Source: Dehalococcoidia bacterium (GTDB lineage Bacteria > Chloroflexota > Dehalococcoidia > GIF9 > AB-539-J10). From it: a stretch of DNA of 64,000 nucleotides. The stretch covers positions 41,722 to 105,721 of the forward strand of contig JBKHJG010000003.1 of NCBI GenBank assembly GCA_046538235.1. Reading direction: 5' to 3'. A program made the translations under genes and the position numbers. Below, piece by piece: positions 1 through 64,000 of this stretch (its first letter is position 1; each line of letters starts with the position of its first letter). The notes below the pieces were generated by a model. It saw nothing but the letters and a program-made list of their open reading frames with translations. It was not told the origin of the DNA and did no database searches.

Positions 1-141
1 GTCCCAGGTTTCGGATGGTAGCGGTAGCTTCGGCAGTATCCCCGGGAGCCAGAGTTAATGTCTGCGGCGCTACAATGACCTCGATCTTGTTCGACATCAT
101 CAATCTCCTGGAGCCAGTTCTGCCATACGTAAGGTTGCGGA

Positions 142-1350
142 TTAGCGCCCGGCACCAGCAGCCGTCCGGGCATAGGCGAGAACATTGGCCCCCATTTCAA
201 TGGCGTTGCGGATGATCTCCCGGGACAGAGGATGGCTCCGGTGCCCTCCCTGCCAGGCACATCCATAGTCGCTGCCGCTGTACACCATATTGCCGCCTTC
301 CAGGAGCATGCCGGCCTCGGCTCCCTGAGGAACCTCGCCGAAAACATGGACTGAAGAAAGAAGTGGATGGCCACGCTGAACTATCTCGAGCTTGCGCTTA
401 AGCTGGCCGGCCAGCTGGTTGAAGGCCAGGCCAAACTCCCTGGCTCCCCTGGACTCGCTCTCTCCTTCCGAGCAGCCTTCCCCCAAAATGACTCCCCCCG
501 CCTGCAGGAAGGCAAGGAGTGCTGCCTGCTCGTCCGCGCTCAACTCAAAGCGGCCATTGCCCGTCAGATACAGCATGGTACAGCGCATAACGCCCTTGTC
601 CAGACTGATGTTCTTCTCCAGCCTGGCCGTCACGTCGGCCCTCTGGTTTATCTCCTTACCCAGGTTGCCCAATCCCTCGCCATGCAGGTCCTTATCGGCC
701 TCTCCCAGCACGGCGTGGCCTAAAACGACGGTCTCTTTGGGAGCGCCGACCCGCTCCGGCGCTGCAGCTCTGGCTTCCGGCGGGGCAACCGGTCGGACGG
801 CAGCCGTTGCCGCGCTGACCTCCTGTCGGAAGGAAAGGTTGATCTCATTCTTCCCCGGCTTGGAGGCAGTCCTGGCATCCTTGATCGCTTCCTCCGCAGG
901 GTCGAAATCGATGCGGGCCAGCTCCAGATGGGGCTCGCCGGGCGGTTTCTCCCTCTCCTGAATCCGGTAGGCCTCCAGTATCCGGGTGGGCTGACCTCCT
1001 TCCGGAGGCTGATATGGCTCGGAAGGTACTTCTCGAAACTGAATAATGAGATACACCACGCCCTTGGCACGGGTCTGGATGCGATAGTGTTGCGTCTTGG
1101 GAACGATGACGATATTGCCCTCCGGGTCGATTGCCATACCTGGCTGAATATTCACTGACAGGTCGGGCGGGTTATTGGCAGTAACCTGCAGTCCTTCCAC
1201 AATGCCCGTCTTATGAAGAGCCAGCACATGGAGTCTCTGCTGGTCGCGATGATAGTTGTGGGCGTCCTGCCACGTGTCGGCGTCTATCACCAGCCCCTGG
1301 AACGGATTCACGCGTTTCAATCGGAATCTTACGATATCTTCCAGTGCCAT
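142..1350 (-). CDS. DUF4159-like protein (class I glutamine-amidotransferase-like C-terminal domain)
   Basis: 402-aa ORF. The C-terminal half (MLYLTGNGRFELSADEQAALLAFLQAGGVILGEGC) resembles DUF4159, recalled from memory. It is co-directional with downstream genes. Confidence 0.5.
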   Translation of the reverse strand: MALEDIVRFRLKRVNPFQGLVIDADTWQDAHNYHRDQQRLHVLALHKTGIVEGLQVTANNPPDLSVNIQPGMAIDPEGNIVIVPKTQHYRIQTRAKGVVYLIIQFREVPSEPYQPPEGGQPTRILEAYRIQEREKPPGEPHLELARIDFDPAEEAIKDARTASKPGKNEINLSFRQEVSAATAAVRPVAPPEARAAAPERVGAPKETVVLGHAVLGEADKDLHGEGLGNLGKEINQRADVTARLEKNISLDKGVMRCTMLYLTGNGRFELSADEQAALLAFLQAGGVILGEGCSEGESESRGAREFGLAFNQLAGQLKRKLEIVQRGHPLLSSVHVFGEVPQGAEAGMLLEGGNMVYSGSDYGCAWQGGHRSHPLSREIIRNAIEMGANVLAYARTAAGAGR

Positions 1351-1757
1351 CGCTATCCTGCTGTCTCCCGGCCGTCCACTCCCGGGCGTGAGCTACAGAT
1401 GACGGGGGAAAGCTCTAGACCGTCCACGGGTTCACCGTCTCGAAAGAAGGCCTGCGAATGAGGCTTGTGGCCATTCTGACGCCGGACAGCGCCATCCATC
1501 TCCTGCACACGGACCACTTGCCCATTCCCATATAGACATACAGTGACCACAGTCAGCTACACCTTCCGCCATCGATCCCCCGGGCAAACGCCTGAAGGCA
1601 GGAGTCAGCCATACGACAGGCCATCTGAGAGCAACTGCTAGGGAAATGGTATCTTGCTTTGCCACCCCTGTCAAGAGGCGGGAAACCTAGCATCACCGAT
1701 TCATTGCGCGCATCAGGCCGCTATGTTGCAGCATTCTCTTCAGAAGGGGGCGCCCCT

Positions 1758-2564
1758 CTATTCCCGCCACAGTTCGCCCGTAGCCTCCGCTATGCAGACG
1801 ACGGGGTCCACCACAAGCTCTCTGACGAGAGCCCGCAGAAAGCAACTGCCTGCTATGAAGTCGGCCACCGGAGGGCTAACCTGGTAGTACAGGGCGACAA
1901 ATAGCGAGCCCGTCCGGCTGGGCATCAGCACCACATCCCGAAACTCCCGCAACACGTCGATCTGTTGTGCAGCCGGAGTCCCGTAAGCTGCAGTGGCGAT
2001 GAAGCATCCAAACGGGAATTCCTCAGGCAATGGGATTGGGAACGGGAAGGGGAAAGGGAATGGGTACTGAGGCGTAGTTGATCCGTCGTCGCCTGGCGGT
2101 GTGTCATCTCCATTAGTCGGAGGTTCCTCCTCATCAGGCGGCGGCTCCTCTTCATCGGGCGGCGGCTCCTCCTCGTCAGGCGGCGGCTCCTCTCCGTTGG
2201 ATGGGGCCGGCGCGGTCAGATTGAGTTCAGTAGTCCAGCCATCATGGAAGGCAAATTCCTGGTCCGCTTTCTGCCCATCAACGTAGAAATGTACAGTGGT
2301 ATCCTCGGCAATCTCCCCCTGCACTACCAGACCATATAGTCCAAGACTGGTAACCGTGCAGTTACCGGATTCGGTCCCAGCAACTCGAGCACTGACCACG
2401 GTGCCTGCCTCGGCTGCCACACCATCGACCTTCACCGTGCCATAGAAGGCATGCCCCAGGCCGGGGGCCTGAGCAAGAACAGAGCCGACATAAGAGAACG
2501 TCAGCAGCAGGACCAGGAAAGCAGACCCGGCAACCCTTGACCGCCTCAGTAGACTCTCAATCAT
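1758..2564 (-). CDS. secreted acidic-repeat protein with conserved C-terminal FGCFIATAAYG domain
   Basis: Internal start at MIES (ORF residue 36) gives a signal peptide (LVLLLTFSYVGSVLAQA). It carries (PPPDEEE)x3.5 and PFPFPF linkers. The C-terminal 80 aa is about 70 percent identical to the C-terminus of the adjacent 2714..4618 product. Confidence 0.7.
   Translation of the reverse strand: MIESLLRRSRVAGSAFLVLLLTFSYVGSVLAQAPGLGHAFYGTVKVDGVAAEAGTVVSARVAGTESGNCTVTSLGLYGLVVQGEIAEDTTVHFYVDGQKADQEFAFHDGWTTELNLTAPAPSNGEEPPPDEEEPPPDEEEPPPDEEEPPTNGDDTPPGDDGSTTPQYPFPFPFPFPIPLPEEFPFGCFIATAAYGTPAAQQIDVLREFRDVVLMPSRTGSLFVALYYQVSPPVADFIAGSCFLRALVRELVVDPVVCIAEATGELWRE
2124..2196 (-). repeat. 21-bp tandem repeat (about 3.5 copies) encoding PPPDEEE heptads
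   Basis: Near-perfect tandem copies of ctcctc(c/t)tc(a/g)tc(a/g)ggcggcgg are visible on the plus strand, inside the CDS. Confidence 0.8.
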
Positions 2565-2713
2565 GTTCTGTTCTTTGAACCCGGCGCAACCTACCGGTGA
2601 CAGGCCCTTTTTAGAGCAGTTCCCTGCGCTGTGCTGATACTCAGCCCGGCCGGTCCGCCCCCGAACCACCCCTCACACTCTGGCTCCAGGAACCACGCCG
2701 CAATCAAGCAATC

Positions 2714-4618
2714 TTACCGCCGCCACAGATCGCCCGTGACCTCAACCGTCCACACAATGGGGTCAATCAGTACTTCCCTGACCAGACTCCTGACAAAACC
2801 GCTTCCTGCTATGACTTCCGCTATCGGCGGACTGGTCCGATAGTAGAGTGCAACAAGCCATGATCCCAGGCGGCTCTGCATCAATACCGCGTCCCGAAAC
2901 TCTCTCAGCACGTCGATCTGCTGCGCGGCTGGAGTGCCGTAGGCTGCGGTGGCGATGAAGCACCCGAAGGCAGAAAGATCAAAACCGAGGCCTGCACCGG
3001 GCTGGGTGGCCGTGGTGAATTGACCGATTGCACCTTCCATCACCGTGTCATCATACTTGAGCTGGGCCTTGAATTCATAGTCGGTCTGCGGCGCCAGTCC
3101 CGTCAGCGGGTAGGTATACGTGCCGTCTGACGTCTTGGACGCCCAGGGAGTATGAAACCAGGCTGGGTCGGTGGGTCTCTTGACCGCAAAACGTACTTCC
3201 ACCGAGCTATAGCTGCCCGTAGTGAAGGTCATGTTCAGGTCGGCTGAGTAAGTGGTGATGCCGCTGGCAGCCGCCGTAGTCACCGTGGGCGCGCCTTCCA
3301 GCACCTCAAAATTGGCGATCACCGTTATAGACTGGGCGGGCATGGTAAAGGTGGTCTCCTCTGCTGTGGCATCATCGAATGTGACGGCCGGCGGCGCCGT
3401 CCAGTTGACAAACTGGTAGCCGGCTGCGGGCACTGCCTCGATACTGACTGTCGCGCCCTCCGGATAGGCACCCTTGCCATCCACATCCACTGCCCGTCCA
3501 CCCTCCGCAGGGTCCCTGGCCATGGACAATGCGTAGACCGCCTGGAAGTTAGCGGTGACGGTCACAGCCTGGGCCGGCATAGTGAAGGTGGTCTCCTCTG
3601 CGGCAGCATCCCCGAACGTGACCGCCGGTGATGCCATCCAGTCTACAAACTGGTAGCCGGCTGCGGGCACTGCCTTGATACTGACTGTGGCACCCTCTGC
3701 GTAAGCACCCTTGCCGTCCACATCAAGGGCATCTCCACCGCCCGCAGGGTCTTCCGCCATGGTCAACCCGTACGCCACTGCAAAACTGGCGGTGACAGTC
3801 ACGTTGGCTGCCGGCATAACGAAGGTGGTCTCTTCATCCGTTGTGCTATCGAAGGTCACTTCCGGGACTGCCGTCCATTCGACAAATCCATAGCCGGTGG
3901 CGGGCGCAGCCCTTATCATGACGGTTGCGCCTGCTGCATAACTACCCCTCCCATCGACATCGACCGCCTCTCCGGTGCCAGCAGGGTCCTCCGCCATGGT
4001 GAGTTCGTAGGTCAGCGCAAAGTTGGCGGTCACGGTTACGTCTTCAGCCGGCATGGTGAAGGTGGTGTTCTCTGCCGTCGCATTCCCGAAGGTGCCGGCC
4101 GGTGCCGTCCAGTTAACAAATCCGTAGCCTGAGGCGGGGACCGCCTTTATCTCGACTACGGTACCCTCTTCATAAGGTGACGTACCGGTCTCGTCAGTGG
4201 CATTCCCGCCGGACACAGGGTCCTGCGCCATGGTCAGGCCGTACTTCGGGACAGCGGGTCCTGTCACGGTCAGGTCCAGTTCGGTCGTCCAGCCATCATG
4301 GTACTCGAAGGTCTGGTCCGCCTCTTCACCGTCGACATAGAAATATATGGTGGCTTCTTCCTCGATATCCCCCTGCACCAGCAGGCCGTAGGATCCGGCA
4401 GTAGTAATGGTAGTGCTGCCGTATGTCGTTCCTCCAACCCTGGCAACGATCACCGTTCCGGCAGGAGCGTCCTCGCCGGCCAGCGTCACCGTGCCGAAGA
4501 AGCCATGACCCAGGCCCACGGCCAGGACAGGGGTAACAACTGAGAAAACCAGCAGCAGGACCAGGAAGCCGAAGGTGACGTACCTCAATTTCCTCAAGCT
4601 CGCCTTGATCATCTTCAC
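2714..4618 (-). CDS. secreted protein with 4 tandem InlB B-repeat-like domains and C-terminal FGCFIATAAYG domain
   Basis: 634-aa ORF with a signal peptide (FLVLLLVFSVVTPVLA). The N-terminal domain is paralogous to that of 1758..2564. Four roughly 75-aa repeats carry the GY.FV.W...TVTANF signature. The C-terminal domain is shared with its neighbour. The first codon is GTG; an ATG lies 2 codons in. Confidence 0.75.
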   Translation of the reverse strand: MKMIKASLRKLRYVTFGFLVLLLVFSVVTPVLAVGLGHGFFGTVTLAGEDAPAGTVIVARVGGTTYGSTTITTAGSYGLLVQGDIEEEATIYFYVDGEEADQTFEYHDGWTTELDLTVTGPAVPKYGLTMAQDPVSGGNATDETGTSPYEEGTVVEIKAVPASGYGFVNWTAPAGTFGNATAENTTFTMPAEDVTVTANFALTYELTMAEDPAGTGEAVDVDGRGSYAAGATVMIRAAPATGYGFVEWTAVPEVTFDSTTDEETTFVMPAANVTVTASFAVAYGLTMAEDPAGGGDALDVDGKGAYAEGATVSIKAVPAAGYQFVDWMASPAVTFGDAAAEETTFTMPAQAVTVTANFQAVYALSMARDPAEGGRAVDVDGKGAYPEGATVSIEAVPAAGYQFVNWTAPPAVTFDDATAEETTFTMPAQSITVIANFEVLEGAPTVTTAAASGITTYSADLNMTFTTGSYSSVEVRFAVKRPTDPAWFHTPWASKTSDGTYTYPLTGLAPQTDYEFKAQLKYDDTVMEGAIGQFTTATQPGAGLGFDLSAFGCFIATAAYGTPAAQQIDVLREFRDAVLMQSRLGSWLVALYYRTSPPIAEVIAGSGFVRSLVREVLIDPIVWTVEVTGDLWRR

Positions 4619-4676
4619 CTTCTTTCGTCAAGCCCGGCCGGGGCAGGGCAGGCCCCACCCCGGTCCATAAGTCCCG

Positions 4677-7187
4677 CTACTGGTTCAGCTCCCAGGTCAT
4701 ATCGCTGGGCACCGGCGTGTAGGTGTACCCGAATATCACTCCTGTCCCGCTCATAGCCACCCAGTATGCCTCGCCAAGCTGCAGATCTGAAGTTGTAGCG
4801 CTGCTTGGCGGCACGCTCCAGGCCACGTCGTTGGGAGGCTTGGGACTCAGCACAACGCTATAGTCAACACCGGACAGTGCCGTGGCCACGCTCATCTTGC
4901 TCAGGCTGGATGTCCCGACAAGGTTCCAGCCAACCGCCAGGTCTCTCATGGGAGGCGCCGTTGTGCCGGTTGCGACCAGCACCGGCAAGCTGCCCTTGTC
5001 CCGGACCTGGATGAAGAACCCTTCGCCAGGGCCAATCTGGTAGTCAGTAATCAAGGTGTTGTTCAGTATTAGCGTTACCCATTGCTGGGTATCAGGATTG
5101 AAGCGCTGGGCCCTCAGAATGAACAGGTCGCTGGCCCCTGCCAGCGCCAGAAGCTCGCTCACCGAGTTGCCAGAGCTATCCAGTACTATGGGAGTTGAGA
5201 AGCTATTCCAGCCTCCCACGTAGCTGGTAACGCCACCAACAGTGACCGACGTCGCTTCATTGTCCAGCACCACCGAGCCCGCCAGGCAGGGAGCATCGGG
5301 CGCAAACTGCTCCTCAGGCTTGTACAGCCAGGGGCTGAAATCTGCGTTCCCGCTCACGGCGTTGATCTGGCCGCCGGGATTGCGGGTATCGTGGTGCGGC
5401 CCGATGGCATGCCCCCACCAGTTATACAGGGCATCCAGCTTGGCACTATCTGCGTTCTCCAGGCCCCAGTCGCTGTTGCCATCAATATTGTTATAGTTGA
5501 CCGTCACACCGCCTGCGGAGGAGGATACCAGGATGCCCGTGTCATTATCCTGCACTGTGTTTCGGCTGATGTTGATATTGGTTAAGGTCTGACCACCACC
5601 GCCTATGCGGATGCCATGGGCAAACCCCTTGCCCACCCCAGAACCTTTTACCGTGTTATCAACCAGCGTGACCGCATCCTGCGCCGCACCGGCATAGTCG
5701 CGCACCAGTATGCCCATGTAGCCGCCCGGGAGGCCCGGCGCGAGGTCGGTGATGATGCTGTTGCCACTGATATCTGTGTTGGAGCGCTCCGTCGTGATGG
5801 CACGAAGGACCTTGCCCGTGAACTCATTATCGGCTATGGTAACTGTACCTGTTCCTGTGTCACGATTGATGTATATCCCTTCGTAGCCTACGCTTCCCGC
5901 CCCCCGATGGGTGAAGCTATTATCATGTACGTTGAGACCGGAGACGTCAACGCCCGGCACAGCGTCTTTGTGATATGTCACAATTCCCTGCGATACATCA
6001 TCAAAAGCCACCGTGTCACCGGCATTGTTTACCTCAAAGGCATTATCGTAGATCTCGACATCCTGAGCACCGATGAGCATACCGGCGGCGAACAGGGTCC
6101 CCGATGGCTCGGGCCCCTGGATTGTGAACCCGTGGAGCTTGACGCCATCGGCCCGGACATCGATATTGGGATTGGTAGAAACCCCCCACTGACTCAAAGT
6201 CACACCTTTGATGGTGGTATCATCCTTGCCACTTATGGAAGTCAGGGTCAAACCCTGCTTATTGATCACCAGGTCCTCTTCATACAGGGCATCGTGGGCC
6301 AGCAGGGTGTAGTCTGTGCCGGCGCCACCGATGGCAGTCCCTATAGTACTGTACGTGGCTGTAAAGACGAGCGTGTCAACCGTGAATATAGTGTCCGAAG
6401 GAGTGTATTTCTGCCACACATCTACTTGCTTGGTGCCGGCAGCGTTGGCGGTAAAACTCCCGTTGGCAGTGCTATCGCCGGCCGGCGTCTGGGCCTTCAC
6501 CGAGAAGCTGCCCTCGTTCTTGACCTCTATCTTGACGTTAACCTCGCTGACCGAAATGAACCTGGTCTGCAGCACATCCGCCCCCGCCCCAAAATTGATG
6601 GTGGTCTCGGAGGCATTGGTATCGCTGTTACCCATGAAACTCGTACCCGCGATTACCACCCACATCGTGCCCCCAACGTTACCCTGGCCGGGGCTGACGC
6701 CGGTTATGGTGGGTAGCTCGCGTATGGCGTAGGCAGCAGAGTCCACAGGTGTGGTCTCCCTGCTGGTGTTGACCTTCAGCTTGTAGTCCCCCGTAGTTGT
6801 CGGATTCGTGATGTTGGCGCTGGGGATGAAGCCCACAGTTACCGTAGCTGGAGCTACAATCGTGACTGGCGTGATCAGGGTCACCGCCCTACCCGCAACC
6901 GAAACATCGCCGCTGGCAACGGCATTTCCGTTGACGGTTATATTGCCTGTGCCATAGGACGTGGGGACTCCCGTGTCGCTCGGGAAATCAATCGTGATGC
7001 TATGAGTCCCTGCCGTCAGGCTGGCAGTTACATCGAACACGACGGTATACTCGGCTACCGCACCGGCCAGCACCGGGTCAACCGTAACCTCGGCCTGGCC
7101 TACGGCTGCCTGTACCGGCGTGCCCGTTAGTAGCCCCATACTCAGCACGAGCGCCAGGGCAAGCAGAATACTGGTTATCTTGTTCAT
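4677..7187 (-). CDS. large secreted right-handed parallel beta-helix protein (NosD/pectate-lyase-like repeats)
   Basis: Start taken at MNKITS (ORF residue 24), preceded by AAGGAG, giving signal peptide LALALVLSMGLLTGTPVQA. It has multiple parallel beta-helix repeat motifs (DNEFTG, ISGNSI, NISRNTV, NYNNIDGNSDWGL) and an NWWG...GP...NPGG...SGNADFSPWL motif. Confidence 0.75.
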   Translation of the reverse strand: MNKITSILLALALVLSMGLLTGTPVQAAVGQAEVTVDPVLAGAVAEYTVVFDVTASLTAGTHSITIDFPSDTGVPTSYGTGNITVNGNAVASGDVSVAGRAVTLITPVTIVAPATVTVGFIPSANITNPTTTGDYKLKVNTSRETTPVDSAAYAIRELPTITGVSPGQGNVGGTMWVVIAGTSFMGNSDTNASETTINFGAGADVLQTRFISVSEVNVKIEVKNEGSFSVKAQTPAGDSTANGSFTANAAGTKQVDVWQKYTPSDTIFTVDTLVFTATYSTIGTAIGGAGTDYTLLAHDALYEEDLVINKQGLTLTSISGKDDTTIKGVTLSQWGVSTNPNIDVRADGVKLHGFTIQGPEPSGTLFAAGMLIGAQDVEIYDNAFEVNNAGDTVAFDDVSQGIVTYHKDAVPGVDVSGLNVHDNSFTHRGAGSVGYEGIYINRDTGTGTVTIADNEFTGKVLRAITTERSNTDISGNSIITDLAPGLPGGYMGILVRDYAGAAQDAVTLVDNTVKGSGVGKGFAHGIRIGGGGQTLTNINISRNTVQDNDTGILVSSSAGGVTVNYNNIDGNSDWGLENADSAKLDALYNWWGHAIGPHHDTRNPGGQINAVSGNADFSPWLYKPEEQFAPDAPCLAGSVVLDNEATSVTVGGVTSYVGGWNSFSTPIVLDSSGNSVSELLALAGASDLFILRAQRFNPDTQQWVTLILNNTLITDYQIGPGEGFFIQVRDKGSLPVLVATGTTAPPMRDLAVGWNLVGTSSLSKMSVATALSGVDYSVVLSPKPPNDVAWSVPPSSATTSDLQLGEAYWVAMSGTGVIFGYTYTPVPSDMTWELNQ

Positions 7188-7628
7188 CTTCTTCTCCTTT
7201 CGTCGGTTCCCGATCGGGTTATCGCCCCTCGACCAGGGGCATCCCGGCTTTTGCAAGGCGTGATTCTCCTCTCCATGTACTTCACCCCCTTAACCGTACC
7301 AAACTAAAGAAGCCATTCTTCACACGCCGCCGGCCGGGAGCCAAAACCCCAGGCGCAAAGCAGCTGGCGGCGCTTCGCACCTAGAACACAGTATAGCAGC
7401 GGAAATGGCGCTTGTCCAGCGTATCCTCACAGGTGGGGCTGTTTCGGCGGCAGTAGGTCGGTTCATTGGCTTAAGCCCTATAACTGTATAACGACGCTGC
7501 CTTCATTCTGTTACAGCCCCACTACTGCGACTGTGCCCAACAAGCCTGACAGGGGCCCGGTCAGGGGCGGCCTGGGAACCGCGGGCTTCCTCCGTTCGAC
7601 CTGACCCTTTCCCCGGTTCCTGAGTGCC

Positions 7629-8327
7629 TCAGACTCTGCCGAAGCGGCGCTGGCGCCTCCCGTACTCGGAGAGCGCTGCCTCAACATCGTCGCGGCCGAA
7701 ATCCGGCCACAACACCGGCGTGAAGTACAGCTCGCTGTAGGCAGCCTGCCACAGGAGAAAATTGCTGATCCGGGTCTCACCACCCGTACGTATCACCAGG
7801 TCGGGGTCCGGGATGTCGGGAAGGTATAGACGTCGCGCAAACGCAGATTCATCTATGTCGTCGGCTCTGGTACCGGCGGCAGCCATGCGCCTGGCAGCCT
7901 GCACGATCTCATCGCGTCCGCCATAATCGAAGGCCAGGCAAAGCGTCAGGCCGCTGTTGTCCTTTGTGAGTTCCACTGCGGCATTCACTTTCTTCCTCAA
8001 TCTCTGCGACATCCTGTCCTGCCTGCCCAGGTGTACCAATCGTATGTTGTCCTCGTGCAAACCCCGGGTCTCCTGGTCAATCTTCCTGCCGAGCAGCGCC
8101 AGCAACCCTGCCACCTCCGCTCTGGGCCGGTTCCAGTTCTCGGTGGAGAACGCATACAGGCTCAGATATTCCACTCCCCGATCGGCAAGGGCCCTCGCCA
8201 CCGGGCGGATGTTCTCACCGCCGGCCTTATGCCCCGCCAGCCGCGGCAAACCCCGCTTCTTCGCCCATCTGCCGTTGCCGTCCATGACGATGGCCACATG
8301 CCGCGGAATTTTGTCTGTACGTGTCAT
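7629..8327 (-). CDS. uppS: undecaprenyl-diphosphate synthase (di-trans,poly-cis isoprenyl transferase)
   Basis: HVAIVMDGNGRWAKKRGLPRLAGH...YLSLYAFSTENWNRP is a canonical UppS motif. Confidence 0.9.
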   Translation of the reverse strand: MTRTDKIPRHVAIVMDGNGRWAKKRGLPRLAGHKAGGENIRPVARALADRGVEYLSLYAFSTENWNRPRAEVAGLLALLGRKIDQETRGLHEDNIRLVHLGRQDRMSQRLRKKVNAAVELTKDNSGLTLCLAFDYGGRDEIVQAARRMAAAGTRADDIDESAFARRLYLPDIPDPDLVIRTGGETRISNFLLWQAAYSELYFTPVLWPDFGRDDVEAALSEYGRRQRRFGRV

Positions 8328-9526
8328 GCACGCGCCTCATGAGAAAGCAGCCGCTTGATCTTCAGCAGAGGATAGACGGAACCATGCCGCAGGAAGGAGA
8401 GAAGCGCCGTGCCGTGCCAGTCGAACGAGAAGTCGTCCGACTTGACCAGGGTCTCGGTCATGCCGTCGCTATCCAGCAGGCTGAATATGCTCTCCAGCTG
8501 GCGATCACTCAGCCTGGCAAAGGCCCGCCTGGCCCGATGGGCAGGGGAGAGTTCCTTGCCTATTCCTGCCTGCCATTCCTTCTGGTACTGCGAGAGGCGG
8601 TCGCTACTAAGATCATCGCTGGTCAGTGCCCTGTCCAGTACTCCGGCTGCTATGCGGGCACCCAGATGCCCGAAGTATATTCCTCCACCCGTGGTCGGCT
8701 TCACGTGCCCGGCAGCATCCCCAACAACCAGTGTCCTCTCCCCATAGCTACAAGCTGCGGTCCCTACAGGGACAAGCTTCTGCCTGATTCCTGTCATCTG
8801 CCCTGCTATTCTGCCCTCATTAAACAGCCGGTCAACGAACTTCTGCAAGTGGGATCTTGCCCGGCACGTTGCCAGCAGACCGGCATAGGCCTTATTTGCT
8901 GAGACCGGCACCAGCCAGGCGAATGAGCCGGGCGCTAACTTCCTGCCGAAGTGCACTTCAAGCCCATCCAGGTCCCTTGCTTCCACCTCGGTCTGAGCGC
9001 CGACCAGGAAACTCCCCCTCCTGCCCAGGCCCAGCTTTGCGGGCAGCTTTGAGCCGCACCCGCTCGCCAAGACCACTGCCCTGGCCTTGAATACTCCTCT
9101 CACCCCCATTCGCAGGGCTTCAACCTGTATGCCGTCCTCTCCCGGGACAACATCTATGACCCGGGTGGACGGGAAGTACTGCGCCCCGCGCGACTCAGCC
9201 CTCGAAGCTAATATCCTGTCCAGCAGAGGGCGGTCAACAACATAGGCCTGAAGCTTCTCGCTCTCTATCCTCAGGCTCCTCCCGGAGGGAGACACCAGCT
9301 TTGCCGAGTGGGTCCTCCTCAGTATCACCTCCTGGCCCGGGTCCAGCAACTCAAAACACTCGGCGCTGATTATTCCTGTGCAACAGATATCTGTTCCAGG
9401 GGCTGTCTTCTGTTCCAGAACGGCCACGCTATGGCCCGCCGCAGCCAGTTCATAGGCCACGTGGCTGCCGGCCGGTCCCGCCCCCACCACAATGACGTCA
9501 TAAATGCGGTCTGCCAACTCACTCAC
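8324..9526 (-). CDS. geranylgeranyl reductase-family FAD-dependent oxidoreductase
   Basis: It has an N-terminal YDVIVVGAGPAGS FAD fold and a GDAAGHVKPTTGGGIYFG motif typical of the GGR family. Its stop overlaps the uppS start by 4 nt. Confidence 0.75.
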   Translation of the reverse strand: MSELADRIYDVIVVGAGPAGSHVAYELAAAGHSVAVLEQKTAPGTDICCTGIISAECFELLDPGQEVILRRTHSAKLVSPSGRSLRIESEKLQAYVVDRPLLDRILASRAESRGAQYFPSTRVIDVVPGEDGIQVEALRMGVRGVFKARAVVLASGCGSKLPAKLGLGRRGSFLVGAQTEVEARDLDGLEVHFGRKLAPGSFAWLVPVSANKAYAGLLATCRARSHLQKFVDRLFNEGRIAGQMTGIRQKLVPVGTAACSYGERTLVVGDAAGHVKPTTGGGIYFGHLGARIAAGVLDRALTSDDLSSDRLSQYQKEWQAGIGKELSPAHRARRAFARLSDRQLESIFSLLDSDGMTETLVKSDDFSFDWHGTALLSFLRHGSVYPLLKIKRLLSHEARA

Positions 9527-9782
9527 GCCTCATGCGTTTCCCTGTCCAATTATATACCAGACCGTCCAGGCACAGCCATGGACACTCAATGGCTGGCACC
9601 ACCCTCGACGCGAGACCAACGTAGGGGAGGGTCTTGTACCCTCCCCGGATAAGTACTACGAGGCGGAGACGAGCCCCGCCACTCCTTTTCCTCTCCCTCG
9701 AGTGAGAGGATTTAGGTGAGGGTGATCGTACTCCGAACGGCTATCCTTCGCCACCGCCTGCCTCGTACCCCTCCTCTATTTC

Positions 9783-10670
9783 CTATTCACCTTCAGATGC
9801 CAGCTGCAGCAATTCCGCCATGGTCTTATCCTCGCTTACGCGCGGGTAGAATCTCAATTCCGCAAGGTACCGCGGGTCCGGGCCAATCACCTCCATAGTG
9901 CTCTCCACCGCCTCAGTTATGGTCGCGTTCCCGGAGCATAGCTGTCTCATCAGATAGGGCGTAGCCTCATCCACGTAGTTTAGGTTCACGCTGCCGTGCC
10001 AGCCCAGGTACACCGAGGCGCCCCTGGCCACAAAAGCCTTGGCCAGGTCGTCATAGAACAGAGCCGAACAGCCCATCATTATGATGGCCGTGTCATCGAA
10101 CTCCCCGGGCATGCTCCTGCTGCTGGCGACGAATCCTGCCGTTATGCCGAACATCATGGGCTCGCCTTCAGCGGCGGAGCCTTTCCCGAGACGATCACTT
10201 AGCTGCTCGGCGGGATATTTGCTGGCACTATACCCTTCGTTGGTAAACAGCAGCGTCCTCTGTAGTACCTGGCCGTTCTCTATCACGAGACCGGAATGGA
10301 CTCGAAACAGGATCAGCCTGTGGCCGCGACTTGCCAGATCTCGATAGAAGTCAACCGTGATATCATCGCCCTGGTACAGGTCGACCTCGAAGCCATAGTC
10401 CTCAAGCTCGCTGGTCACCTCTGCAATAAACTCCTCGTTGGGCTGAAGGTTATATAGCTGGTCGACGATCGCCGCCCTCGGTGTTCCCGTGTTGTCGGGA
10501 GGAGTGCTGCCCCACGGACGAACAACCGCAAGGACAACGACGCCGATGACCAGCACCGCCACGAACACCCACGCAGACCGGGGCAGGCGCCCGGACAACG
10601 TCCTATACCATGGCTGCCCTCCGCCGGTCCCCTTTCTCTTACCTAGCCGCCTGGATTTCGACCCGGTCAT
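9783..10670 (-). CDS. membrane-anchored hypothetical protein (single N-terminal TM)
   Basis: 295-aa ORF with an N-terminal basic stretch and a TM helix (WVFVAVLVIGVVVLAVV). There is no confident family match; possible His (VHSG) and Cys (MGCSA) pair. Confidence 0.5.
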   Translation of the reverse strand: MTGSKSRRLGKRKGTGGGQPWYRTLSGRLPRSAWVFVAVLVIGVVVLAVVRPWGSTPPDNTGTPRAAIVDQLYNLQPNEEFIAEVTSELEDYGFEVDLYQGDDITVDFYRDLASRGHRLILFRVHSGLVIENGQVLQRTLLFTNEGYSASKYPAEQLSDRLGKGSAAEGEPMMFGITAGFVASSRSMPGEFDDTAIIMMGCSALFYDDLAKAFVARGASVYLGWHGSVNLNYVDEATPYLMRQLCSGNATITEAVESTMEVIGPDPRYLAELRFYPRVSEDKTMAELLQLASEGE

Positions 10671-10962
10671 AGTTCATTGCTTCAACCACAGCATGCAATC
10701 GCTTGCCTCACCATCCCCCCCCCCGGCTCGTGTGTCCTGCAAGCACCTGTGGCGGGCCGGTGATTATGTTACCGCAATTCTAGCCTGTTTGGCTCCACGC
10801 CTCAACCTAGCAGGAGTAGAGCCACCTGATGTAGTGATGGGGTTCATCCCCGCCTCATGCTTCCCGACTACATCCCTCTATGGAGAACTGCTGGCCGTAC
10901 GCCTGACACACAGATGCCAGGGCATGAACAGGATCGTAGGGAGGATAATCCGCGGCTCACAG

Positions 10963-11349
10963 CTACGGTCTAATAGGCCCGCCGCCTCCACTGTTCCCAG
11001 TCCCCTCGGTAAACGTGGCAGTGACGGCGTAGTTGCCATTCATGGTGATGGTCGTAGAGGCCAGGTTTGGACCGGCCATATACGTGATGTCTCCGGTCCA
11101 CAGGAGAAACTCATAGCCATCGTCGGGCGTGGCGACGAGTTGCACGACTGTGCCTGCAGGGTAGGTGAAGCTCCCTTCGCCAGGTAGAGTTATGGATCCC
11201 CCGGCGCCACTGGAGATGGCAAGGCTGAATTCGCCAGTACTCTCAGGAGGGCAACCCGCCGCCGAACAACCGAGGGCCAGTGCAAGCAGCAACAGGCCCG
11301 TTATTCGTGCGGCACGATAGTACTTCCTCAATCCCAGGGTGCCTCCCAT
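10963..11349 (-). CDS. small lipoprotein with one InlB B-repeat-like domain
   Basis: Lipobox-like LALALGCSAAGC, then a single repeat (GY.F..W...TATF). Confidence 0.6.
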   Translation of the reverse strand: MGGTLGLRKYYRAARITGLLLLALALGCSAAGCPPESTGEFSLAISSGAGGSITLPGEGSFTYPAGTVVQLVATPDDGYEFLLWTGDITYMAGPNLASTTITMNGNYAVTATFTEGTGNSGGGGPIRP

Positions 11350-11600
11350 ATATACCTCACCTCTTTCTGAGCATGCCCGTACCTGTCAAAGCTGGAGCCT
11401 GCCGCTGCTACCCGTGTAGCGCAAGACTTCAGGCCGCACATCCATCCCCTTTCCTGTGCAGGGGTAGAGAGAAGGTGAAGGTCAGCAACGTTACCGCACT
11501 TCCCTCGCATCCCGACTCGGGAGGTCACCAAGAGCTGGGGAGGGGCGGGGCCTGGCCCCGCCCCTCCTTCTATCTATCATTGCCAACGACGCGCGGCAAT

Positions 11601-13301
11601 CTACGGGGCCTGGTTCTGCGTCACACGTCGCTTCCACAACAGCAGCCCTGCACCTGCCATGAGGGCCACCAATAGGGCAATCCAGGGCCACAGGACAGCT
11701 GACTTGCTTACAGGAGAGCCTTCCCAGCCTACAGTCATGGGATTGCCGGGGCCTCCGGGGTCGGTAATCTGTCCGGGTGTGTTGTCCAAATCTCCGGTTC
11801 CGCCGTCGGTAAGCCTGATCTTCATGATGTTGTCACCGTCGTCATCCAGGTTGGGCAGCGAGTACCAGCGCCCATTGTCATACTTCCACCATACTGTACC
11901 GACAGGGACAGGTGATGGCAGCGTTACGGTCACGATTGCACTCTCACCGGGGTCCAGACAGCAGATCTGGAACGAGAACATCCCATGCGGGAAGCTTACG
12001 CTCGGCAGTCCGGGGGCTGTCACGGGTACAAGGTCCGCAATCTTGCCACCGCTGGTGGCAAACGAAGCTGGTCCCGTGCCCGTAGCAGTTGAAGCACCCT
12101 TCGTTGGTGCAGGAAGCGTACCCAGCCAGGGAGTGAAATCGACATTGTCGCTGACCTCGTCGCCACCCCCACCGGGGTTGCTCGTTGCGTTATACGGCCC
12201 GCTGGCATCCCCCCACCAGTTGTCCTCAGCATCGATTGTCCTGGTCGATACATCGTTGTACAGACCATAGGCGTTGCCATGAATGCTGTTGAAGTGTATG
12301 GAGCCGGTGAAGTCATCCCAGATGCTGACGCCGTGCGTCGCGGAGTTCTTGACCTCGTTACAGGTAGCCGTGAGGTCCTCCACTACGTAGAAATAGAGGC
12401 CCAAATCCACGTCATCAATCGTGTTGCCCATCACATAGTTGTCATGGATAAGGCCCATCGTAGCGGCGATCTTGGCTGAATCACCCCCCAGACCGATAAC
12501 ACCGATTTCGACGCCTACCTGATTAGTGTTCCCATTGCCTGTGACGGTGTTATCGATTATGCTATTGTAGCTAAGCTGTTCGCTCCAATCCAGGTCACTA
12601 TACGCGCCATAACGCACATCCAGCGCCACCGTAATGCCAGGCGTTGTGAACGCCGCTGTGGCGACGGTCTGGATATCGTTGTTGGCAACCAGATTCCCAT
12701 TGCACATGCGATACGAAGGCGGTGTAGCACCCAGAAAGATCCCGATACCGCCCCCGCTTGTTGCCACCACTCCAGTCATCTCATTATTGGTTATCTCCCA
12801 ACCACTACCTCCCCAGTTAGTGATCCCCTGTACTGCATCAGTAATCGTAAGGCCGTCAACGACCACGTCGTCAACGCCCCTGCCAAATACCCCGAAGTAG
12901 AAACTGCTGCCTGCGTTGCAGTTGATCGTGAAGTTCCTTATCTCCGTTCCATCGGCACCGGCGTCAAGCCTGAATGCAGTCGTCAAAGAAGCACTAGCCT
13001 TGTACAATACTCCGCTGCTTATTACAGATCCACCACCGGCATCTCCCACAATTGAAACTTGCTTGCCAATGATAGCACCGGCATAAGTCCCCGCCGCTAC
13101 CATGATCGTGTCCCCAGAACTGGCAGCGTCAACAGCATCCTGAATGGTGCAGAACGGATCCCCGGCGGTACCAGTACCGGGCCCTGGGCAGTTATCGTCA
13201 TCAACGTACCAAGTAGTCGCTGCCGTCACCGGCGTTGCTGCCACCACGCTGAAGCTCAGCACCAGCGCCAGGACAAACATAATACTCAATGTCTTTCTCA
13301 C
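11601..13301 (-). CDS. secreted beta-helix protein with C-terminal TM anchor and basic tail
   Basis: Signal peptide, then TTWYVDDD...GDPFCTIQDAVDAASSGDTIMVAAGTY, the classic beta-helix N-cap. It has the NWWGDASGPYNATSNPGGGGDEVSDNVDFTPWL motif. The C-terminus is a hydrophobic helix followed by KRR. Confidence 0.75.
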   Translation of the reverse strand: MRKTLSIMFVLALVLSFSVVAATPVTAATTWYVDDDNCPGPGTGTAGDPFCTIQDAVDAASSGDTIMVAAGTYAGAIIGKQVSIVGDAGGGSVISSGVLYKASASLTTAFRLDAGADGTEIRNFTINCNAGSSFYFGVFGRGVDDVVVDGLTITDAVQGITNWGGSGWEITNNEMTGVVATSGGGIGIFLGATPPSYRMCNGNLVANNDIQTVATAAFTTPGITVALDVRYGAYSDLDWSEQLSYNSIIDNTVTGNGNTNQVGVEIGVIGLGGDSAKIAATMGLIHDNYVMGNTIDDVDLGLYFYVVEDLTATCNEVKNSATHGVSIWDDFTGSIHFNSIHGNAYGLYNDVSTRTIDAEDNWWGDASGPYNATSNPGGGGDEVSDNVDFTPWLGTLPAPTKGASTATGTGPASFATSGGKIADLVPVTAPGLPSVSFPHGMFSFQICCLDPGESAIVTVTLPSPVPVGTVWWKYDNGRWYSLPNLDDDGDNIMKIRLTDGGTGDLDNTPGQITDPGGPGNPMTVGWEGSPVSKSAVLWPWIALLVALMAGAGLLLWKRRVTQNQAP

Positions 13302-14064
13302 TTCTTCTTTCCTCCTTTCCGGTTTTCAGGCTGCCCAGCCGCTGCCCTTCTTGGCATTCGGGCTTTGTCATTTGTCATTCTTTGCCAGAACAGCCTCTGT
13401 CTTGCTCATGTTACTGCTCCACCCCACCAAGGATTTGGGGCGTCGCTCATCGCCCACGATCGACCCGGCCTTCCTCGCAGGAGACTCCATGGGCAAGCAT
13501 AACCGCTCAAATGCCTTAAGCATATGAACTCCCGGTGAATTCGCCACCAGCCCCCAAAAGCAGAGAGGAGACCTGAAACTTCAAGTCTCCTCCTGGTCTG
13601 TATTCCCTGCTCAGCCACGCCTCATTGCCGCACTCCGGCGGGCGACCACGATCCACACCAAGGGCCACCGCAGTCTCGCTTGTATACCACTTCAGCAGCC
13701 CGCTCTCGCTCATACCAGTCCCTTCACCAGATCACCATATACACGCTACCCGTGCACCACAGATGCACCCACCCAAACTATAGTACTAGCTTCAACTAGT
13801 ACTTAAGAGCTATTTTACGCAACCGACCAGAGAATTGTCAATACCTCCTTATTCGTGGGTAACATTTCTTGCCGGGGAAAACGGAGGCCTCCGTCTGATT
13901 TCGTTAGTCGCCTGGCTGCCGGTAAAGCCGGGCCGAGCCGCTAACGGCCGAAACAGGACGGCCTATCAGAGCCCCGCGCTGGTTTGTCGCAGAGGAGTAA
14001 AGTTGCTATAATAGCATCAATCAAGCGAACCAGTTTCAGATGCCATAACAAGGAGGTGAGGCAG

Positions 14065-14652
14065 ATGGCGGAGCAATTCGAAGGCAAGACCCAAAACCTG
14101 AGGGCGTTCATGTTGCTGCACCGCGTCCGGGACCTGCTTTTCAGATGTCAGGACAGGGCAGTTGGTGAGTTCGGTCTGACTGCGGAGCAATACTCAGTGC
14201 TGGTGGCCATAGCATTCCTGGATGACCCTGTGAGGGCAACCGACATAGGCCGGTGGATGGACCGCAAGGTCAACAGCATCAGCATGATAGTCGACCGCAT
14301 GGTCAGGGCCGGCCTGGTCAGCAGAGAAAGAGACCTGCCCGACAGGAGGGAGGTCCGGCTGGCCATCACCAAGGAGGGAGAGCAGGCCCTCAAGGCGGCA
14401 AATCCAAAGGTTTCGAGGCTGGTCGAGGACATCCTGTCCTCACTCTCGCGTGAGGACGCGCACAACCTGATCAGGACACTGGAGACACTGAGGGACAGGG
14501 CTGCCCGGTACTACAATCCGGAAGTGAACATCCGGGAAATGGCGACCTACGAGACCGAGGACATGGCCTCCCTTATGAGGCGCATGGCTCGCTACCACTC
14601 AACGGACGCACCCAAGACTGCACGCCGGGGCAGGGCCAGGCGCAGGAAATGA
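14065..14652 (+). CDS. MarR-family transcriptional regulator
   Basis: Start at MAEQ, preceded by AAGGAGGTG. MarR winged-helix signature (AEQYSVLVAIAFLDDPVRATDIGRWMDRKVNSISMIVDRMVRAGLVSRERD). The C-terminal tail is unusually basic. Confidence 0.75.
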   Translation: MAEQFEGKTQNLRAFMLLHRVRDLLFRCQDRAVGEFGLTAEQYSVLVAIAFLDDPVRATDIGRWMDRKVNSISMIVDRMVRAGLVSRERDLPDRREVRLAITKEGEQALKAANPKVSRLVEDILSSLSREDAHNLIRTLETLRDRAARYYNPEVNIREMATYETEDMASLMRRMARYHSTDAPKTARRGRARRRK

Positions 14653-14859
14653 GGGCAGGCCTGCGGGCACGAGGCGCCACCACCCTGTAGTGCATGGCCC
14701 TCATAGTGCAAGCACGAGATAGCTTGCAGTTCATTGGCACCTGCAGTTCCATCTCCACCCGAAGAGCCTGCTCCCTGAGGCACATGATCGCGAACGGCCG
14801 TTGGCTGAACTGACACACAGGAGGACGGGTTCTGTTATAATCTGAAGCAGGAGAGCAAG

Positions 14860-16755
14860 GTGTCCAAGACACTGGACAAGATAAGCGGCCCGGCGGACAT
14901 CAAGGCCCTAGACCGGAGTACACTGACCGAACTCTGTTCCGAGATCAGGGAGCTGCTGGTGAGCAGGGTGACGGAAAACGGGGGGCACCTGGCCTCGAAC
15001 CTGGGAGCGGTGGAACTCAGTGTTGCCCTGCACAGGGTATTCGACAGCCCTGATGACAAGATAGTCTGGGATGTGGGACATCAGAGCTACGTCCATAAGC
15101 TACTGACGGGGAGACAAGCGCAGTTTCCCTCCCTGCGGCAGTACCGGGGACTGTCGGGGTTCCCTGACAGAAATGAGAGCCCTCACGATGCCTTTACCGT
15201 AGGACATGGGGGCACCTCCATCTCAGCAGCCCTGGGAATGGCGCTGACGCGCGATCTTACGGGCGGCGGGCACCATGTGATAGCCGTAATAGGGGACGGC
15301 TGTCTTACCTGCGGCATGACCTACGAAGCCCTGAACCACGCCGGCAACCTGGATACGCGCCTCATCGTGGTGCTCAACGACAACGGCATGTCCATCTCAC
15401 CCACGGTAGGGGCCATCGCCAGGCGGCTAAACGTGGTGCGGACAACCCGTGGCTATGTGAAGGCCAAGGAACAGACCAATCGACTGCTGTCCTTCCTGCC
15501 GGGAGGGGACAGGGTGCGCCCCGTACTGCGCCGGCTCAAGGAAGGAGCACAGGCCCTAGTCATGCCCACCATGATGTGGGAGCAGCTCGGCTTCGCCTAC
15601 CTGGGACCGATAGAGGGCCACAATGTGGCCAGGCTGGAGACAGCCCTCGAGCGAGCCAAAAACTACCGCAAGCCCGTCGTTGTGCATATCCTGACTACGA
15701 AGGGCAAGGGATACAGGCCAGCCGAGGAGAACCCCACTCGCTATCACGGCCTCTCACCGAAAAGCGAGAGCTCAAGCACAACCCCGACCTATAGTCAGAT
15801 ATTCGCCCGGACCGTCGACCGGCTGCTCAGGGATAACGCCAGTGTTGTCGTGATAAGCGCCGCTATGATGGAAGGCAACAGCCTGTCTTCCCTGGCCAGG
15901 GAGTTTCCTCACCGCATCTATGACGTGGGGATTTCCGAGCAGCATGCAGTAACGCTGGCCGCCGGCCTGGCCAGCCAGGGCCTCATACCCATTGTAGCTA
16001 TATACTCCACCTTTCTGCAGCGCGCCTTCGACCAGATACTGCACGACGTCTGTCTTCCTGATTTGCCCGTCATCTTCGCCCTGGACCGCAGTGGAATTGT
16101 GGGAGACGATGGCAAGACACATCAGGGGACCTTTGACCTATCTTACCTCGGCCTCATGCCCAATATGATTGTCTGTGCGCCCAAGGATGGGAACGAGCTC
16201 CAGGGTCTCCTCTATACCGCCCTCAATACGAAGCATCCCATGGCAATCCGCTATCCGCGCGGCCGGGCAACGGATGCTGCCCTGACCCCCGAGCTTCGCC
16301 AACTGCCCGTGGGCAAAGGTGAGATGATAAAACAGGGCAACGATATAGCTATAATAGGCATCGGCTCCACCGTCATGCCTGCCGTGGAAGCAGCAGAACA
16401 TCTGGCCCTGTCGGGTATAGATGCTGCGGTGATCAACGCGCGCTTCGCCCGGCCTCTGGACAGAGAGCTTATTATGGATGCTGTTGGCCGCACGAAGAAG
16501 GCGGTCATAGTAGAGGAGAACGTGCTCAGCGGTGGCTTTGGTGGTGCCGTGCTGGAGATGCTAGAGCAGGCCGGAGTCTCCGAAGTCAGGGTGAAGCGAT
16601 TAGGCATCCCCGGTGAGTTTGTGCCCCACGGAAAGCAAGAATTCCTGCGCTCTCTGTACCATCTGGACTCCTTGGGAATCGCCAGGGAATGTGTTGATTT
16701 CTTGGCCCGGGTGCAGGCAGAGGTGGAAGGCGAGGTTCAGACCACTATATTCTGA
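14860..16755 (+). CDS. dxs: 1-deoxy-D-xylulose-5-phosphate synthase
   Basis: 631-aa ORF with a GTG start. Dxs N-terminus and TPP-binding motifs (GHLASNLGAVELSVALHRVF, GDG...NDN). Confidence 0.95.
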   Translation: MSKTLDKISGPADIKALDRSTLTELCSEIRELLVSRVTENGGHLASNLGAVELSVALHRVFDSPDDKIVWDVGHQSYVHKLLTGRQAQFPSLRQYRGLSGFPDRNESPHDAFTVGHGGTSISAALGMALTRDLTGGGHHVIAVIGDGCLTCGMTYEALNHAGNLDTRLIVVLNDNGMSISPTVGAIARRLNVVRTTRGYVKAKEQTNRLLSFLPGGDRVRPVLRRLKEGAQALVMPTMMWEQLGFAYLGPIEGHNVARLETALERAKNYRKPVVVHILTTKGKGYRPAEENPTRYHGLSPKSESSSTTPTYSQIFARTVDRLLRDNASVVVISAAMMEGNSLSSLAREFPHRIYDVGISEQHAVTLAAGLASQGLIPIVAIYSTFLQRAFDQILHDVCLPDLPVIFALDRSGIVGDDGKTHQGTFDLSYLGLMPNMIVCAPKDGNELQGLLYTALNTKHPMAIRYPRGRATDAALTPELRQLPVGKGEMIKQGNDIAIIGIGSTVMPAVEAAEHLALSGIDAAVINARFARPLDRELIMDAVGRTKKAVIVEENVLSGGFGGAVLEMLEQAGVSEVRVKRLGIPGEFVPHGKQEFLRSLYHLDSLGIARECVDFLARVQAEVEGEVQTTIF

Positions 16756-16784
16756 CCTGTCCTTCGGTTGACCCGGAACGAGCC

Positions 16785-19358
16785 TCAAGCGTGAATCCCA
16801 TGCGGCGTGCCGCCATCCTCCCGGGCCATTCGCTTCAGTTCGTAGAGCTTGTTGATTGCCTCCAGTGGAGACATGGAGTCAATATCGAGCCGCGCGATCT
16901 CGTCGGCCAGACCGGAACTCTTGGCGAAAAGAGGGATCTGCAGCTGCGGCTCCTGCCGGGCCAGCTTCCTTTTTCCGGAAGCCCGGCCCTCCAGCTGGGC
17001 CAGGATCTCCCGGGCCCGCACGGTCACCGATTTGGGTAGTCCGGCCAGCTGTGCCACATGAATGCCGTAGCTCCTGTCGGTACCACCGGGGACAATCTTG
17101 TGCAGGAATATGACCTTGCCCCCTTGCTCTGCCACAGCCACGTTGAAGTTCTTCACCCTGGGCAGGATATCTGCCAGGTCAACCAGTTCATGATAGTGGG
17201 TGGCAAAGAGGGTCTTCGCCCCGAGTCCAGGGCTGTTGTGCATGAACTCGACCACCGCCCAGGCGATGGAAAGCCCATCGTAGGTGGAGGTGCCCCGCCC
17301 GATCTCATCCAGGATGATAAGGGACCGCGAAGTAGCATTGTTCAGGATATTTGATGTCTCGGTCATCTCCACCATGAAGGTGGACTGGCCGGCGGCCAGG
17401 TCCTCCTGAGCACCGATGCGGGTGAAGATGCGGTCGACGATACCCACGCTCGCTGAGCCGGCAGGGACGAAGCTTCCAATCTGGGCCAAGAGCACAATGA
17501 GGGCGACCTGCCTGAGATAGGTCGATTTTCCCGACATGTTGGGACCGGTAAGTATGATGAGTTGATCATCGCCGTTACAGAGATAGACATCGTTGGGAAC
17601 GAAGTTTTCCACACCAATGCTCTGTTCCACAACGGGATGTCGTCCGCCCCTGATATCGATGACATCATCATCGGCTAGGGCCGGACGCACATAGCCATGA
17701 CGCGCTGCCACCTCGGCCAGGCTGGTCAGGGCGTCGATCTGACCTATGGCCCTGGCCGTGGTCAGAATTCGCTCGCCGGCAGCACTTATCTGCCGGCAGA
17801 CCTGCCGGAAAATGGCGGCCTCCAGGTCAGCAATCTTCTCCTGGGCATTGAGGATCAGTGATTCATACTCCTTGAGTTCAGGGGTGAAGAACCTCTCTGC
17901 CTCCGTCAGCGTCTGCTTACGTATATAGTCGTCAGGAACCGAGCCCAGGTTGGCCCGGGATACCTCGATATAGTAACCGAACACCCGATTGTAGCCCACC
18001 TTCAAGGACTTGATCCCTGTCCGCTGTCTTTCCCTCTGCTCCAGTCCGGCCAGATATTCCTTGGCCTGGCGCGAACTGCTGCGGATTTCATCCAGTTCGG
18101 GCGAGAAACCCTCCTTTATCACGCCACCTTGCTCCAGGTCCCCTGGCTCGTCGGCGATGGCCCTGCCGATCAGGTCAGCCACATCGGGACAGGGCTTCAA
18201 GTCATCGTTCAGCCATGACAGGGCGTCCGCATCTGCCATGGCCGTCTTCAGTCCCGGCACCTTCTCCAGGCTGGCACGCATGGTAAGCATCTCTCTGGAC
18301 ATGACTCTGCCAATCGACACTCTGTTGATCAGTCTCTCCAGATCGACCAGACCCGATAGGAGGGAGATAACTTGATGCCGCGCCATGCCATCCCGGTGAA
18401 GCCAGGCAACTGCCTCCTGTCTTTGGTTCAGTACTGCCAGGTCCAGCAGAGGATGTCCTACCCAGTTTCTGAGCAGCCTGCCGCCCATGGCAGTCCTGGT
18501 CAGGTCGAGGACTGCCAGGAGGGAGTTGCCGGTCTCCCTCCATCTTCCGCCCTGGAACAGCTCCAGATTACGGATGGTCTGGCCGTCGAGAGTCATGAAC
18601 GAGTCTGTGGAGTAGGTGGCGAGCTTGACCAGCTGAGGCAGTGCTTCCTTCTGTGTTTCCTTGACATAATATATCAACGCTCCTGCCGCCCTTATCGCCA
18701 GAGGTAGACGGGCACAGCCATAGCCGTCAAGGGTGGCGACACCGAAATGCTGCAGCAGGGACTCCCTGGTTATTTCCAGGTCAAACCAGTAATCGTCGAC
18801 CCGGCTTAGGGGGAACGGTACCCGGGCATAATCGCCAGCGCTGTGGGGAATGAGGAGTTCGCTGGGCTGGAGGCGCTCCAACTCAGGCATGATGTCTTCG
18901 GCACGAAGCTGGGCGGCGGCAAAGTCGCCAGCGCTTACATCGACATAGGCGACCCCGGCCTCATCTCCTTCAGCGACCAGGCTGACGAGATAGTTGTTGC
19001 TCTTGCTTTCCAGCAGATTGGGCTCTACCACCGTCCCCGGCGTTATCACGCGGGTAACTTCCCTCTCCACCAGACCCTTGCCCGGCGGGCTAAGTTGCTC
19101 ACAGATAGCTACCTTGTGGCCCCGGTTGATGAGCTTGGCCAGGTAGTTGTCCAGGGCATGATGAGGTATTCCTGCCATGGGCACTCTCTGTCCCTTGCCC
19201 ATCTCTCGTGAGGTCAATACGATATCGAGCTCGCGCGAAGCAACTTCGGCATCATCGTCGAACGTCTCGTAGAAGTCGCCCAGCCGGAAGAAGACGATGG
19301 CTTCAGGGTGCTTCTGTTTGACGCTGAGATACTGCTTCCTGAGTGGCGTTACGGCCAT
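16785..19358 (-). CDS. mutS: DNA mismatch repair protein MutS
   Basis: TPLRKQYLSVKQKHPEAIVFFRLGDFYETF at the N-terminus, Walker A GPNMSGKST, and the HTH domain. The start is taken at the internal ATG (ORF residue 28). Confidence 0.95.
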   Translation of the reverse strand: MAVTPLRKQYLSVKQKHPEAIVFFRLGDFYETFDDDAEVASRELDIVLTSREMGKGQRVPMAGIPHHALDNYLAKLINRGHKVAICEQLSPPGKGLVEREVTRVITPGTVVEPNLLESKSNNYLVSLVAEGDEAGVAYVDVSAGDFAAAQLRAEDIMPELERLQPSELLIPHSAGDYARVPFPLSRVDDYWFDLEITRESLLQHFGVATLDGYGCARLPLAIRAAGALIYYVKETQKEALPQLVKLATYSTDSFMTLDGQTIRNLELFQGGRWRETGNSLLAVLDLTRTAMGGRLLRNWVGHPLLDLAVLNQRQEAVAWLHRDGMARHQVISLLSGLVDLERLINRVSIGRVMSREMLTMRASLEKVPGLKTAMADADALSWLNDDLKPCPDVADLIGRAIADEPGDLEQGGVIKEGFSPELDEIRSSSRQAKEYLAGLEQRERQRTGIKSLKVGYNRVFGYYIEVSRANLGSVPDDYIRKQTLTEAERFFTPELKEYESLILNAQEKIADLEAAIFRQVCRQISAAGERILTTARAIGQIDALTSLAEVAARHGYVRPALADDDVIDIRGGRHPVVEQSIGVENFVPNDVYLCNGDDQLIILTGPNMSGKSTYLRQVALIVLLAQIGSFVPAGSASVGIVDRIFTRIGAQEDLAAGQSTFMVEMTETSNILNNATSRSLIILDEIGRGTSTYDGLSIAWAVVEFMHNSPGLGAKTLFATHYHELVDLADILPRVKNFNVAVAEQGGKVIFLHKIVPGGTDRSYGIHVAQLAGLPKSVTVRAREILAQLEGRASGKRKLARQEPQLQIPLFAKSSGLADEIARLDIDSMSPLEAINKLYELKRMAREDGGTPHGIHA

Positions 19359-19640
19359 CGGTTCTATTTTACTAGCTCCCGGGCAACATATAAAGCCAGA
19401 CCGGTCGACCTCGCCGATAGCCTCGTCCTGCACCCCCAATCGTTCTCCTAGTCACCGCATGCTTCAGCAACTAGGAATGTCCTGAGCCCATGCTCCCATT
19501 CAGGCGAAGCACGCTAAGAAGGTTGCACTATGACCAAGACGGCGACCGCACATCGTGCATAGGGACTTCAACAAAAGCAGGGAAAGCTCTATAATGGTTA
19601 TTCGCGCTGAGGAGTTGCTGCCACAGCGACGGGGCATCCA

Positions 19641-20114
19641 GTGTCAGAAAACATCGGCATTTCAGTTGAAGCGAGATTCCGGCAGGCAGCGGACGAGAGC
19701 TGGTTTGAAGGGATGGCCCGCCAAATCCTCAAAGCTGAGGGCGTGGCGCCTCCCTATGAGTTGAGCCTGGTCATCACCGATTCGGAGACCGTGCGAAGGC
19801 TGAACCGGGACTACCGGGGGGTGGACGAACCAACCGATGTGCTGGCCTTTGATATGCTTGCTCAGAAGCAGGGCGATGATTGCTTCAAACTCCCTCCGGA
19901 TGGCCTAACTCGCCTGGGAGAGGTGATCATCTCCTATCCCCAGGCGGAAGAGCAGGCCAGAGAGCAGGGGCACACAACCGAGAAGGAGATGGCACTGCTG
20001 ATTATCCACGGTATACTTCATCTCCTGGGGTATGATCATGAGGAGGCGGAGGAAGAAGCTGAGATGAGGGCACGGGAACGAGAACTGCTGGAGAAATGCC
20101 GGTTCGACCGGTAA
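19641..20114 (+). CDS. ybeY: rRNA maturation RNase YbeY
   Basis: HGILHLLGYDHE metal-binding motif in a 157-aa ORF with a GTG start. Confidence 0.9.
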   Translation: MSENIGISVEARFRQAADESWFEGMARQILKAEGVAPPYELSLVITDSETVRRLNRDYRGVDEPTDVLAFDMLAQKQGDDCFKLPPDGLTRLGEVIISYPQAEEQAREQGHTTEKEMALLIIHGILHLLGYDHEEAEEEAEMRARERELLEKCRFDR

Positions 20115-20329
20115 GAGCAACATAAGCACCTCCCTTACGAGCAGTTGCAGGACTGCCGGCTCACCCCGGCCCTGTTCCGCGAAGGACGAGTACGTTGCGG
20201 CTGCGAAGACAGCACGAAACGCAAAGCTCGCAAAACAAGAAGCCGGCCGGCCAGACCAGCGAATAGTCCTGCCCGCCAGACATGCAGGGCTGTGAGGTCG
20301 AGGGACGGGGCTGCTGCTATCCTACGCAG

Positions 20330-20968
20330 CTAGTGCGGATAGTCAAGAACCACGATCTGCATGCTACCGGGCAAAGATGACGATGTAATCGAAAGCTTGG
20401 GTTTTGCTTCCACCTCCCTTGCTCTCATCTTCTCAAGAAACTTGTCCACAGGACTGAGTTCAGCCTTCACCGCCTCAGTCTTGTAGTGCATGGGGATGAC
20501 AATAGCAGGGTTTAACTGCCTAACTATCTCGGCCGCCGTGTCAACAGATATAGCATTGACCTCACCCACAGGCAAGAGCAGTATGTCTATATCTCCCAGT
20601 TCTTCTATCAGTTGTGGGCCCAGAGGATGCCCGAGGTCACCTAGATGACATAATGTCACATCATCTACCTCAATACTGTAGATGGTGTTCTTGCCCCTCA
20701 GCTCACCCTTCCTATCATCATGGAAACAGGCGATTCCGGTAATGAAGGTGCCCGCTATCTCGTATTCTCCGGGACTCCTTATCACCTTGGGCTCGTTGGC
20801 AACGCCTTCCAGGTAGCTATGACCGGGGTGGAAGTGGCTCAATGTCACTATGTCCGCCTCCGGTGCGCCCAGCTGATAGCCCAGGTCAGGATGATACGGA
20901 TCCGTAACAATGGTCTTTTCCTTGCCCTTTATCAGGAAGCAGGCATGTCCCAGCCAGATAATATCCAT
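20330..20968 (-). CDS. MBL-fold metal-dependent hydrolase (UPF0173-like)
   Basis: MDIIWLGHACFLI...LSHFHPGHSY motifs. Confidence 0.8.
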   Translation of the reverse strand: MDIIWLGHACFLIKGKEKTIVTDPYHPDLGYQLGAPEADIVTLSHFHPGHSYLEGVANEPKVIRSPGEYEIAGTFITGIACFHDDRKGELRGKNTIYSIEVDDVTLCHLGDLGHPLGPQLIEELGDIDILLLPVGEVNAISVDTAAEIVRQLNPAIVIPMHYKTEAVKAELSPVDKFLEKMRAREVEAKPKLSITSSSLPGSMQIVVLDYPH

Positions 20969-21059
20969 CTTCGTCTAGACGATAATGGCCCTACTCGGCC
21001 TCACCGTAACTAACGGCAAGGTCAAGAGGCCCGGTTTCCCGGGCTCCACATCCCGGTGA

Positions 21060-21485
21060 TCAGCGATTGTCAAACCCTGCATCTACCTTGCGCTCCGCAT
21101 GAGCCTTCTCCACCGGCCTTATCAGAAGGGTCATTCTCTCCCTGCCGGTCACGGCGATCTCTTCACCGGCGTCTACGGTTCTGCTGGAAGAGGCGCGCCA
21201 TAGCTCACCGTCAACTCTGACGTACCCTGTAGGCGCGATCAGGGTTGTCGCCCGTCCCCGCGTGCCAACACCGGGCGGAACGACCGACTGCCTGGCTAAT
21301 GCCTTCCTTCCCAGCCAATAGCTGACACACGCATGTGTGCCCAGCGCTACCATCATGACGATAAGGCCCCACAGAGGAACATTTATACCCAATCCGGGCA
21401 GTAGCCAGAGCACTGCGGCCACCAGTGCTGCCTGCTCGAGCAAGCTCGTTACGATTGTGTGTGCAGTGTATGCCTTGTATTGCAT
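21060..21485 (-). CDS. NfeD-like membrane protein (2 TM plus C-terminal OB-fold)
   Basis: The C-terminal VRVDGELWRASSSRTVDAGEEIAVTGRERMTLLIRPVE is NfeD-like. The start is set at the internal ATG (ORF residue 86) to avoid a head-on overlap with birA. The track ORF extends to 21740. Confidence 0.5.
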   Translation of the reverse strand: MQYKAYTAHTIVTSLLEQAALVAAVLWLLPGLGINVPLWGLIVMMVALGTHACVSYWLGRKALARQSVVPPGVGTRGRATTLIAPTGYVRVDGELWRASSSRTVDAGEEIAVTGRERMTLLIRPVEKAHAERKVDAGFDNR

Positions 21486-21623
21486 TGAACCGCTGAGACT
21501 GGAGGTTGGAACCCTCAGGACTCCTCCCGCAATTGCAGAGGTAATGATATGCAAAGCAATAGCAATAGTCAAATAGAAGGGCGATTGACGGCGAGCACCA
21601 TAGCCGTTAACATTTGATAGACA

Positions 21624-22634
21624 ATGGTTAACGTAATGAGGGGCCGAATACTCAGCGCGCTCCGTAAATGTGGCGCTCACCTCTCGGGCCATCTGATCGC
21701 TAACTCCCTCGGTACCTCCAGGGTATCCATCTGGAAGCATATTCGCGCTTTGAACAACCAGGGTTACGCGATAGAATCGTCGTCCCGGGGATACAGGTTG
21801 ACTTCTTCACCCGACCTGCTGCTTCCTTATCAATTCCCGGGCCTGGAGCACAGGATTCACTACTTCCCGGAGGTTGACTCGACCATGGATGCGGCTAGGG
21901 AGCTGGCCAGACAGGGAGCAATTGCAGGCACCGTGGTGATTGCGGAATATCAATCCCATGGTCGGGGCAGGTTAAGCCGGAATTGGCTTTCTCCCAGGGG
22001 CGGGATCTACGTTACCATCATCCTGCGACCGAGTATAAGTCCCGTATACGCTCCCAGAATGAGCTTGATGGCCGGCGTCGCGGTGGCGAGCACGATCAGA
22101 AGCCTGTTCGGGCTGGAGACACAACTGAAGTGGCCCAACGATGTGTTGGTTGCGGGAAAGAAGGTGTGCGGCATACTGGCTGAAATGGACGCCGAAATGG
22201 ATGTCGTGAATTACGTGAACCTGGGGATAGGCATAAACGCCAATGCCTCTATTCCTCAGTTTGCAGATACGGCGACCTCGTTGAAGGATGCATTGGGAAG
22301 GGAGGTCCCTCGAACCGAGCTGCTACGCGCATTGTTATGGGAAATCGATCACCGGCAGTTGCACCTGATGGAAGCAGATTTGCTTGAAGAGTGGAAGCAC
22401 CTCTCTGTCACCCTGGATGGATACGTGAAGATAGTGATGCCCGGTGACGTAGTAGTGGGCCGGGCAATCGATGTTGATGCCACGGGAGCATTGATGGTGA
22501 GGGACGAGAAAGGGTCCTTGAGGAAGGTAGTGGCCGGCGACTGTATCCATCTCAGGGAAGGACAGCGGGACAGTAGCGGCGGGAGCGACCAGCCATCGCT
22601 CATCAGCTCTCAATATGGGAGTGAGGGGCCTTGA
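21624..22634 (+). CDS. birA: bifunctional biotin--[acetyl-CoA-carboxylase] ligase / biotin operon repressor
   Basis: N-terminal HTH (GHLIANSLGTSRVSIWKHIRALNNQGYAIES) and BPL catalytic core (GRGRLSRNWLSPRGG...KWPNDVLVAGKKVCGIL). Confidence 0.9.
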   Translation: MVNVMRGRILSALRKCGAHLSGHLIANSLGTSRVSIWKHIRALNNQGYAIESSSRGYRLTSSPDLLLPYQFPGLEHRIHYFPEVDSTMDAARELARQGAIAGTVVIAEYQSHGRGRLSRNWLSPRGGIYVTIILRPSISPVYAPRMSLMAGVAVASTIRSLFGLETQLKWPNDVLVAGKKVCGILAEMDAEMDVVNYVNLGIGINANASIPQFADTATSLKDALGREVPRTELLRALLWEIDHRQLHLMEADLLEEWKHLSVTLDGYVKIVMPGDVVVGRAIDVDATGALMVRDEKGSLRKVVAGDCIHLREGQRDSSGGSDQPSLISSQYGSEGP

Positions 22635-22708
22635 GGCATCACAGCCGGCCACCAACGCAAGTGCTCCAGGGGGAGTGCGAACACAAAAGCCCGGAACTCA
22701 GCCTACGG

Positions 22709-23662
22709 TCATTCTCTGCGGGCAGCCCTCCGTCTACGCACGGATAAGGCCACCAGCGCTACCGCTATGGCCGCTGCTATTATTCCCGCAACAAGGCGCC
22801 AGTCCGGCGACTCCTGCACCACGATCTCCTGGCCGAAGCTGGCTGTGATGTTATAGCTGCCGTGCATGGTGATGTTGGTTGAGGCGACGGAGGTATCAGC
22901 GACCGTGTCGACTTCGCCCATCCATCTCAAGAAGCCGTAACCCTCATCAGGCTTGGCCTCCAGGTTAACTACCCTGCCGGCCTCATACGTGAAGGTACCC
23001 TCGCCCGGCCCCGTGACCGAACCACCCTCACCGCTCGAGATGGTGAGGCTGTACTCAACAACTGCGCCCTCAGCTATAGCCGTGATGGTCAATACGGCCG
23101 ACGGATACCCGTCGACCTTGATAGTCAGCTGTGCTTCGTCACCGACTGCCAGCAGGCTGTGGGTAAGGTAATCATGCGTGATCGTCAATCTGGCCGTGTC
23201 ATCCAGGAGATCCACCCTGTAGTCGACACCTTCGAGCAAAATAACGCCGTTACCATCCACTACGGAGTCCACCCCGGTCGCATCGTTCCAGGTGATGGTG
23301 GTCGACACGTCCACAGGATCAGCTAGGTCGTATTGAGCCTCTTCAGGGTCGATGGTGGCACCTCTGCCCTCAGTGGCCGTAACAGTAATGCCAGCAGCAG
23401 AGACGCCGATGCCTGCCGACAGGCCTGCGTTCTCACCGTCTGCGATAGAAGCTGCCGCCACGGTGTCCTTCCAGGTCACGGAGCTCTCGGCATTGACGGA
23501 ATCAGCAGATTCGCAGCCGGCCTCCGACGGTGGATGGGTGACGCCATCGCGAGGAGTGGACATAACCGGCGTGGCCATCAACAGGCTGAAACCCAACACC
23601 AGCATCGCAGCCAGGGGAATGCCACATGCCCTGCTCAAAGTATTCCTCCTTCTTCGCACCAA
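22709..23662 (-). CDS. surface protein with InlB B-repeat-like domain and C-terminal TM anchor with Arg-rich tail
   Basis: Signal peptide, Ig-like region and one GYGFLRW...NITASF repeat. The C-terminus is a hydrophobic helix followed by RRRRAARRE. Confidence 0.65.
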   Translation of the reverse strand: MVRRRRNTLSRACGIPLAAMLVLGFSLLMATPVMSTPRDGVTHPPSEAGCESADSVNAESSVTWKDTVAAASIADGENAGLSAGIGVSAAGITVTATEGRGATIDPEEAQYDLADPVDVSTTITWNDATGVDSVVDGNGVILLEGVDYRVDLLDDTARLTITHDYLTHSLLAVGDEAQLTIKVDGYPSAVLTITAIAEGAVVEYSLTISSGEGGSVTGPGEGTFTYEAGRVVNLEAKPDEGYGFLRWMGEVDTVADTSVASTNITMHGSYNITASFGQEIVVQESPDWRLVAGIIAAAIAVALVALSVRRRRAARRE

Positions 23663-23968
23663 CCCACCCTATGCGTCGTCTTACTCGGACCTGCGGCGCC
23701 GCCGAGCTAGGAACCGCCCCCTCCTGCCCGAGCCGACCTCTGCCGCGACCTCCGCGGTGCTCCCAAAAGCTAGCGTAGCAACCCGGCCCCAGGCTGTCAA
23801 GGAGTCCGGTTGTGGCATGAAGCTGACGTCTGAGGTAGCTGCCATGCAGCCACCTGCCAGGATGGAGCTGTAACGACCATCGGCTGTACTCCCTAAGCAG
23901 CCGCTGACAGTAGACGGCCGTGTCACCTGGATAGGAGAAGAAGTGCCTTGTTGCTGGTGATGCTATAA

Positions 23969-25339
23969 TTGTGTCCCGCTGAGGAGAGGAGTCCCATCGA
24001 GAACTACACCGAGCTTTCAGCCAGAGGCCAGACCAGGACAATCAGGCCTTGCGCAGGGTTGGAAGGCGACATAGCCCTACCTGGCGACAAGTCTATCTCC
24101 CACCGCGCCGTCATCCTGAATAGCCTGGCCAAAGGTAAAGCGGACATCGCCAATTTTGCCCCCGGGAGGGACTGTCTGGCTACGGTCAGGTGCCTGAGAG
24201 CCTTAGGTGTTAGAATCGTCAGGACAGGACCGCCTCAGTCGCCTGCTCTGTCGGTCGCAGGGACCGGTGAACAGGGACTGAAGGAAGCCAGGAATGTGCT
24301 CGATGCTCACAATAGCGCCACTACCATGCGCCTTCTCGGCGGCCTGCTTGCCGGTCATCCCTTCCTATCCGTTATTACCGGAGATGCTTCTCTTCGTAAC
24401 CGTCCCATGGGGAGGTTGATCGAGCCACTAAGATTGATGGGCGCCGAGGTCTGGGGAAGAGGGGAAGATACCCTTCCTCCACTGGTCATCAAAGGCGGCA
24501 GGTTACGGGGCATTGATTTTGCGCTGCCGGTTGCCAGTGCCCAGGTTAAGTCAGCGATACTGCTGGCCGGCCTCTTTGCCCGGGGCGGCACGCTGGTGCG
24601 CCAGCCGGTCGCCACCCGGGACCACACGGAAAGGATGCTCAAACGCATGGGCGCCGGTCTGGACAGCCGGGGGAATTCGGTTTCCCTGCAGCCTCTAACT
24701 CGTCGCCTCGTTCCTCTAAGCCTGCGTGTCCCGGGCGACATCAGTTCAGCAGCCTGCTTTCTGGTTGCCGGAGCTGTCCATCCCAATGCCAGGATAGTGG
24801 TAAAGGACTGCGGAATAAACCCCACGCGGACGGGAATAATAGACGTTTTGCTTGCCATGGGAGCCCACCTGAAGACAGGCAACGAGCGTCTGGAAGCTGG
24901 TGAACCCCTGGCGGATGTTGTGGTAGAATGTAGCGAGTTAAGAGGGATAGAGGTCAGCGGCGATATCATCCCTCGCCTTATCGACGAGATTCCCGTGTTA
25001 GCTGTAGCTGCATGTGTTGCCCGAGGGAAAACCGTGATCAGGGATGCCGGAGAGTTGAGGGTCAAGGAATCGGACCGGATTGCCGCCGTAGCAGGTGAAC
25101 TCTCCCGTCTGGGAGCTAGAATCGAGCCGTTACCGGATGGCATGATCATCCACGGCGGCAGGCAATTATCGGGCACAGAGGTGGACAGCCATTCCGACCA
25201 CCGGTTGGCGATGACCCTGGCGGTGGCCGGTCTGGTGTCAAGGGGAGAGACAACGATCAGACACGCCCGTGCTGCAGAGGTGTCGTATCCTTCCTTCTGG
25301 CAGGCTCTGCAACAGGTAATGCGGGACCCATTTAGTTAG
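23969..25339 (+). CDS. aroA: 3-phosphoshikimate 1-carboxyvinyltransferase (EPSP synthase)
   Basis: LPGDKSISHRAVILNSLA and downstream EPSP synthase motifs. TTG start per the track; the N-terminus is uncertain. Confidence 0.9.
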   Translation: MCPAEERSPIENYTELSARGQTRTIRPCAGLEGDIALPGDKSISHRAVILNSLAKGKADIANFAPGRDCLATVRCLRALGVRIVRTGPPQSPALSVAGTGEQGLKEARNVLDAHNSATTMRLLGGLLAGHPFLSVITGDASLRNRPMGRLIEPLRLMGAEVWGRGEDTLPPLVIKGGRLRGIDFALPVASAQVKSAILLAGLFARGGTLVRQPVATRDHTERMLKRMGAGLDSRGNSVSLQPLTRRLVPLSLRVPGDISSAACFLVAGAVHPNARIVVKDCGINPTRTGIIDVLLAMGAHLKTGNERLEAGEPLADVVVECSELRGIEVSGDIIPRLIDEIPVLAVAACVARGKTVIRDAGELRVKESDRIAAVAGELSRLGARIEPLPDGMIIHGGRQLSGTEVDSHSDHRLAMTLAVAGLVSRGETTIRHARAAEVSYPSFWQALQQVMRDPFS

Positions 25340-25421
25340 GCACGGTCTCATGTGAAAGGCTGCCCCTGAGGGCGTTGCATCATCGAGACCTGCGAAGTTA
25401 AGCATCACTGAGGAGGGGAAT

Positions 25422-25703
25422 ATGGTCACGGAATTGGTTCATGTCGGTTTCGGTAGCGTCATCACTGTCAACAGGGTCATTGCTTTCCTTTCCGTCGATC
25501 AGCAGCCGGTCAAGCGATTCCTTCGGGAGACGAGGGAAAAGGGGCTGCTGATCGACGTCACACACGGCCGGAAGGCGAAGACCGCCATCCTATTCGACAC
25601 CGGTCACATGATGCTGGCTGCCCTGACAGCGGAGACTATCGCTCATAGATTCGTAACTGCCTCCCTGCCCTCTGAGGAGAAAGTTGATCTGTGGAGTGCC
25701 TGA
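25422..25703 (+). CDS. remA: RemA/DUF370-family regulator (extracellular matrix regulator-like)
   Basis: The 93-aa sequence matches the RemA consensus (LVHVGFGSVITVNRVIAFLSVDQQPVKRFL...GLLIDVTHGRK). It is preceded by a GAGGAGGGGAAT RBS and sits immediately upstream of gmk, as in Firmicutes. Confidence 0.85.
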   Translation: MVTELVHVGFGSVITVNRVIAFLSVDQQPVKRFLRETREKGLLIDVTHGRKAKTAILFDTGHMMLAALTAETIAHRFVTASLPSEEKVDLWSA

Positions 25704-26343
25704 CAGAAACCCTGAGCCCGGGTCCCCGAGGAAGCATGCAAACGACAGAGAAGCTCATCCCCTGCTCATAGTTCTTTCCGGACCTTCGGGCGTGGGCAAG
25801 GACGCCGTACTGACCAGAATGCGTAAGCTGGGGCGTCCTTTTCACTATGTCGTTACCGCTACTACACGCCCCCAGCGCACCACGGAGACGGATGGGGTCC
25901 ATTACCACTTCCTTTCCCAAAGAGAATTCCAGGAGATGATGGACAACGACGAGTTCCTGGAGTGGGCCAACGTCTACGGCAACTACTATGGTGTGCCGAA
26001 AGCTGAGGTAGCCTCGGCCCTTTCCAAGGGGGAGGACGTAGTGGTGAAAGTGGATGTTCAGGGAGCGCGTACCATAAAGCGAATCGTGCCCCAGGCAGTG
26101 TTCATCTTCCTCATGCCTCCTTCGATGGAGGCCCAGGAAGAGAGGCTGCGGGGCCGGGACAGCGAGTCTTCGGCAGACCTGGCTCTAAGGCTGGAAAAGG
26201 CTAAGGCGGAAATGCAGCAGGTGTCGCTGTTCGACTATCTCATAACCAGCCACCAGCACGAGCTTGATCAGGTTGTGTGCGTTATAGACGCCATCGTCAC
26301 GGCGGAGAAATGCCGTGTCAGGCCCAGGACTGTGGAGCTCTAG
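25684..26343 (+). CDS. gmk: guanylate kinase
   Basis: LIVLSGPSGVGKD P-loop and Gmk core. TTG start with GAGGAG 4 nt upstream. It overlaps the remA stop. Confidence 0.9.
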   Translation: MICGVPDRNPEPGSPRKHANDREAHPLLIVLSGPSGVGKDAVLTRMRKLGRPFHYVVTATTRPQRTTETDGVHYHFLSQREFQEMMDNDEFLEWANVYGNYYGVPKAEVASALSKGEDVVVKVDVQGARTIKRIVPQAVFIFLMPPSMEAQEERLRGRDSESSADLALRLEKAKAEMQQVSLFDYLITSHQHELDQVVCVIDAIVTAEKCRVRPRTVEL

Positions 26344-26417
26344 CTGGTCCCTCTCGGAAGCAGGCTGCCCGTATGCTTTGACAATATACCCGCTTCGCTT
26401 CTACAATAACCGCCAGT

Positions 26418-27113
26418 ATGGGCCTGGCAGCGCACCTTTACAAGCTGCAACAGCTTGACCTGGACCTTCAAAGGGGGCAGCAGGAGTTGGCTGGGATCGA
26501 GGCCCAACTGAGCGACAACAGGGCCCTGGTTGCAGCCGAAGCCAGATTGACCTCACAACAAGAACAGCTCTCAGATATCAGGAAAAGGCAACGGACGTTT
26601 GAATGGGAGCTGGAAGACCTGCAGGAAAAGGTGAAACAAGTCGATGGCAGGCTTTACGGCGGCACAACCAAGAACCCCAAGGAACTGGTCAACCTCGAGA
26701 TGGAACTCAAGAACTTCAAGAGCCAGATAAGGCCTAAGGAAGACGTCTTGCTAGGCTTGATGAGCCAGGCGGAAGAGATGGAAGGCGACGTAAGAAACGC
26801 CACTGAGGAGGTTGCGCGACTGAGGCGAGAATGGGAACACAGGCAGGAAACGATGGCGCGGAGAAAGACCGAGGTTGAGACCATGCTAGCGGAGTTGAGA
26901 GGGAACCGTGAAAGGCTGGCGCAGCAAGTTACCCCCCAAGCACTGGGCATTTATGAGCGGACCAGGCTGACAAGAGGACAGGCCGTGGCCAAGGTGGAGC
27001 GGGGAAAATGCCAGGGATGTCATATCACATTGCCTAGCAGCCAATGGCAGAAAGCCAAAGCCGGTGACTTGGTCCAGTGTACTAGCTGCAGCAGAATACT
27101 GTACCTGGAATAG
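26418..27113 (+). CDS. COG1579-type coiled-coil protein with C-terminal C4 zinc ribbon
   Basis: Long coiled coil, then CQGCHITLPSS...CTSCSRILY. Confidence 0.7.
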   Translation: MGLAAHLYKLQQLDLDLQRGQQELAGIEAQLSDNRALVAAEARLTSQQEQLSDIRKRQRTFEWELEDLQEKVKQVDGRLYGGTTKNPKELVNLEMELKNFKSQIRPKEDVLLGLMSQAEEMEGDVRNATEEVARLRREWEHRQETMARRKTEVETMLAELRGNRERLAQQVTPQALGIYERTRLTRGQAVAKVERGKCQGCHITLPSSQWQKAKAGDLVQCTSCSRILYLE

Positions 27114-27250
27114 GAAGCGACCGGTGGCCCTCCCACCGATGGGCACGGCGGCAGGAGGCTGTTCACGGCCCCGCGCTTCAATGGCAGGGGGTCGATCCAT
27201 GTGCCCGGCGAGGCATGACGACATTGACGATATGAGAGAGATTTGAGTTC

Positions 27251-28678
27251 ATGGCCGGCATTGTTTCATGGGGTGCCTACATACCGCTATGGCGGCTGTC
27301 CCGGGATGCCATTGCCGGGGCTTGGGGGAGTGCCTCAACCGGGGGTGAAAGAAGCGTAGCAAACAACGACGAAGATGCCATCACCATGGCCACCGAGGCT
27401 GCCATTGACTGTCTGGCCGGTTTGGCACGCGACACGGTAGATGGCCTATACTTCGCGTCTACTACCGCACCGTATAGAGAGAAGGAATGCTCTACTTTAG
27501 TGGCCACGGCTACCGACCTCAGGCCCGAGATCATCACCGCCGATTTCGGGAACAGCCTCAGAGCAGCGACAGCGGCATTCAGAGGGGCGCTAGACGCCAT
27601 AGCCGGTGACTCTGCCAGTCAGATCCTGGTGACCACCTCCGATTGCCGCATAGGTTATCCCCGGTCAACCTACGAACAGACCTTCGGTGATGCTGCGGCA
27701 GCCCTGCTGATTGGCAGTAGTGCCGAATCAGCTGTCACCGTGGAAGGCAGCCACTCTCTATGCAACGAGCTATACGATGTGTGGAGGCTGGACAAAGACG
27801 CCTATGTCCGGTCGTGGGAGGAGCGTTTCGTCATAGAGCACGGCTATATGGAGAATATGGAGAGGACGATCTCAGCGTTACTACGCAAGACAGCTGTCTC
27901 TGCACAGGATATCACCAGGGCCGTGCTTTACGCTCCCAACTCAAGGACCCAGCAAGGCCTGGCCCGCCGGCTGGGGCTGGATGTCGAGACGCAACTGCAG
28001 GACCTGTTTATCGACAACGTAGGCATCGCCGGTTGTGCCCATGTCCTGCTCATGCTGGTGGCAGCCCTCGAAAATGCCCATCCCGGCAACAGGATCCTGC
28101 TCGCCAGCTACGGCAGCGGCTGTGACGCTTTCCTGCTCAGAGTGAACGAGAAAATCGGCGAGGTCCAGAACACCAGAAGAGCCGTGAAGGGATACCTTGA
28201 CTCCAAGAGGCACCTATCCAGCTATGCAAGATATCTCAGCTACCGAGGACTGCTGGAGGCCCAGCCCGGCGAACCGTTCAGGCTTTTCCCTGCGGCCACG
28301 ACGGGATGGAGGGAACGCAACTGGGCCATCCGCATGCACGCTAGCCAGTGCCGGAACTGCGGCACTGTCACTTTCCCCATAGAAAGGGTCTGCTATAGGT
28401 GCCGAAGTAAGGACGATTTTGACGAAATCAGGCTCTCAGATAAGACGGCCAGGGTCTTCACTTTCACGCTGGACAACCTGGCCGGCAGAAGCGACGACCC
28501 AACAGTACCGCAGATAGGGGTGGAGTTTGAGTACCGGAATGCCAGGGCTTATCTCTTGATGACGGATTGTGATCCCGCCGAAGTGAGGGTCGACATGCCC
28601 GTAGAGATGACCCTCAGGAGGCTATACCAAGGTGCAGGCATGTACAACTATTTCTGGAAATGCCGCCCGATAAGATGA
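27251..28678 (+). CDS. archaeal-type HMG-CoA synthase-like condensing-enzyme domain fused to DUF35 (Zn-ribbon plus OB-fold) domain
   Basis: The N-terminus (MAGIVSWGAYIPLWRLSRDAIAGAWG...DEDAITMATEAA...DGLYFASTTAPY) aligns with the archaeal HMGCS N-terminus. The C-terminus (CRNCGTVTFPIERVCYRCRS...) is the DUF35 rubredoxin-like Zn ribbon plus OB fold. Confidence 0.7.
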   Translation: MAGIVSWGAYIPLWRLSRDAIAGAWGSASTGGERSVANNDEDAITMATEAAIDCLAGLARDTVDGLYFASTTAPYREKECSTLVATATDLRPEIITADFGNSLRAATAAFRGALDAIAGDSASQILVTTSDCRIGYPRSTYEQTFGDAAAALLIGSSAESAVTVEGSHSLCNELYDVWRLDKDAYVRSWEERFVIEHGYMENMERTISALLRKTAVSAQDITRAVLYAPNSRTQQGLARRLGLDVETQLQDLFIDNVGIAGCAHVLLMLVAALENAHPGNRILLASYGSGCDAFLLRVNEKIGEVQNTRRAVKGYLDSKRHLSSYARYLSYRGLLEAQPGEPFRLFPAATTGWRERNWAIRMHASQCRNCGTVTFPIERVCYRCRSKDDFDEIRLSDKTARVFTFTLDNLAGRSDDPTVPQIGVEFEYRNARAYLLMTDCDPAEVRVDMPVEMTLRRLYQGAGMYNYFWKCRPIR

Positions 28679-28687
28679 GATATCGAC

Positions 28688-29560
28688 ATGAAAGGACCGA
28701 CAATGAAGCGAAAACAATGGCAGAAGGTCCCGGGGTTTGATCTCCAGGACATCATCTATGAGAAGAGGCCGGGAGTGGCCAGGGTCACCATCAACAGGCC
28801 TGAGGCCTACAATGCCTTCACTACTGCCACCCAGTCGGAGTTGATAGAGGCTCTTGAGGATGCGGCCAGCGATGATGCCTCAGGCGTGGTGGTGTTTACC
28901 GGCGCCGGCGATAAGGCATTTTGCACAGGAGGTGATGCCAGGGAAGCCAAGGCCGGCTACCGGAAGGGGATGTTGGAGAAGGACCTGAGGGTCAAGACTC
29001 TGATACGGGAGATGCCCAAGCCTGTTATCGCAGCAGTGAACGGCTATGCCATAGGGGGAGGACAGGTCTACCAGCAGATTTGCGACCTGTCTATAGCTTC
29101 AGATAATGCCGTCTTCGGCCAGGTGGGCCCCCTGGTGGGCAGTTTCGATCCGGGCGTAGGTATCATTGATCTGATGATGGTAGTGGGTGAGAAAAAGGCG
29201 AGGGAGATATGGTACCTCTGCCGCCGCTATAGCGCCCAGGAGGCCCTTGAGATGGGGCTGGTGAACAAGGTAGTTCCGGCGGACGAGTTGGAGGAAGAGG
29301 TAGACAGGTGGTGTGATGAGATACTGGACAAGGGCCCTGGAGCTATAGCCGGCATCAAAGCATGCTTCAACGCTGCCACTACCTCTGTGCGCGGCATAGA
29401 GGCAGTCTCAGCCCAATACCTCTGGAAATACTACGCTTCCGAGGAAGCTGCCCACTGGAAGAATGCATTCTGGGAAAAGAAAAAGCCGGACTGGCAGAGA
29501 TTCAGGAGGAAGGAGCTATATCCCGGAGTGTATGAGGACGAAGAAAGCCAACAGGGGTGA
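28688..29560 (+). CDS. MenB-family crotonase (1,4-dihydroxy-2-naphthoyl-CoA synthase / BadI-like)
   Basis: WQKVPGFDLQDIIYEKRPGVARVTINRPEAYNAF...GVVVFTGAGDKAFCTGGD closely matches the MenB/BadI N-terminal consensus. Confidence 0.8.
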   Translation: MKGPTMKRKQWQKVPGFDLQDIIYEKRPGVARVTINRPEAYNAFTTATQSELIEALEDAASDDASGVVVFTGAGDKAFCTGGDAREAKAGYRKGMLEKDLRVKTLIREMPKPVIAAVNGYAIGGGQVYQQICDLSIASDNAVFGQVGPLVGSFDPGVGIIDLMMVVGEKKAREIWYLCRRYSAQEALEMGLVNKVVPADELEEEVDRWCDEILDKGPGAIAGIKACFNAATTSVRGIEAVSAQYLWKYYASEEAAHWKNAFWEKKKPDWQRFRRKELYPGVYEDEESQQG

Positions 29561-29586
29561 ACCGGTAACTGAGGGCGAGAAGGCCT

Positions 29587-30780
29587 ATGGAGAGCATAAA
29601 GGATAAAGTCGCCATCATCGGCATGGGGTGCACCAGGTTTGGGGAGAGATGGGATGCTGGTCTGGATGACCTGGCCATAGAGGCCGCCTACGAAGCCTAT
29701 GAGGATGCGAATATCGACCCCAGCGAGATTCAGGCCTGCTGGTATGGCAGCGTCACCCAACCGGTGGTCGGCATCGGTTGTACACACCTGGCAGGGCCAC
29801 TGAAGCTGCACGGCATACCCATGACGCGGGTAGAGAATTGGTGCACCACGGGGCATGAGGCCCTGAGGAATGCGTGTTTCGGCGTGGCCTGCGGCATGTA
29901 TGACCTGGTCCTGGTCCTGGGCGTGGAGAAGCTCAAGGACACCGGCTTTCCCGGCCTCGGAACCGGACGGGGGATGAGCCCTGTACTGGAGGCGCGCCGC
30001 ACTGCACCGGGCTCGTTCGGAATGATCGCCACTCGATATTTCTATACTTACGGGCTGAAACCTGAAGAGGGTAAGCGCATCCTGGGCCAGATTGCCGTTA
30101 AGAACCATTACAACGGCAGCCTTTGTCCCAAGGCCCATTTCCGCAATCGGGTGACCCTCGAACAGGTGTTGAATGCTCCCATCATAGCCTGGCCACTTGG
30201 TCTCTTCGACTGCTGCGGCAACAGCGACGGCGGTGCCGCCGCACTCCTGGCCCCGGCTGCTTGTGCCCGCGGGCACAGGGATGACCCGGTCTACATAAAG
30301 GGCATAGGTGCCGCTCATGCTGCACTCCTCCCTCAGAACCGCCCCGGATTCGATTGGCTGCATTTCGAGGAGGTCATCAATTCGTCGCGCCAGGCCTACG
30401 AGCAGGCCGGCGTGGAAAACCCTCGCGAGCAGATCGACATTGCCGAGGTCCACGATTGCTTCACCAGCACCGAGCTGCTCCTGTACGAGCTACTCGGTTT
30501 CAGTCCGGAGGGCAAAGCCAGAGAGGATATCGACTCCCACTTCTTTGAACTGGGTGGCGGCCTGCCTGTGAATACCGATGGTGGGCTCAAATGCTTTGGA
30601 CATCCGGTAGGCGCCAGCGGTCTGAGGATGACTTACGAGGTGTACAAACAACTGCAGGGCAAGGCCCAGTTGCCCGACCGTCAGCTAAAGCAGGTCAGGC
30701 TGGGCATATCACAGACCTTCGGTGGCCCCCCTCAGGTAGCAGCGGTAGCTGTTCTGGGCAACGAGCCGGGCTATCCTTAG
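29587..30780 (+). CDS. SCP-x-type thiolase (DUF35-associated thiolase-like protein)
   Basis: VAIIGMGCTRFGE...VENWCTTGHEAL (Cys-Thr-Gly nucleophile loop) and the thiolase C-terminus (CFGHPVGASG). Confidence 0.8.
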   Translation: MESIKDKVAIIGMGCTRFGERWDAGLDDLAIEAAYEAYEDANIDPSEIQACWYGSVTQPVVGIGCTHLAGPLKLHGIPMTRVENWCTTGHEALRNACFGVACGMYDLVLVLGVEKLKDTGFPGLGTGRGMSPVLEARRTAPGSFGMIATRYFYTYGLKPEEGKRILGQIAVKNHYNGSLCPKAHFRNRVTLEQVLNAPIIAWPLGLFDCCGNSDGGAAALLAPAACARGHRDDPVYIKGIGAAHAALLPQNRPGFDWLHFEEVINSSRQAYEQAGVENPREQIDIAEVHDCFTSTELLLYELLGFSPEGKAREDIDSHFFELGGGLPVNTDGGLKCFGHPVGASGLRMTYEVYKQLQGKAQLPDRQLKQVRLGISQTFGGPPQVAAVAVLGNEPGYP

Positions 30781-30851
30781 ATAAGGCAGTATCCATCCTG
30801 GGAAGTTTCTCGGCGAGAGGAACTGTGGTACAATTTTCTCGCCAAGGTAAG

Positions 30852-31235
30852 ATGCCTATTTACGAATATGTGTGTGATTCCTGCGGCCGGGCAGTTAGCT
30901 CTTATCAGAAGCACTCTACTGGGCATCCGTCACGCTGTCCCCATTGCGGCGGCACGAAGCTGAGTCGCGTATTCTCCACCTTCGCCGTGCACAAGACATA
31001 CAGGGACACCTACGAGGACATACTCTCCGACCGCCAGCTTACCCGCGGCATGATGCGGGATGACCCCCGGGCCCTGGCCGAGTGGAGCAGGAGGATGAGC
31101 AGCGGCGAGGAATCGCCTCCCGAGTATGAGGAATTGACGGAGAGAATGGACAGGGGCGAGTGGCCCGCGGCGCAAATACAGGAGAGAAGAGAGCAGTTCT
31201 CCGCCCCGGAGCAAACCACCACTGACAGCAACTGA
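30852..31235 (+). CDS. FmdB-family zinc-ribbon protein
   Basis: MPIYEYVCDSCGR...CPHCGGTKLSRVFS, the FmdB CxxC...CxxC signature. Start at the internal ATG of the track ORF. Confidence 0.7.
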   Translation: MPIYEYVCDSCGRAVSSYQKHSTGHPSRCPHCGGTKLSRVFSTFAVHKTYRDTYEDILSDRQLTRGMMRDDPRALAEWSRRMSSGEESPPEYEELTERMDRGEWPAAQIQERREQFSAPEQTTTDSN

Positions 31236-31250
31236 TGGGAGACATGCCAT

Positions 31251-31625
31251 ATGCCCATCTATGAATACGTGTGTCACAACTGCCGCAGGAGACTCAGTTT
31301 CCTGATAAGAGACATCTCCGCTCCCTGTGCGCCGAAATGCCCATTTTGCGGCAGCACCACCTTATCCCGTACCGTTTCCGGCTTTGCCTACCACAGGTCG
31401 CTGAAGACGGTATGGGAAGAGAGCGGCGAGCCTGGTCCACGCCCCGATGCAGGGTATTACAGGGAGCCGCGCAATATCGGCCGTTGGGTGGAGAAGAAGT
31501 TCCAGAGCATGGGACAGGAGCTGCCGCCGCAGCTTCAAGAGCAGATACAGGCAGCCAGGGAAGGCGTAATGCCCGAACCGCTGAAGGACATGGGAAGTGC
31601 TTCGCCAACCGCTGCGTATGATTGA
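31251..31625 (+). CDS. FmdB-family zinc-ribbon protein (tandem paralog)
   Basis: MPIYEYVCHNCRR...CPFCGSTTLSRTVS. Confidence 0.7.
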   Translation: MPIYEYVCHNCRRRLSFLIRDISAPCAPKCPFCGSTTLSRTVSGFAYHRSLKTVWEESGEPGPRPDAGYYREPRNIGRWVEKKFQSMGQELPPQLQEQIQAAREGVMPEPLKDMGSASPTAAYD

Positions 31626-32688
31626 TGCCAATCTGAATCGTTCCAGTGAAGGCCTGCGTCTACTGGAAGATGTCGCTCGCTTCCTCCTGAACGATGCTGA
31701 AACGAGTGGCCGACTGAGAACCCTGCGTCACGATCTGGCCCACGAGGCCGGGGGACTCAGGGTGGAGCTTCTGTCTGAGAGGGATTCGGAGAGCGATGTC
31801 GGCCGTCATCAGCCCGTCGCCCGGCCTTCAACGAAGAGCGAACCGGCTCCACCCGTGGCGTCAGCGCAGAGTCTGGTCGACCTCGTGACAGCCAATGCTA
31901 AGAGGGTGCAGCAGTCTCTCAGAGTAATGGAGGAACTAGCCAAACTCCCTGACATAAGCTCGGTGCTGGACTCGAGCGCCTTTGAACGGGCGCGGTTTGA
32001 CCTTTACGCGTTAGAGCGAGACCTGGTCTCGCGAATATCGCGCCGCCATAGAGTGCAAGGCATACAGGGGCTCTATGTTGTCCTGGACAGGCAGTGCCTG
32101 GCGGGCAGGGATGAAGTGGATATCGCGAGGCAGATCATCGACGGAGGTGCCAGGACAATCCAGCTTCGCGACAAGGCCGCAGTTCGCGAGGATAATAAGC
32201 GAGGACTGCTGCTTGTGGCACAGGAACTGAAGGAGCTGTGCCGTCAAGCAGGCCTTCTATTCATAATGAATGATTACCTCGACCTGGCCATAGCCGTCGA
32301 TGCCGATGGCCTTCACATTGGGCAGAACGATCTGCCGCTGCCCGTGGTACGCAAGCAACTGCCCATTGACAGGATAGTCGGGTGTTCCGTAACAACGCTG
32401 TCCCAGGCCGAAAAGGCCCAGGCCGAAGGCGCCGATTATATTGCCGTGGGGTCTGTATACCCCACGGCAACCAAGGAGGCAGCCATTGTTGTAGGCCTGG
32501 ACAGGCTCAAGGAGCTCCGGCCTGCGGTGTCGGTCCCCCTGGTAGCCATCGGCGGCATAAATCCGGATAATATCGGTGAGGTAATGGCCGCTGGTGCGGA
32601 TGCTGCGGCTGTGGTCAGCGCCGTCCTGCGTGAGGACGATCTTCGAGGTGCGGTGCAGCAGTTGATTGCCCGATTGGGCCCTGTCTGA
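31618..32688 (+). CDS. thiE: thiamine-phosphate synthase with about 150-aa N-terminal extension
   Basis: The C-terminal roughly 210 aa is ThiE (YVVLDR...LRDK...GADYIAVGSVYPTATK...AIGGIN). The N-terminal extension is of unknown function. The start overlaps the FmdB stop. Confidence 0.8.
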   Translation: MIDANLNRSSEGLRLLEDVARFLLNDAETSGRLRTLRHDLAHEAGGLRVELLSERDSESDVGRHQPVARPSTKSEPAPPVASAQSLVDLVTANAKRVQQSLRVMEELAKLPDISSVLDSSAFERARFDLYALERDLVSRISRRHRVQGIQGLYVVLDRQCLAGRDEVDIARQIIDGGARTIQLRDKAAVREDNKRGLLLVAQELKELCRQAGLLFIMNDYLDLAIAVDADGLHIGQNDLPLPVVRKQLPIDRIVGCSVTTLSQAEKAQAEGADYIAVGSVYPTATKEAAIVVGLDRLKELRPAVSVPLVAIGGINPDNIGEVMAAGADAAAVVSAVLREDDLRGAVQQLIARLGPV

Positions 32689-33323
32689 TGGGAATGCCAG
32701 AACCTGTACAAGAATTGGAGCTCATAGCTGCCGAGCTTCGTCCCTGTTTTGCGGCCGAAGATGAGGCACGAGAGAAGGCCTTGCGTAGCTGCCGTCAGGT
32801 TATCCGGCACAGCGGCGATGCGATACGCGCCATCCATCGCCAGGACCACGACAGGGCAAGGAAGCACCTTGATTCAGCGCTTGAACTCCTGCGGGAGTTA
32901 GACCGCAACCTCGCCGGCCATGGAAGGCTGCTCCATTCAGGCTTTGTTCACGACGCCCAGAAGGAGTTTGCTGAAGCATGCATAACTTCGGCTTTGATCG
33001 CCGGCGAAGGCCTGCCCAGGCCGGAGTCGCTGGCCGTCAGCAGTACTGCCTATCTGGATGGCTTGGGGGAGTGCGTAGGAGAGCTGCGGAGGTTCATACT
33101 GGATAGCCTAAGGCGGGAAGACTTGACCCGTTGTGAGGAACTGCTGACCGTAATGGAAGAAATCCACACAGTGCTGATGACCATGGACTTCCCGGAATTG
33201 CTCGCCCATGGCCTGAGGCGCACCACTGACTCTATACGTGGCATTGTAGAAAGAACCCGGGGAGATATCACGGTCTCGTTAAGGCAAAGGAACCTGGAAA
33301 CGAAGCTCGATAAGCTAGGCTAG
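32688..33323 (+). CDS. translin-like protein
   Basis: About 210 aa, all-helical. YLDGLGECVGELRRFILDSL...EELLTVMEEIHTVL resembles the translin-family core. This is a weak call made from memory. Confidence 0.45.
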   Translation: MGMPEPVQELELIAAELRPCFAAEDEAREKALRSCRQVIRHSGDAIRAIHRQDHDRARKHLDSALELLRELDRNLAGHGRLLHSGFVHDAQKEFAEACITSALIAGEGLPRPESLAVSSTAYLDGLGECVGELRRFILDSLRREDLTRCEELLTVMEEIHTVLMTMDFPELLAHGLRRTTDSIRGIVERTRGDITVSLRQRNLETKLDKLG

Positions 33324-33408
33324 CGGCCTGCGCTAGGTGAACAGCCAAGCAACACTGCCCCCGCACCACCACACCAACTATCTCGGCCCCAGGCCGACCC
33401 CTGCTCTA

Positions 33409-34257
33409 TCAGTACTTGTAGAAGCCCTCACCCGTCTTGCGTCCCAAACGACCGGACTCGACCATATCTCTCAGCATTGCAGAGGGCGCCAGGCAGGGGT
33501 CCTTGCTCCTCTCATACATCGCGCGCGCTACCATATAGCCGACGTCCAGACCGTTGAAGTCGGCCAGGGCCAGTGGACCTATAGGATGACCCAGTCCCAG
33601 GGTCATGCTCTTATCAATATCCTCTGCACTGGCCACGCCGTTCTCCAGCAGGCGCACAGCAGCGCCTGTCAACGCCAGCAGCAGGTAATTGAAGATGAAT
33701 CCGGGAGTGTCCTGTGCCACCAGGATCTCCTTTCCCAGCGAACGGCCAAACTGCTTGATCGTTGCCAGCGTGTCCGCGCCGGTGGTATCTGCTGTGACAA
33801 TCTCGAGCAGCCTGCTGTGGGGTACGGGCGATAGAAAGTGTGTCCCCACTACTTTCCCGGGGCGTCCGGTTGCCCGGGCAAGCTCTGTGACGGATAGACA
33901 AGAAGTGTTGGAGCACAGGATCGTGTGTCCGGGACAAACCCTGTCCAGCCTGGCGAAAAGTCCCTTCTTGACTTTCATATCCTCCGGGACGGCTTCGATA
34001 ACCAGATCGCGGTCATCTAGGGCCTCATCAGGGATGCTGCCCCTGATACGGGCCCGGGTTGATTGCTTGTCCTGCTCGGATATCCTGCCTTTGTCGACGT
34101 CTCGGCCCAGGTAACGCTCTATTGCGGCCAGACCCTTGCTCAGCCGCTCATCGCTGACTTCCACGACCATTACGTCGTAGCCGGACTGAGCGCAGACCTG
34201 GGCAATGCCGGCGCCCATGAAGCCGCAGCCCACCACTCCTACCTTCTTAACATCCAT
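33409..34257 (-). CDS. hbd: 3-hydroxyacyl-CoA (3-hydroxybutyryl-CoA) dehydrogenase
   Basis: VKKVGVVGCGFMGAGIAQV Rossmann fold and HCDH C-terminal domain. Start at the internal ATG (residue 21), which abuts the stop of the next gene. Confidence 0.85.
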   Translation of the reverse strand: MDVKKVGVVGCGFMGAGIAQVCAQSGYDVMVVEVSDERLSKGLAAIERYLGRDVDKGRISEQDKQSTRARIRGSIPDEALDDRDLVIEAVPEDMKVKKGLFARLDRVCPGHTILCSNTSCLSVTELARATGRPGKVVGTHFLSPVPHSRLLEIVTADTTGADTLATIKQFGRSLGKEILVAQDTPGFIFNYLLLALTGAAVRLLENGVASAEDIDKSMTLGLGHPIGPLALADFNGLDVGYMVARAMYERSKDPCLAPSAMLRDMVESGRLGRKTGEGFYKY

Positions 34258-34258
34258 G

Positions 34259-35392
34259 TTAGTCACCGAGCAGTCCCATCTCCCTGGCCACCGCCTGCCG
34301 GTAGAAATCGGCATCACCGAAGGCGAGTTCTGCGGCCTTCGCGCGCCTGGTGTGAAAATGCAGGTCGTGTTCCATGCTAACGCCGATTGCGCCGTGAATC
34401 TGGTGAGCCAGGTTCATGACACGCCGGGAAGCTTCGCCAGTCCAGGCTTTGGCTATAGCCGCCTCCCTGGTACAGGAGAGTCCCTGGCTTAGCATCCAGG
34501 CTGCCTGATAGGTGCTGAACCTGGCGCCATCAACGTCGGTTGCCATGTCCACGCAATAGTGCTGAATGGCCTGGAAACTGCCAATTGGACGACCGAATTG
34601 TTTCCTCTCCTTGGCATAGTCCACAGTCATCTCCAGTACCCGCTGAATATTGCCCACGCTCTCGCAGCACTTAGCAACTGCCGCTCTCTGGACTATCTCC
34701 TGTACCACGCTGTAGTCCTGCGCTCGCCCCCCCAATACGTCAGCCTCTGGCACCGGCAATCGGTCAAAGACAACCTCGCATAGCTTGTCACCTCCGATGC
34801 TCTTCAACAGCTTGTGGCTTATGTGCGGGCTCCTGGCATTCGCCACAAGTACACCCATCCCGTTTTCGGATCTCATCCTGGCTACACATAGTACGTAGTC
34901 AGCGACATGGGCGTCGGGCACAAACAGCTTTGTGCCTTTGATAATATGGTTGCCACCGTAGGCGATGGCTTCAACTACGACTTCACGGGCATCATAGTTC
35001 CGGCAGCCAGGTTCAAGCAAGGCCAGGGTCAGCATGTTCTCGCCGCGGATCGCCGGGGGCAGGTATTTCTGCCTCTGCTCTTCACTGCCCAGCTCCGAGA
35101 TGGGCAGAAGGCCAAGGACCACCGTGGAAAAGAAGGGCCCAGGCAGGCACGCCCGCCCCATCTCCTCCAGTAGTACTGCCAGGTCGAGAAAACCCATGCC
35201 GCCGCCACCATATTGCTCCGGCAAGGCCAGGCCCATCCAGCCTAGATCGGCCATCTCTCTCCACAGTTCCGGCGAATACCCTCCCTCACTCCCTTCCATC
35301 TGCTTAACGTAGGCCTTGGGACACTTATCAGCAAGGAAAGCCCGGGCGGTCTTCCTTAGCATTTCTTGCTCTTCAGTAAGGGCCAACTTCAT
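34259..35392 (-). CDS. acyl-CoA dehydrogenase
   Basis: ACAD fold motifs (GGNHIIKGTKLFVPDA, catalytic-region YAKERKQFGRPIGSFQAIQH). Confidence 0.85.
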   Translation of the reverse strand: MKLALTEEQEMLRKTARAFLADKCPKAYVKQMEGSEGGYSPELWREMADLGWMGLALPEQYGGGGMGFLDLAVLLEEMGRACLPGPFFSTVVLGLLPISELGSEEQRQKYLPPAIRGENMLTLALLEPGCRNYDAREVVVEAIAYGGNHIIKGTKLFVPDAHVADYVLCVARMRSENGMGVLVANARSPHISHKLLKSIGGDKLCEVVFDRLPVPEADVLGGRAQDYSVVQEIVQRAAVAKCCESVGNIQRVLEMTVDYAKERKQFGRPIGSFQAIQHYCVDMATDVDGARFSTYQAAWMLSQGLSCTREAAIAKAWTGEASRRVMNLAHQIHGAIGVSMEHDLHFHTRRAKAAELAFGDADFYRQAVAREMGLLGD

Positions 35393-35488
35393 CGCTATCC
35401 TCCTTTATCGACGGTCCACACATCACTCCCAGCCGGATCGGTAAAAACTGTTACCCCTCGCGCAATTCGCTTCGCCCACGGCATCGGA

Positions 35489-36646
35489 TCAGGCGCTAGG
35501 CAACCCCAATCCCCGCGCAGCCACGATATTCTTCAGGATTTCAGTGGTGCCTGCCTGAAGGCTATAGCCCTTGGAGCCCAGGTATGAGTGCGGTGCCATG
35601 CCCCGGAGGGGGACTAACTCAGAGTCGTGCACCAGCTGGCCGTACGGACCTAACACCTCTATAGCTACGTTGGCCAGGCGTTTCTCGAACTCCGTGGAAT
35701 AGGCCTTGGACATAGCGGACTCCCAATTGGGAGTCCGTCCCTCTTCCATCACCGAAGTCACCCTGTAGCCGAGCAGGCGTCCCACCTCGAAGTCAATCTG
35801 GAGCTGGGCCAGCTTATGCCGGATCACCGGGTCCTGGCACAGTCCGTTCTCCCGGCTAAACTGAACGATGCCCGCGAAGAGAGGGTAGTTGCCCATGATG
35901 CGCTCCATGCCGCTCCTCTCATAGTCGAGCTGATGGAGCACCTGATAGAAGCCGCGGTTCTTCTCGCCTATCAGATACCTCTTGTGTACGCGCACATTGT
36001 CAAAGAAGAGGTCGCTCCATGCCTCGGTACCTGTGATGTCCGTCATGGGAATGCGACTCAGCCCGGGCGAACCCGCATCGACTATGAACTCACTGATGCC
36101 TCTGTGTTTTGGTGCCTCCGGGTCTGTTCTGGCATAGACGTCGAAGTAGTGGGCAAAGTAGGCGCAGCTGGTCCAGGTCTTCTGACCATTGATTACATAA
36201 TAATCGCCATCTTCCACCGCCCTGGTCTGCAGAGAGGCCAGGTCCGAGCCTGCGCCAGGTTCACTCATTCCCAGGCCGAAATAAGCCTCGCCCCGGGCGA
36301 TCCTGGGCAGGAATTCCTTCTTTAGCTCTTCTGAGCCGAAGGACAGTATGGCACCGCCCACCTGACGGTCGCCAAACCAGTGACATGCGGCCGGTGCTCC
36401 ATAGCGCAGCATTTCTTCAGTGAGGATGAGTCTATCCGTATGGCTGCGACCCTGGCCGCCGTACTCCTTGGGCCAAGTCAGTCCTATCCAGCCCCTGTCT
36501 GCCACTCGTTTCGTAAATCCGGGATCAAAGCCCTGTATCCAGGCGTCACATGCAGGTTTCCAGTACCCGCTCTCTATCTCCCCCTCTAAGAATCTGCGCA
36601 CCTCCTCTCTTAACCGATTCTGCTCCTCGGTGAAGCCGAAATCCAT
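35489..36646 (-). CDS. acyl-CoA dehydrogenase
   Basis: ACAD motifs (GLTWPKEYGGQG, YYVINGQKTWTS). Confidence 0.85.
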   Translation of the reverse strand: MDFGFTEEQNRLREEVRRFLEGEIESGYWKPACDAWIQGFDPGFTKRVADRGWIGLTWPKEYGGQGRSHTDRLILTEEMLRYGAPAACHWFGDRQVGGAILSFGSEELKKEFLPRIARGEAYFGLGMSEPGAGSDLASLQTRAVEDGDYYVINGQKTWTSCAYFAHYFDVYARTDPEAPKHRGISEFIVDAGSPGLSRIPMTDITGTEAWSDLFFDNVRVHKRYLIGEKNRGFYQVLHQLDYERSGMERIMGNYPLFAGIVQFSRENGLCQDPVIRHKLAQLQIDFEVGRLLGYRVTSVMEEGRTPNWESAMSKAYSTEFEKRLANVAIEVLGPYGQLVHDSELVPLRGMAPHSYLGSKGYSLQAGTTEILKNIVAARGLGLPSA

Positions 36647-36661
36647 CTTCTGCCTCCTTTG

Positions 36662-38224
36662 TCAGAGGTTGATATTGGAATACTTCCTCCAAGGCCGGGC
36701 CACACATTTGTTTTCCAGAGCATCCAGCGCCCTGTTTATGACTTTTCTGGTGTCGGCCGGGTCTATCACATCGTCAACATAGCCTCTCTCTGCGGCTCGA
36801 TAGGGGTTCTCGTACATTTCTGAGAATTCCCTTATCCTCTTGGTTCGTACCTCATCGGGCTGATCTGAGTCCCTTATCTCCTTGGCGAAGATGACGCTGG
36901 CAGCAGTTTCAGCTCCGACAATGGTGATCCGGGCTGTGGGCCAGGCAAAGACAAAATCTGCGCCGATAGCCTTGTCCAGCATCCCGTAGTGAGCGCCGGC
37001 ATAGGACTTTCTGATTATGACTGCAATCAAAGGCACGGTAGCATCAGCCCAGGCAAACAGCAGCTTGGCGCCGTGGCGGAGGATTCCTGCCCAGTCCTGC
37101 TGAGAGCCGATCAGATAACCGGGAGAGTCGTGGAGAGTGATGAGGGGAATGCCGAACAGATCGCAGAACCTGACGAACCTGGCCCCCTTATCGGCAGCAT
37201 CAACATCTATGCAGCCCGCCATCCATTTCGGCTGCGTAGCTACTATCCCGGCAGGACGGCCGTTGAAGCGGGCAAAACCGGTGATGATGTTCCGGGCATG
37301 GAGCCCCATGGTCTCAAAGAAGTGGCCGTCATCAGCTATCCTCTCGATAACCTGGTACATATCAAAAGGTTCATGTGCATGCCCGGGCAGCAGGCTGATC
37401 AGGTCCGCTCTCCTCTCCGGACTATCATCCGTTTCTATGCGAGGAGGCTTCTCCCTGTTGTTGGATGGCAGGAATGACAGAAGTTCCTTACACTTGTCCA
37501 GACAATCAGCATCGTCTTCCGCCACTATATGCGTTTGCCCCGACTTGACGGCATGCGCCCTGTAGCCGGAAAGCTCCTCGAGGCTGATTTCCTCCCCGGT
37601 CTGCGTCTTGACGAAGGCAGGGCCGGCAATGCCCATGAATCCCGTGCTCTTAGTTTGAATCAGGAAGTCCTGCATCACCGGATGGTATGCCTGCCCGCCA
37701 AGACAGGGTCCCATGAGCAGAGCTACCTGGGGCACTATACCGGAGGCCAGGATTTGAGACCTGAACAGCCATCCGTAGCTTTCCAGCGTGTCAATTCCTT
37801 CCTGCAGTCGGGCACCTCCGGAGTCGTTCATACCCACAAACGGCCATCCATTCTCCTTGGCGAATTCGATAGCGCGAACGAACTTCCTGCCGTGATATTC
37901 TCCGAACGTTCCCGCCATCGCCGTATAGTCCTCCGCGGCAACAACGGCGTTCCTGCCGTTCACCTTACCGAAGCCAGTGATTACGCCTTCAGCTGGTACC
38001 TCCCTCCGGTCCATGCCGAAGGCAGTTGTCCTGTGCCTGACGAACAGACCTATCTCCGTGAACGTGCCACGGTCGAAGAAGTAGTCTATCCTTTCCCGGG
38101 CCGACATCTGCCCCTTCTTATGGCGATCCTCAATCGCCCCTGGCCCCCCCATCTGCAGAATGCGTTCCCGTTTCCTCTTCAGTTCCTCCAGTGTATCCGT
38201 ATCCTTATGAGACTCATCAACCAT
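36662..38224 (-). CDS. acyl-CoA carboxylase carboxyltransferase subunit (propionyl-CoA carboxylase beta / methylmalonyl-CoA carboxyltransferase family)
   Basis: 520 aa with the two-lobed carboxyltransferase signature (GGARLQEGIDTLESYG, GPCLGGQAY, IVAEDDADC). Confidence 0.85.
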   Translation of the reverse strand: MVDESHKDTDTLEELKRKRERILQMGGPGAIEDRHKKGQMSARERIDYFFDRGTFTEIGLFVRHRTTAFGMDRREVPAEGVITGFGKVNGRNAVVAAEDYTAMAGTFGEYHGRKFVRAIEFAKENGWPFVGMNDSGGARLQEGIDTLESYGWLFRSQILASGIVPQVALLMGPCLGGQAYHPVMQDFLIQTKSTGFMGIAGPAFVKTQTGEEISLEELSGYRAHAVKSGQTHIVAEDDADCLDKCKELLSFLPSNNREKPPRIETDDSPERRADLISLLPGHAHEPFDMYQVIERIADDGHFFETMGLHARNIITGFARFNGRPAGIVATQPKWMAGCIDVDAADKGARFVRFCDLFGIPLITLHDSPGYLIGSQQDWAGILRHGAKLLFAWADATVPLIAVIIRKSYAGAHYGMLDKAIGADFVFAWPTARITIVGAETAASVIFAKEIRDSDQPDEVRTKRIREFSEMYENPYRAAERGYVDDVIDPADTRKVINRALDALENKCVARPWRKYSNINL

Positions 38225-38506
38225 GAGTTGGCCCCCTTATTATCGTCATTCAGGCCACCCGACCCTGACCCATCGTTCGGTTTCCAACACTACTGCGGGC
38301 AGTGGTCTCTTGCCTCCGCCTTAGCTGCGCTGGCGAACTCAGTCGTCCGGCACGCTGAGAAACCCAAATAGCCACCGCTCAACCGTGCTATGATATAGCA
38401 TAGCCACCACCTTTTCAAAGTTCAAACCCGGGACTGAGAACACAGAGGCGCTTCGGCCACATGATAGTGCGCTCTATTGCCATGCTGCGGGCGCCTGCCA
38501 CCCCAC

Positions 38507-40054
38507 CTACAGAGCTTCGATGAGGGCCCTGGCCTTGTCCATGGTCTCAGTGTATTCAGCTCCGGCGTCAGAGTCATAGATGATGCCACCACCTACCTGG
38601 AAGTAAGCCCTGCCTTCCTTGATGAGAAGGGTGCGGATAACAATACTGATATCCAGGTCGCCATTAAAGCTCAGGTAACCGAGAGAGCCAGTGTAGACGC
38701 TCCTCGTGGTAGGCTCCAGTTCATCGATTATCTGCATGGCCCGAATCTTGGGCGCACCGGTAACCGACCCACCGGGAAACGTAGCCTTAAGCAGGTCCAT
38801 GTTGCTCCTTCCCTGGCACAGCCTGCCCACGATGGTAGAGGTAAGGTGAAACACTGTGGGGAAAGCCTCCAGAATAGCCAGCTCGGTGACCCTTACCGTA
38901 CCGTAGCGGCAGACCCGCCCCAGGTCGTTCCTTTCAAGGTCAACAATCATCACATTCTCCGCTCGGTCCTTGACGCTGTGAGTCAACTCCTCGGCCAGGC
39001 GCTCATCCTCAGCAGGATCTGTCCCCCGTGGCCTTGTCCCCTTTACCGGCCGCGTCTCCACCACATCCCCCTGAACCCTGAGAAATCTTTCGGGAGAAGC
39101 TCCGACAACTGTAACCTCGGGAAAACTCAGATAGCTGGAGAACGGAGCAGGATTGACCTTCCTCAGCCGCTTGAATAGCTCATATGGCGGGACCGTCACG
39201 GCAGCCTCAAGCCTCTGGGAGAGATTGACCTGAAAAACATCGCCAGCGGCGATATACTCCCGCACTCTGTCCACGGCCTTGATGTATCCATCAGGGGTGA
39301 AGTTGGACTTAAGCACAACCCTACCGTGTTGCTGGGCAGGCCTAAGTCCACCCCCGCCAGGCCAGGCCGGCTCCAGACCCGGGCCGGGGAGCCTTCCTTC
39401 GGCTAGCTTTGCTCCAGAGGACACAGATACTGCCCCAATAGAGGAGCTTTCTGCACCGCCTGAGGCTTGCCCAGCGGACGAGGAAGGGCGCAGCCTGCCC
39501 TTCATCTCCTGGATCCTCGTTGTGGCTCGCTTCAGCCTTTGCTCGTCCTGCAACTCCGGGAAGCCTGTGGCAATAACGTATGCCTTCCGTTGCAGGTGGT
39601 CCAACCCCAGGATAGTATCGTAGAAGGCGAAGTAACAGTCCGGGAGCCCCAGGTCGTCTACGGTTGTGCACGGCAGGCGCTCGATGAAGTGGCGCAGTTC
39701 ATAGCTGAAATAGCCTACTGCCCCACCAGCAAATGGCACAGGTAGCGCAGAGTGTTCCAATCTGTACAGCTCCAGTAGCTTACCCAGGACATCAAAGGGG
39801 TTACCCTGCTGTACTTCGCGCTCATGCCCACGGACCAGCGTGATTTCCGAGCCCCGACTGCTCATGACGAGAAAAGGGTCGCTGCCCATGAAAGAATAGC
39901 GCCCCAGCTTTTGATGGTCCATGCCGCTATCCAGCAAGAAGCTGTACGGCCTGTCCGCGATAAGCTCGAAAAGCTGGGGAGCAGCTGAATACTCCTGGAC
40001 CTCTTCCACCAAGGGGTAACGATGCTTAAACACTATATAAACGGTACCTATCAA
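38507..40054 (-). CDS. chorismate-utilising enzyme, aminodeoxychorismate/anthranilate synthase component I
   Basis: Chorismate-binding C-terminal domain (ERFLRVQG...[42 protein letters not shown]). A roughly 55-aa Gly/Ser/Ala/Pro low-complexity insert sits between the domains. Confidence 0.8.
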
Positions 40055-40923
40055 CCCTGCAGCACTCTCTTGACGGTGAGGCCAACCTCTGCCGGGCTGG
40101 GAGCTACGGCAGCCCCGGCCCCTGCCAGGGCCCTTATCTTCTCCGAGGCCCTGCCGGCACTCCCCGTGATGATGGCTCCAGCATGTCCCATTCTTTTCCC
40201 CGGTGGAGCTGTGCTGCCGGCAACAAAGGCGATCACGGGCTTGGTCATCTTGCAGTTGATGGCTTCCGCGGCCTCCTGTTCCATAGTGCCCCCGATCTCG
40301 CCTATGAGGACCACGCCATCGGTATCTCGGTCTGCCTCAAACAACTCCAGCATGTCCACAAATGTGCTGCCAGGCAGGGCATCGCCCCCGATGCCGACAC
40401 AGGTGGATTGCCCGATCCCCAGGCCGGTCAGCTGAGATACGACGTCATAAGTCAGAGTGCCGCTACGGGAGACTACGCCCACCCTGCCGGGAAGATGGAT
40501 CCCGCCTACCATGATCCCTGCCTTACACTTGCCTGGCGATATGACTCCCGGACAATTGGGACCTATTAGCCGGGTTGGCTTGCCTTTGAGATAGCGGTGC
40601 ACCTTCACCATGTCCAACACCGGTATGCCCTCGGTTATGCACACCACCAGCGGCATACCGGCCTCAATCGCCTCCAGAATGCCATCGGCGGCAAAGGCAG
40701 GCGGCACGAACATGAGACTGGCATTGGCGCCAGTCTCAGCCATCGCCTTCTCCACAGTGTTGAACACTGGCACTCCCAGATGCTGAGTCCCCCCTTTGCC
40801 AGGCGTAACCCCCGCCACTACCAAAGTGCCGTATTCCACACAACGCTGGGTGTGGAAGCTGCCTTCTGCGCCGGTAATACCCTGGACCAGAACCCTTGTC
40901 CTCTCATCAACGAGGATGCTCAT
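40051..40923 (-). CDS. sucD: succinyl-CoA synthetase alpha subunit
   Basis: SucD-wide identity including the phosphohistidine loop (MGHAGAII). It overlaps sucC by 4 nt. Confidence 0.95.
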
Positions 40924-42092
40924 CGTATTGCTCCCTTGGCTGCCTCAACTGCCTTGCGCGCGCCATCATAGAAGTCCCCGGCCTGGATGACGCTTATCCC
41001 CGATTCAGCCAGGATGCGCTCACCTTCCTCCAGGTTTGTCCCAGCCAGCCTGACCACCACGGGAAAGGGAATATGCATCTGCTGATAGGCTTCCACTATC
41101 CCCTTTGCGATAACGTCCACCCTGGCCATGCCGCCGAATATATTCACCAGCACCGCCCTGGTCCTGGCATCAGCAACAAACATCCTGAACGAGTTCACCA
41201 CCCTCTCGGCATTGTTAAGCGTGCCGATGTCGAGGAAGTTGGCCGCCCGACCGCCGCAATGCTCGATCAGATCGTTGACTGCCATGGCCAGACCGGCGCC
41301 GTTGACCATGCAGCCGATATCGCCATCCATCTTGACATAATTGTTGATTCCCCACTCTCTCGCCTGGACTTCCAGTGGCTCTTCCTGTTCATCGTCCCGC
41401 AGCTCTTGAATGTCCTTGTGCCGGTAGAGGGCATTGTCGTCGACGTTGATCTTGGCATCCAGAGGCAGCAGCCTGTCATCAGTCGTTATCGCCAGGGGGT
41501 TGATCTCAACGAGCGAGCAGTCCTTATCCATGAACAACCTATAAAGGCCCTGCATCAATCGCGTGGCCTCAGCGACCTGTCCTCCACTCAACCCGATCTC
41601 ATAGGCTACCCTACGGCCCTGAAATGGCTGAAACCCGATTGCAGGGCCGATGATGCTGCGGAAGATCTTCTCTGGGTTCGACTCTGCCACATCTTCGATT
41701 TCCATGCCCCCAGCCGCCGAGGCCATCATCATTGGCATCCGGCTGGCGCCGTCCACCAGCATGCTGAGGTACAGTTCACGCGCCACAGCGCTCGCCTCCT
41801 CCACAAGGACCTTGCTGACGGGTACTCCTTCAGGTCCGGTCTGAGAGGTCACCAGTCTCGTGCCGATCATCTGGCTGGCTGCTTTCTCCGCCTCCTCCGG
41901 ACTACTGGCCGTCTTTATGCCACCCGCCTTACCTCTTCCGCCCGCGTAGACCTGGGCCTTGACTACCACCTTGCCGCCGATGCCGACAGCTATCTCTCTG
42001 GCTTCACCGGGAATGAAAGTCACCTTGCCCCTGGGAACGGGAATGCCATATTGGGCCAGGAGTGCCTTGGCCTGGTATTCGTGAACCTTCAC
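40920..42092 (-). CDS. sucC: succinyl-CoA synthetase beta subunit
   Basis: [25 protein letters not shown]-grasp N-terminus. Confidence 0.95.
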
Positions 42093-42186
42093 ATATCTCC
42101 TTTATCTCCGATTTTGCCTCGCTTCCCTCTGGCAGAGGGATTAACGGCAACCGGCCACGAGCCGGTGGACGACTTCATTGCCCCGC

Positions 42187-42276
42187 TGGCGGAGGGGGTG
42201 GGATTCGAACCCACGCTCCGATAAATCGGAGAGCGGTTTTCAAGACCGCCACCATAAGCCGCTCGGTCACCCCTCC
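42187..42276 (-). tRNA. tRNA-Ser (anticodon TGA), CCA encoded
   Basis: The reverse complement reads GGAGGGGTGACCGAGCGG...GGTCTTGAAAACC...long variable arm...GGTTCGAATCC...CCCCTCCGCCA. This is a cloverleaf with a 7-bp acceptor stem, anticodon loop CTTGAAA and a long extra arm typical of Ser. Coordinates are accurate to about 2 nt. Confidence 0.9.
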
Positions 42277-42537
42277 CAAAGCCAGATTCTACTTCAAAAC
42301 GGCCTCTTGAAGCAATCTGACTGCCTCTTGCCGATGCCTATGCCACGACTATGACTTGATACGCGTAATATGCGAAGTGCCAGGATCAGCCGCCACGAAC
42401 ACCTAGATGGGCTTGTCTTGGAGGCCGGCTCTCAGGACGGATAACACTTTAAGAAACCACTGGTGGAATAGGTTTCAGGAATCAGTTAGCAGTGCGCAAT
42501 ATGCGCCCATGCACTCGCAGCCCCCCGGCCATCAGTC

Positions 42538-43959
42538 CTACCAGACAACAGTGACACCCCTGCCCTGGAGGGCAGGAATATGTGTGCCGATCGACGTCGA
42601 GCTCAGCGGATTCCAGCGCAGGTCGACATAATCATCTGTACCCAAGCCCGTATTATCCACCAGAGGACCAATGTCGCTAATCTGGTTGCTCCAGAGGTAG
42701 AGCACCGACAGATTGGTGAGGTTGGTCAGAGGGGATAGATTGCTTATCTGATTGTCCGCGAGATAGAGCACAGACAGATTGGTGAGGTTAGCCAGAGGGG
42801 ATATGTTGCTTATCTGGTTCTCCCACAGGCCGAGCTCTGTCAGGTTGGTTAGGTTAGTCAGAGACGATATACTGCTTATCTGATTCGATCCCAGGAAAAG
42901 CCGTTGCAGGCTGGCAAGTGTGGCCAGAGGCGAGATATCACTTATCTGGTTGTCGACCAGGAAGAGATACTTCAGGTCAGTGCAGTACTGCAGCCCCGTG
43001 AGATTGGTGATATTCTGTTCAGAAGCATCAAGGAATATCAGTCCTTGAAGGTCTGAAGGTTCGATGGGCCCAGTGGGTTTGGCGATAGCCGCCCTGATCG
43101 CCGCCTCAAGGTTGGGGTCCGGGAAGTTCACGCCATCTCCTTCTGCCTGGAAGTTCGCGGTGATTGTGTAGTTACCATTCATGGTAATGGTAGTCGACGC
43201 AGCATTGGCATTCGCGACAGTGCCCACATCGCCGCTCCAGCCTGAGAACTCGTACCCGGTATCTGCGGTGGCCACGAGATCAACCTCCTCTTCAGGATCA
43301 TGATAGTAAGTTCCTTCACCGGGAGTGGTTACCGAGCCGCCGCTGGTGCTGGAGATGGTCAGGTTGTACTGGTCAGGCGGTATCAGTTCGAACTTGGCTA
43401 TGACGGAGTAGTTGCCGTTCATGGTGATGCTGGTCGAGGCAGTGTTGGGATCGCTGACCTCACTCACGTCGCCCTGCCACTCGACAAACCTGTAGCCAGT
43501 CGCTGCACTGGCCACCAGGTTGACGACTGTACCCTCCTCCGACGTGAACTGGCCTTCACCGGGAGCCGTTACCGAGCCGCCGGCAGTGCTGGAGATGCTC
43601 AACGTGTACTGGATGGGACCCGTCAGCTCAAAGCTAGCCTTCACATTGTAATTGCCTTGTACGCTGGTGATGGTCGTAGAGGGGGATGTTACATCGTCGA
43701 TGGGGGCACCACCCCCAGCCCAGCTCACAAAACGATAGCCACTGTCTGGCGTGGCCACCAGGCTCACCTCAGCCCCGAAATCGAAATAGTAAGTCCCCTC
43801 TCCGGGAGCTGTTACCGAGCCCCCTTCTGTGCTGGAGAACGTGAGCTCGTACTGCGTCATACCGCAACCCGTCACGCCCAGAACCAGCAGTGCCGCAGCC
43901 AGGAGCGCGCTCAGCGCTGCTACGTAGTGACGGTTTCCTTTACCGAGCCATAGTTTCAT
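42538..43959 (-). CDS. internalin-like lipoprotein, 4 InlB B-repeat-like domains plus leucine-rich repeats
   Basis: Lipoprotein signal (LVLGVTGC). Four roughly 70-aa repeats carry GY.F..W...NV.A.F. Then come at least 7 copies of a 22-residue LRR (NLTNLT.L.L..NQISNISPL). Confidence 0.75.
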   Translation of the reverse strand: MKLWLGKGNRHYVAALSALLAAALLVLGVTGCGMTQYELTFSSTEGGSVTAPGEGTYYFDFGAEVSLVATPDSGYRFVSWAGGGAPIDDVTSPSTTITSVQGNYNVKASFELTGPIQYTLSISSTAGGSVTAPGEGQFTSEEGTVVNLVASAATGYRFVEWQGDVSEVSDPNTASTSITMNGNYSVIAKFELIPPDQYNLTISSTSGGSVTTPGEGTYYHDPEEEVDLVATADTGYEFSGWSGDVGTVANANAASTTITMNGNYTITANFQAEGDGVNFPDPNLEAAIRAAIAKPTGPIEPSDLQGLIFLDASEQNITNLTGLQYCTDLKYLFLVDNQISDISPLATLASLQRLFLGSNQISSISSLTNLTNLTELGLWENQISNISPLANLTNLSVLYLADNQISNLSPLTNLTNLSVLYLWSNQISDIGPLVDNTGLGTDDYVDLRWNPLSSTSIGTHIPALQGRGVTVVW

Positions 43960-44360
43960 AATCTCACCTCTAGATCCTTACAGCTCCCGGAGGCTTAAGT
44001 CACGGAGCGCATCACACTATGCACTGGCCGCACTGCGCTTTGACATCTAGCTGCCAGCTGCAGCGTATCGCTCCCCTCCATCGGCCAAAGAACTCTCTTC
44101 GTGCCTTCATGGGGCACGACGCACCACCACCGTGCTTATCCCAACCGCGCCATGCAAGCACTTGATCGCCAGGCCTCTGCTAGCCTCAAGATGCTATTGT
44201 ACCAACTGGGAGTAGATTGTCAATACCGGTCAAGGCAGCCCCGGCCGTATACTCTGCCGTTGCATGTCTGGGTCATGGCTCAAGCATCAGCGTCCCTACG
44301 GTCCTGTCCGGCAGGGAACAGTTCGCCTCCGGCAGGCGCCTACGCTCCCCAAGCAATAGT

Positions 44361-44389
44361 TTGACGTTTCCTCTAGTTGACGATAAAAT
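44361..44389 (+). promoter_or_regulatory. putative sigma70-type promoter of rnpB (TTGACG-17-TAAAAT)
   Basis: TTGACG, a 17-nt spacer, then TAAAAT. It ends about 7 nt before the predicted P1 5' end of RNase P RNA. Confidence 0.5.
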
Positions 44390-44395
44390 GGGGTT

Positions 44396-44807
44396 GGGTG
44401 AGTAAACCGGGTGATCGCCCCGGCTCAGCGCAGCAGGGGAGGAAAGTCCGAGCTCCACCGAGCAGGGTGCTGGGTAACGCCCAGGAGGGGGGACCCTACG
44501 GAAAGTGCCACAGAAACACACCGCCAGCGGCCCCGATGTTGTCGGGGCGCGGGTAAGGTTGAAATGGTGAGGTAAGAGCCCACCAGCAGCCAGGAGACTG
44601 GCTGGCTAGGCAAACCCCACCCGGAGCAAGACCGAATAAGGGGGCTCGACTTGACCTGGAGCCTCAGGACTGCGAGTCAAGTCTAAGGTGCTCGGCCGAG
44701 GCCCTCGGGTTGGTCGCTTGACCCTGATGGCAACGTCAGGGCTAGATGGATGGTCACCACCCCGAATCGCTCGGGGTACAGAACTCGGCTTATAGGTTTA
44801 CTCACCC
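44396..44807 (+). ncRNA. rnpB: RNase P RNA, bacterial type A
   Basis: The 5' GGGTGAGTAAACC pairs with the 3' GGTTTACTCACCC (P1). Universal conserved blocks are present: GGAAAGTCCGAGCTCCAC, GGGTAACGCCCAGG, GAAAGTGCCACAGAAA, GGTAAGAGCCCACCAG, CCACCCGGAGCAAG and ACAGAACTCGGCTTATAGG. Confidence 0.9.
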
Positions 44808-44808
44808 G
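44782..44808 (+). repeat. attL-like 27-nt direct repeat (within rnpB 3' end)
   Basis: aactcggctta(t)aggtttactcacccg recurs at 62933-62959 with one mismatch (c). Confidence 0.7.
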
Positions 44809-44922
44809 TTGAGTTTGGGGGGATCCGCCGCCTGAGGGTTCTGTGCGGAAGGGGTGGGCCATGAAAAAAAGGGTACCATGGGGTGTTGTGGTTGTCAAGG
44901 GGGGCCGTGGTATAATGGTGGT

Positions 44923-45198
44923 ATGCTTCGCTTTATGATCTTCGCTTCGCTTGCCGCGCTGGCGTTGCTGAGTGGGACCGCCGGCGTGGTGGGGGTGACG
45001 CCTGGCGAGGACGGCGCCGGTGGGACGGAAACCGCCGAACCGGGCGGATCCGGTGGCCCGGAGGGGGCGGTGGAACCGCCGTCGGCGTCGGTGGGGATCG
45101 TCATCACCATGTTCGCCGAGGATGGGGACGGGGCGGAGGGTGCGCGGGCGAGTGTGACGCTGAGGGCGAGGACGGCGCCGGCGGATGAGGGGGGTTAG
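44923..45198 (+). CDS. small secreted Gly/Glu-rich protein (element-borne, only plus-strand gene; candidate moron)
   Basis: An internal ATG gives MLRFMIFASLAALALLSGTAG signal-like N-terminus. It lies just inside attL, downstream of rnpB, on the same strand. Confidence 0.4.
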   Translation: MLRFMIFASLAALALLSGTAGVVGVTPGEDGAGGTETAEPGGSGGPEGAVEPPSASVGIVITMFAEDGDGAEGARASVTLRARTAPADEGG

Positions 45199-45280
45199 GG
45201 GAAAGGAGCTCGAGGAAAACGGGCTCGGGGTTGTCCTCGAAAAAAAGGGCGGAGCCCTTTCGGGCCCCGCCCCAGGGTGG

Positions 45281-45481
45281 TTAGTGCGGCGTCGCGTTCT
45301 TCCATCCGCCGCCGGAGTGGCCGGACTCGCTGGATGGGTCGAGGCGGACCGGAGTCCGCTCCCGGACCCAGCAGTCGCCGATCTGCCAGCCGGCCTTGCG
45401 ACAGGCTTCGTGGGCTGACTCAGCGACGCCGTTCCACCATTCCTTAGTGATGCGGTTCATGATGCGATAGACTTTCTTCAC
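45281..45481 (-). CDS. phage small protein (Cys/Trp-rich)
   Basis: GGAGGA-N5-GTG start. 66 aa. Confidence 0.5.
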   Translation of the reverse strand: MKKVYRIMNRITKEWWNGVAESAHEACRKAGWQIGDCWVRERTPVRLDPSSESGHSGGGWKNATPH

Positions 45482-45647
45482 GGTAGTCCTCCTGTCGTCT
45501 TTGTAGCTCTCGTCTGCGGTGTGCGAGGTCTGCGAGGAAGATCAGGACCTCGGTCTTCCAGGCGATCCACGCGCCGCACTTCGCGTCGGCGAAGCCGGAC
45601 TGGTGGCAGCCGAGCTTGTCCAGGTAGCAGGTCTCGCAGGGGTTCAC
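45444..45647 (-). CDS. phage small Cys-rich protein
   Basis: AAGGAGGT-N5-GTG start. CETC...GC...KC pattern. Confidence 0.5.
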   Translation of the reverse strand: MNPCETCYLDKLGCHQSGFADAKCGAWIAWKTEVLIFLADLAHRRRELQRRQEDYREESLSHHEPHH

Positions 45648-45723
45648 GGTGTACCTCCTTTCTATTGATTGGTTGGGGGCGGGGGTCGGACCCGCCCCTG
45701 TGGGGGGTGGGCGAGGGTGGTGG

Positions 45724-45897
45724 TTAGCGGTCTTGACCGGCGAGGCCCATATCGATGCAGTCCTCGGTGGCCTGGATGGCTTTGTTGATGACGGTGGCGA
45801 ACCGGGTGGTGAGGGCTTCGGTGGCCGTCCTGTTGGGGGCGGTTTGGAGCTGGCGGCGGAGCCGCACGAGGTATTTTAGGGCTTGCTTGTAGGTCAC
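45724..45897 (-). CDS. phage small protein
   Basis: AAGGAGGT-N5-GTG start at VTYKQALKYL. The GTGA overlaps the stop of the upstream gene. Confidence 0.45.
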   Translation of the reverse strand: MTYKQALKYLVRLRRQLQTAPNRTATEALTTRFATVINKAIQATEDCIDMGLAGQDR

Positions 45898-46088
45898 GGT
45901 GTACCTCCTTTCTTGATGTTGGCCAGGGCGTCGGCCTCCGCCGGCTTGATGTGCTGGACGCTCCACTCGAAGTCCTTCTCTTCGAACCTGGCGTCTCGGA
46001 GCATGCGGCGGACGCGGTTGGCCACCGGCTCTCTATCCTTTGCCGTGGTCACAAAATCGGCAGTGATCTGGACGCGGTAGTGCGGCAT
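45894..46088 (-). CDS. phage small protein
   Basis: GGAGGT-N7-ATG. 64 aa. Confidence 0.5.
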   Translation of the reverse strand: MPHYRVQITADFVTTAKDREPVANRVRRMLRDARFEEKDFEWSVQHIKPAEADALANIKKGGTP

Positions 46089-46227
46089 TGTTGAACCTCC
46101 TCTCGAAGATATCGATCAGGGCCTGGACCTCATCGACCTTGAGGCTCAGGTAGTTGGCGATCTCCCTGGGCAGCCAGCCGGCCAGCCAGAGGACCTTGAC
46201 GTGCATGCGGGTTTCGAGGTTGAGCAT
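46033..46227 (-). CDS. phage small HTH protein (sigma-70 region-4/LuxR-like helix-turn-helix)
   Basis: AAGGAGGT-N6-ATG. LAGWLPREIANYLSLKVDEVQALID resembles a region-4 HTH. Confidence 0.5.
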   Translation of the reverse strand: MLNLETRMHVKVLWLAGWLPREIANYLSLKVDEVQALIDIFERRFNNAALPRPDHCRFCDHGKG

Positions 46228-46293
46228 TGAGTTGTACCTCCTTTCTCTATTGGCGGGAGGGGGCCCGGCGCCCCCTCCGGTGGGGTGACGAAG

Positions 46294-46710
46294 TCACCGT
46301 GGTTTGTTGCTGCCGGGCGGGAAGTGCCACTTGTCGCAGGCCTGGCACTTCCAAGCGCGCTTGGGCTGGCCGGTCTTGCGGCTTGTGAACTCGATGAGCT
46401 CCATGGAATCGGACTCGCCGCAGTGGTCGCAGATGGGGGCGAGGTTGGGGTCGGCGAGGGTGTTGGAGAGGGGCGTCCTGGGACTTTGTGCGGGGGGCTG
46501 CGGCGAGTTTTGGGGGGCGCGGAGCTGGGCGGCGGCGATCTCCCGGGCGGCGTCGGTGGCGGGGGTCCAGGCGGTAGGGAATTGCTGGGCTATGATGCCC
46601 AGGTCGGCGAAGATCTCGGCCAGGGTGTCGGCGAAGACGTTGATCCTGGCGTCGCGGCCCTGGAGCGCCACCTTTATTTCGGCGTGGTATCGGCTACCGT
46701 TGACGGCCAT
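46294..46710 (-). CDS. phage protein with C-terminal CxxC...CxxC zinc ribbon
   Basis: ICDHCGES...KCQACDKWHF. The start is probably the second ATG after AAGGAGGTG. Confidence 0.55.
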   Translation of the reverse strand: MAVNGSRYHAEIKVALQGRDARINVFADTLAEIFADLGIIAQQFPTAWTPATDAAREIAAAQLRAPQNSPQPPAQSPRTPLSNTLADPNLAPICDHCGESDSMELIEFTSRKTGQPKRAWKCQACDKWHFPPGSNKPR

Positions 46711-47353
46711 GGTCATCACCTCCTTTCGTTCTAGCGGTAGTTATGGTCTTACGGGTCACCAGGACGCCGGGGATCTGGGTGACTCCGCTCTTGACGCGGG
46801 CCCTGATCTTGGTCATGGAGGGCTCGCAGAGGTCCCTGGGAACACGGTTAGGGTCCACGATCTGTATGTCGTGGTCCTCTCTGTATGTGACGGTGCCCAG
46901 GTTTGCGCGGGACGTCTTGTGGACGTCGGGGAGGTCGAGGAAGTCGGGGGGATCTAGGATCTCGCCGGTGGCGGCGGCCTCCTCCATGAGAGCGGCCTGC
47001 TCCTCCATGGCCCTGCGCTGCTCGGCCATCTGGAGCTCGAGGAGCTGGGTGCGGTAGTTAGCGAGCTCGCGGTTGACGGTGGTGATGCCCTGGGAGAGGC
47101 GGTCCAGGTAGGGCTGGAAGAGGTCCATGACCCTCTTCTTCGCCTGGTCCAGGGGGCGGGTGAGCTCTCTACGCTTCTCGTCGGCCTCCTTGTAGGCGTA
47201 ACGGGCGGCGATCAGGAGATCCTCCGCGTTCTTTTGCTCCTGGGTGTTGGTGACCTGGGGGTTGGCCAGCCAGCGGAGCAAGGAGTGCTGGCCCTGCTCG
47301 AGGGTGGTAAGGGCGTCTTCGACTTCGGTGTCGGGTGAGATTACCTGTGCCAT
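46694..47353 (-). CDS. phage coiled-coil protein, unknown function
   Basis: AAGGAGGTG-N6-ATG at MAQVIS, an internal start within the track ORF. 220 aa. Confidence 0.55.
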   Translation of the reverse strand: MAQVISPDTEVEDALTTLEQGQHSLLRWLANPQVTNTQEQKNAEDLLIAARYAYKEADEKRRELTRPLDQAKKRVMDLFQPYLDRLSQGITTVNRELANYRTQLLELQMAEQRRAMEEQAALMEEAAATGEILDPPDFLDLPDVHKTSRANLGTVTYREDHDIQIVDPNRVPRDLCEPSMTKIRARVKSGVTQIPGVLVTRKTITTARTKGGDDHGRQR

Positions 47354-47415
47354 GGCGGCACCTCCTTTGATGTATTCGGCGGTTCGATACGCTCGAGCGC
47401 CTTGGGCGGGGGCGT

Positions 47416-47601
47416 TCAGGCCAGGTCTAGCTTGTGAACGAGGTATCCGTAGGCGATGCCCTTGAGGTAGAAAGTGAGTTCGATCTCGCCGGGCTTGAAC
47501 GCAGCGGGGTAGGTCCGGCCGTTGACGGTGAAGGGGCGGCAGAGTCGGCGGGTGGTCCGGACCAGGAGCCAGAATAGACGGTCCTCGATGCTTGGGAACA
47601 C
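47416..47601 (-). CDS. phage small protein
   Basis: AAGGAGGTGAAC-ATG. 61 aa. Confidence 0.45.
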   Translation of the reverse strand: MFPSIEDRLFWLLVRTTRRLCRPFTVNGRTYPAAFKPGEIELTFYLKGIAYGYLVHKLDLA

Positions 47602-47604
47602 GGT

Positions 47605-47706
47605 TCACCTCCTTTTTGTTTTGTTTGCGATGCGGTCGCAGATTATGAGGGCGATCAGGACGATCCAGGTGACGCAGATCATCTGGAGGGCTTGGGGGGT
47701 TGGCAT
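47605..47706 (-). CDS. 33-aa single-TM micro-protein (below ORF-track cutoff)
   Basis: MPTPQALQMICVTWIVLIALIICDRIANKTKRR is the C-terminal tail of spurious ORF 47605..48618. A GTG/ATG follows an AAGGAGGTG. Confidence 0.4.
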   Translation of the reverse strand: MPTPQALQMICVTWIVLIALIICDRIANKTKRR

Positions 47707-47711
47707 TTCGG

Positions 47712-47891
47712 TCACGGCTGCACCTCCTTTGCGACGGGCATTTGCGGGGCTATGGTGGTCTCCTGGATGATGCCGGTCCAGCCGCACCATTCGAGGTTGC
47801 AGGCGACGACGGTGGCGCGGTATTCGCTGGGGAAGAGGCCGATGAACACGAACCTCTTCCCCCTGCGCATGATGAGGCAGAACACGGTCAT
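47712..47891 (-). CDS. 59-aa Cys-rich micro-protein (below ORF-track cutoff)
   Basis: Hand translation gives MTVFCLIMRRGKRFVFIGLFPSEYRATVVACNLEWCGWTGIIQETTIAPQMPVAKEVQP, starting after CCAGGAGGTGCAGCC-ATG. The ATGA overlaps the stop of 47888..48244. Confidence 0.4.
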   Translation of the reverse strand: MTVFCLIMRRGKRFVFIGLFPSEYRATVVACNLEWCGWTGIIQETTIAPQMPVAKEVQP

Positions 47892-48244
47892 GGCTGCACC
47901 TCCTGGGCGTGGCGGGCGCGGACCAGGGCATCCATGGCGCGCTGGGCCCTGAAAACCTTGCGCTTGGCTTCTGACGGGTGGTCACCGACCTGGGGGAGGA
48001 AGCATCCCCCGACCTGCCGACAGAGGCTGGGGCAGTGCCCTGCGGCGTGGATCCGCTCACAGATTTCGCCGCGCCGGCGGTCCAGGCGGACACTGAACCG
48101 GCGACGCGCCCTTTCGGCGAGCTGGCGCCTGGACCGCCGCAGACCTGCCTCGCAATGATTGACGCGGCTGCAGATGCGCGGGCACTCAAGAGCGCCGCAG
48201 AGGCCAGGGGCGAGATGTGGGTAATGAAGCAATACCTGGGACAT
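47888..48244 (-). CDS. phage Arg/Cys-rich protein
   Basis: AAGGAGGTG-N5-ATG. 118 aa with 8 Cys. Confidence 0.5.
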   Translation of the reverse strand: MSQVLLHYPHLAPGLCGALECPRICSRVNHCEAGLRRSRRQLAERARRRFSVRLDRRRGEICERIHAAGHCPSLCRQVGGCFLPQVGDHPSEAKRKVFRAQRAMDALVRARHAQEVQP

Positions 48245-49227
48245 GGAGCACCTCCTTGCGCAGGCACGCCGGGGCGGCCGACATGCCTGCTGTTTCTTTC
48301 TCCCAGGTTGCTATACCCGGCCCGAAGGGCGAAAAGCCCGGGAAGAGGGTAAAGCAAGGGCGGAGCCGACAGGCGACGGGAGGGTTGCGCGCATCGAGGG
48401 ACGGCGGTTTCTTGCCCCTCTCTCCTACAAAAAACCGACGGAACTTGAGCCGCAACTCGCGCCGGCCAAGGGATGGGCCCCTGGCCAAGCGACCCGCAGG
48501 GCCGACGAACCCTTGCTCCGTGGGAGATCGACGGCCGAGCGCTCGCGAGCGGTGACGGACCGGCGACAAGCCGGGGACCAGGGCTAAGCAAGCACCGAGA
48601 CGAAGCGAGCGCGGGCATGAAACAATAGGGAAAGCAGCAGGCATAAACAGGGGCTGGCCCGCGAAGCCGCGAGGCCTATCTGCGCCTGCGGCGCTTCGGC
48701 GCAGTCCAGCGTGGCGCCGTCTCCGGCCGGAACGGCCCTGCCGCAGCCGGCCCTTTCGGCGCCGGCAAGGCCCGGAGCGAACCGCCCTGCGCCGAACTCT
48801 GCCTCACCCTTTCGGCGCTGCGGTGAGCGACCTCGCCGACCCGGCTGGCCGGGTCCACGGAGGCTGAAAAGGGGCAAGAGTAGAACGCGGCGAAAGCGGA
48901 CGTCTCCTTGCCCTGGCGCCTTTCGCCGGCGGGCCCTCAAGGCATAGGCCGTGAACCCGGGAACGAGCTATGCCTCCCTTCGCAGCAGGCGGCCTTCTGG
49001 CCTGGTGCGACCGCCGGCGCCCTCCGCAAAGGTGAAGGAGCGGACGCCGCCGCCCACCCTGTGCGCCCCTTTTGAGCTGTAGCGGTACGGGTACCTGTAC
49101 GCGAAGCGAGCACTGGCCGGCGTAACGGATTTTCTTCCTTATTGCTCCCCGACGGCCGGGCGAGCTGAGCTGCGCGTGTGCGGGCGGAGGGGGGTGGTGC
49201 GTGGGGAAAAAAGAGAGGGCCGACGGA

Positions 49228-49521
49228 TCAACCGCTGGCCTCGTTTACGATGCGCACATGGTACAGCCATGAGCGCCGGCCGCGCACAAAGCCCTGCAGC
49301 ACGCGCCACCACTGCTCGGCCGAGCCGAACCCGCTGTACCGCACGAATGGCCGCAGGTCATCGACGGACCGGACCTCGCCGAGCTTGCGCCTGTAGCACC
49401 GACCGACGCCATCGACCCATACGTGAGCACACGACATGTCATAGCCGCGCGCCGTGTAAACCTGGCCGTGCCGCAGCAAGCACTCACGCACGCACCGAAC
49501 CGAAAACTGTATTTTCTTCAT
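49228..49521 (-). CDS. phage small protein
   Basis: AAGGAGGTG-N6-ATG at MKKIQFS, an internal start of the track ORF. 97 aa. Confidence 0.5.
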   Translation of the reverse strand: MKKIQFSVRCVRECLLRHGQVYTARGYDMSCAHVWVDGVGRCYRRKLGEVRSVDDLRPFVRYSGFGSAEQWWRVLQGFVRGRRSWLYHVRIVNEASG

Positions 49522-49711
49522 GACTGCACCTCCTTTTCGCCCCTGGGTAGCAGCCGCCCTTGTTGTCAAGGCGTTTACAGCGCCCTTCGGTCCCTCCGCG
49601 TGCCTTGACAACCTCCTGGCTGCTATAACCCTTAGAAGGAGGTGCAGCATAGAAAATGCTCGGGTGCGTGCGCTTGCGGCGGCACGGCGGTGGGGCGCGG
49701 GTGGGTCCCTC

Positions 49712-49902
49712 CGGGTGGGCACCTGACAGGCCTGAAGCACGCCTGGCTTCTATGGAGCTGGGGTGGTGCGGTGAGGGGTGGGGCGACTGATCCGGGCCAG
49801 GCGATGCCGGGAGGGCCTGTCTTTGGTGCAGGCGGTGAGGGGTTGACGTCGGGTGGGCACCGGAGAAGCGCGAAGCTGGCTTCTCTTTGGTGCAGGTGGT
49901 GG
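49712..49902. repeat. two roughly 130-bp imperfect direct repeat units (GGGTGGGCACC...CTGGCTTCT...CTTTGGTGCAGGYGGTG)
   Basis: GGGTGGGCACC occurs at about 49713 and 49841. CTGGCTTCT occurs at about 49743 and 49876. CTTTGGTGCAGG(C/T)GGTG occurs at about 49820 and 49885. The region is non-coding. Confidence 0.6.
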
Positions 49903-50400
49903 CCGGCCGCGGCCCGGCGGGCTGACTTCAGCGCCGTTGCGGTGCGACGGGACGGGAAGAACGACGGGCGAACATGCCGGGCGCGATCATGACGGCGGCG
50001 TGGCTGGAAGGCCGACGGGGCGCGGGCCGGCGCGGCGACGCACGGTAGCGGTGACGATGACGATCGGTGACGGTGGCGGTAACGGTAGCGCTGACGGAAC
50101 GAGTGTGGTGGTGGTGTGGTGGTGGTGGTGTGGTACGGAGGCGGTGGCAAGATAACAAACCGACGAGGGCGGGCGCCCCTGCCTCGAGGCGGCGGGCGTG
50201 ACGAGCGGAGCCGTCGGGCCGAACCCAGCGATGAGTAGCGAGCCGGCCGCCGCCGTCGCCCGCCCGAAGCCTGCGGCGGCGTAGCCGACGCCCTGGATGA
50301 CCCGATTGACCCAGGTGACTGCGGGCTGACACGAAGATGACCCTTCGGAAGATGACCGTTGGGAAGAGGTGTGGTGTGGGGGCCCGGGAGACCTTCCCGA

Positions 50401-50709
50401 TTAGGCCGGGTGACTGGGTTGGCTTGGTGAGTGCCCTTGCTGAGTGGGTGTGGTTGGTGTGGTGTGTGGATGGTGCTGGGGAAGGGGTAGCTGAGCGCCG
50501 TGCTTCTTGGCCTCATGGACCATGCGGCGTGTCCAGGGTGATTGCCTTGCGAGGTGTTGTGCTTCGGCGAGGGTGTAGGTGATGGCTTGGCTTGGTGTGT
50601 CGGCCAGGTAGGAGTCGTCGAGGACGAACCAGACCTCGTCGTCGAAGTAGGTGGCTTTGAAGCAGTTAGGGTTTGCGGGCGTTGCGGTGTTCAAGTTGAT
50701 CGAGTTCAT
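50401..50709 (-). CDS. phage hypothetical protein
   Basis: The N-terminal 70 aa are protein-like. The C-terminus runs into low-complexity sequence, so the exact end is doubtful. Confidence 0.35.
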   Translation of the reverse strand: MNSINLNTATPANPNCFKATYFDDEVWFVLDDSYLADTPSQAITYTLAEAQHLARQSPWTRRMVHEAKKHGAQLPLPQHHPHTTPTTPTQQGHSPSQPSHPA

Positions 50710-50911
50710 GGATGAGCGCTTTGAGTTTCGCCGGGATCCTTTTGGTTGGCGCTGCGTAGGTTGATGACTTCTGTTTGAAGTAGCGGCTTTGTGTGACGCT
50801 CTTGGCGATCCGCATCTTTAGGTCGTTGATGCGTGTTTGGATTTGGGGGTTTGTCTGAGCGTTGTGTTTGTTTGACTCCCCCTGTTTGTGTTTGGGTCCT
50901 CTTGTTGTCAA
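50666..50911 (-). CDS. phage basic hypothetical protein
   Basis: 81 aa, Lys/Arg-rich. Confidence 0.35.
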   Translation of the reverse strand: MTTRGPKHKQGESNKHNAQTNPQIQTRINDLKMRIAKSVTQSRYFKQKSSTYAAPTKRIPAKLKALIHELDQLEHRNARKP

Positions 50912-51164
50912 GGCGGTTGTATTCTCCAGGGGGGTGTCAGAGTTCGGGCGCGAATTGGAGGCAGTGGAGGCAGATGGTGCCGACGCGGCGCCAGCGGCGG
51001 TTGATGCGGACGTAGCAGGCCTTGACGTCGCCCTTCCGGATCCGGGGGTTGGTCCTGGAACGGGGCGCCCTGGGGCAGAGGTAGTGAGGCTGGAGCTTCA
51101 TAAGTTGAAGGTATACCATAAGGGCGCTGGTTGGCAAACGCCGGCGTTTTTTTCGGAAAACGAG

Positions 51165-53219
51165 TCATCGGGCCCCCAGGGTGAGGGTGTGCTGGTAGCG
51201 TGGCCGGCGCCGGTCCAGGGCGATCCGATCGCCGAGGACGCGAAACTTGCGGGCTGATATGCCGCAGCGAGGGTCCGTGACGTCGATGACGTCGTAGGGT
51301 TCCAGGCCGACGTTGGCAGGGGTGGTGATGGCGGCGGGGGTGGCCTGGAGCTCGGCCAGCCGGAGGATGGCCAGGGCCCTCTCCTCCAGGCGGGCGATGA
51401 CGTCCAGGTTGGGGTCGTAGGCCTGCTCGAGGATATCGATGCCGTCGTGCAGTAGATCCCAGTCGAACTCGTCGTGGACCAGCCGGTCGGCGGAGGCGTC
51501 CCTGCCCAGGGCCCGGGCGCGGGACAGGGTGACAGCATGGCGGTAGCTGCCCTGGAAGATGCGGTGGGCGTCGGGGCCGTAGCTGTAGGCGGAGGCCTCG
51601 GTGGGGCGGGGGTCCTTGGTCTGCGCCAGGCCTCCGGGCAGAAACATGAGTCGGTCGGGGACCAGGGCCAGGAGGCGCCTGAGGACCGTATCGCCGGCCG
51701 TGCCCGGGGTTATGGTAAAGTCGGGGTAGAAGTTATCGATGGCCGAGGAGCGGGGCTGCGGGGGGTCGGTGGTGAGACGGAGTCCTACCCGCGCCAGGAC
51801 GCGGTACATGATCTGCCAGACGCTGCGGGGGGAGCTGGCGTCCTTATTCCAGCGGAGCTGATGCCTGGGGGTCCAGGACCGGAGCAGGCCCCAGCCGTCG
51901 GTGGCGGTGATGATAAACAGGGACCGCCCGGGGCCGTGGGTGTACTCCCAGGACTCGATCCACAGGGTGGCGAAGTCGAGGGTCTCGTCTCCGGCACTGG
52001 TCCGGTAGCCGAGCTCGAGATCGAGCCGGGCGCGAAAGCGAAGCGAAGCCAGGGCGCCGGCGCCGGGGGTCGAATACTGGCCTTTGGAGTTGTTGAGCTC
52101 CAGGCCGAGGGTGCCCGGGCGGTTTACTGTCAATGAGGTTATATCCGGGCTGAGGTCGATGGCGGCCATGGGCGCCCTGGCGGCCCTCCACACTCCGGAG
52201 GGCATCTCCATCCACCAATAGGCGGACGTGGTTGCGAGCCTGAGGCCGTAGTCGGGGGCGATATCCAGGAGCGGCGCCGGCTCGGTGAAGGTGGTGTCGG
52301 TCCAGTCCGTCCCCGGGACCACGTGGCAGGCCAGGGGACGGGTGTAGGCGGTTGTGCCGGCGAACTTCTCGGTCAGGGTGACGCGAGACGTCTCGTAGGA
52401 CTGGGCGGAGGCCGGCAGGTGCACGTCGGGGTAGTGGAAGGTGAGGTCCTCTCCGTCGGGGGCCATGAGGAAGCTCTCCAGGGCTCCGAAGGACCAGAGG
52501 TCGCTAAACCAGGTGCGGAACAGGTTGTGGTGGTTGTAGGGGCTGGCCGACTGCTTGCCGGCGAACACGATGTTGCAGCGGGGCCCGGAGGAATCGTAGG
52601 TGGCTCCGATGCCGTAGGTGTTGGTGATGACGATGGGCTCGGGAGGCGTGTAGGACTTGACCTTCTGGCTGGTGACCTGGGTGTCGGTATCGAGGCGGAT
52701 GCCGTTGATCTCGTCGGCCTTGAGGGCGAAGCAGATGACCGTGCTGGACGTGCCCCACCAGCAGGCGGCCAGGGAGAGCACGTCGGCATAGTCGACCAGG
52801 AGCTCGTCGTCCCAGTTGCTGCCGTAGTCGTGGGTGTAGATCTTGATGATGGCGTTGGGGTAGGGGATATAGCTGGAGGTGGTGCGGCAGAAGATGTAGA
52901 CCCGGGACCCGGAGGCTGTGATGGCGCAGGGGCCCTCGCACTCGGTGAGGACCAGCTCCCAGGTTGAGTAGTTGGACGTCGGGCCGGGGTTGGTGATCCT
53001 CTGGCGGTAGAGGTTGGTGCCGTCCACGCGGAGCCGCCACATGGCGCCCTGGTCATCGAAGGCGATATCGTGCTGGCCCTGGGCCTCGGTACCGGAGTAA
53101 AGCCTCTCCCAGGACAGCCTCTTGACGCCCTGGTACAGGTCCGAGACGGTGGCCTTGACGCAGGGCAGCCGGTGCGGGCTTTTCTGGGCTGCCTCGAGGG
53201 TGGGGGTGAGCGTTTTCAT
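51165..53219 (-). CDS. large virion-associated protein (candidate tail/host-recognition or other structural protein)
   Basis: 684 aa. It is the last large gene of the morphogenesis operon. No Walker motifs. Beta-rich. Confidence 0.5.
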   Translation of the reverse strand: MKTLTPTLEAAQKSPHRLPCVKATVSDLYQGVKRLSWERLYSGTEAQGQHDIAFDDQGAMWRLRVDGTNLYRQRITNPGPTSNYSTWELVLTECEGPCAITASGSRVYIFCRTTSSYIPYPNAIIKIYTHDYGSNWDDELLVDYADVLSLAACWWGTSSTVICFALKADEINGIRLDTDTQVTSQKVKSYTPPEPIVITNTYGIGATYDSSGPRCNIVFAGKQSASPYNHHNLFRTWFSDLWSFGALESFLMAPDGEDLTFHYPDVHLPASAQSYETSRVTLTEKFAGTTAYTRPLACHVVPGTDWTDTTFTEPAPLLDIAPDYGLRLATTSAYWWMEMPSGVWRAARAPMAAIDLSPDITSLTVNRPGTLGLELNNSKGQYSTPGAGALASLRFRARLDLELGYRTSAGDETLDFATLWIESWEYTHGPGRSLFIITATDGWGLLRSWTPRHQLRWNKDASSPRSVWQIMYRVLARVGLRLTTDPPQPRSSAIDNFYPDFTITPGTAGDTVLRRLLALVPDRLMFLPGGLAQTKDPRPTEASAYSYGPDAHRIFQGSYRHAVTLSRARALGRDASADRLVHDEFDWDLLHDGIDILEQAYDPNLDVIARLEERALAILRLAELQATPAAITTPANVGLEPYDVIDVTDPRCGISARKFRVLGDRIALDRRRPRYQHTLTLGAR

Positions 53220-53253
53220 GCGTTAATAACGTTAATAACTCCCTTTTCCGCTC

Positions 53254-53508
53254 TTACCTTAGGAAGGAGATGATAGCGGCGGCGATGGTGATCCAGGCCA
53301 GGGCTCCCAGGGCGCGGCCGGCCATGTAGTAGTGGTGCTCGGAGACGATCTCCCTCTTGAGCTCGCAGAGGATCTCCTTGTGGCGCGGGGGCCAGGGGCA
53401 GAGGACCTCACAGAGTCCCTGGACCAGGGCATGCCACTCCTCGTGCCTGTCCAGGAAGTGACGGGGCTCGATGCCTCTGAGAAATCCCCTGGGCTGTTGG
53501 TAGCTCAT
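53254..53508 (-). CDS. phage small protein with C-terminal hydrophobic helix
   Basis: 84 aa ending in WITIAAAIISFLR. Confidence 0.45.
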   Translation of the reverse strand: MSYQQPRGFLRGIEPRHFLDRHEEWHALVQGLCEVLCPWPPRHKEILCELKREIVSEHHYYMAGRALGALAWITIAAAIISFLR

Positions 53509-53511
53509 TTC

Positions 53512-53700
53512 CTATTCCGTGGGCTCCCCCGGCAGGATGGGGAGCGGGCGGTCGTAGCCGAGGTCGCGGAGGGCCTGCAGGTGTACCAGGGCTTCGATGG
53601 CCAGCTTGACGGCTTCTCTCCTGTCGTCGGGGTCATACTGCGGTCCTCCGCATAGCAGGTCTGTGAGGATTTCGATTGCTTTATCTAGTCTCATATTCAC
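53512..53700 (-). CDS. phage small protein
   Basis: 62 aa. It overlaps the upstream gene. Confidence 0.4.
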   Translation of the reverse strand: MNMRLDKAIEILTDLLCGGPQYDPDDRREAVKLAIEALVHLQALRDLGYDRPLPILPGEPTE

Positions 53701-54565
53701 CTTCCTTGCCTCCCTTCGGCATCTCCTGCCTCAAATGGTGTAGCGGGAATCCAGTAGCATCGCAATAGAACGGATAATAGCCAGCGATGTCTGGACTTTC
53801 CCCGAGATTATCCTTCAGGAACACCGGGACGCTCGCCTGGTCCGCGGCCTCGACGATCTCGGTGATCCACTCGACCTTCGGCGTGGTGGCCTTCCGTACT
53901 GGGGTCTGCTGGCCTATGATGATCCAGTCCACGGGTCTATCTGAGATCGAATACTCGATTGCCCGGAAGACCTCACCATCCCAATCCAGAAGAGGCTCTA
54001 CCGATATGAACTTCACCTTTGCATCGACCTCATGCAGCCAGTTATGTGCGTCGATGAAATGCAGCGTATCAGTCGCCGTCACCCCGACCCAGCAGTTCTC
54101 AGGAAAGCTCCACGTGATAAGGTTCTGCGGCTGCTTCGTCAAGAGATAGAAGCGGTCCATCGGATCACTCGTGATATAGTCAAAAATCTCCTGCTGCCAC
54201 TCTTCGGGCACCCAATCACCAAAGAGCTCACCCATGTCGCAAACAAAAATCCCCTTTGGCTTTCTACCGCTCAGACTGTCCCACCAAGCACCAGAAGGCT
54301 TGATATCCTCCAACCTCTCTTCCCAGAACCGAGGATAGAAGGGGTCAGTAACGGCTGCGTTCCAGACATCACTACTCGGAGCGAGGACGCCGCCCAATGT
54401 GTACCTCGTCCTCAGCCGTCCATGCGCCAGCCTATGAGCATAGCACGGGAAGCCCCCACCTTTACAAAGGCCGTTGACATGGTTCAGGCAGCCGGTGATA
54501 GGATTCCAAGTGTAGCCCTGGCTGCCATCAGGGTTCTTTACCCACTCGATTAATGTTTTGTTCAC
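53681..54565 (-). CDS. phage Gp37/Gp68-family protein (DUF5131)
   Basis: IEWVKNPDGSQGYTWNPITGCLNHVNGLCKGGGFPCYAHRLA matches the Gp37/Gp68 N-terminal Cys cluster. Confidence 0.65.
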   Translation of the reverse strand: MNKTLIEWVKNPDGSQGYTWNPITGCLNHVNGLCKGGGFPCYAHRLAHGRLRTRYTLGGVLAPSSDVWNAAVTDPFYPRFWEERLEDIKPSGAWWDSLSGRKPKGIFVCDMGELFGDWVPEEWQQEIFDYITSDPMDRFYLLTKQPQNLITWSFPENCWVGVTATDTLHFIDAHNWLHEVDAKVKFISVEPLLDWDGEVFRAIEYSISDRPVDWIIIGQQTPVRKATTPKVEWITEIVEAADQASVPVFLKDNLGESPDIAGYYPFYCDATGFPLHHLRQEMPKGGKEGEYETR

Positions 54566-54753
54566 TTCTCCTGCTCGGTCTCGCCTGGGAGTGGATCTGA
54601 GGTAGTAAGGGGATAGGGCAAAGTTCGGTCAGCATTGACTCGCTTCAGCGCCTCAATGCCCAGCAACATCGCCTTAGCGTATTTGTGGTAAAACCCTTGT
54701 GCAACTATTGCCTGGTGTAGTTTTAACTCCTTAATGGCTTCTTCTAGTGTCAT
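54562..54753 (-). CDS. phage small protein
   Basis: An internal ATG (MTLEEAIKELK) follows GGAAGGAGAA. The ATGA overlaps the stop of the upstream gene. Confidence 0.45.
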   Translation of the reverse strand: MTLEEAIKELKLHQAIVAQGFYHKYAKAMLLGIEALKRVNADRTLPYPLTTSDPLPGETEQEK

Positions 54754-55007
54754 TGCTGTTTGTTCTCCTTCCTGTGCATGTATGTACGCTCGCCGAAGTA
54801 CCACAATATACAGGGGATGGCCAGGCTGATGAACCAGGGCGGGGGCTCGATCTCCGCCAGGACGGCGCCGGCGATGGTGCCGGCGAATATGACGGTGACG
54901 ATGGGCCGGGTGGCTGCCCTGGCCGTCTCGGCGACTGCGTTTTGCCGCGCCAGAGGGCACTGAGAGGCCGAGGGCGGCCCCTGTTTTGCCTGGGCCGTGT
55001 CTTTCAT
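54750..55007 (-). CDS. phage small membrane protein (2 TM; holin-like topology)
   Basis: 85 aa with two hydrophobic helices. ATGA coupling occurs at both ends. Confidence 0.45.
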   Translation of the reverse strand: MKDTAQAKQGPPSASQCPLARQNAVAETARAATRPIVTVIFAGTIAGAVLAEIEPPPWFISLAIPCILWYFGERTYMHRKENKQQ

Positions 55008-55321
55008 GCCAGGTCCTTGAGGGTTTCCGGGACCTCCCTGTCGGCCTTGCGGTAGTGGTTGGCCAGGTGCCTGGCGGCTCGGGCCTTCTGCTCGCTGGGG
55101 GCCTCCACCTGCTGCCCGCGGTGTCCGCCCGGGCTGAGGGCGGCGACTGCTGCCGGCATGCGGTCCCAGTCCACGGTGGCCTCGATATCGAGGCGGCCTC
55201 TGAGGGCCCGCCAGATTGACCTGGTGTGATGGGGGAGCTTCCAGGTGTCGGGATCCCGGGCGTCTCCCACTATGGCGAAGGCCTGCCGGGGTAGCCCTTC
55301 CTTGCTTAGCTGCTCGCTCAT
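55004..55321 (-). CDS. phage protein, paralog A of tandem pair
   Basis: It shares HHTR...IDWEAMPAA.AAL...EQ...AARHLA.HY..A.R.VP.TL with 55329..55541. Confidence 0.5.
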   Translation of the reverse strand: MSEQLSKEGLPRQAFAIVGDARDPDTWKLPHHTRSIWRALRGRLDIEATVDWDRMPAAVAALSPGGHRGQQVEAPSEQKARAARHLANHYRKADREVPETLKDLA

Positions 55322-55328
55322 TTGGGTC

Positions 55329-55541
55329 CTATGTCATGGCGGCCAGGGTGGCCGGGATCGGCCTGCCGGCGTTGTGGTAGTGCCGGGCCAGGTGCCGGGC
55401 TACCGCCAGGCGCTGCTCGGGACTGGCCGGTACGGGCGGCCGGGTGTAGGACCCGCGCAGAGCTGCGATGGCGGAGGGCATGGCCTCCCAGTCGATGGCC
55501 CCTTTCCTGGTGTGGTGCGGATAGTTCCTTAGCTCGCTCAT
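55329..55541 (-). CDS. phage protein, paralog B of tandem pair
   Basis: See 55004..55321. Confidence 0.5.
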   Translation of the reverse strand: MSELRNYPHHTRKGAIDWEAMPSAIAALRGSYTRPPVPASPEQRLAVARHLARHYHNAGRPIPATLAAMT

Positions 55542-55551
55542 TTTATGCTCC

Positions 55552-55761
55552 TTAAGGCGTGAATACTGCTATGATGACGGCATCCCTGGGGTTATGGCGT
55601 GGCAGGGCGAGGATGACGTGGCGGCCGGCGACCATCTCACCGGCCGCGATGTTCCTGGCCACGGGCACGGCGTCGAAGTAGGTGCTGGTGGACGACACGA
55701 GCTGGACCTCCGCGGTATGGGTCCCGCTGTCGAAGCCCTTGAGTATGCCCACTTCCAGCAT
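55552..55761 (-). CDS. phage small structural protein (head-tail adaptor region)
   Basis: 69 aa. Placed by position between the capsid gene and downstream genes. Confidence 0.4.
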   Translation of the reverse strand: MLEVGILKGFDSGTHTAEVQLVSSTSTYFDAVPVARNIAAGEMVAGRHVILALPRHNPRDAVIIAVFTP

Positions 55762-55765
55762 TTGA

Positions 55766-56359
55766 CTACTCCTCTACGTACAGGTCGCGGGTGCGGACGC
55801 GGCTGGACCAGGCGATGCGCTTGAGCTCGGCCTTGTACTGCTGGAGGCGCTCCTTGCCCCAGTCGCGGTAGTTGATGGTGGCCCTGTCGCCGGACATGGT
55901 GGCACGGTCCACGGTATAGGCGGAGATGGACATGGCCAGGTAGCCGGTGGTGCCCAGGATAATGATCTCCGCGTGCTCCTCGGGGATGGTAGTGCTGGTG
56001 GTGGTAACCTCATGGCGCTTGGTCCAGCGGACGCGGGCGTCGCTAACTCCATCTCCCTCGGAGGTCATGGTGAGGTGGCCGGCCCAGTAGTTGAAGCGCT
56101 GGTAGTAGGGCGGCGACTGGTCCACGGGGTACTCGACGGAGAGGACCTTAATGAGGGCGGTGAGGCTGGAGATGTCGATCTCGCGGCTGGAGGCGGTGGT
56201 GGCGACGTCGTCCTGCTGCTCGATGGGCGCGCGGAGGGAATACTCGTCGACGACGCGCAGAAGCATATTCTCGATGTCGTTGTCGGACCACAGCTGCTGC
56301 GCCGGGTCGGTGTCCATGAGATCTTCCCGGACCCTTTCTCTGAGCTCGTTGAGGTTCAT
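55766..56359 (-). CDS. putative head-tail connector / head completion protein
   Basis: 197 aa immediately downstream of the major capsid gene. Identified by gene order only. Confidence 0.4.
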   Translation of the reverse strand: MNLNELRERVREDLMDTDPAQQLWSDNDIENMLLRVVDEYSLRAPIEQQDDVATTASSREIDISSLTALIKVLSVEYPVDQSPPYYQRFNYWAGHLTMTSEGDGVSDARVRWTKRHEVTTTSTTIPEEHAEIIILGTTGYLAMSISAYTVDRATMSGDRATINYRDWGKERLQQYKAELKRIAWSSRVRTRDLYVEE

Positions 56360-56493
56360 GCTTTAGCTCTCCTTTCTGTCGACCTTGTCCGAGGGGGAAT
56401 GGGGGAGGGTGGGTCGATGGCACCCTCCCCCTGCGACAAAGGAGGTGCGGAAAGGACCCGCCAGGGGGCGGTCAGGTCCCTGGCAGGCCGGCA

Positions 56494-57435
56494 TTAGTCG
56501 GTCACTCCTATGAGGGCTGCCCTGGCCACGACATTGAAGTCCACCAGGGAGCAGTACCACTTGAGGCGGTGCCTGGTGGCGTCCTTGGTCTCCAGGGTGC
56601 CCACGCGCTCGATCTGTATGCCCTGGTTGGTGGCCCCGCAGACGGCGCCCTCGCCGAAGCGGAGGGCATAGATGGTGCTGCAGGTCCCGCCGGTGACGGC
56701 CGTCTCGTAGCCGGACGTGAGGACGTGGGTGTCGAGGATCCAGTCGTTGATGGCAACGGGGATGCCGTTCCACAGCTGGATGAAGTTGCCCCACTGGTCA
56801 CGGTCCGTCTCGATGGCGAAGCCGGCCGCCCGGGCCAGCTCGTTCATCTTGCGGCGGCTGCGCCGGCTCATCATGAGGATATCGGGCTTGCCGCCCTTGA
56901 CGGCGTCTATGAGGTGGTCCACCTTGGAGAAGGTGAGGGTCCCGCCGGTGCCGCCCATGGTGACCACCTGGTCGCTGGGCCCGCCGGTCGCTATGAGCTT
57001 GACCAGGCCGTCGAAGGCGTTGGCGTCGACGGTCTGGCCGGTGAGGTATGTGGCGGTGGTACCGTAGACCAGGGTTCTCTCGAACTCGTGCCTGAGGGAC
57101 TTGGCGGCCAGCTCGAGGACTGCAGCCTCGATATCCTGGATGTTAGACCGGGTCTGCCTTATGAAGTTATCCAGGTCGGCGTCGCGGCCGAGGATGGAGA
57201 GGGTGGCGGTGAGCGGGTCGAACTCGGGAGCGGTGGGCTGGTCCCAGGTGCCCAGGGGCGGGAACCACTTGGCGGCGGCCAGGGCCTTCTCCCTGTTGTA
57301 GGTGAGGCCGTTGCCCTCGATCTCGATGAAGGGCGTGACCTGGAGTATGGGGCTCTCCTTGAGGATGGTCTCGATGACGCCTCTCAAGAGGACGTCGTTG
57401 GTGAGCTTTGCTGATTCGGCTAGTGTTAAAGCCAT
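56494..57435 (-). CDS. putative major capsid protein
   Basis: 313 aa. The N-terminus (MALTLAESAKLTNDVLLRGVIE) is typical of phage major capsid proteins. It directly follows the scaffold gene, with the ATG overlapping the scaffold stop. Confidence 0.6.
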   Translation of the reverse strand: MALTLAESAKLTNDVLLRGVIETILKESPILQVTPFIEIEGNGLTYNREKALAAAKWFPPLGTWDQPTAPEFDPLTATLSILGRDADLDNFIRQTRSNIQDIEAAVLELAAKSLRHEFERTLVYGTTATYLTGQTVDANAFDGLVKLIATGGPSDQVVTMGGTGGTLTFSKVDHLIDAVKGGKPDILMMSRRSRRKMNELARAAGFAIETDRDQWGNFIQLWNGIPVAINDWILDTHVLTSGYETAVTGGTCSTIYALRFGEGAVCGATNQGIQIERVGTLETKDATRHRLKWYCSLVDFNVVARAALIGVTD

Positions 57436-57980
57436 TAGCTAGTTCCTCCTTGCGATTGTGATAGGCCCAGCTTGATCTTCTCCGCGGGGGAGAGGCTCTC
57501 CAGGTCGATGGCCCTGGTGGGGGCTCCGGCCGGCACGCGGGTGTTCCTGGCCTCGTTCTCCAGGCTGGCCTTGACCGCCTGGGCGATGGCCTGGGCCTTC
57601 TCCACCGAGGCGTCTATGTCCTCGATGGTGCTGCCGGCGATGGTCTCCGGGGGCAGAGACGGGTTGGCCGCCTTGACGGCCTCCAGGTATTTCTGGACGG
57701 CGGCGCCGTGGGCCTCCTGGAGGGTGGTCCGCTCGGCCTGGGCGGCTTCGCTGAGCTGCCTGGCTTCGCTGAGTTCGGTCTGGAGGAGGGCGATATGCTC
57801 GTCCTTCTCGGTGAGGGCGGCCAGGGCCTCAGCGGCTGCGGTCCTCTCCTCCTCCAGCTGGGCCCTGATGGACTCCAGGTCCTCTTCCGTGGATACGCCG
57901 TCGGTCTCTGCGGGTGCGCCCGGGTTCTCCTGGGGTTCCTGATCTTGCTGTTCGTTGTCTTGTTCCTGTTCTTCGGGCAT
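57435..57980 (-). CDS. putative scaffolding protein
   Basis: 181 aa, acidic, with a predicted coiled coil (IRAQLEEERTAAAEALAAL...). It lies between the portal and capsid genes. Confidence 0.55.
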   Translation of the reverse strand: MPEEQEQDNEQQDQEPQENPGAPAETDGVSTEEDLESIRAQLEEERTAAAEALAALTEKDEHIALLQTELSEARQLSEAAQAERTTLQEAHGAAVQKYLEAVKAANPSLPPETIAGSTIEDIDASVEKAQAIAQAVKASLENEARNTRVPAGAPTRAIDLESLSPAEKIKLGLSQSQGGTS

Positions 57981-57998
57981 GTTTCCTCCTGTGAGTTG

Positions 57999-59375
57999 CT
58001 ATTCGGGCACTTCCATCTCCGGGGCCGTCGCTCTCTCTCTCGCTCCGCCTCGGGTGGAGCGTGCCTGGAACTCCTGGTTCATTTCCAGGATCCTTTTCCT
58101 CTCCTGCAGCCAGCGGTCGAACTCCTCGTCGGGGTCCTGGATGTTCATCTGGTCCATGGCGGTCCTGCGGCTGTGTACTCCCGCCTGGACCAGGAGCTGC
58201 TCGGTCTGGGCCTGCCGGTCGGTGTCCTGCGGCAGTATGGGGCCCCAGACCATTCGGTGGTTGACGTCGTGAAAGTCGTGCTTCATGTAGATCTCGGCCA
58301 GTGTGATGATCATGGCGTTGCGCCGGTAGTAGACGTTGGTGCGGACCAGGCGCTTGCGGATGACCTTCTGAATGAGGGACCCGAGCTCGATCCTGAGGGC
58401 GGCTCCGGAGAGCTCCCGCTCCACGCCGCCCCAGGCTGCCCGGGGCGTCTCCGAGACGTCGTGCATGGTGCGGTAGACGTGGTCGATGTAGTCGATGTGC
58501 AGCCTCACTCCTCCACCCTGGAGTAGATCGAGCAGGTAGGCCTTGGCGTCCTCGGGTATGGTCCACAGGGCGCCGGGCTGGACCTTGATGTCCTCGGCCT
58601 CTGAGACGTTCTCCAGGACGGCGATGGGGTTGCCGGAGAGCTCCAGGATCCGGGATAGCTGGGAGAAGGCGCGGTTCAGCTCCCTCTGGGGCTGCATGAT
58701 GACGGGGATGTCGGACACCCCCCAGAAGTGCTTGGGATCGCGGACGTTGGGGAAGATGATAAAGGGGATAAAGCCGTAGGGGTTTGGCCTGGACTCTATG
58801 AGGGCGTTCTCGATATAGAGCGAGAACTCGTCGGCGGTCCACAGCTCGGTGACCGTGGCCGTCTTGCGGCCCGGGTCGCGGCCGTAAAGGACCGTAACCT
58901 CGTCCTGGTCCAGGGTGTACCGTGAGGCCACGCGCCAGACGCGGGACAGGTCGTCTCCGATCCACCAGGCGAAGATCCCGGAGACATCGGGGGCGGTGAC
59001 CCTGATGCGCTTCTGGTCGGCATCCCAGGTGACCTTGTAGCAGCCGTCGCCCAGGACGGCGGTGTCGACCTCGGTCTCGTAATCGAGCTGGTCCAGGTTG
59101 TTGTCGTGGCGGACCTGGTTGATCAGCTCCTCGGCCCGGCGGGCCCGGGCCAGGGCGTCCTCTCCCTGGGCGGCGGGGAAGCAGGTAAAGCTGGCGCCGT
59201 GCATGAGAAAGCTGGTGACCTTGTCGACCACGGCCTTGGCATAGTTAAAGACCAGCTGGCGGTGTCGGGTTCGCGTCTCCCAGTGCTGGCCCTGGTAGAA
59301 ATTGAGGTTCTGGAGGTATCTGGCCCGCCGGTCCGTGTCGATGCGATTGAGGTGGGCTGGGTTGAAGTCATTCAT
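57999..59375 (-). CDS. putative portal protein
   Basis: 458 aa. The N-terminus carries ...YLQNLNFYQGQHW. It directly follows the large terminase gene, overlapping it by 8 nt. Confidence 0.6.
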   Translation of the reverse strand: MNDFNPAHLNRIDTDRRARYLQNLNFYQGQHWETRTRHRQLVFNYAKAVVDKVTSFLMHGASFTCFPAAQGEDALARARRAEELINQVRHDNNLDQLDYETEVDTAVLGDGCYKVTWDADQKRIRVTAPDVSGIFAWWIGDDLSRVWRVASRYTLDQDEVTVLYGRDPGRKTATVTELWTADEFSLYIENALIESRPNPYGFIPFIIFPNVRDPKHFWGVSDIPVIMQPQRELNRAFSQLSRILELSGNPIAVLENVSEAEDIKVQPGALWTIPEDAKAYLLDLLQGGGVRLHIDYIDHVYRTMHDVSETPRAAWGGVERELSGAALRIELGSLIQKVIRKRLVRTNVYYRRNAMIITLAEIYMKHDFHDVNHRMVWGPILPQDTDRQAQTEQLLVQAGVHSRRTAMDQMNIQDPDEEFDRWLQERKRILEMNQEFQARSTRGGARERATAPEMEVPE

Positions 59376-60744
59376 CTCTGAGTCCTCCTTTGGCTGCCCT
59401 GGGGCGGAAGTCCCTGGCGGCCTCGGCTGTGAGTGCCAGGCTGACCAGGAAGTCGTCGTGTCCCTCCTGGGGATCGACGTAGAAGTTCATGGTCTGGTTG
59501 GGGCGGTACTGGGACCTGGCCCTTTCCAGCTGGAGCGTGAGCTCCTGGTACTCGGGGGACCCGTCCTTCTTATAGATACGCAGCCGGCCGCTGTTGACCA
59601 GTGATAGCAGCTCAAAGCCCATGTCGGACTTGCTCCTCTGGGTAAAGGTGAACGGGACGATGCGGCTGCCGAGGTGGCTCCTGAGGAAGCTGGCGACGGG
59701 CTGCCCGATGCCTGTGCTGTCGACCAGGACCTTGTGACAGCCCCAGGCCTGGAGGATGCCCACCATCTGGCCGTAGAGCTGGCTGTGCGGTGTTCCGGTC
59801 CAGTGGTAGTGCTCCACGACCTTGACGGCCGGCTCGGTGAGGGGTGCCTGGGACCTCTGGGTGGTGTCGACTTCGGCTATAGTGATGACTGTGGAGTCCA
59901 GTTTTGAGCGAGCTGAGGCGAGGGCCTGTTCCTTGGTCTCCTCGCGCTCGCCGGCGAGGTCGATGCCTGCAACGTAGGTCTTGCCGGGCTCGGGATCCTT
60001 ACGGCGGGGGTATGTGCCGGCAAGGGACACGATCTGCTGCCTGGTGAGGAAGCCGCCGCCGCCGCGGAGTGGAAGAAGCAGGTACTGTGTGCGGAATAGC
60101 GGGTGGTCCTCGCCCAGGCGGTCGCGCTCGGCCTCTACGTAGCGGCCGTATTCGGGGTTGTGCCTGGCGACGTCCTGCCAGTCATAGCGGAAGTGGCGCT
60201 TGATGCCGTCCCTCCGCTCCAGCTCGAGGTTGGTCTGCTTGACCTCTTCCAGCAGGGTGGTGTCATCCCAGGTGGTTCCGTAGTGCACGGTGGTGACGTT
60301 GGTAGAGGACCCCATGGGTCGGAACTCCTTGCTGTACTTCTCCTTGCTCACGTCCTGGGACTCGTCGATCTCCAGGAGAATGTCGGCTGTGTGGCCGACT
60401 ACAGAGGCATGCTCGTCGGCGGAGAGGAATACGGCCCTGGCCGCTCCCAGGGTGAGTATGTACCCCATCTCGAGGCGGTAGGTGCCGTCGAAGCCGAACT
60501 CTTCCAGGCGGTCCTTGAGGCGGGCGATGGAGACGATGGTCTGGGGCTTGAAGGTGGGGGAGCACTTGACCAGGCTGCCGCCTTGGGCCATGTAGAGGGT
60601 GAGGAGGAGCACTTCCAGGTGTGCTGACAGCTCGTTCTTGCCGCCCTGGCGGGCGATCTCGACGGAGAGGGTGAGGCCTTGGCCGTCCCGGATGCTGTCC
60701 AGGACGGCCCGGGCTACCTCCTGCTGGTAGGGCCTGAGTTTCAT
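59368..60744 (-). CDS. terminase large subunit
   Basis: MKLRPYQQEVARAVL...VEIARQGGKNELSAHL is a Walker A-like RQxGK. 458 aa. Confidence 0.7.
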   Translation of the reverse strand: MKLRPYQQEVARAVLDSIRDGQGLTLSVEIARQGGKNELSAHLEVLLLTLYMAQGGSLVKCSPTFKPQTIVSIARLKDRLEEFGFDGTYRLEMGYILTLGAARAVFLSADEHASVVGHTADILLEIDESQDVSKEKYSKEFRPMGSSTNVTTVHYGTTWDDTTLLEEVKQTNLELERRDGIKRHFRYDWQDVARHNPEYGRYVEAERDRLGEDHPLFRTQYLLLPLRGGGGFLTRQQIVSLAGTYPRRKDPEPGKTYVAGIDLAGEREETKEQALASARSKLDSTVITIAEVDTTQRSQAPLTEPAVKVVEHYHWTGTPHSQLYGQMVGILQAWGCHKVLVDSTGIGQPVASFLRSHLGSRIVPFTFTQRSKSDMGFELLSLVNSGRLRIYKKDGSPEYQELTLQLERARSQYRPNQTMNFYVDPQEGHDDFLVSLALTAEAARDFRPRAAKGGLRDE

Positions 60745-61094
60745 CTTGATAGCTTTGCGCCGACGGCTATGCCGACGCCGAGGGGCGCGGCCACGTCGGT
60801 GAGGACCTTCTGGATGGCCTCCTTGAGGGTCTTTTTCTCCTGTCTGCTGATCTGGTAGCGGGTCCTTACCAGGCGGGCTATGACGTTGGCCGCCTGGAGG
60901 TGTAGGTCGATGCGGTCCGGTGAGTTCTCTATGAGCTGACGGAGCTTCCAGCGGAGGATGGCGATCTCGTCGTCGATGCCCTCGAGGTCCATGAGCTGCT
61001 GAACCTCGAGTTGCTCGGCCTCTGTGAGGGCCCGGGAGTAAAAGCCGTGCTTACGGGCGTTCTGGTTTCCGGCGGGTGGTCCTTTTCTTGCCAT
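60741..61094 (-). CDS. putative terminase small subunit
   Basis: Internal ATG start at MARKGPPAGNQNARKHGFYS, with the GNQNA.KHG motif. 117 aa. Confidence 0.5.
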   Translation of the reverse strand: MARKGPPAGNQNARKHGFYSRALTEAEQLEVQQLMDLEGIDDEIAILRWKLRQLIENSPDRIDLHLQAANVIARLVRTRYQISRQEKKTLKEAIQKVLTDVAAPLGVGIAVGAKLSR

Positions 61095-61212
61095 TGATGC
61101 GGTCCTTCTGCGCGGCCTTGGCCTTGAGCATGCCGTACACGAGGACGTGGGCGGCCAGGTCATAGCGCTGTGCTTTGAGTGCGAGCGGGAGAACCTTAGC
61201 TTTAGCTTTCAT
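61051..61212 (-). CDS. phage small basic protein
   Basis: Internal start at MKAKAKV, preceded by GGAGG. 53 aa. Confidence 0.4.
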   Translation of the reverse strand: MKAKAKVLPLALKAQRYDLAAHVLVYGMLKAKAAQKDRINGKKRTTRRKPERP

Positions 61213-61399
61213 GGTGTCGGCCTCCTGTGCGTGTTTGGGTAAGGTCCCGGGCGAACTTCTCGGTGACTGCGCGGGCGATCCAGGTCCCGATATCGAGGCC
61301 GGCAATGGCGGCTGCGGATTTGGCCATGCGGCGGGCCTGGGGCGGGAAGTTACGGATGTGGTAGCCCTTGTCCTTTGTGTTAGCGGTCTTGGTGTTCAT
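61202..61399 (-). CDS. phage small protein (possible DNA-binding)
   Basis: 65 aa, basic N-terminus (...MAKSAAAIAGLDIGTWIARAVTEKF). Confidence 0.4.
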   Translation of the reverse strand: MNTKTANTKDKGYHIRNFPPQARRMAKSAAAIAGLDIGTWIARAVTEKFARDLTQTRTGGRHHES

Positions 61400-61790
61400 G
61401 TTCCCTCCCGGCTAGTATTGCGGCGGTGTTGGCGGCGGCGATGGCCGCGTAGGACGTCTTGGCGTCGGGGGTGATCTGGTAGCGGGTGTTGCGGCTGTCG
61501 CCCAGCCTGGTGATGGTCACGGACGCAAAGTTGGTGTCGTGCGGTCGCGGTACTGTCCTGAGGTCGGTCATGACTTGGTCTCCGAATTCCCAGGCCGCCG
61601 GCTGGTTGTCAATGAGGAGGCGGGCCTGGTAACGCCATCGTGTGGGGAGGCCTGCGAGGCAGTGGGGGCATCCCTGGCCGAGGCAGAGCTCGCTCCTCTG
61701 CCCGGTCCAGTGTTTGGGGACGCTCTTGATGGATGCGAAGTCGATGCTGGCATGGACGCTCTCTCCCTCTTTGATCCTGAGCCACTGCAT
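61380..61790 (-). CDS. phage hypothetical protein with CxxC motif
   Basis: Internal ATG at MQWLRIKEGE. CLGQGCPHC. Confidence 0.45.
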   Translation of the reverse strand: MQWLRIKEGESVHASIDFASIKSVPKHWTGQRSELCLGQGCPHCLAGLPTRWRYQARLLIDNQPAAWEFGDQVMTDLRTVPRPHDTNFASVTITRLGDSRNTRYQITPDAKTSYAAIAAANTAAILAGREHEHQDR

Positions 61791-62956
61791 TGCCTCTCCT
61801 CCTGTCGGCCGTATTCGGGCGGGGGCGGGGGGAAGGCACACTCACTGCTGTGCACTCTAACCTTCGATGTCTCCCCCGGCGTTCCCCCATGTCGTTCATT
61901 GCTTAAGCTTAAGCTTAAGCGCTTAGACTTACACTTCTTACTATCAGGTATTGAGCTTACGCTTCCGCTTTCGTCAAGCAGGGCGATCGCAGACTGAAGG
62001 TGCGAGGGTAGCAGGTCCAGGTAGACGGCGGTGGTGGATATGTCGGCGTGGCCGAGAAGGGCCTGGACTGCGGTGATGGGGGCTCCCTGCTCGAGAAGGC
62101 GGGTGGCGAACTGGTGGCGGAGGCTGTGCGGTGTGAGGTCGGTGATGCCGGCGGCCACGGCGTATTGCTTGACTATGGTATAGAGGCGCTTCCGCTGGAA
62201 AGGAAAGAGGCTGTCGGTGGGCTTGATGCGGTTGGACGCGATGTGCTCGGCCAGGGGTTGCCGGAGGACCTGGCTGAGGGGGATGGCGCGGTCCTTGCCT
62301 CCCTTGCCCCTGCGGACCAGGATGAAGTCGGGCGTGATGTCGCAGGGGCGGAGGTTAAGCAGCTCGGATGCGCGCAGGCCGGTGAAGGCCAGCATAAGGA
62401 GTATGAGCCTGTCCCGCGCCTTGTTCCTGGACCAGCTGTCGGTGCGGGCGTCGATGGCCTGGAGCATTGACTCGAGGTCCTGTCGGGAGTGGTACTGGGG
62501 GAGCTGACGGGGCCTCTTGAACTTGAGCTTGAAGGGTATGCCCTGGTACTCAAGGAAGGGTTTGATGGCGTGGTAGTATAGCTGTATGCTGCGGGGGCTG
62601 TAGGCGTGGGTCCTGAGGTCGGCGAGGAAGGCCCGGGCAGCCTGGGGCGAGATGGGCCGGCGGTCCAGCCAGGTGGCGAAGGTGGTGAGGCACTGCCTGT
62701 ATTTGGCGATGGTGGTGGGTGATAGGTCCGGGTTAAGTTCGACCTCGCTGAGGTAATCGTGTAGCAGGGCGACGCTGTAGCCTGGCGGCTCTGCTGGCAC
62801 CGGTAGTACCCCCCAACCCGTCCCGTGATCGCTAGTCAGATGGGAGCTGCTAGTGGGGTGTGTATGGTAGCGGTTGGGGTTGGGTGGTGTCAAGGGGTGG
62901 GCCCGGGGCCGGCCTGAGGTGAGGGGACACATAACTCGGCTTACAGGTTTACTCAC
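61568..62956 (-). CDS. tyrosine recombinase / phage integrase (XerC/D-like)
   Basis: Catalytic-domain motifs: RDRLILLMLAFTGLRASELLNLR (Arg box I), HSLRHQFATRLL (His-x-x-Arg box II) and LLGHADISTTAVYLDL (catalytic Tyr). The GTG at 62956 lies inside attR, so the true start is probably downstream. The C-terminal roughly 130 aa of the ORF is low-complexity read-through, probably not part of the protein. Confidence 0.8.
   Translation of the reverse strand: MSKPVSRVMCPLTSGRPRAHPLTPPNPNRYHTHPTSSSHLTSDHGTGWGVLPVPAEPPGYSVALLHDYLSEVELNPDLSPTTIAKYRQCLTTFATWLDRRPISPQAARAFLADLRTHAYSPRSIQLYYHAIKPFLEYQGIPFKLKFKRPRQLPQYHSRQDLESMLQAIDARTDSWSRNKARDRLILLMLAFTGLRASELLNLRPCDITPDFILVRRGKGGKDRAIPLSQVLRQPLAEHIASNRIKPTDSLFPFQRKRLYTIVKQYAVAAGITDLTPHSLRHQFATRLLEQGAPITAVQALLGHADISTTAVYLDLLPSHLQSAIALLDESGSVSSIPDSKKCKSKRLSLSLSNERHGGTPGETSKVRVHSSECAFPPPPPEYGRQEERQCSGSGSKRERASMPASTSHPSRASPNTGPGRGASSASARDAPTASQASPHDGVTRPASSLTTSRRPGNSETKS
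61901..61920. repeat. perfect 20-nt palindrome GCTTAAGCTTAAGCTTAAGC
   Basis: Self-complementary (AAGCTT)x3 core, immediately after the conserved integrase catalytic-Tyr region. Confidence 0.8.
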
Positions 62957-62959
62957 CCG
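62933..62959 (+). repeat. attR-like 27-nt direct repeat (displaced copy of rnpB 3' end)
   Basis: aactcggctta(c)aggtttactcacccg lies immediately upstream of the integrase gene. Confidence 0.7.
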
Positions 62960-64000
62960 GAAATATTTCCCCGGGGCGCCTGTTCGGCAGATGACGCAGA
63001 TGAGGCTCGAACCTTGAGCAGGGGACTATCCAAGGTGGAGGTAAGGGCGGAAACGGCATCTCAGCAGGGATGGGCGGATTTGTTAAATCGGGGCCCGGGC
63101 GGTAAACTCCTTCTATCATGGATGATATACCGCCCAAGCTTCGCGATTTCGTTCTCTTCTGTGCTCAGAGGCGGAGCCCGGAGTGGCCAGCCATTTACGA
63201 TGAGATGACCAGGGTTGCCGGGCGCAAATTGTTCCAGGGCCTGGGCTACACAGAGCTCAAGCAGATGGGGTTGTCTTTTTCTCTGTCAAGCGTAGACAGG
63301 ACCATCCAGCTGGTCAGACAGGTCACGTCCCAACGCCAGCACTGAAAGGCCGTAGGCCCTACGGCACCATGCCTATCCACAGAGAAGCCAGAGCAGTGAC
63401 GAGCAGTCCTAACTGACGGTTGCGTACCGTCTTAGGGCGATCGAGGCATAGCCAACTACCCGTGAAAAATCGCCGCTCGTATCCCCACTGGTGGCGTATT
63501 TCAGCAAGCTGGCTCTACCGGCCTTCATCTCCTTGGTCGCCACAATGGCCGAAGCCACCGGACCATACCCGCACATGGTGCAGTCGAGACGCTCACAGCG
63601 CCTGTACAATTCTTCCTCGTCAAGAGCAACGACGGCCTCGATCAGAGAGCTATCCTTCTGCGCAGCAACCGCGTAAGGTTCATAATGTGTGAAATCGCTG
63701 CTGGCGATGATTATCGCGTTACCGCCCACAGCGGAGATGGCCCTGCCCACAGCCCGGGCGGTTTCAAGGTCCTGGGCTAGCATGGCTATGGGCACTATCT
63801 TTACGGCCATATGCAGGTGTTGAAGCCAGGGGAGCTGTACCTCAATGCTGTGCTCATGAAGGTGAGCAGTCTCGTCTGCCCCGATCACCCCTCCCAGAAG
63901 CTCCCGGGTAACCTCCTGATCTACCTCCACCGTACCTAAAGGAGTATTCCAGCCACCACCTGTCCACATAGAAACAGGATAACCGTACCCGGTGTGATTG

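Follow-up and report, generated by a model that had tools for sequence, protein, structure and literature searches.

An 18.2-kb element integrated at the RNase P RNA gene of a Dehalococcoidia bacterium: a candidate minimal podovirus-like temperate phage with relatives at fixed chromosomal sites

Several described systems resemble parts of the locus analysed here. [quoted passage not shown] EcCIEDL933, are small integrated elements with an integrase, genes for the small and large terminase subunits (TerS and TerL), portal, capsid and head-tail adaptor-type genes, and they have no tube, tape measure or sheath. The criteria for this class include an integrase at the island end, a primase-replicase and an AlpA/MerR/Stl-type module by the integrase, the island's own TerS, TerL, portal and capsid genes, and HNH and prohead serine protease/head-decoration genes; tail and holin genes are forbidden components, and a helper phage is required for tails and induction (PMC10085698). 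Capsid-forming PICIs occur in Proteobacteria and Firmicutes. Short-tailed phages of the phi29-like and P68-like groups have genomes of 16-20 kb and tails of few portal-attached proteins; they are virulent, with a protein-primed polymerase and neither integrase nor TerS. The tail knob of these phages adopts a hub-like fold. The podophages SU10 (Kuravirus) and GP4 (of Ralstonia) have distinct genes for the nozzle, the needle and several fibres, and their genomes are several times larger than the element described below. The gene transfer agent RcGTA has phage-derived head and packaging genes at fixed sites, split over two loci and under purifying selection, without integrase and replication genes; its long tail includes a tube and a tape measure. 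Agents of this class are inherited vertically at a fixed locus, and their particles take up random host DNA and have no room for the complete set of their own genes. Literature searches retrieved few described viruses of Dehalococcoidia and no published description of the element family reported here. The recently described IME1 viruses of Dehalococcoides, which were considered as members of the same lineage, belong to a different, capsid-less one.

The window, i.e. the whole stretch of 64,000 nt that was analysed, contains an element of 18.2 kb (44773..62959) that is flanked by direct repeats of 36 nt and inserted at the 3′ terminus of the gene for RNase P RNA (Table 1). The two repeat copies are 89% identical over 36 nt and have a spacing of 18151 nt, and a core similar to attR adjoins the integrase in one relative (L118). 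The GC content is 0.63-0.68 in the element and 0.55-0.60 in the flanks. A nearby tRNA-Ser was rejected as the attachment site because the repeats lie at rnpB, and an ORF beside this tRNA (42538..43959), considered as an integrase, was rejected as well, its sequence being that of a repeat-rich surface-type protein. Elsewhere in the window, the larger ORFs match families of common host enzymes and surface proteins, and no phage family is among them. The true start of the integrase is probably internal to the maximal ORF, and the protein is 42-55% identical to the integrases of the relatives. Together, this gene and the repeats at rnpB form an integration module of the kind expected of a temperate phage; the evidence for excision comes from a relative (see below). 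One promoter-like site (62893-62864) precedes the integrase gene, and one strong terminator-like hairpin follows the last gene of the array; its 12-bp stem has 10 G-C pairs and is followed by a T7 tail. A further promoter-like site (44361-44389) lies by rnpB.

Table 1. Features of the integrated element and its target site, in order of their position in the window
Feature	Position	Strand	Evidence or remark
rnpB (RNase P RNA gene), integration target	44399..44808	+	Rfam RF00010, 290 bits, full model 1-367
attL core, left direct-repeat copy	44773..44808	.	36-nt repeat, rnpB 3′ end
Terminator-like hairpin (intrinsic, strong)	45246..45273	-	closes minus-strand gene array, directly after last ORF
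Conserved genes at far end of transcription unit	45281..47353	-	p219, p141, five small ORFs
p141, zinc ribbon	46294..46719	-	conserved in permuted relatives
p219	46694..47353	-	phrog_10477 'exonuclease' 3.3e-16
Variable region	47605..50400	-	tblastn from relatives; GC by codon position
Small conserved ORFs in variable region	47712..47891, 47888..48244 (Cys-rich)	-	tblastn from relatives
Likely gene in variable region	49228..49521	-	within 47605..50400
p102	50401..50709	-	relatives' ORFs match by tblastn, 57-67%
Cys-rich ORF, ~75 aa	50937..51164	-	relatives' ORFs match by tblastn, 52-73%
684-aa tail-like protein	51165..53219	-	largest and last structural gene
p84, small protein, C-terminal membrane anchor	53254..53508	-	38-62% identical in relatives
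Window-specific cargo block	53512..54749	-	DUF5131 gene and two small flanking ORFs
DUF5131 (Gp37/Gp68)	53681..54565	-	PF07505 2e-29; TIGR04471 2e-21, below curated cut-off
p85, small membrane protein	54750..55007	-	hydrophobic segment residues 35-51; 41-62% identical in relatives
p105	55004..55321	-	p70 paralogue; P-H-H motif
p70	55329..55541	-	p105 paralogue; P-H-H motif
p69, small conserved neck protein candidate	55552..55761	-	43-75% identical in relatives; no family match
p197, head-to-tail adaptor candidate	55766..56359	-	position; faint/weak profile matches
Major capsid protein, HK97 fold family	56494..57435	-	phrog_212 6.2e-54; SU10_MCP 2e-6
Scaffold-like protein	57435..57980	-	acidic, helical, between portal and capsid; no family match
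Portal protein	57999..59375	-	SPP1_portal 6.7e-20; phrog_64 4.6e-34
TerL, large terminase subunit	59368..60744	-	Terminase_6C 1.6e-4; phrog_5909 2e-7
TerS, small terminase subunit	60741..61163	-	phrog_1889 3.2e-9
orf65, small conserved	61202..61399	-	53-65% identical in relatives; no family match
orf153, conserved	61380..61841	-	overlaps integrase ORF 3′ end; 51-66% identical in relatives; no family match
Tyrosine integrase	61568..62956	-	PF00589 1.9e-33; phrog_1 4e-45; maximal ORF
attR core, right direct-repeat copy	62924..62959	.	36-nt repeat

The sequence-only reading had described an 18-kb unit with its own integrase and with an operon of TerS, TerL, portal, scaffold, capsid, small proteins, Gp37/Gp68 and a 684-aa protein. 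Both the size and the inventory were borne out, the operon being on the minus strand at the coordinates that had been given beforehand, and all structural ORFs are intact. HK97-fold capsid, portal and terminase, i.e. the head genes that characterise Caudoviricetes, are all present. TerS, which likely starts at 61094, is 54-74% identical in the relatives, where its length is 114-141 aa. TerL is 100% identical to a Dehalococcoidia MAG protein at NCBI and has 3544 homologues; the best 120 of these 3544 are 73-83% identical, which points to purifying selection on TerL. The ORF between portal and capsid (37-64% identical in the relatives) would be a scaffold-like protein, judging from position and composition. 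The capsid protein is 35-37% identical to those of cultured long-tailed (sipho-type) phages, and it also matches the SU10_MCP family. The small orf65 invariably sits between the integrase and TerS in the relatives and is a candidate regulator or excisionase.

The proteins encoded downstream of the capsid gene are mostly small. p197 (mostly 49-61% identical across the relatives) is a putative adaptor: its homologue in one relative (L002) has a faint precomputed match to SU10_adaptor, and its profile matched 7wmp ('Adaptor protein gp12') weakly (E 0.79); profile searches of p197, p105, p219 and p141 against PDB sequences gave nothing meaningful. In the alignment of p70 and p105 (A4) the P-H-H motif is invariant and the mean column identity is 78%; there was also a weak match to phrog_19463, a family without assigned function. 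The hydrophobic segment of p85 is conserved in its homologues in two relatives (L001 and L002), that of p84 (residues 67-83) in its homologues. We regard p85 as a holin-like candidate, and the two small membrane proteins of the operon are possibly both holin-like. Between their genes lies the cargo block, across which the GC content falls to 0.58; its DUF5131 gene had no homologue at any related locus compared, and the two small ORFs beside this gene look paralogous.

Family searches agreed with the sequence-only reading in what is missing. In Pfam, PHROG and NCBIfam, no ORF of the element matched a polymerase, helicase or primase, nor an endolysin or any of the tail parts tube, tape measure and sheath. 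None of the curated families for holins or tails scored above its threshold in the element, and a lysis enzyme, repressor or replication initiator was likewise not recognised.

The label “head-only”, which that reading had also used, finds no support in the 684-aa protein, which has tail-type features and, in relatives, lies beside a homologue of a podophage fibre. Built on 26 close homologues, an AlphaFold model reached a pLDDT of just 43.7 and could not be used; with a second subfamily added, the pLDDT was 73.7. In this second model, the N-terminal part is a six-bladed propeller, closest to sialidases, and the C-terminal domain weakly resembles phage tail/baseplate-hub proteins. The hub-like interpretation of the C-terminal half derives from modest Foldseek matches (about 190-235 columns; query ranges not given) with a PVC baseplate chain and with viral proteins named 'Tail protein' and 'Type VI secretion system component'; this half includes residues 557-605, with pLDDT <50. 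Pfam gave weak matches to BNR and Phage-tail_3. More than 440 full-length homologues were found, and their gene is always the last structural gene. Profile comparison with lambda J and tblastn against 50,697 deposited phage genomes yielded no match, and Pfam searches of the longer variants yielded DUF4082 only, in one variant. Of the checks on fold and profile, structure prediction pointed weakly to a tail- or hub-like protein, but profile searches against PDB sequences returned nothing meaningful for the 684-aa protein, as for p197 and p219. In many relatives, the adjoining gene encodes a 128-aa homologue of GP4 fibre I (PF23140 8e-53; PDB 8jou 2.6e-12), which is absent from the window's copy. 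In podophages such as SU10 and T7, the nozzle protein has a propeller at its core, and this propeller docks on the adaptor (PMC9509320). No sequence similarity links the 684-aa protein to SU10 or GP4. For a tail made of one protein on a head of the HK97 type, we know of no solved precedent.

Downstream of the 684-aa gene, the ORF 50908..51168 was rejected as the next gene, since the overlapping frame 50937..51164 is the conserved one. Within the variable region, very GC-rich stretches at ~48250-49130 and ~49550-50400, about 1.7 kb in total, have no coding signal as judged from GC by codon position, so that the window's copy may have decayed. Rfam, run with a permissive threshold, gave no RNA match in this gap, the tandem repeats of the gap are trivial, and raw tblastx was too noisy in such GC-rich DNA. 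The conserved genes at the far end (45281..47353) are candidates for replication or regulation; two of them, p219 and p141, adjoin the attachment-site junction in the permuted relatives and are both conserved there.

More than 40 relatives with TerL share the gene order, and 23 of them, contigs from IMG/VR, carry both TerL and a homologue of the 684-aa protein with no extra tail genes in between. Among ~230 related loci, no tail module was found in or beside any. Two permuted contigs, of 17.2 kb (L115) and 18.5 kb (L111), have both ends inside the 684-aa gene and leave no room for lost modules; no exact terminal overlaps were found, so that their circularity is deduced from gene order and junctions only. 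A further relative was found both integrated (L141) and with its ends joined (L142 and L143); these sequences are 99.8-100% identical and together imply a length of ~18.4 kb, which fits self-mobilisation. Another relative (L138) is capsid-less and has only integrase, AAA_25 protein, TerS and TerL; such relatives indicate that parasitic lifestyles occur in the family.

A different arrangement is found in many Dehalococcoidia. In ~20 species, a cluster comprising an HTH gene and then the genes from portal to 684-aa protein, without terminase or integrase, occupies one fixed chromosomal site, flanked by a gene for a >1000-aa protein on one side and by Lactamase_B/Peptidase_A24/DUF72/UvrC genes on the other. 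A second site, likewise fixed, is occupied by an orphan TerS-TerL pair; its neighbours are PHO4 and a CetZ/tubulin-like gene. In two cases both loci are on one contig, 17-35 kb apart, a distance that would exceed the capacity of one small head. The genes of the structural cluster are under purifying selection.

As judged from its genes, we consider it somewhat probable that the element represents a temperate tailed phage of the Dehalococcoidia bacterium that is podovirus-like, minimal and yet complete. A very small temperate phage of this kind, with the 684-aa protein making up essentially the whole tail, was one of the two models of the sequence-only reading and is the one that the evidence favours. 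After excision, the circle would be replicated by host enzymes, with p219 and p141 as candidate initiators, and the DNA would be packaged into a small head. A neck could be formed by p197, the candidate adaptor, together with the small conserved proteins, and on this neck an oligomer of the 684-aa protein would dock as a stubby tail; its hub-like half would close the channel, and its propeller would bind or cut a cell-surface glycan. Release would be served by the membrane proteins p85 and p84, and a cell-wall hydrolase would not be needed if the host has no peptidoglycan. Cultured Dehalococcoides are devoid of peptidoglycan. Such a phage would be similar to the phi29-like and P68-like phages in genome size and in a tail of few proteins; in contrast to them, the element is temperate and has TerS and TerL but no polymerase.

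The other model of the sequence-only reading, a capsid-forming PICI, i.e. a satellite that builds its own small heads and borrows tails from a helper, would make the 684-aa protein an accessory for host range or glycan degradation. The outline of the element indeed resembles these islands as defined (PMC10085698): it is small, with an integrase at its end, its own TerS, TerL, portal and capsid genes and an adaptor-like gene, and it is without tube, tape measure and sheath; the capsid-less relatives point in the same direction. However, family searches of the element ORFs found none of the PICI core genes for primase-replicase, HNH and prohead protease. Only small ORFs without family assignment lie between the integrase and TerS, in place of an AlpA/MerR/Stl-type module, and a scaffold-like ORF is present instead of the protease/head-decoration module. 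Both kinds of forbidden component are represented by candidates, namely the large tail-like protein and the small, possibly holin-like membrane proteins. Furthermore, relatives carry a virion fibre homologue, no tail module was found in or beside the ~230 related loci, no helper is known and no helper prophage is present in the window, and the element belongs to Chloroflexota. The structural set also persists at a fixed chromosomal site without helper-type context; because it is kept there without integrase and terminase in ~20 species, dependence on the tails of a helper is unlikely. Taken together, the satellite model appears improbable for this element.

Equally improbable in our view is a non-infectious or transfer-agent-like particle producer, which would move host or element DNA or be en route to domestication. 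The integrase-less relatives at fixed sites, with purifying selection and terminase genes at a separate locus, are compatible with this possibility, as are the ~1.7 kb lacking coding signal and the foreign cargo gene in the structural operon of the window's copy. In contrast, the element retains an integrase, repeats, a distinct GC content, and TerS and TerL beside the head genes, its structural ORFs are all intact, and near-identical relatives exist both integrated and with ends joined. Gene transfer agents are characterised by a fixed locus without integrase and attachment sites, which applies to the chromosomal relatives and not to the window's mobile copy. That a larger long-tailed phage decayed to this remnant by losing its modules for tail, lysis and replication is very unlikely: the absence of tube, tape-measure, lysis and replication genes and the nearest cultured relatives of the capsid, from long-tailed phages of 42-59 kb, would agree with such an origin, but the same compact gene order recurs in >40 independent contigs, the permuted contigs and the integrated and end-joined relative are of similarly small size, the attachment repeats are intact, and TerL is conserved to the degree given above for the best 120 of 3544 homologues.

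If the preferred reading as a complete minimal phage is true, the element would be one of the smallest temperate tailed viruses, and a device for adsorption and delivery that consists of about one protein on an HK97-type head would bear on the question of the minimum tail. It would also represent a widespread virus lineage of the Dehalococcoidia, a group important in sediments and in dechlorination.

The chromosomal relatives matter more. They share with RcGTA the phage-derived head and packaging genes at fixed sites, the distribution over two loci, the purifying selection and the lack of integrase and replication genes. It is conceivable, and we propose it tentatively, that domestication of the mini-phage in a clade of Dehalococcoidia gave rise to a split system akin to gene transfer agents, of which the window's element would be a still-autonomous viral relative; capsid-less mobile elements limited to integrase, replication ATPase and the two terminase genes may take advantage of resident capsid genes. 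To our knowledge, no gene transfer agent is known in the phylum Chloroflexota. If true, the chromosomal relatives would be a new candidate lineage of gene transfer agents, and as a free viral relative still exists for comparison, the steps by which a phage becomes a transfer agent would be directly testable.

The element is 18.2 kb long and is integrated in rnpB, the gene for the RNase P RNA. This is concluded from a 36-nt direct repeat (44773-44808 and 62924-62959, 89% identical), the left copy of which is the 3′ end of rnpB, and from the integrase gene adjoining the right copy. As the element brings a near-identical 3′ end with it, rnpB remains complete. The target is thus the 3′ end of an RNase P RNA gene, not a tRNA; tRNA-Ser (42187..42276) was rejected as the integration site, since the repeats are situated at rnpB. 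The GC content is 0.63-0.68 within the element vs. 0.55-0.60 outside. All genes of the element are on the minus strand, between a promoter-like site upstream of the integrase gene and a terminator hairpin. The integrase ORF and the next one, orf153, overlap by ~270 nt in different frames (61568-61841), and relatives conserve both frames. Between the attachment site and the terminator there is a small ORF on the plus strand (44854-45198) with a segment resembling a signal peptide; it is unassigned and may not be real. Two very GC-rich stretches (0.66-0.68; 48250-49130 and 49550-50400, ~1.7 kb) lack codon-position periodicity, have no match in an Rfam search and no homologue in relatives; they may be decayed genes, an origin or a novel RNA.

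The larger ORFs sampled outside the element belong to ordinary host enzyme and surface-protein families, e.g. Dxs, MutS and AroA, and none of them matches a phage family. Several encode large putative surface proteins, all on the minus strand: one contains leucine-rich-type repeats and starts like a secreted protein, with a signal-peptide-like segment (42538-43959), one matches the InlB B-repeat family (2714-4618), and two match a beta-helix family (4677-7256 and 11601-13301).

Features of the element and of related loci (window positions, except for the orphan terminase pair)
Feature	Location	Strand	Evidence or remark
rnpB, RNase P RNA gene	44399..44808	+	RF00010, 290 bits; complete gene
Terminator hairpin	45273-45246	-	strong; end of minus-strand gene array
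p141	46294..46719	-	
p219	46694..47353	-	
684-aa protein	51165..53219	-	last structural gene
DUF5131 (Gp37/Gp68) gene	53681..54565	-	2e-29
p197	55766..56359	-	
Capsid protein	56494..57435	-	phrog_212, 6e-54; SU10_MCP, 2e-6
SPP1-type portal	57999..59375	-	6.7e-20
Large terminase (TerL)	59368..60744	-	Terminase_6C, 1.6e-4
Small terminase (TerS)	60741..61163	-	phrog_1889, 3e-9
Tyrosine integrase	61568..62956	-	PF00589, 1.9e-33
Orphan TerS-TerL pair	L139, L140, L171, L176, L194-L226 (related loci)		fixed host site, between PHO4 phosphate transporter gene and CetZ/tubulin-like gene

The minus-strand head operon described in the sequence-only reading is present, with the coordinates given there. Family searches (Pfam, PHROGs, NCBIfam) identify head and packaging genes, and none of the element’s ORFs has a match among tape measures, tubes, sheaths, endolysins, polymerases, primases or helicases; the earlier inventory, including the missing tail, lysis and replication genes, is therefore confirmed. 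The ORF between the portal and capsid genes is acidic and helical, i.e. scaffold-like, and TerL is identical to a protein of an NCBI Dehalococcoidia MAG.

Among the small operon proteins, p197 is a candidate head-tail adaptor: its homologue in the related locus L002 has a faint SU10_adaptor match, and the match of the p197 profile to a PDB adaptor chain is insignificant. The paralogues p105 and p70 show high conservation. Conserved hydrophobic segments are found in p85 and p84, the only candidates for lysis-type proteins of the element. The DUF5131 gene is regarded as cargo, because it is missing from all relatives and a GC dip occurs at the same place. Two small paralogous-looking ORFs flank this gene at its insertion within the structural operon (53512-54960), and its similarity to “radical SAM mobile pair protein A” scores under the curated cut-off.

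The 684-aa protein has more than 440 full-length homologues with 53-59% identity, whose sources are metagenomes and Dehalococcoidia MAGs throughout, and hardly any of them has a Pfam domain; no match was found among 50,697 deposited phage genomes. For structure prediction, 26 close homologues were insufficient, and 106 sequences, including a second subfamily (~27% identity), yielded a model with a pLDDT of 73.7. Foldseek searches with this model aligned ~190-235 columns with a baseplate chain from the Photorhabdus virulence cassette, as well as with viral proteins annotated as “Tail protein” or “Type VI secretion system component”; these matches would belong to the C-terminal half of the protein. 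Weak Pfam matches agree with the Foldseek results: BNR is matched by 20 of 26 family members and Phage-tail_3 by three of 26. [quoted passage not shown] Some homologues have N-terminal extensions, reaching up to 1067 aa (L071 8709-11912, L141 16479-19682; P0019, P0084, P0115), one of them with a DUF4082 domain, which suggests exchangeable receptor-binding modules. In many relatives a 128-aa protein is encoded directly upstream of the 684-aa gene; its matches are the Pfam family “Podophage GP4 fiber I protein gp80” (8e-53) and, in PDB 8jou, a chain of the virion (2.6e-12). This fibre homologue is absent from the copy in the window.

TerL was found in 45 IMG/VR contigs, mostly with 74-83% identity, none of which contains a tail tube or tape measure gene; related contigs are already in IMG/VR, as unannotated viral contigs. 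Where the sequence suffices, the gene order is integrase, small ORFs, TerS, TerL, portal, scaffold, capsid, p197, small proteins, 684-aa homologue, small ORFs, p219 and p141. L115 (17,171 bp) begins inside the 684-aa homologue, at residue 136, and finishes near its residue 116, and L111, from a contig of 18,518 bp, is similarly permuted; neither has an exact terminal overlap. One element is integrated in a 107-kb host contig (L141), and in two contigs from other samples (L142 and L143) it recurs at 99.8-100% identity with its p141 end joined to its integrase end, implying a size of ~18.4 kb. The permuted contigs and the relative found both integrated and with joined ends thus show that the 17-19-kb unit is complete and mobile.

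Judged from its sequence, we favour the reading that the element is a complete minimal podovirus-like temperate phage, with the 684-aa protein as its main or only tail component. This was the second model of the sequence-only reading, and the gene set, the tail-like folds and the compact mobile relatives speak for it. Its first model, a capsid-forming satellite (PICI) that borrows helper tails, is weaker: the element lacks several core components of capsid-forming PICIs and carries candidates for components forbidden in them, and none of ~230 related loci contains a helper-type tail module. A decayed long-tailed prophage is unlikely, because the compact gene order recurs and the permuted contigs are only 17.2 and 18.5 kb. 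We found no paper on this virus family in the literature; the recently reported IME1 viruses of Dehalococcoides were rejected as the same lineage, being unrelated.

Relatives of the putative minimal phage also occur as chromosomal genes. Across 23 species-level genomes of Dehalococcoidia, the 684-aa homologue lies within a structural cluster that consists of a small HTH gene, portal, scaffold, capsid, p197, p69, p105, p85, p84, in some cases the fibre homologue, and the 684-aa gene. None of the eight loci with 3.5-4 kb of sequence before the portal gene has a TerS, TerL or integrase gene nearby. The cluster occupies one shared chromosomal site in ~20 species of GTDB Dehalococcoidia (L001, L002, L005, L009, L010, L012-L015, L020, L021, L023), preceded by a conserved gene for a protein of >1000 aa and followed by host genes for a 184-aa protein, Lactamase_B, a 224-aa protein, Peptidase_A24, DUF72, UvrC and XerC, mostly with 73-94% identity. 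The cluster genes are under purifying selection, with pairwise dN/dS values (0.11-0.31) similar to those of the flanking genes (0.10-0.27). The cluster somewhat exceeds the flanks in synonymous divergence and may thus occasionally be replaced by recombination. Two genomes have the 684-aa gene split into several frames (L023 10001-12010; L021 10001-12158), and in L023 the portal and capsid genes are broken as well; such copies appear to be decaying or to reflect errors of assembly.

A metagenome scan with TerL yielded 80 loci. In the 62 with enough downstream sequence, the portal gene adjoins TerL in 23 and does not in 39. At least 35 of the 80 have the host context PHO4, TerS, TerL, CetZ/tubulin-like gene and TIG-domain genes, and this context recurs in an NCBI MAG and in a Logan assembly. 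The structural cluster is separated from the orphan terminase pair by 17-35 kb on contigs Ga0315549_1000046 and Ga0315543_1000201. Other gene states also occur. L144 and L145 have a terminase-to-capsid array beside host genes, without an integrase gene immediately upstream of TerS. In L136 (GCA_049671165.1), TerS and TerL are directly followed by an HNH-like gene and a p102 homologue, i.e. the genes normally 3′ of the 684-aa gene, and the portal-to-684-aa block is missing; another contig of this assembly (L018) carries a chromosomal 684-aa gene in a structural cluster. By the ribosomal protein S9 gene in L138 (6309-18000), a mobile element encodes an integrase, HTH_17, a 561-aa AAA_25 protein, TerS, TerL, a homologue of the cluster HTH protein, p219 and p141. 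It contains no capsid genes and may parasitise the resident capsid cluster.

The chromosomal relatives share fixed sites, integrase loss, split packaging and structural genes, and purifying selection with gene transfer agents. Domestication of this type is possible, and we propose it only tentatively, because packaging of host DNA would be a prediction for these relatives and co-occurrence of both loci is documented on only two contigs. The interest of the element lies chiefly in its putative minimal tail and its putatively domesticated relatives. The latter also bear on the reading of the element itself: if the portal-to-684-aa cluster and the terminase pair are selected without a tail module, this gene set is probably sufficient for a working particle.
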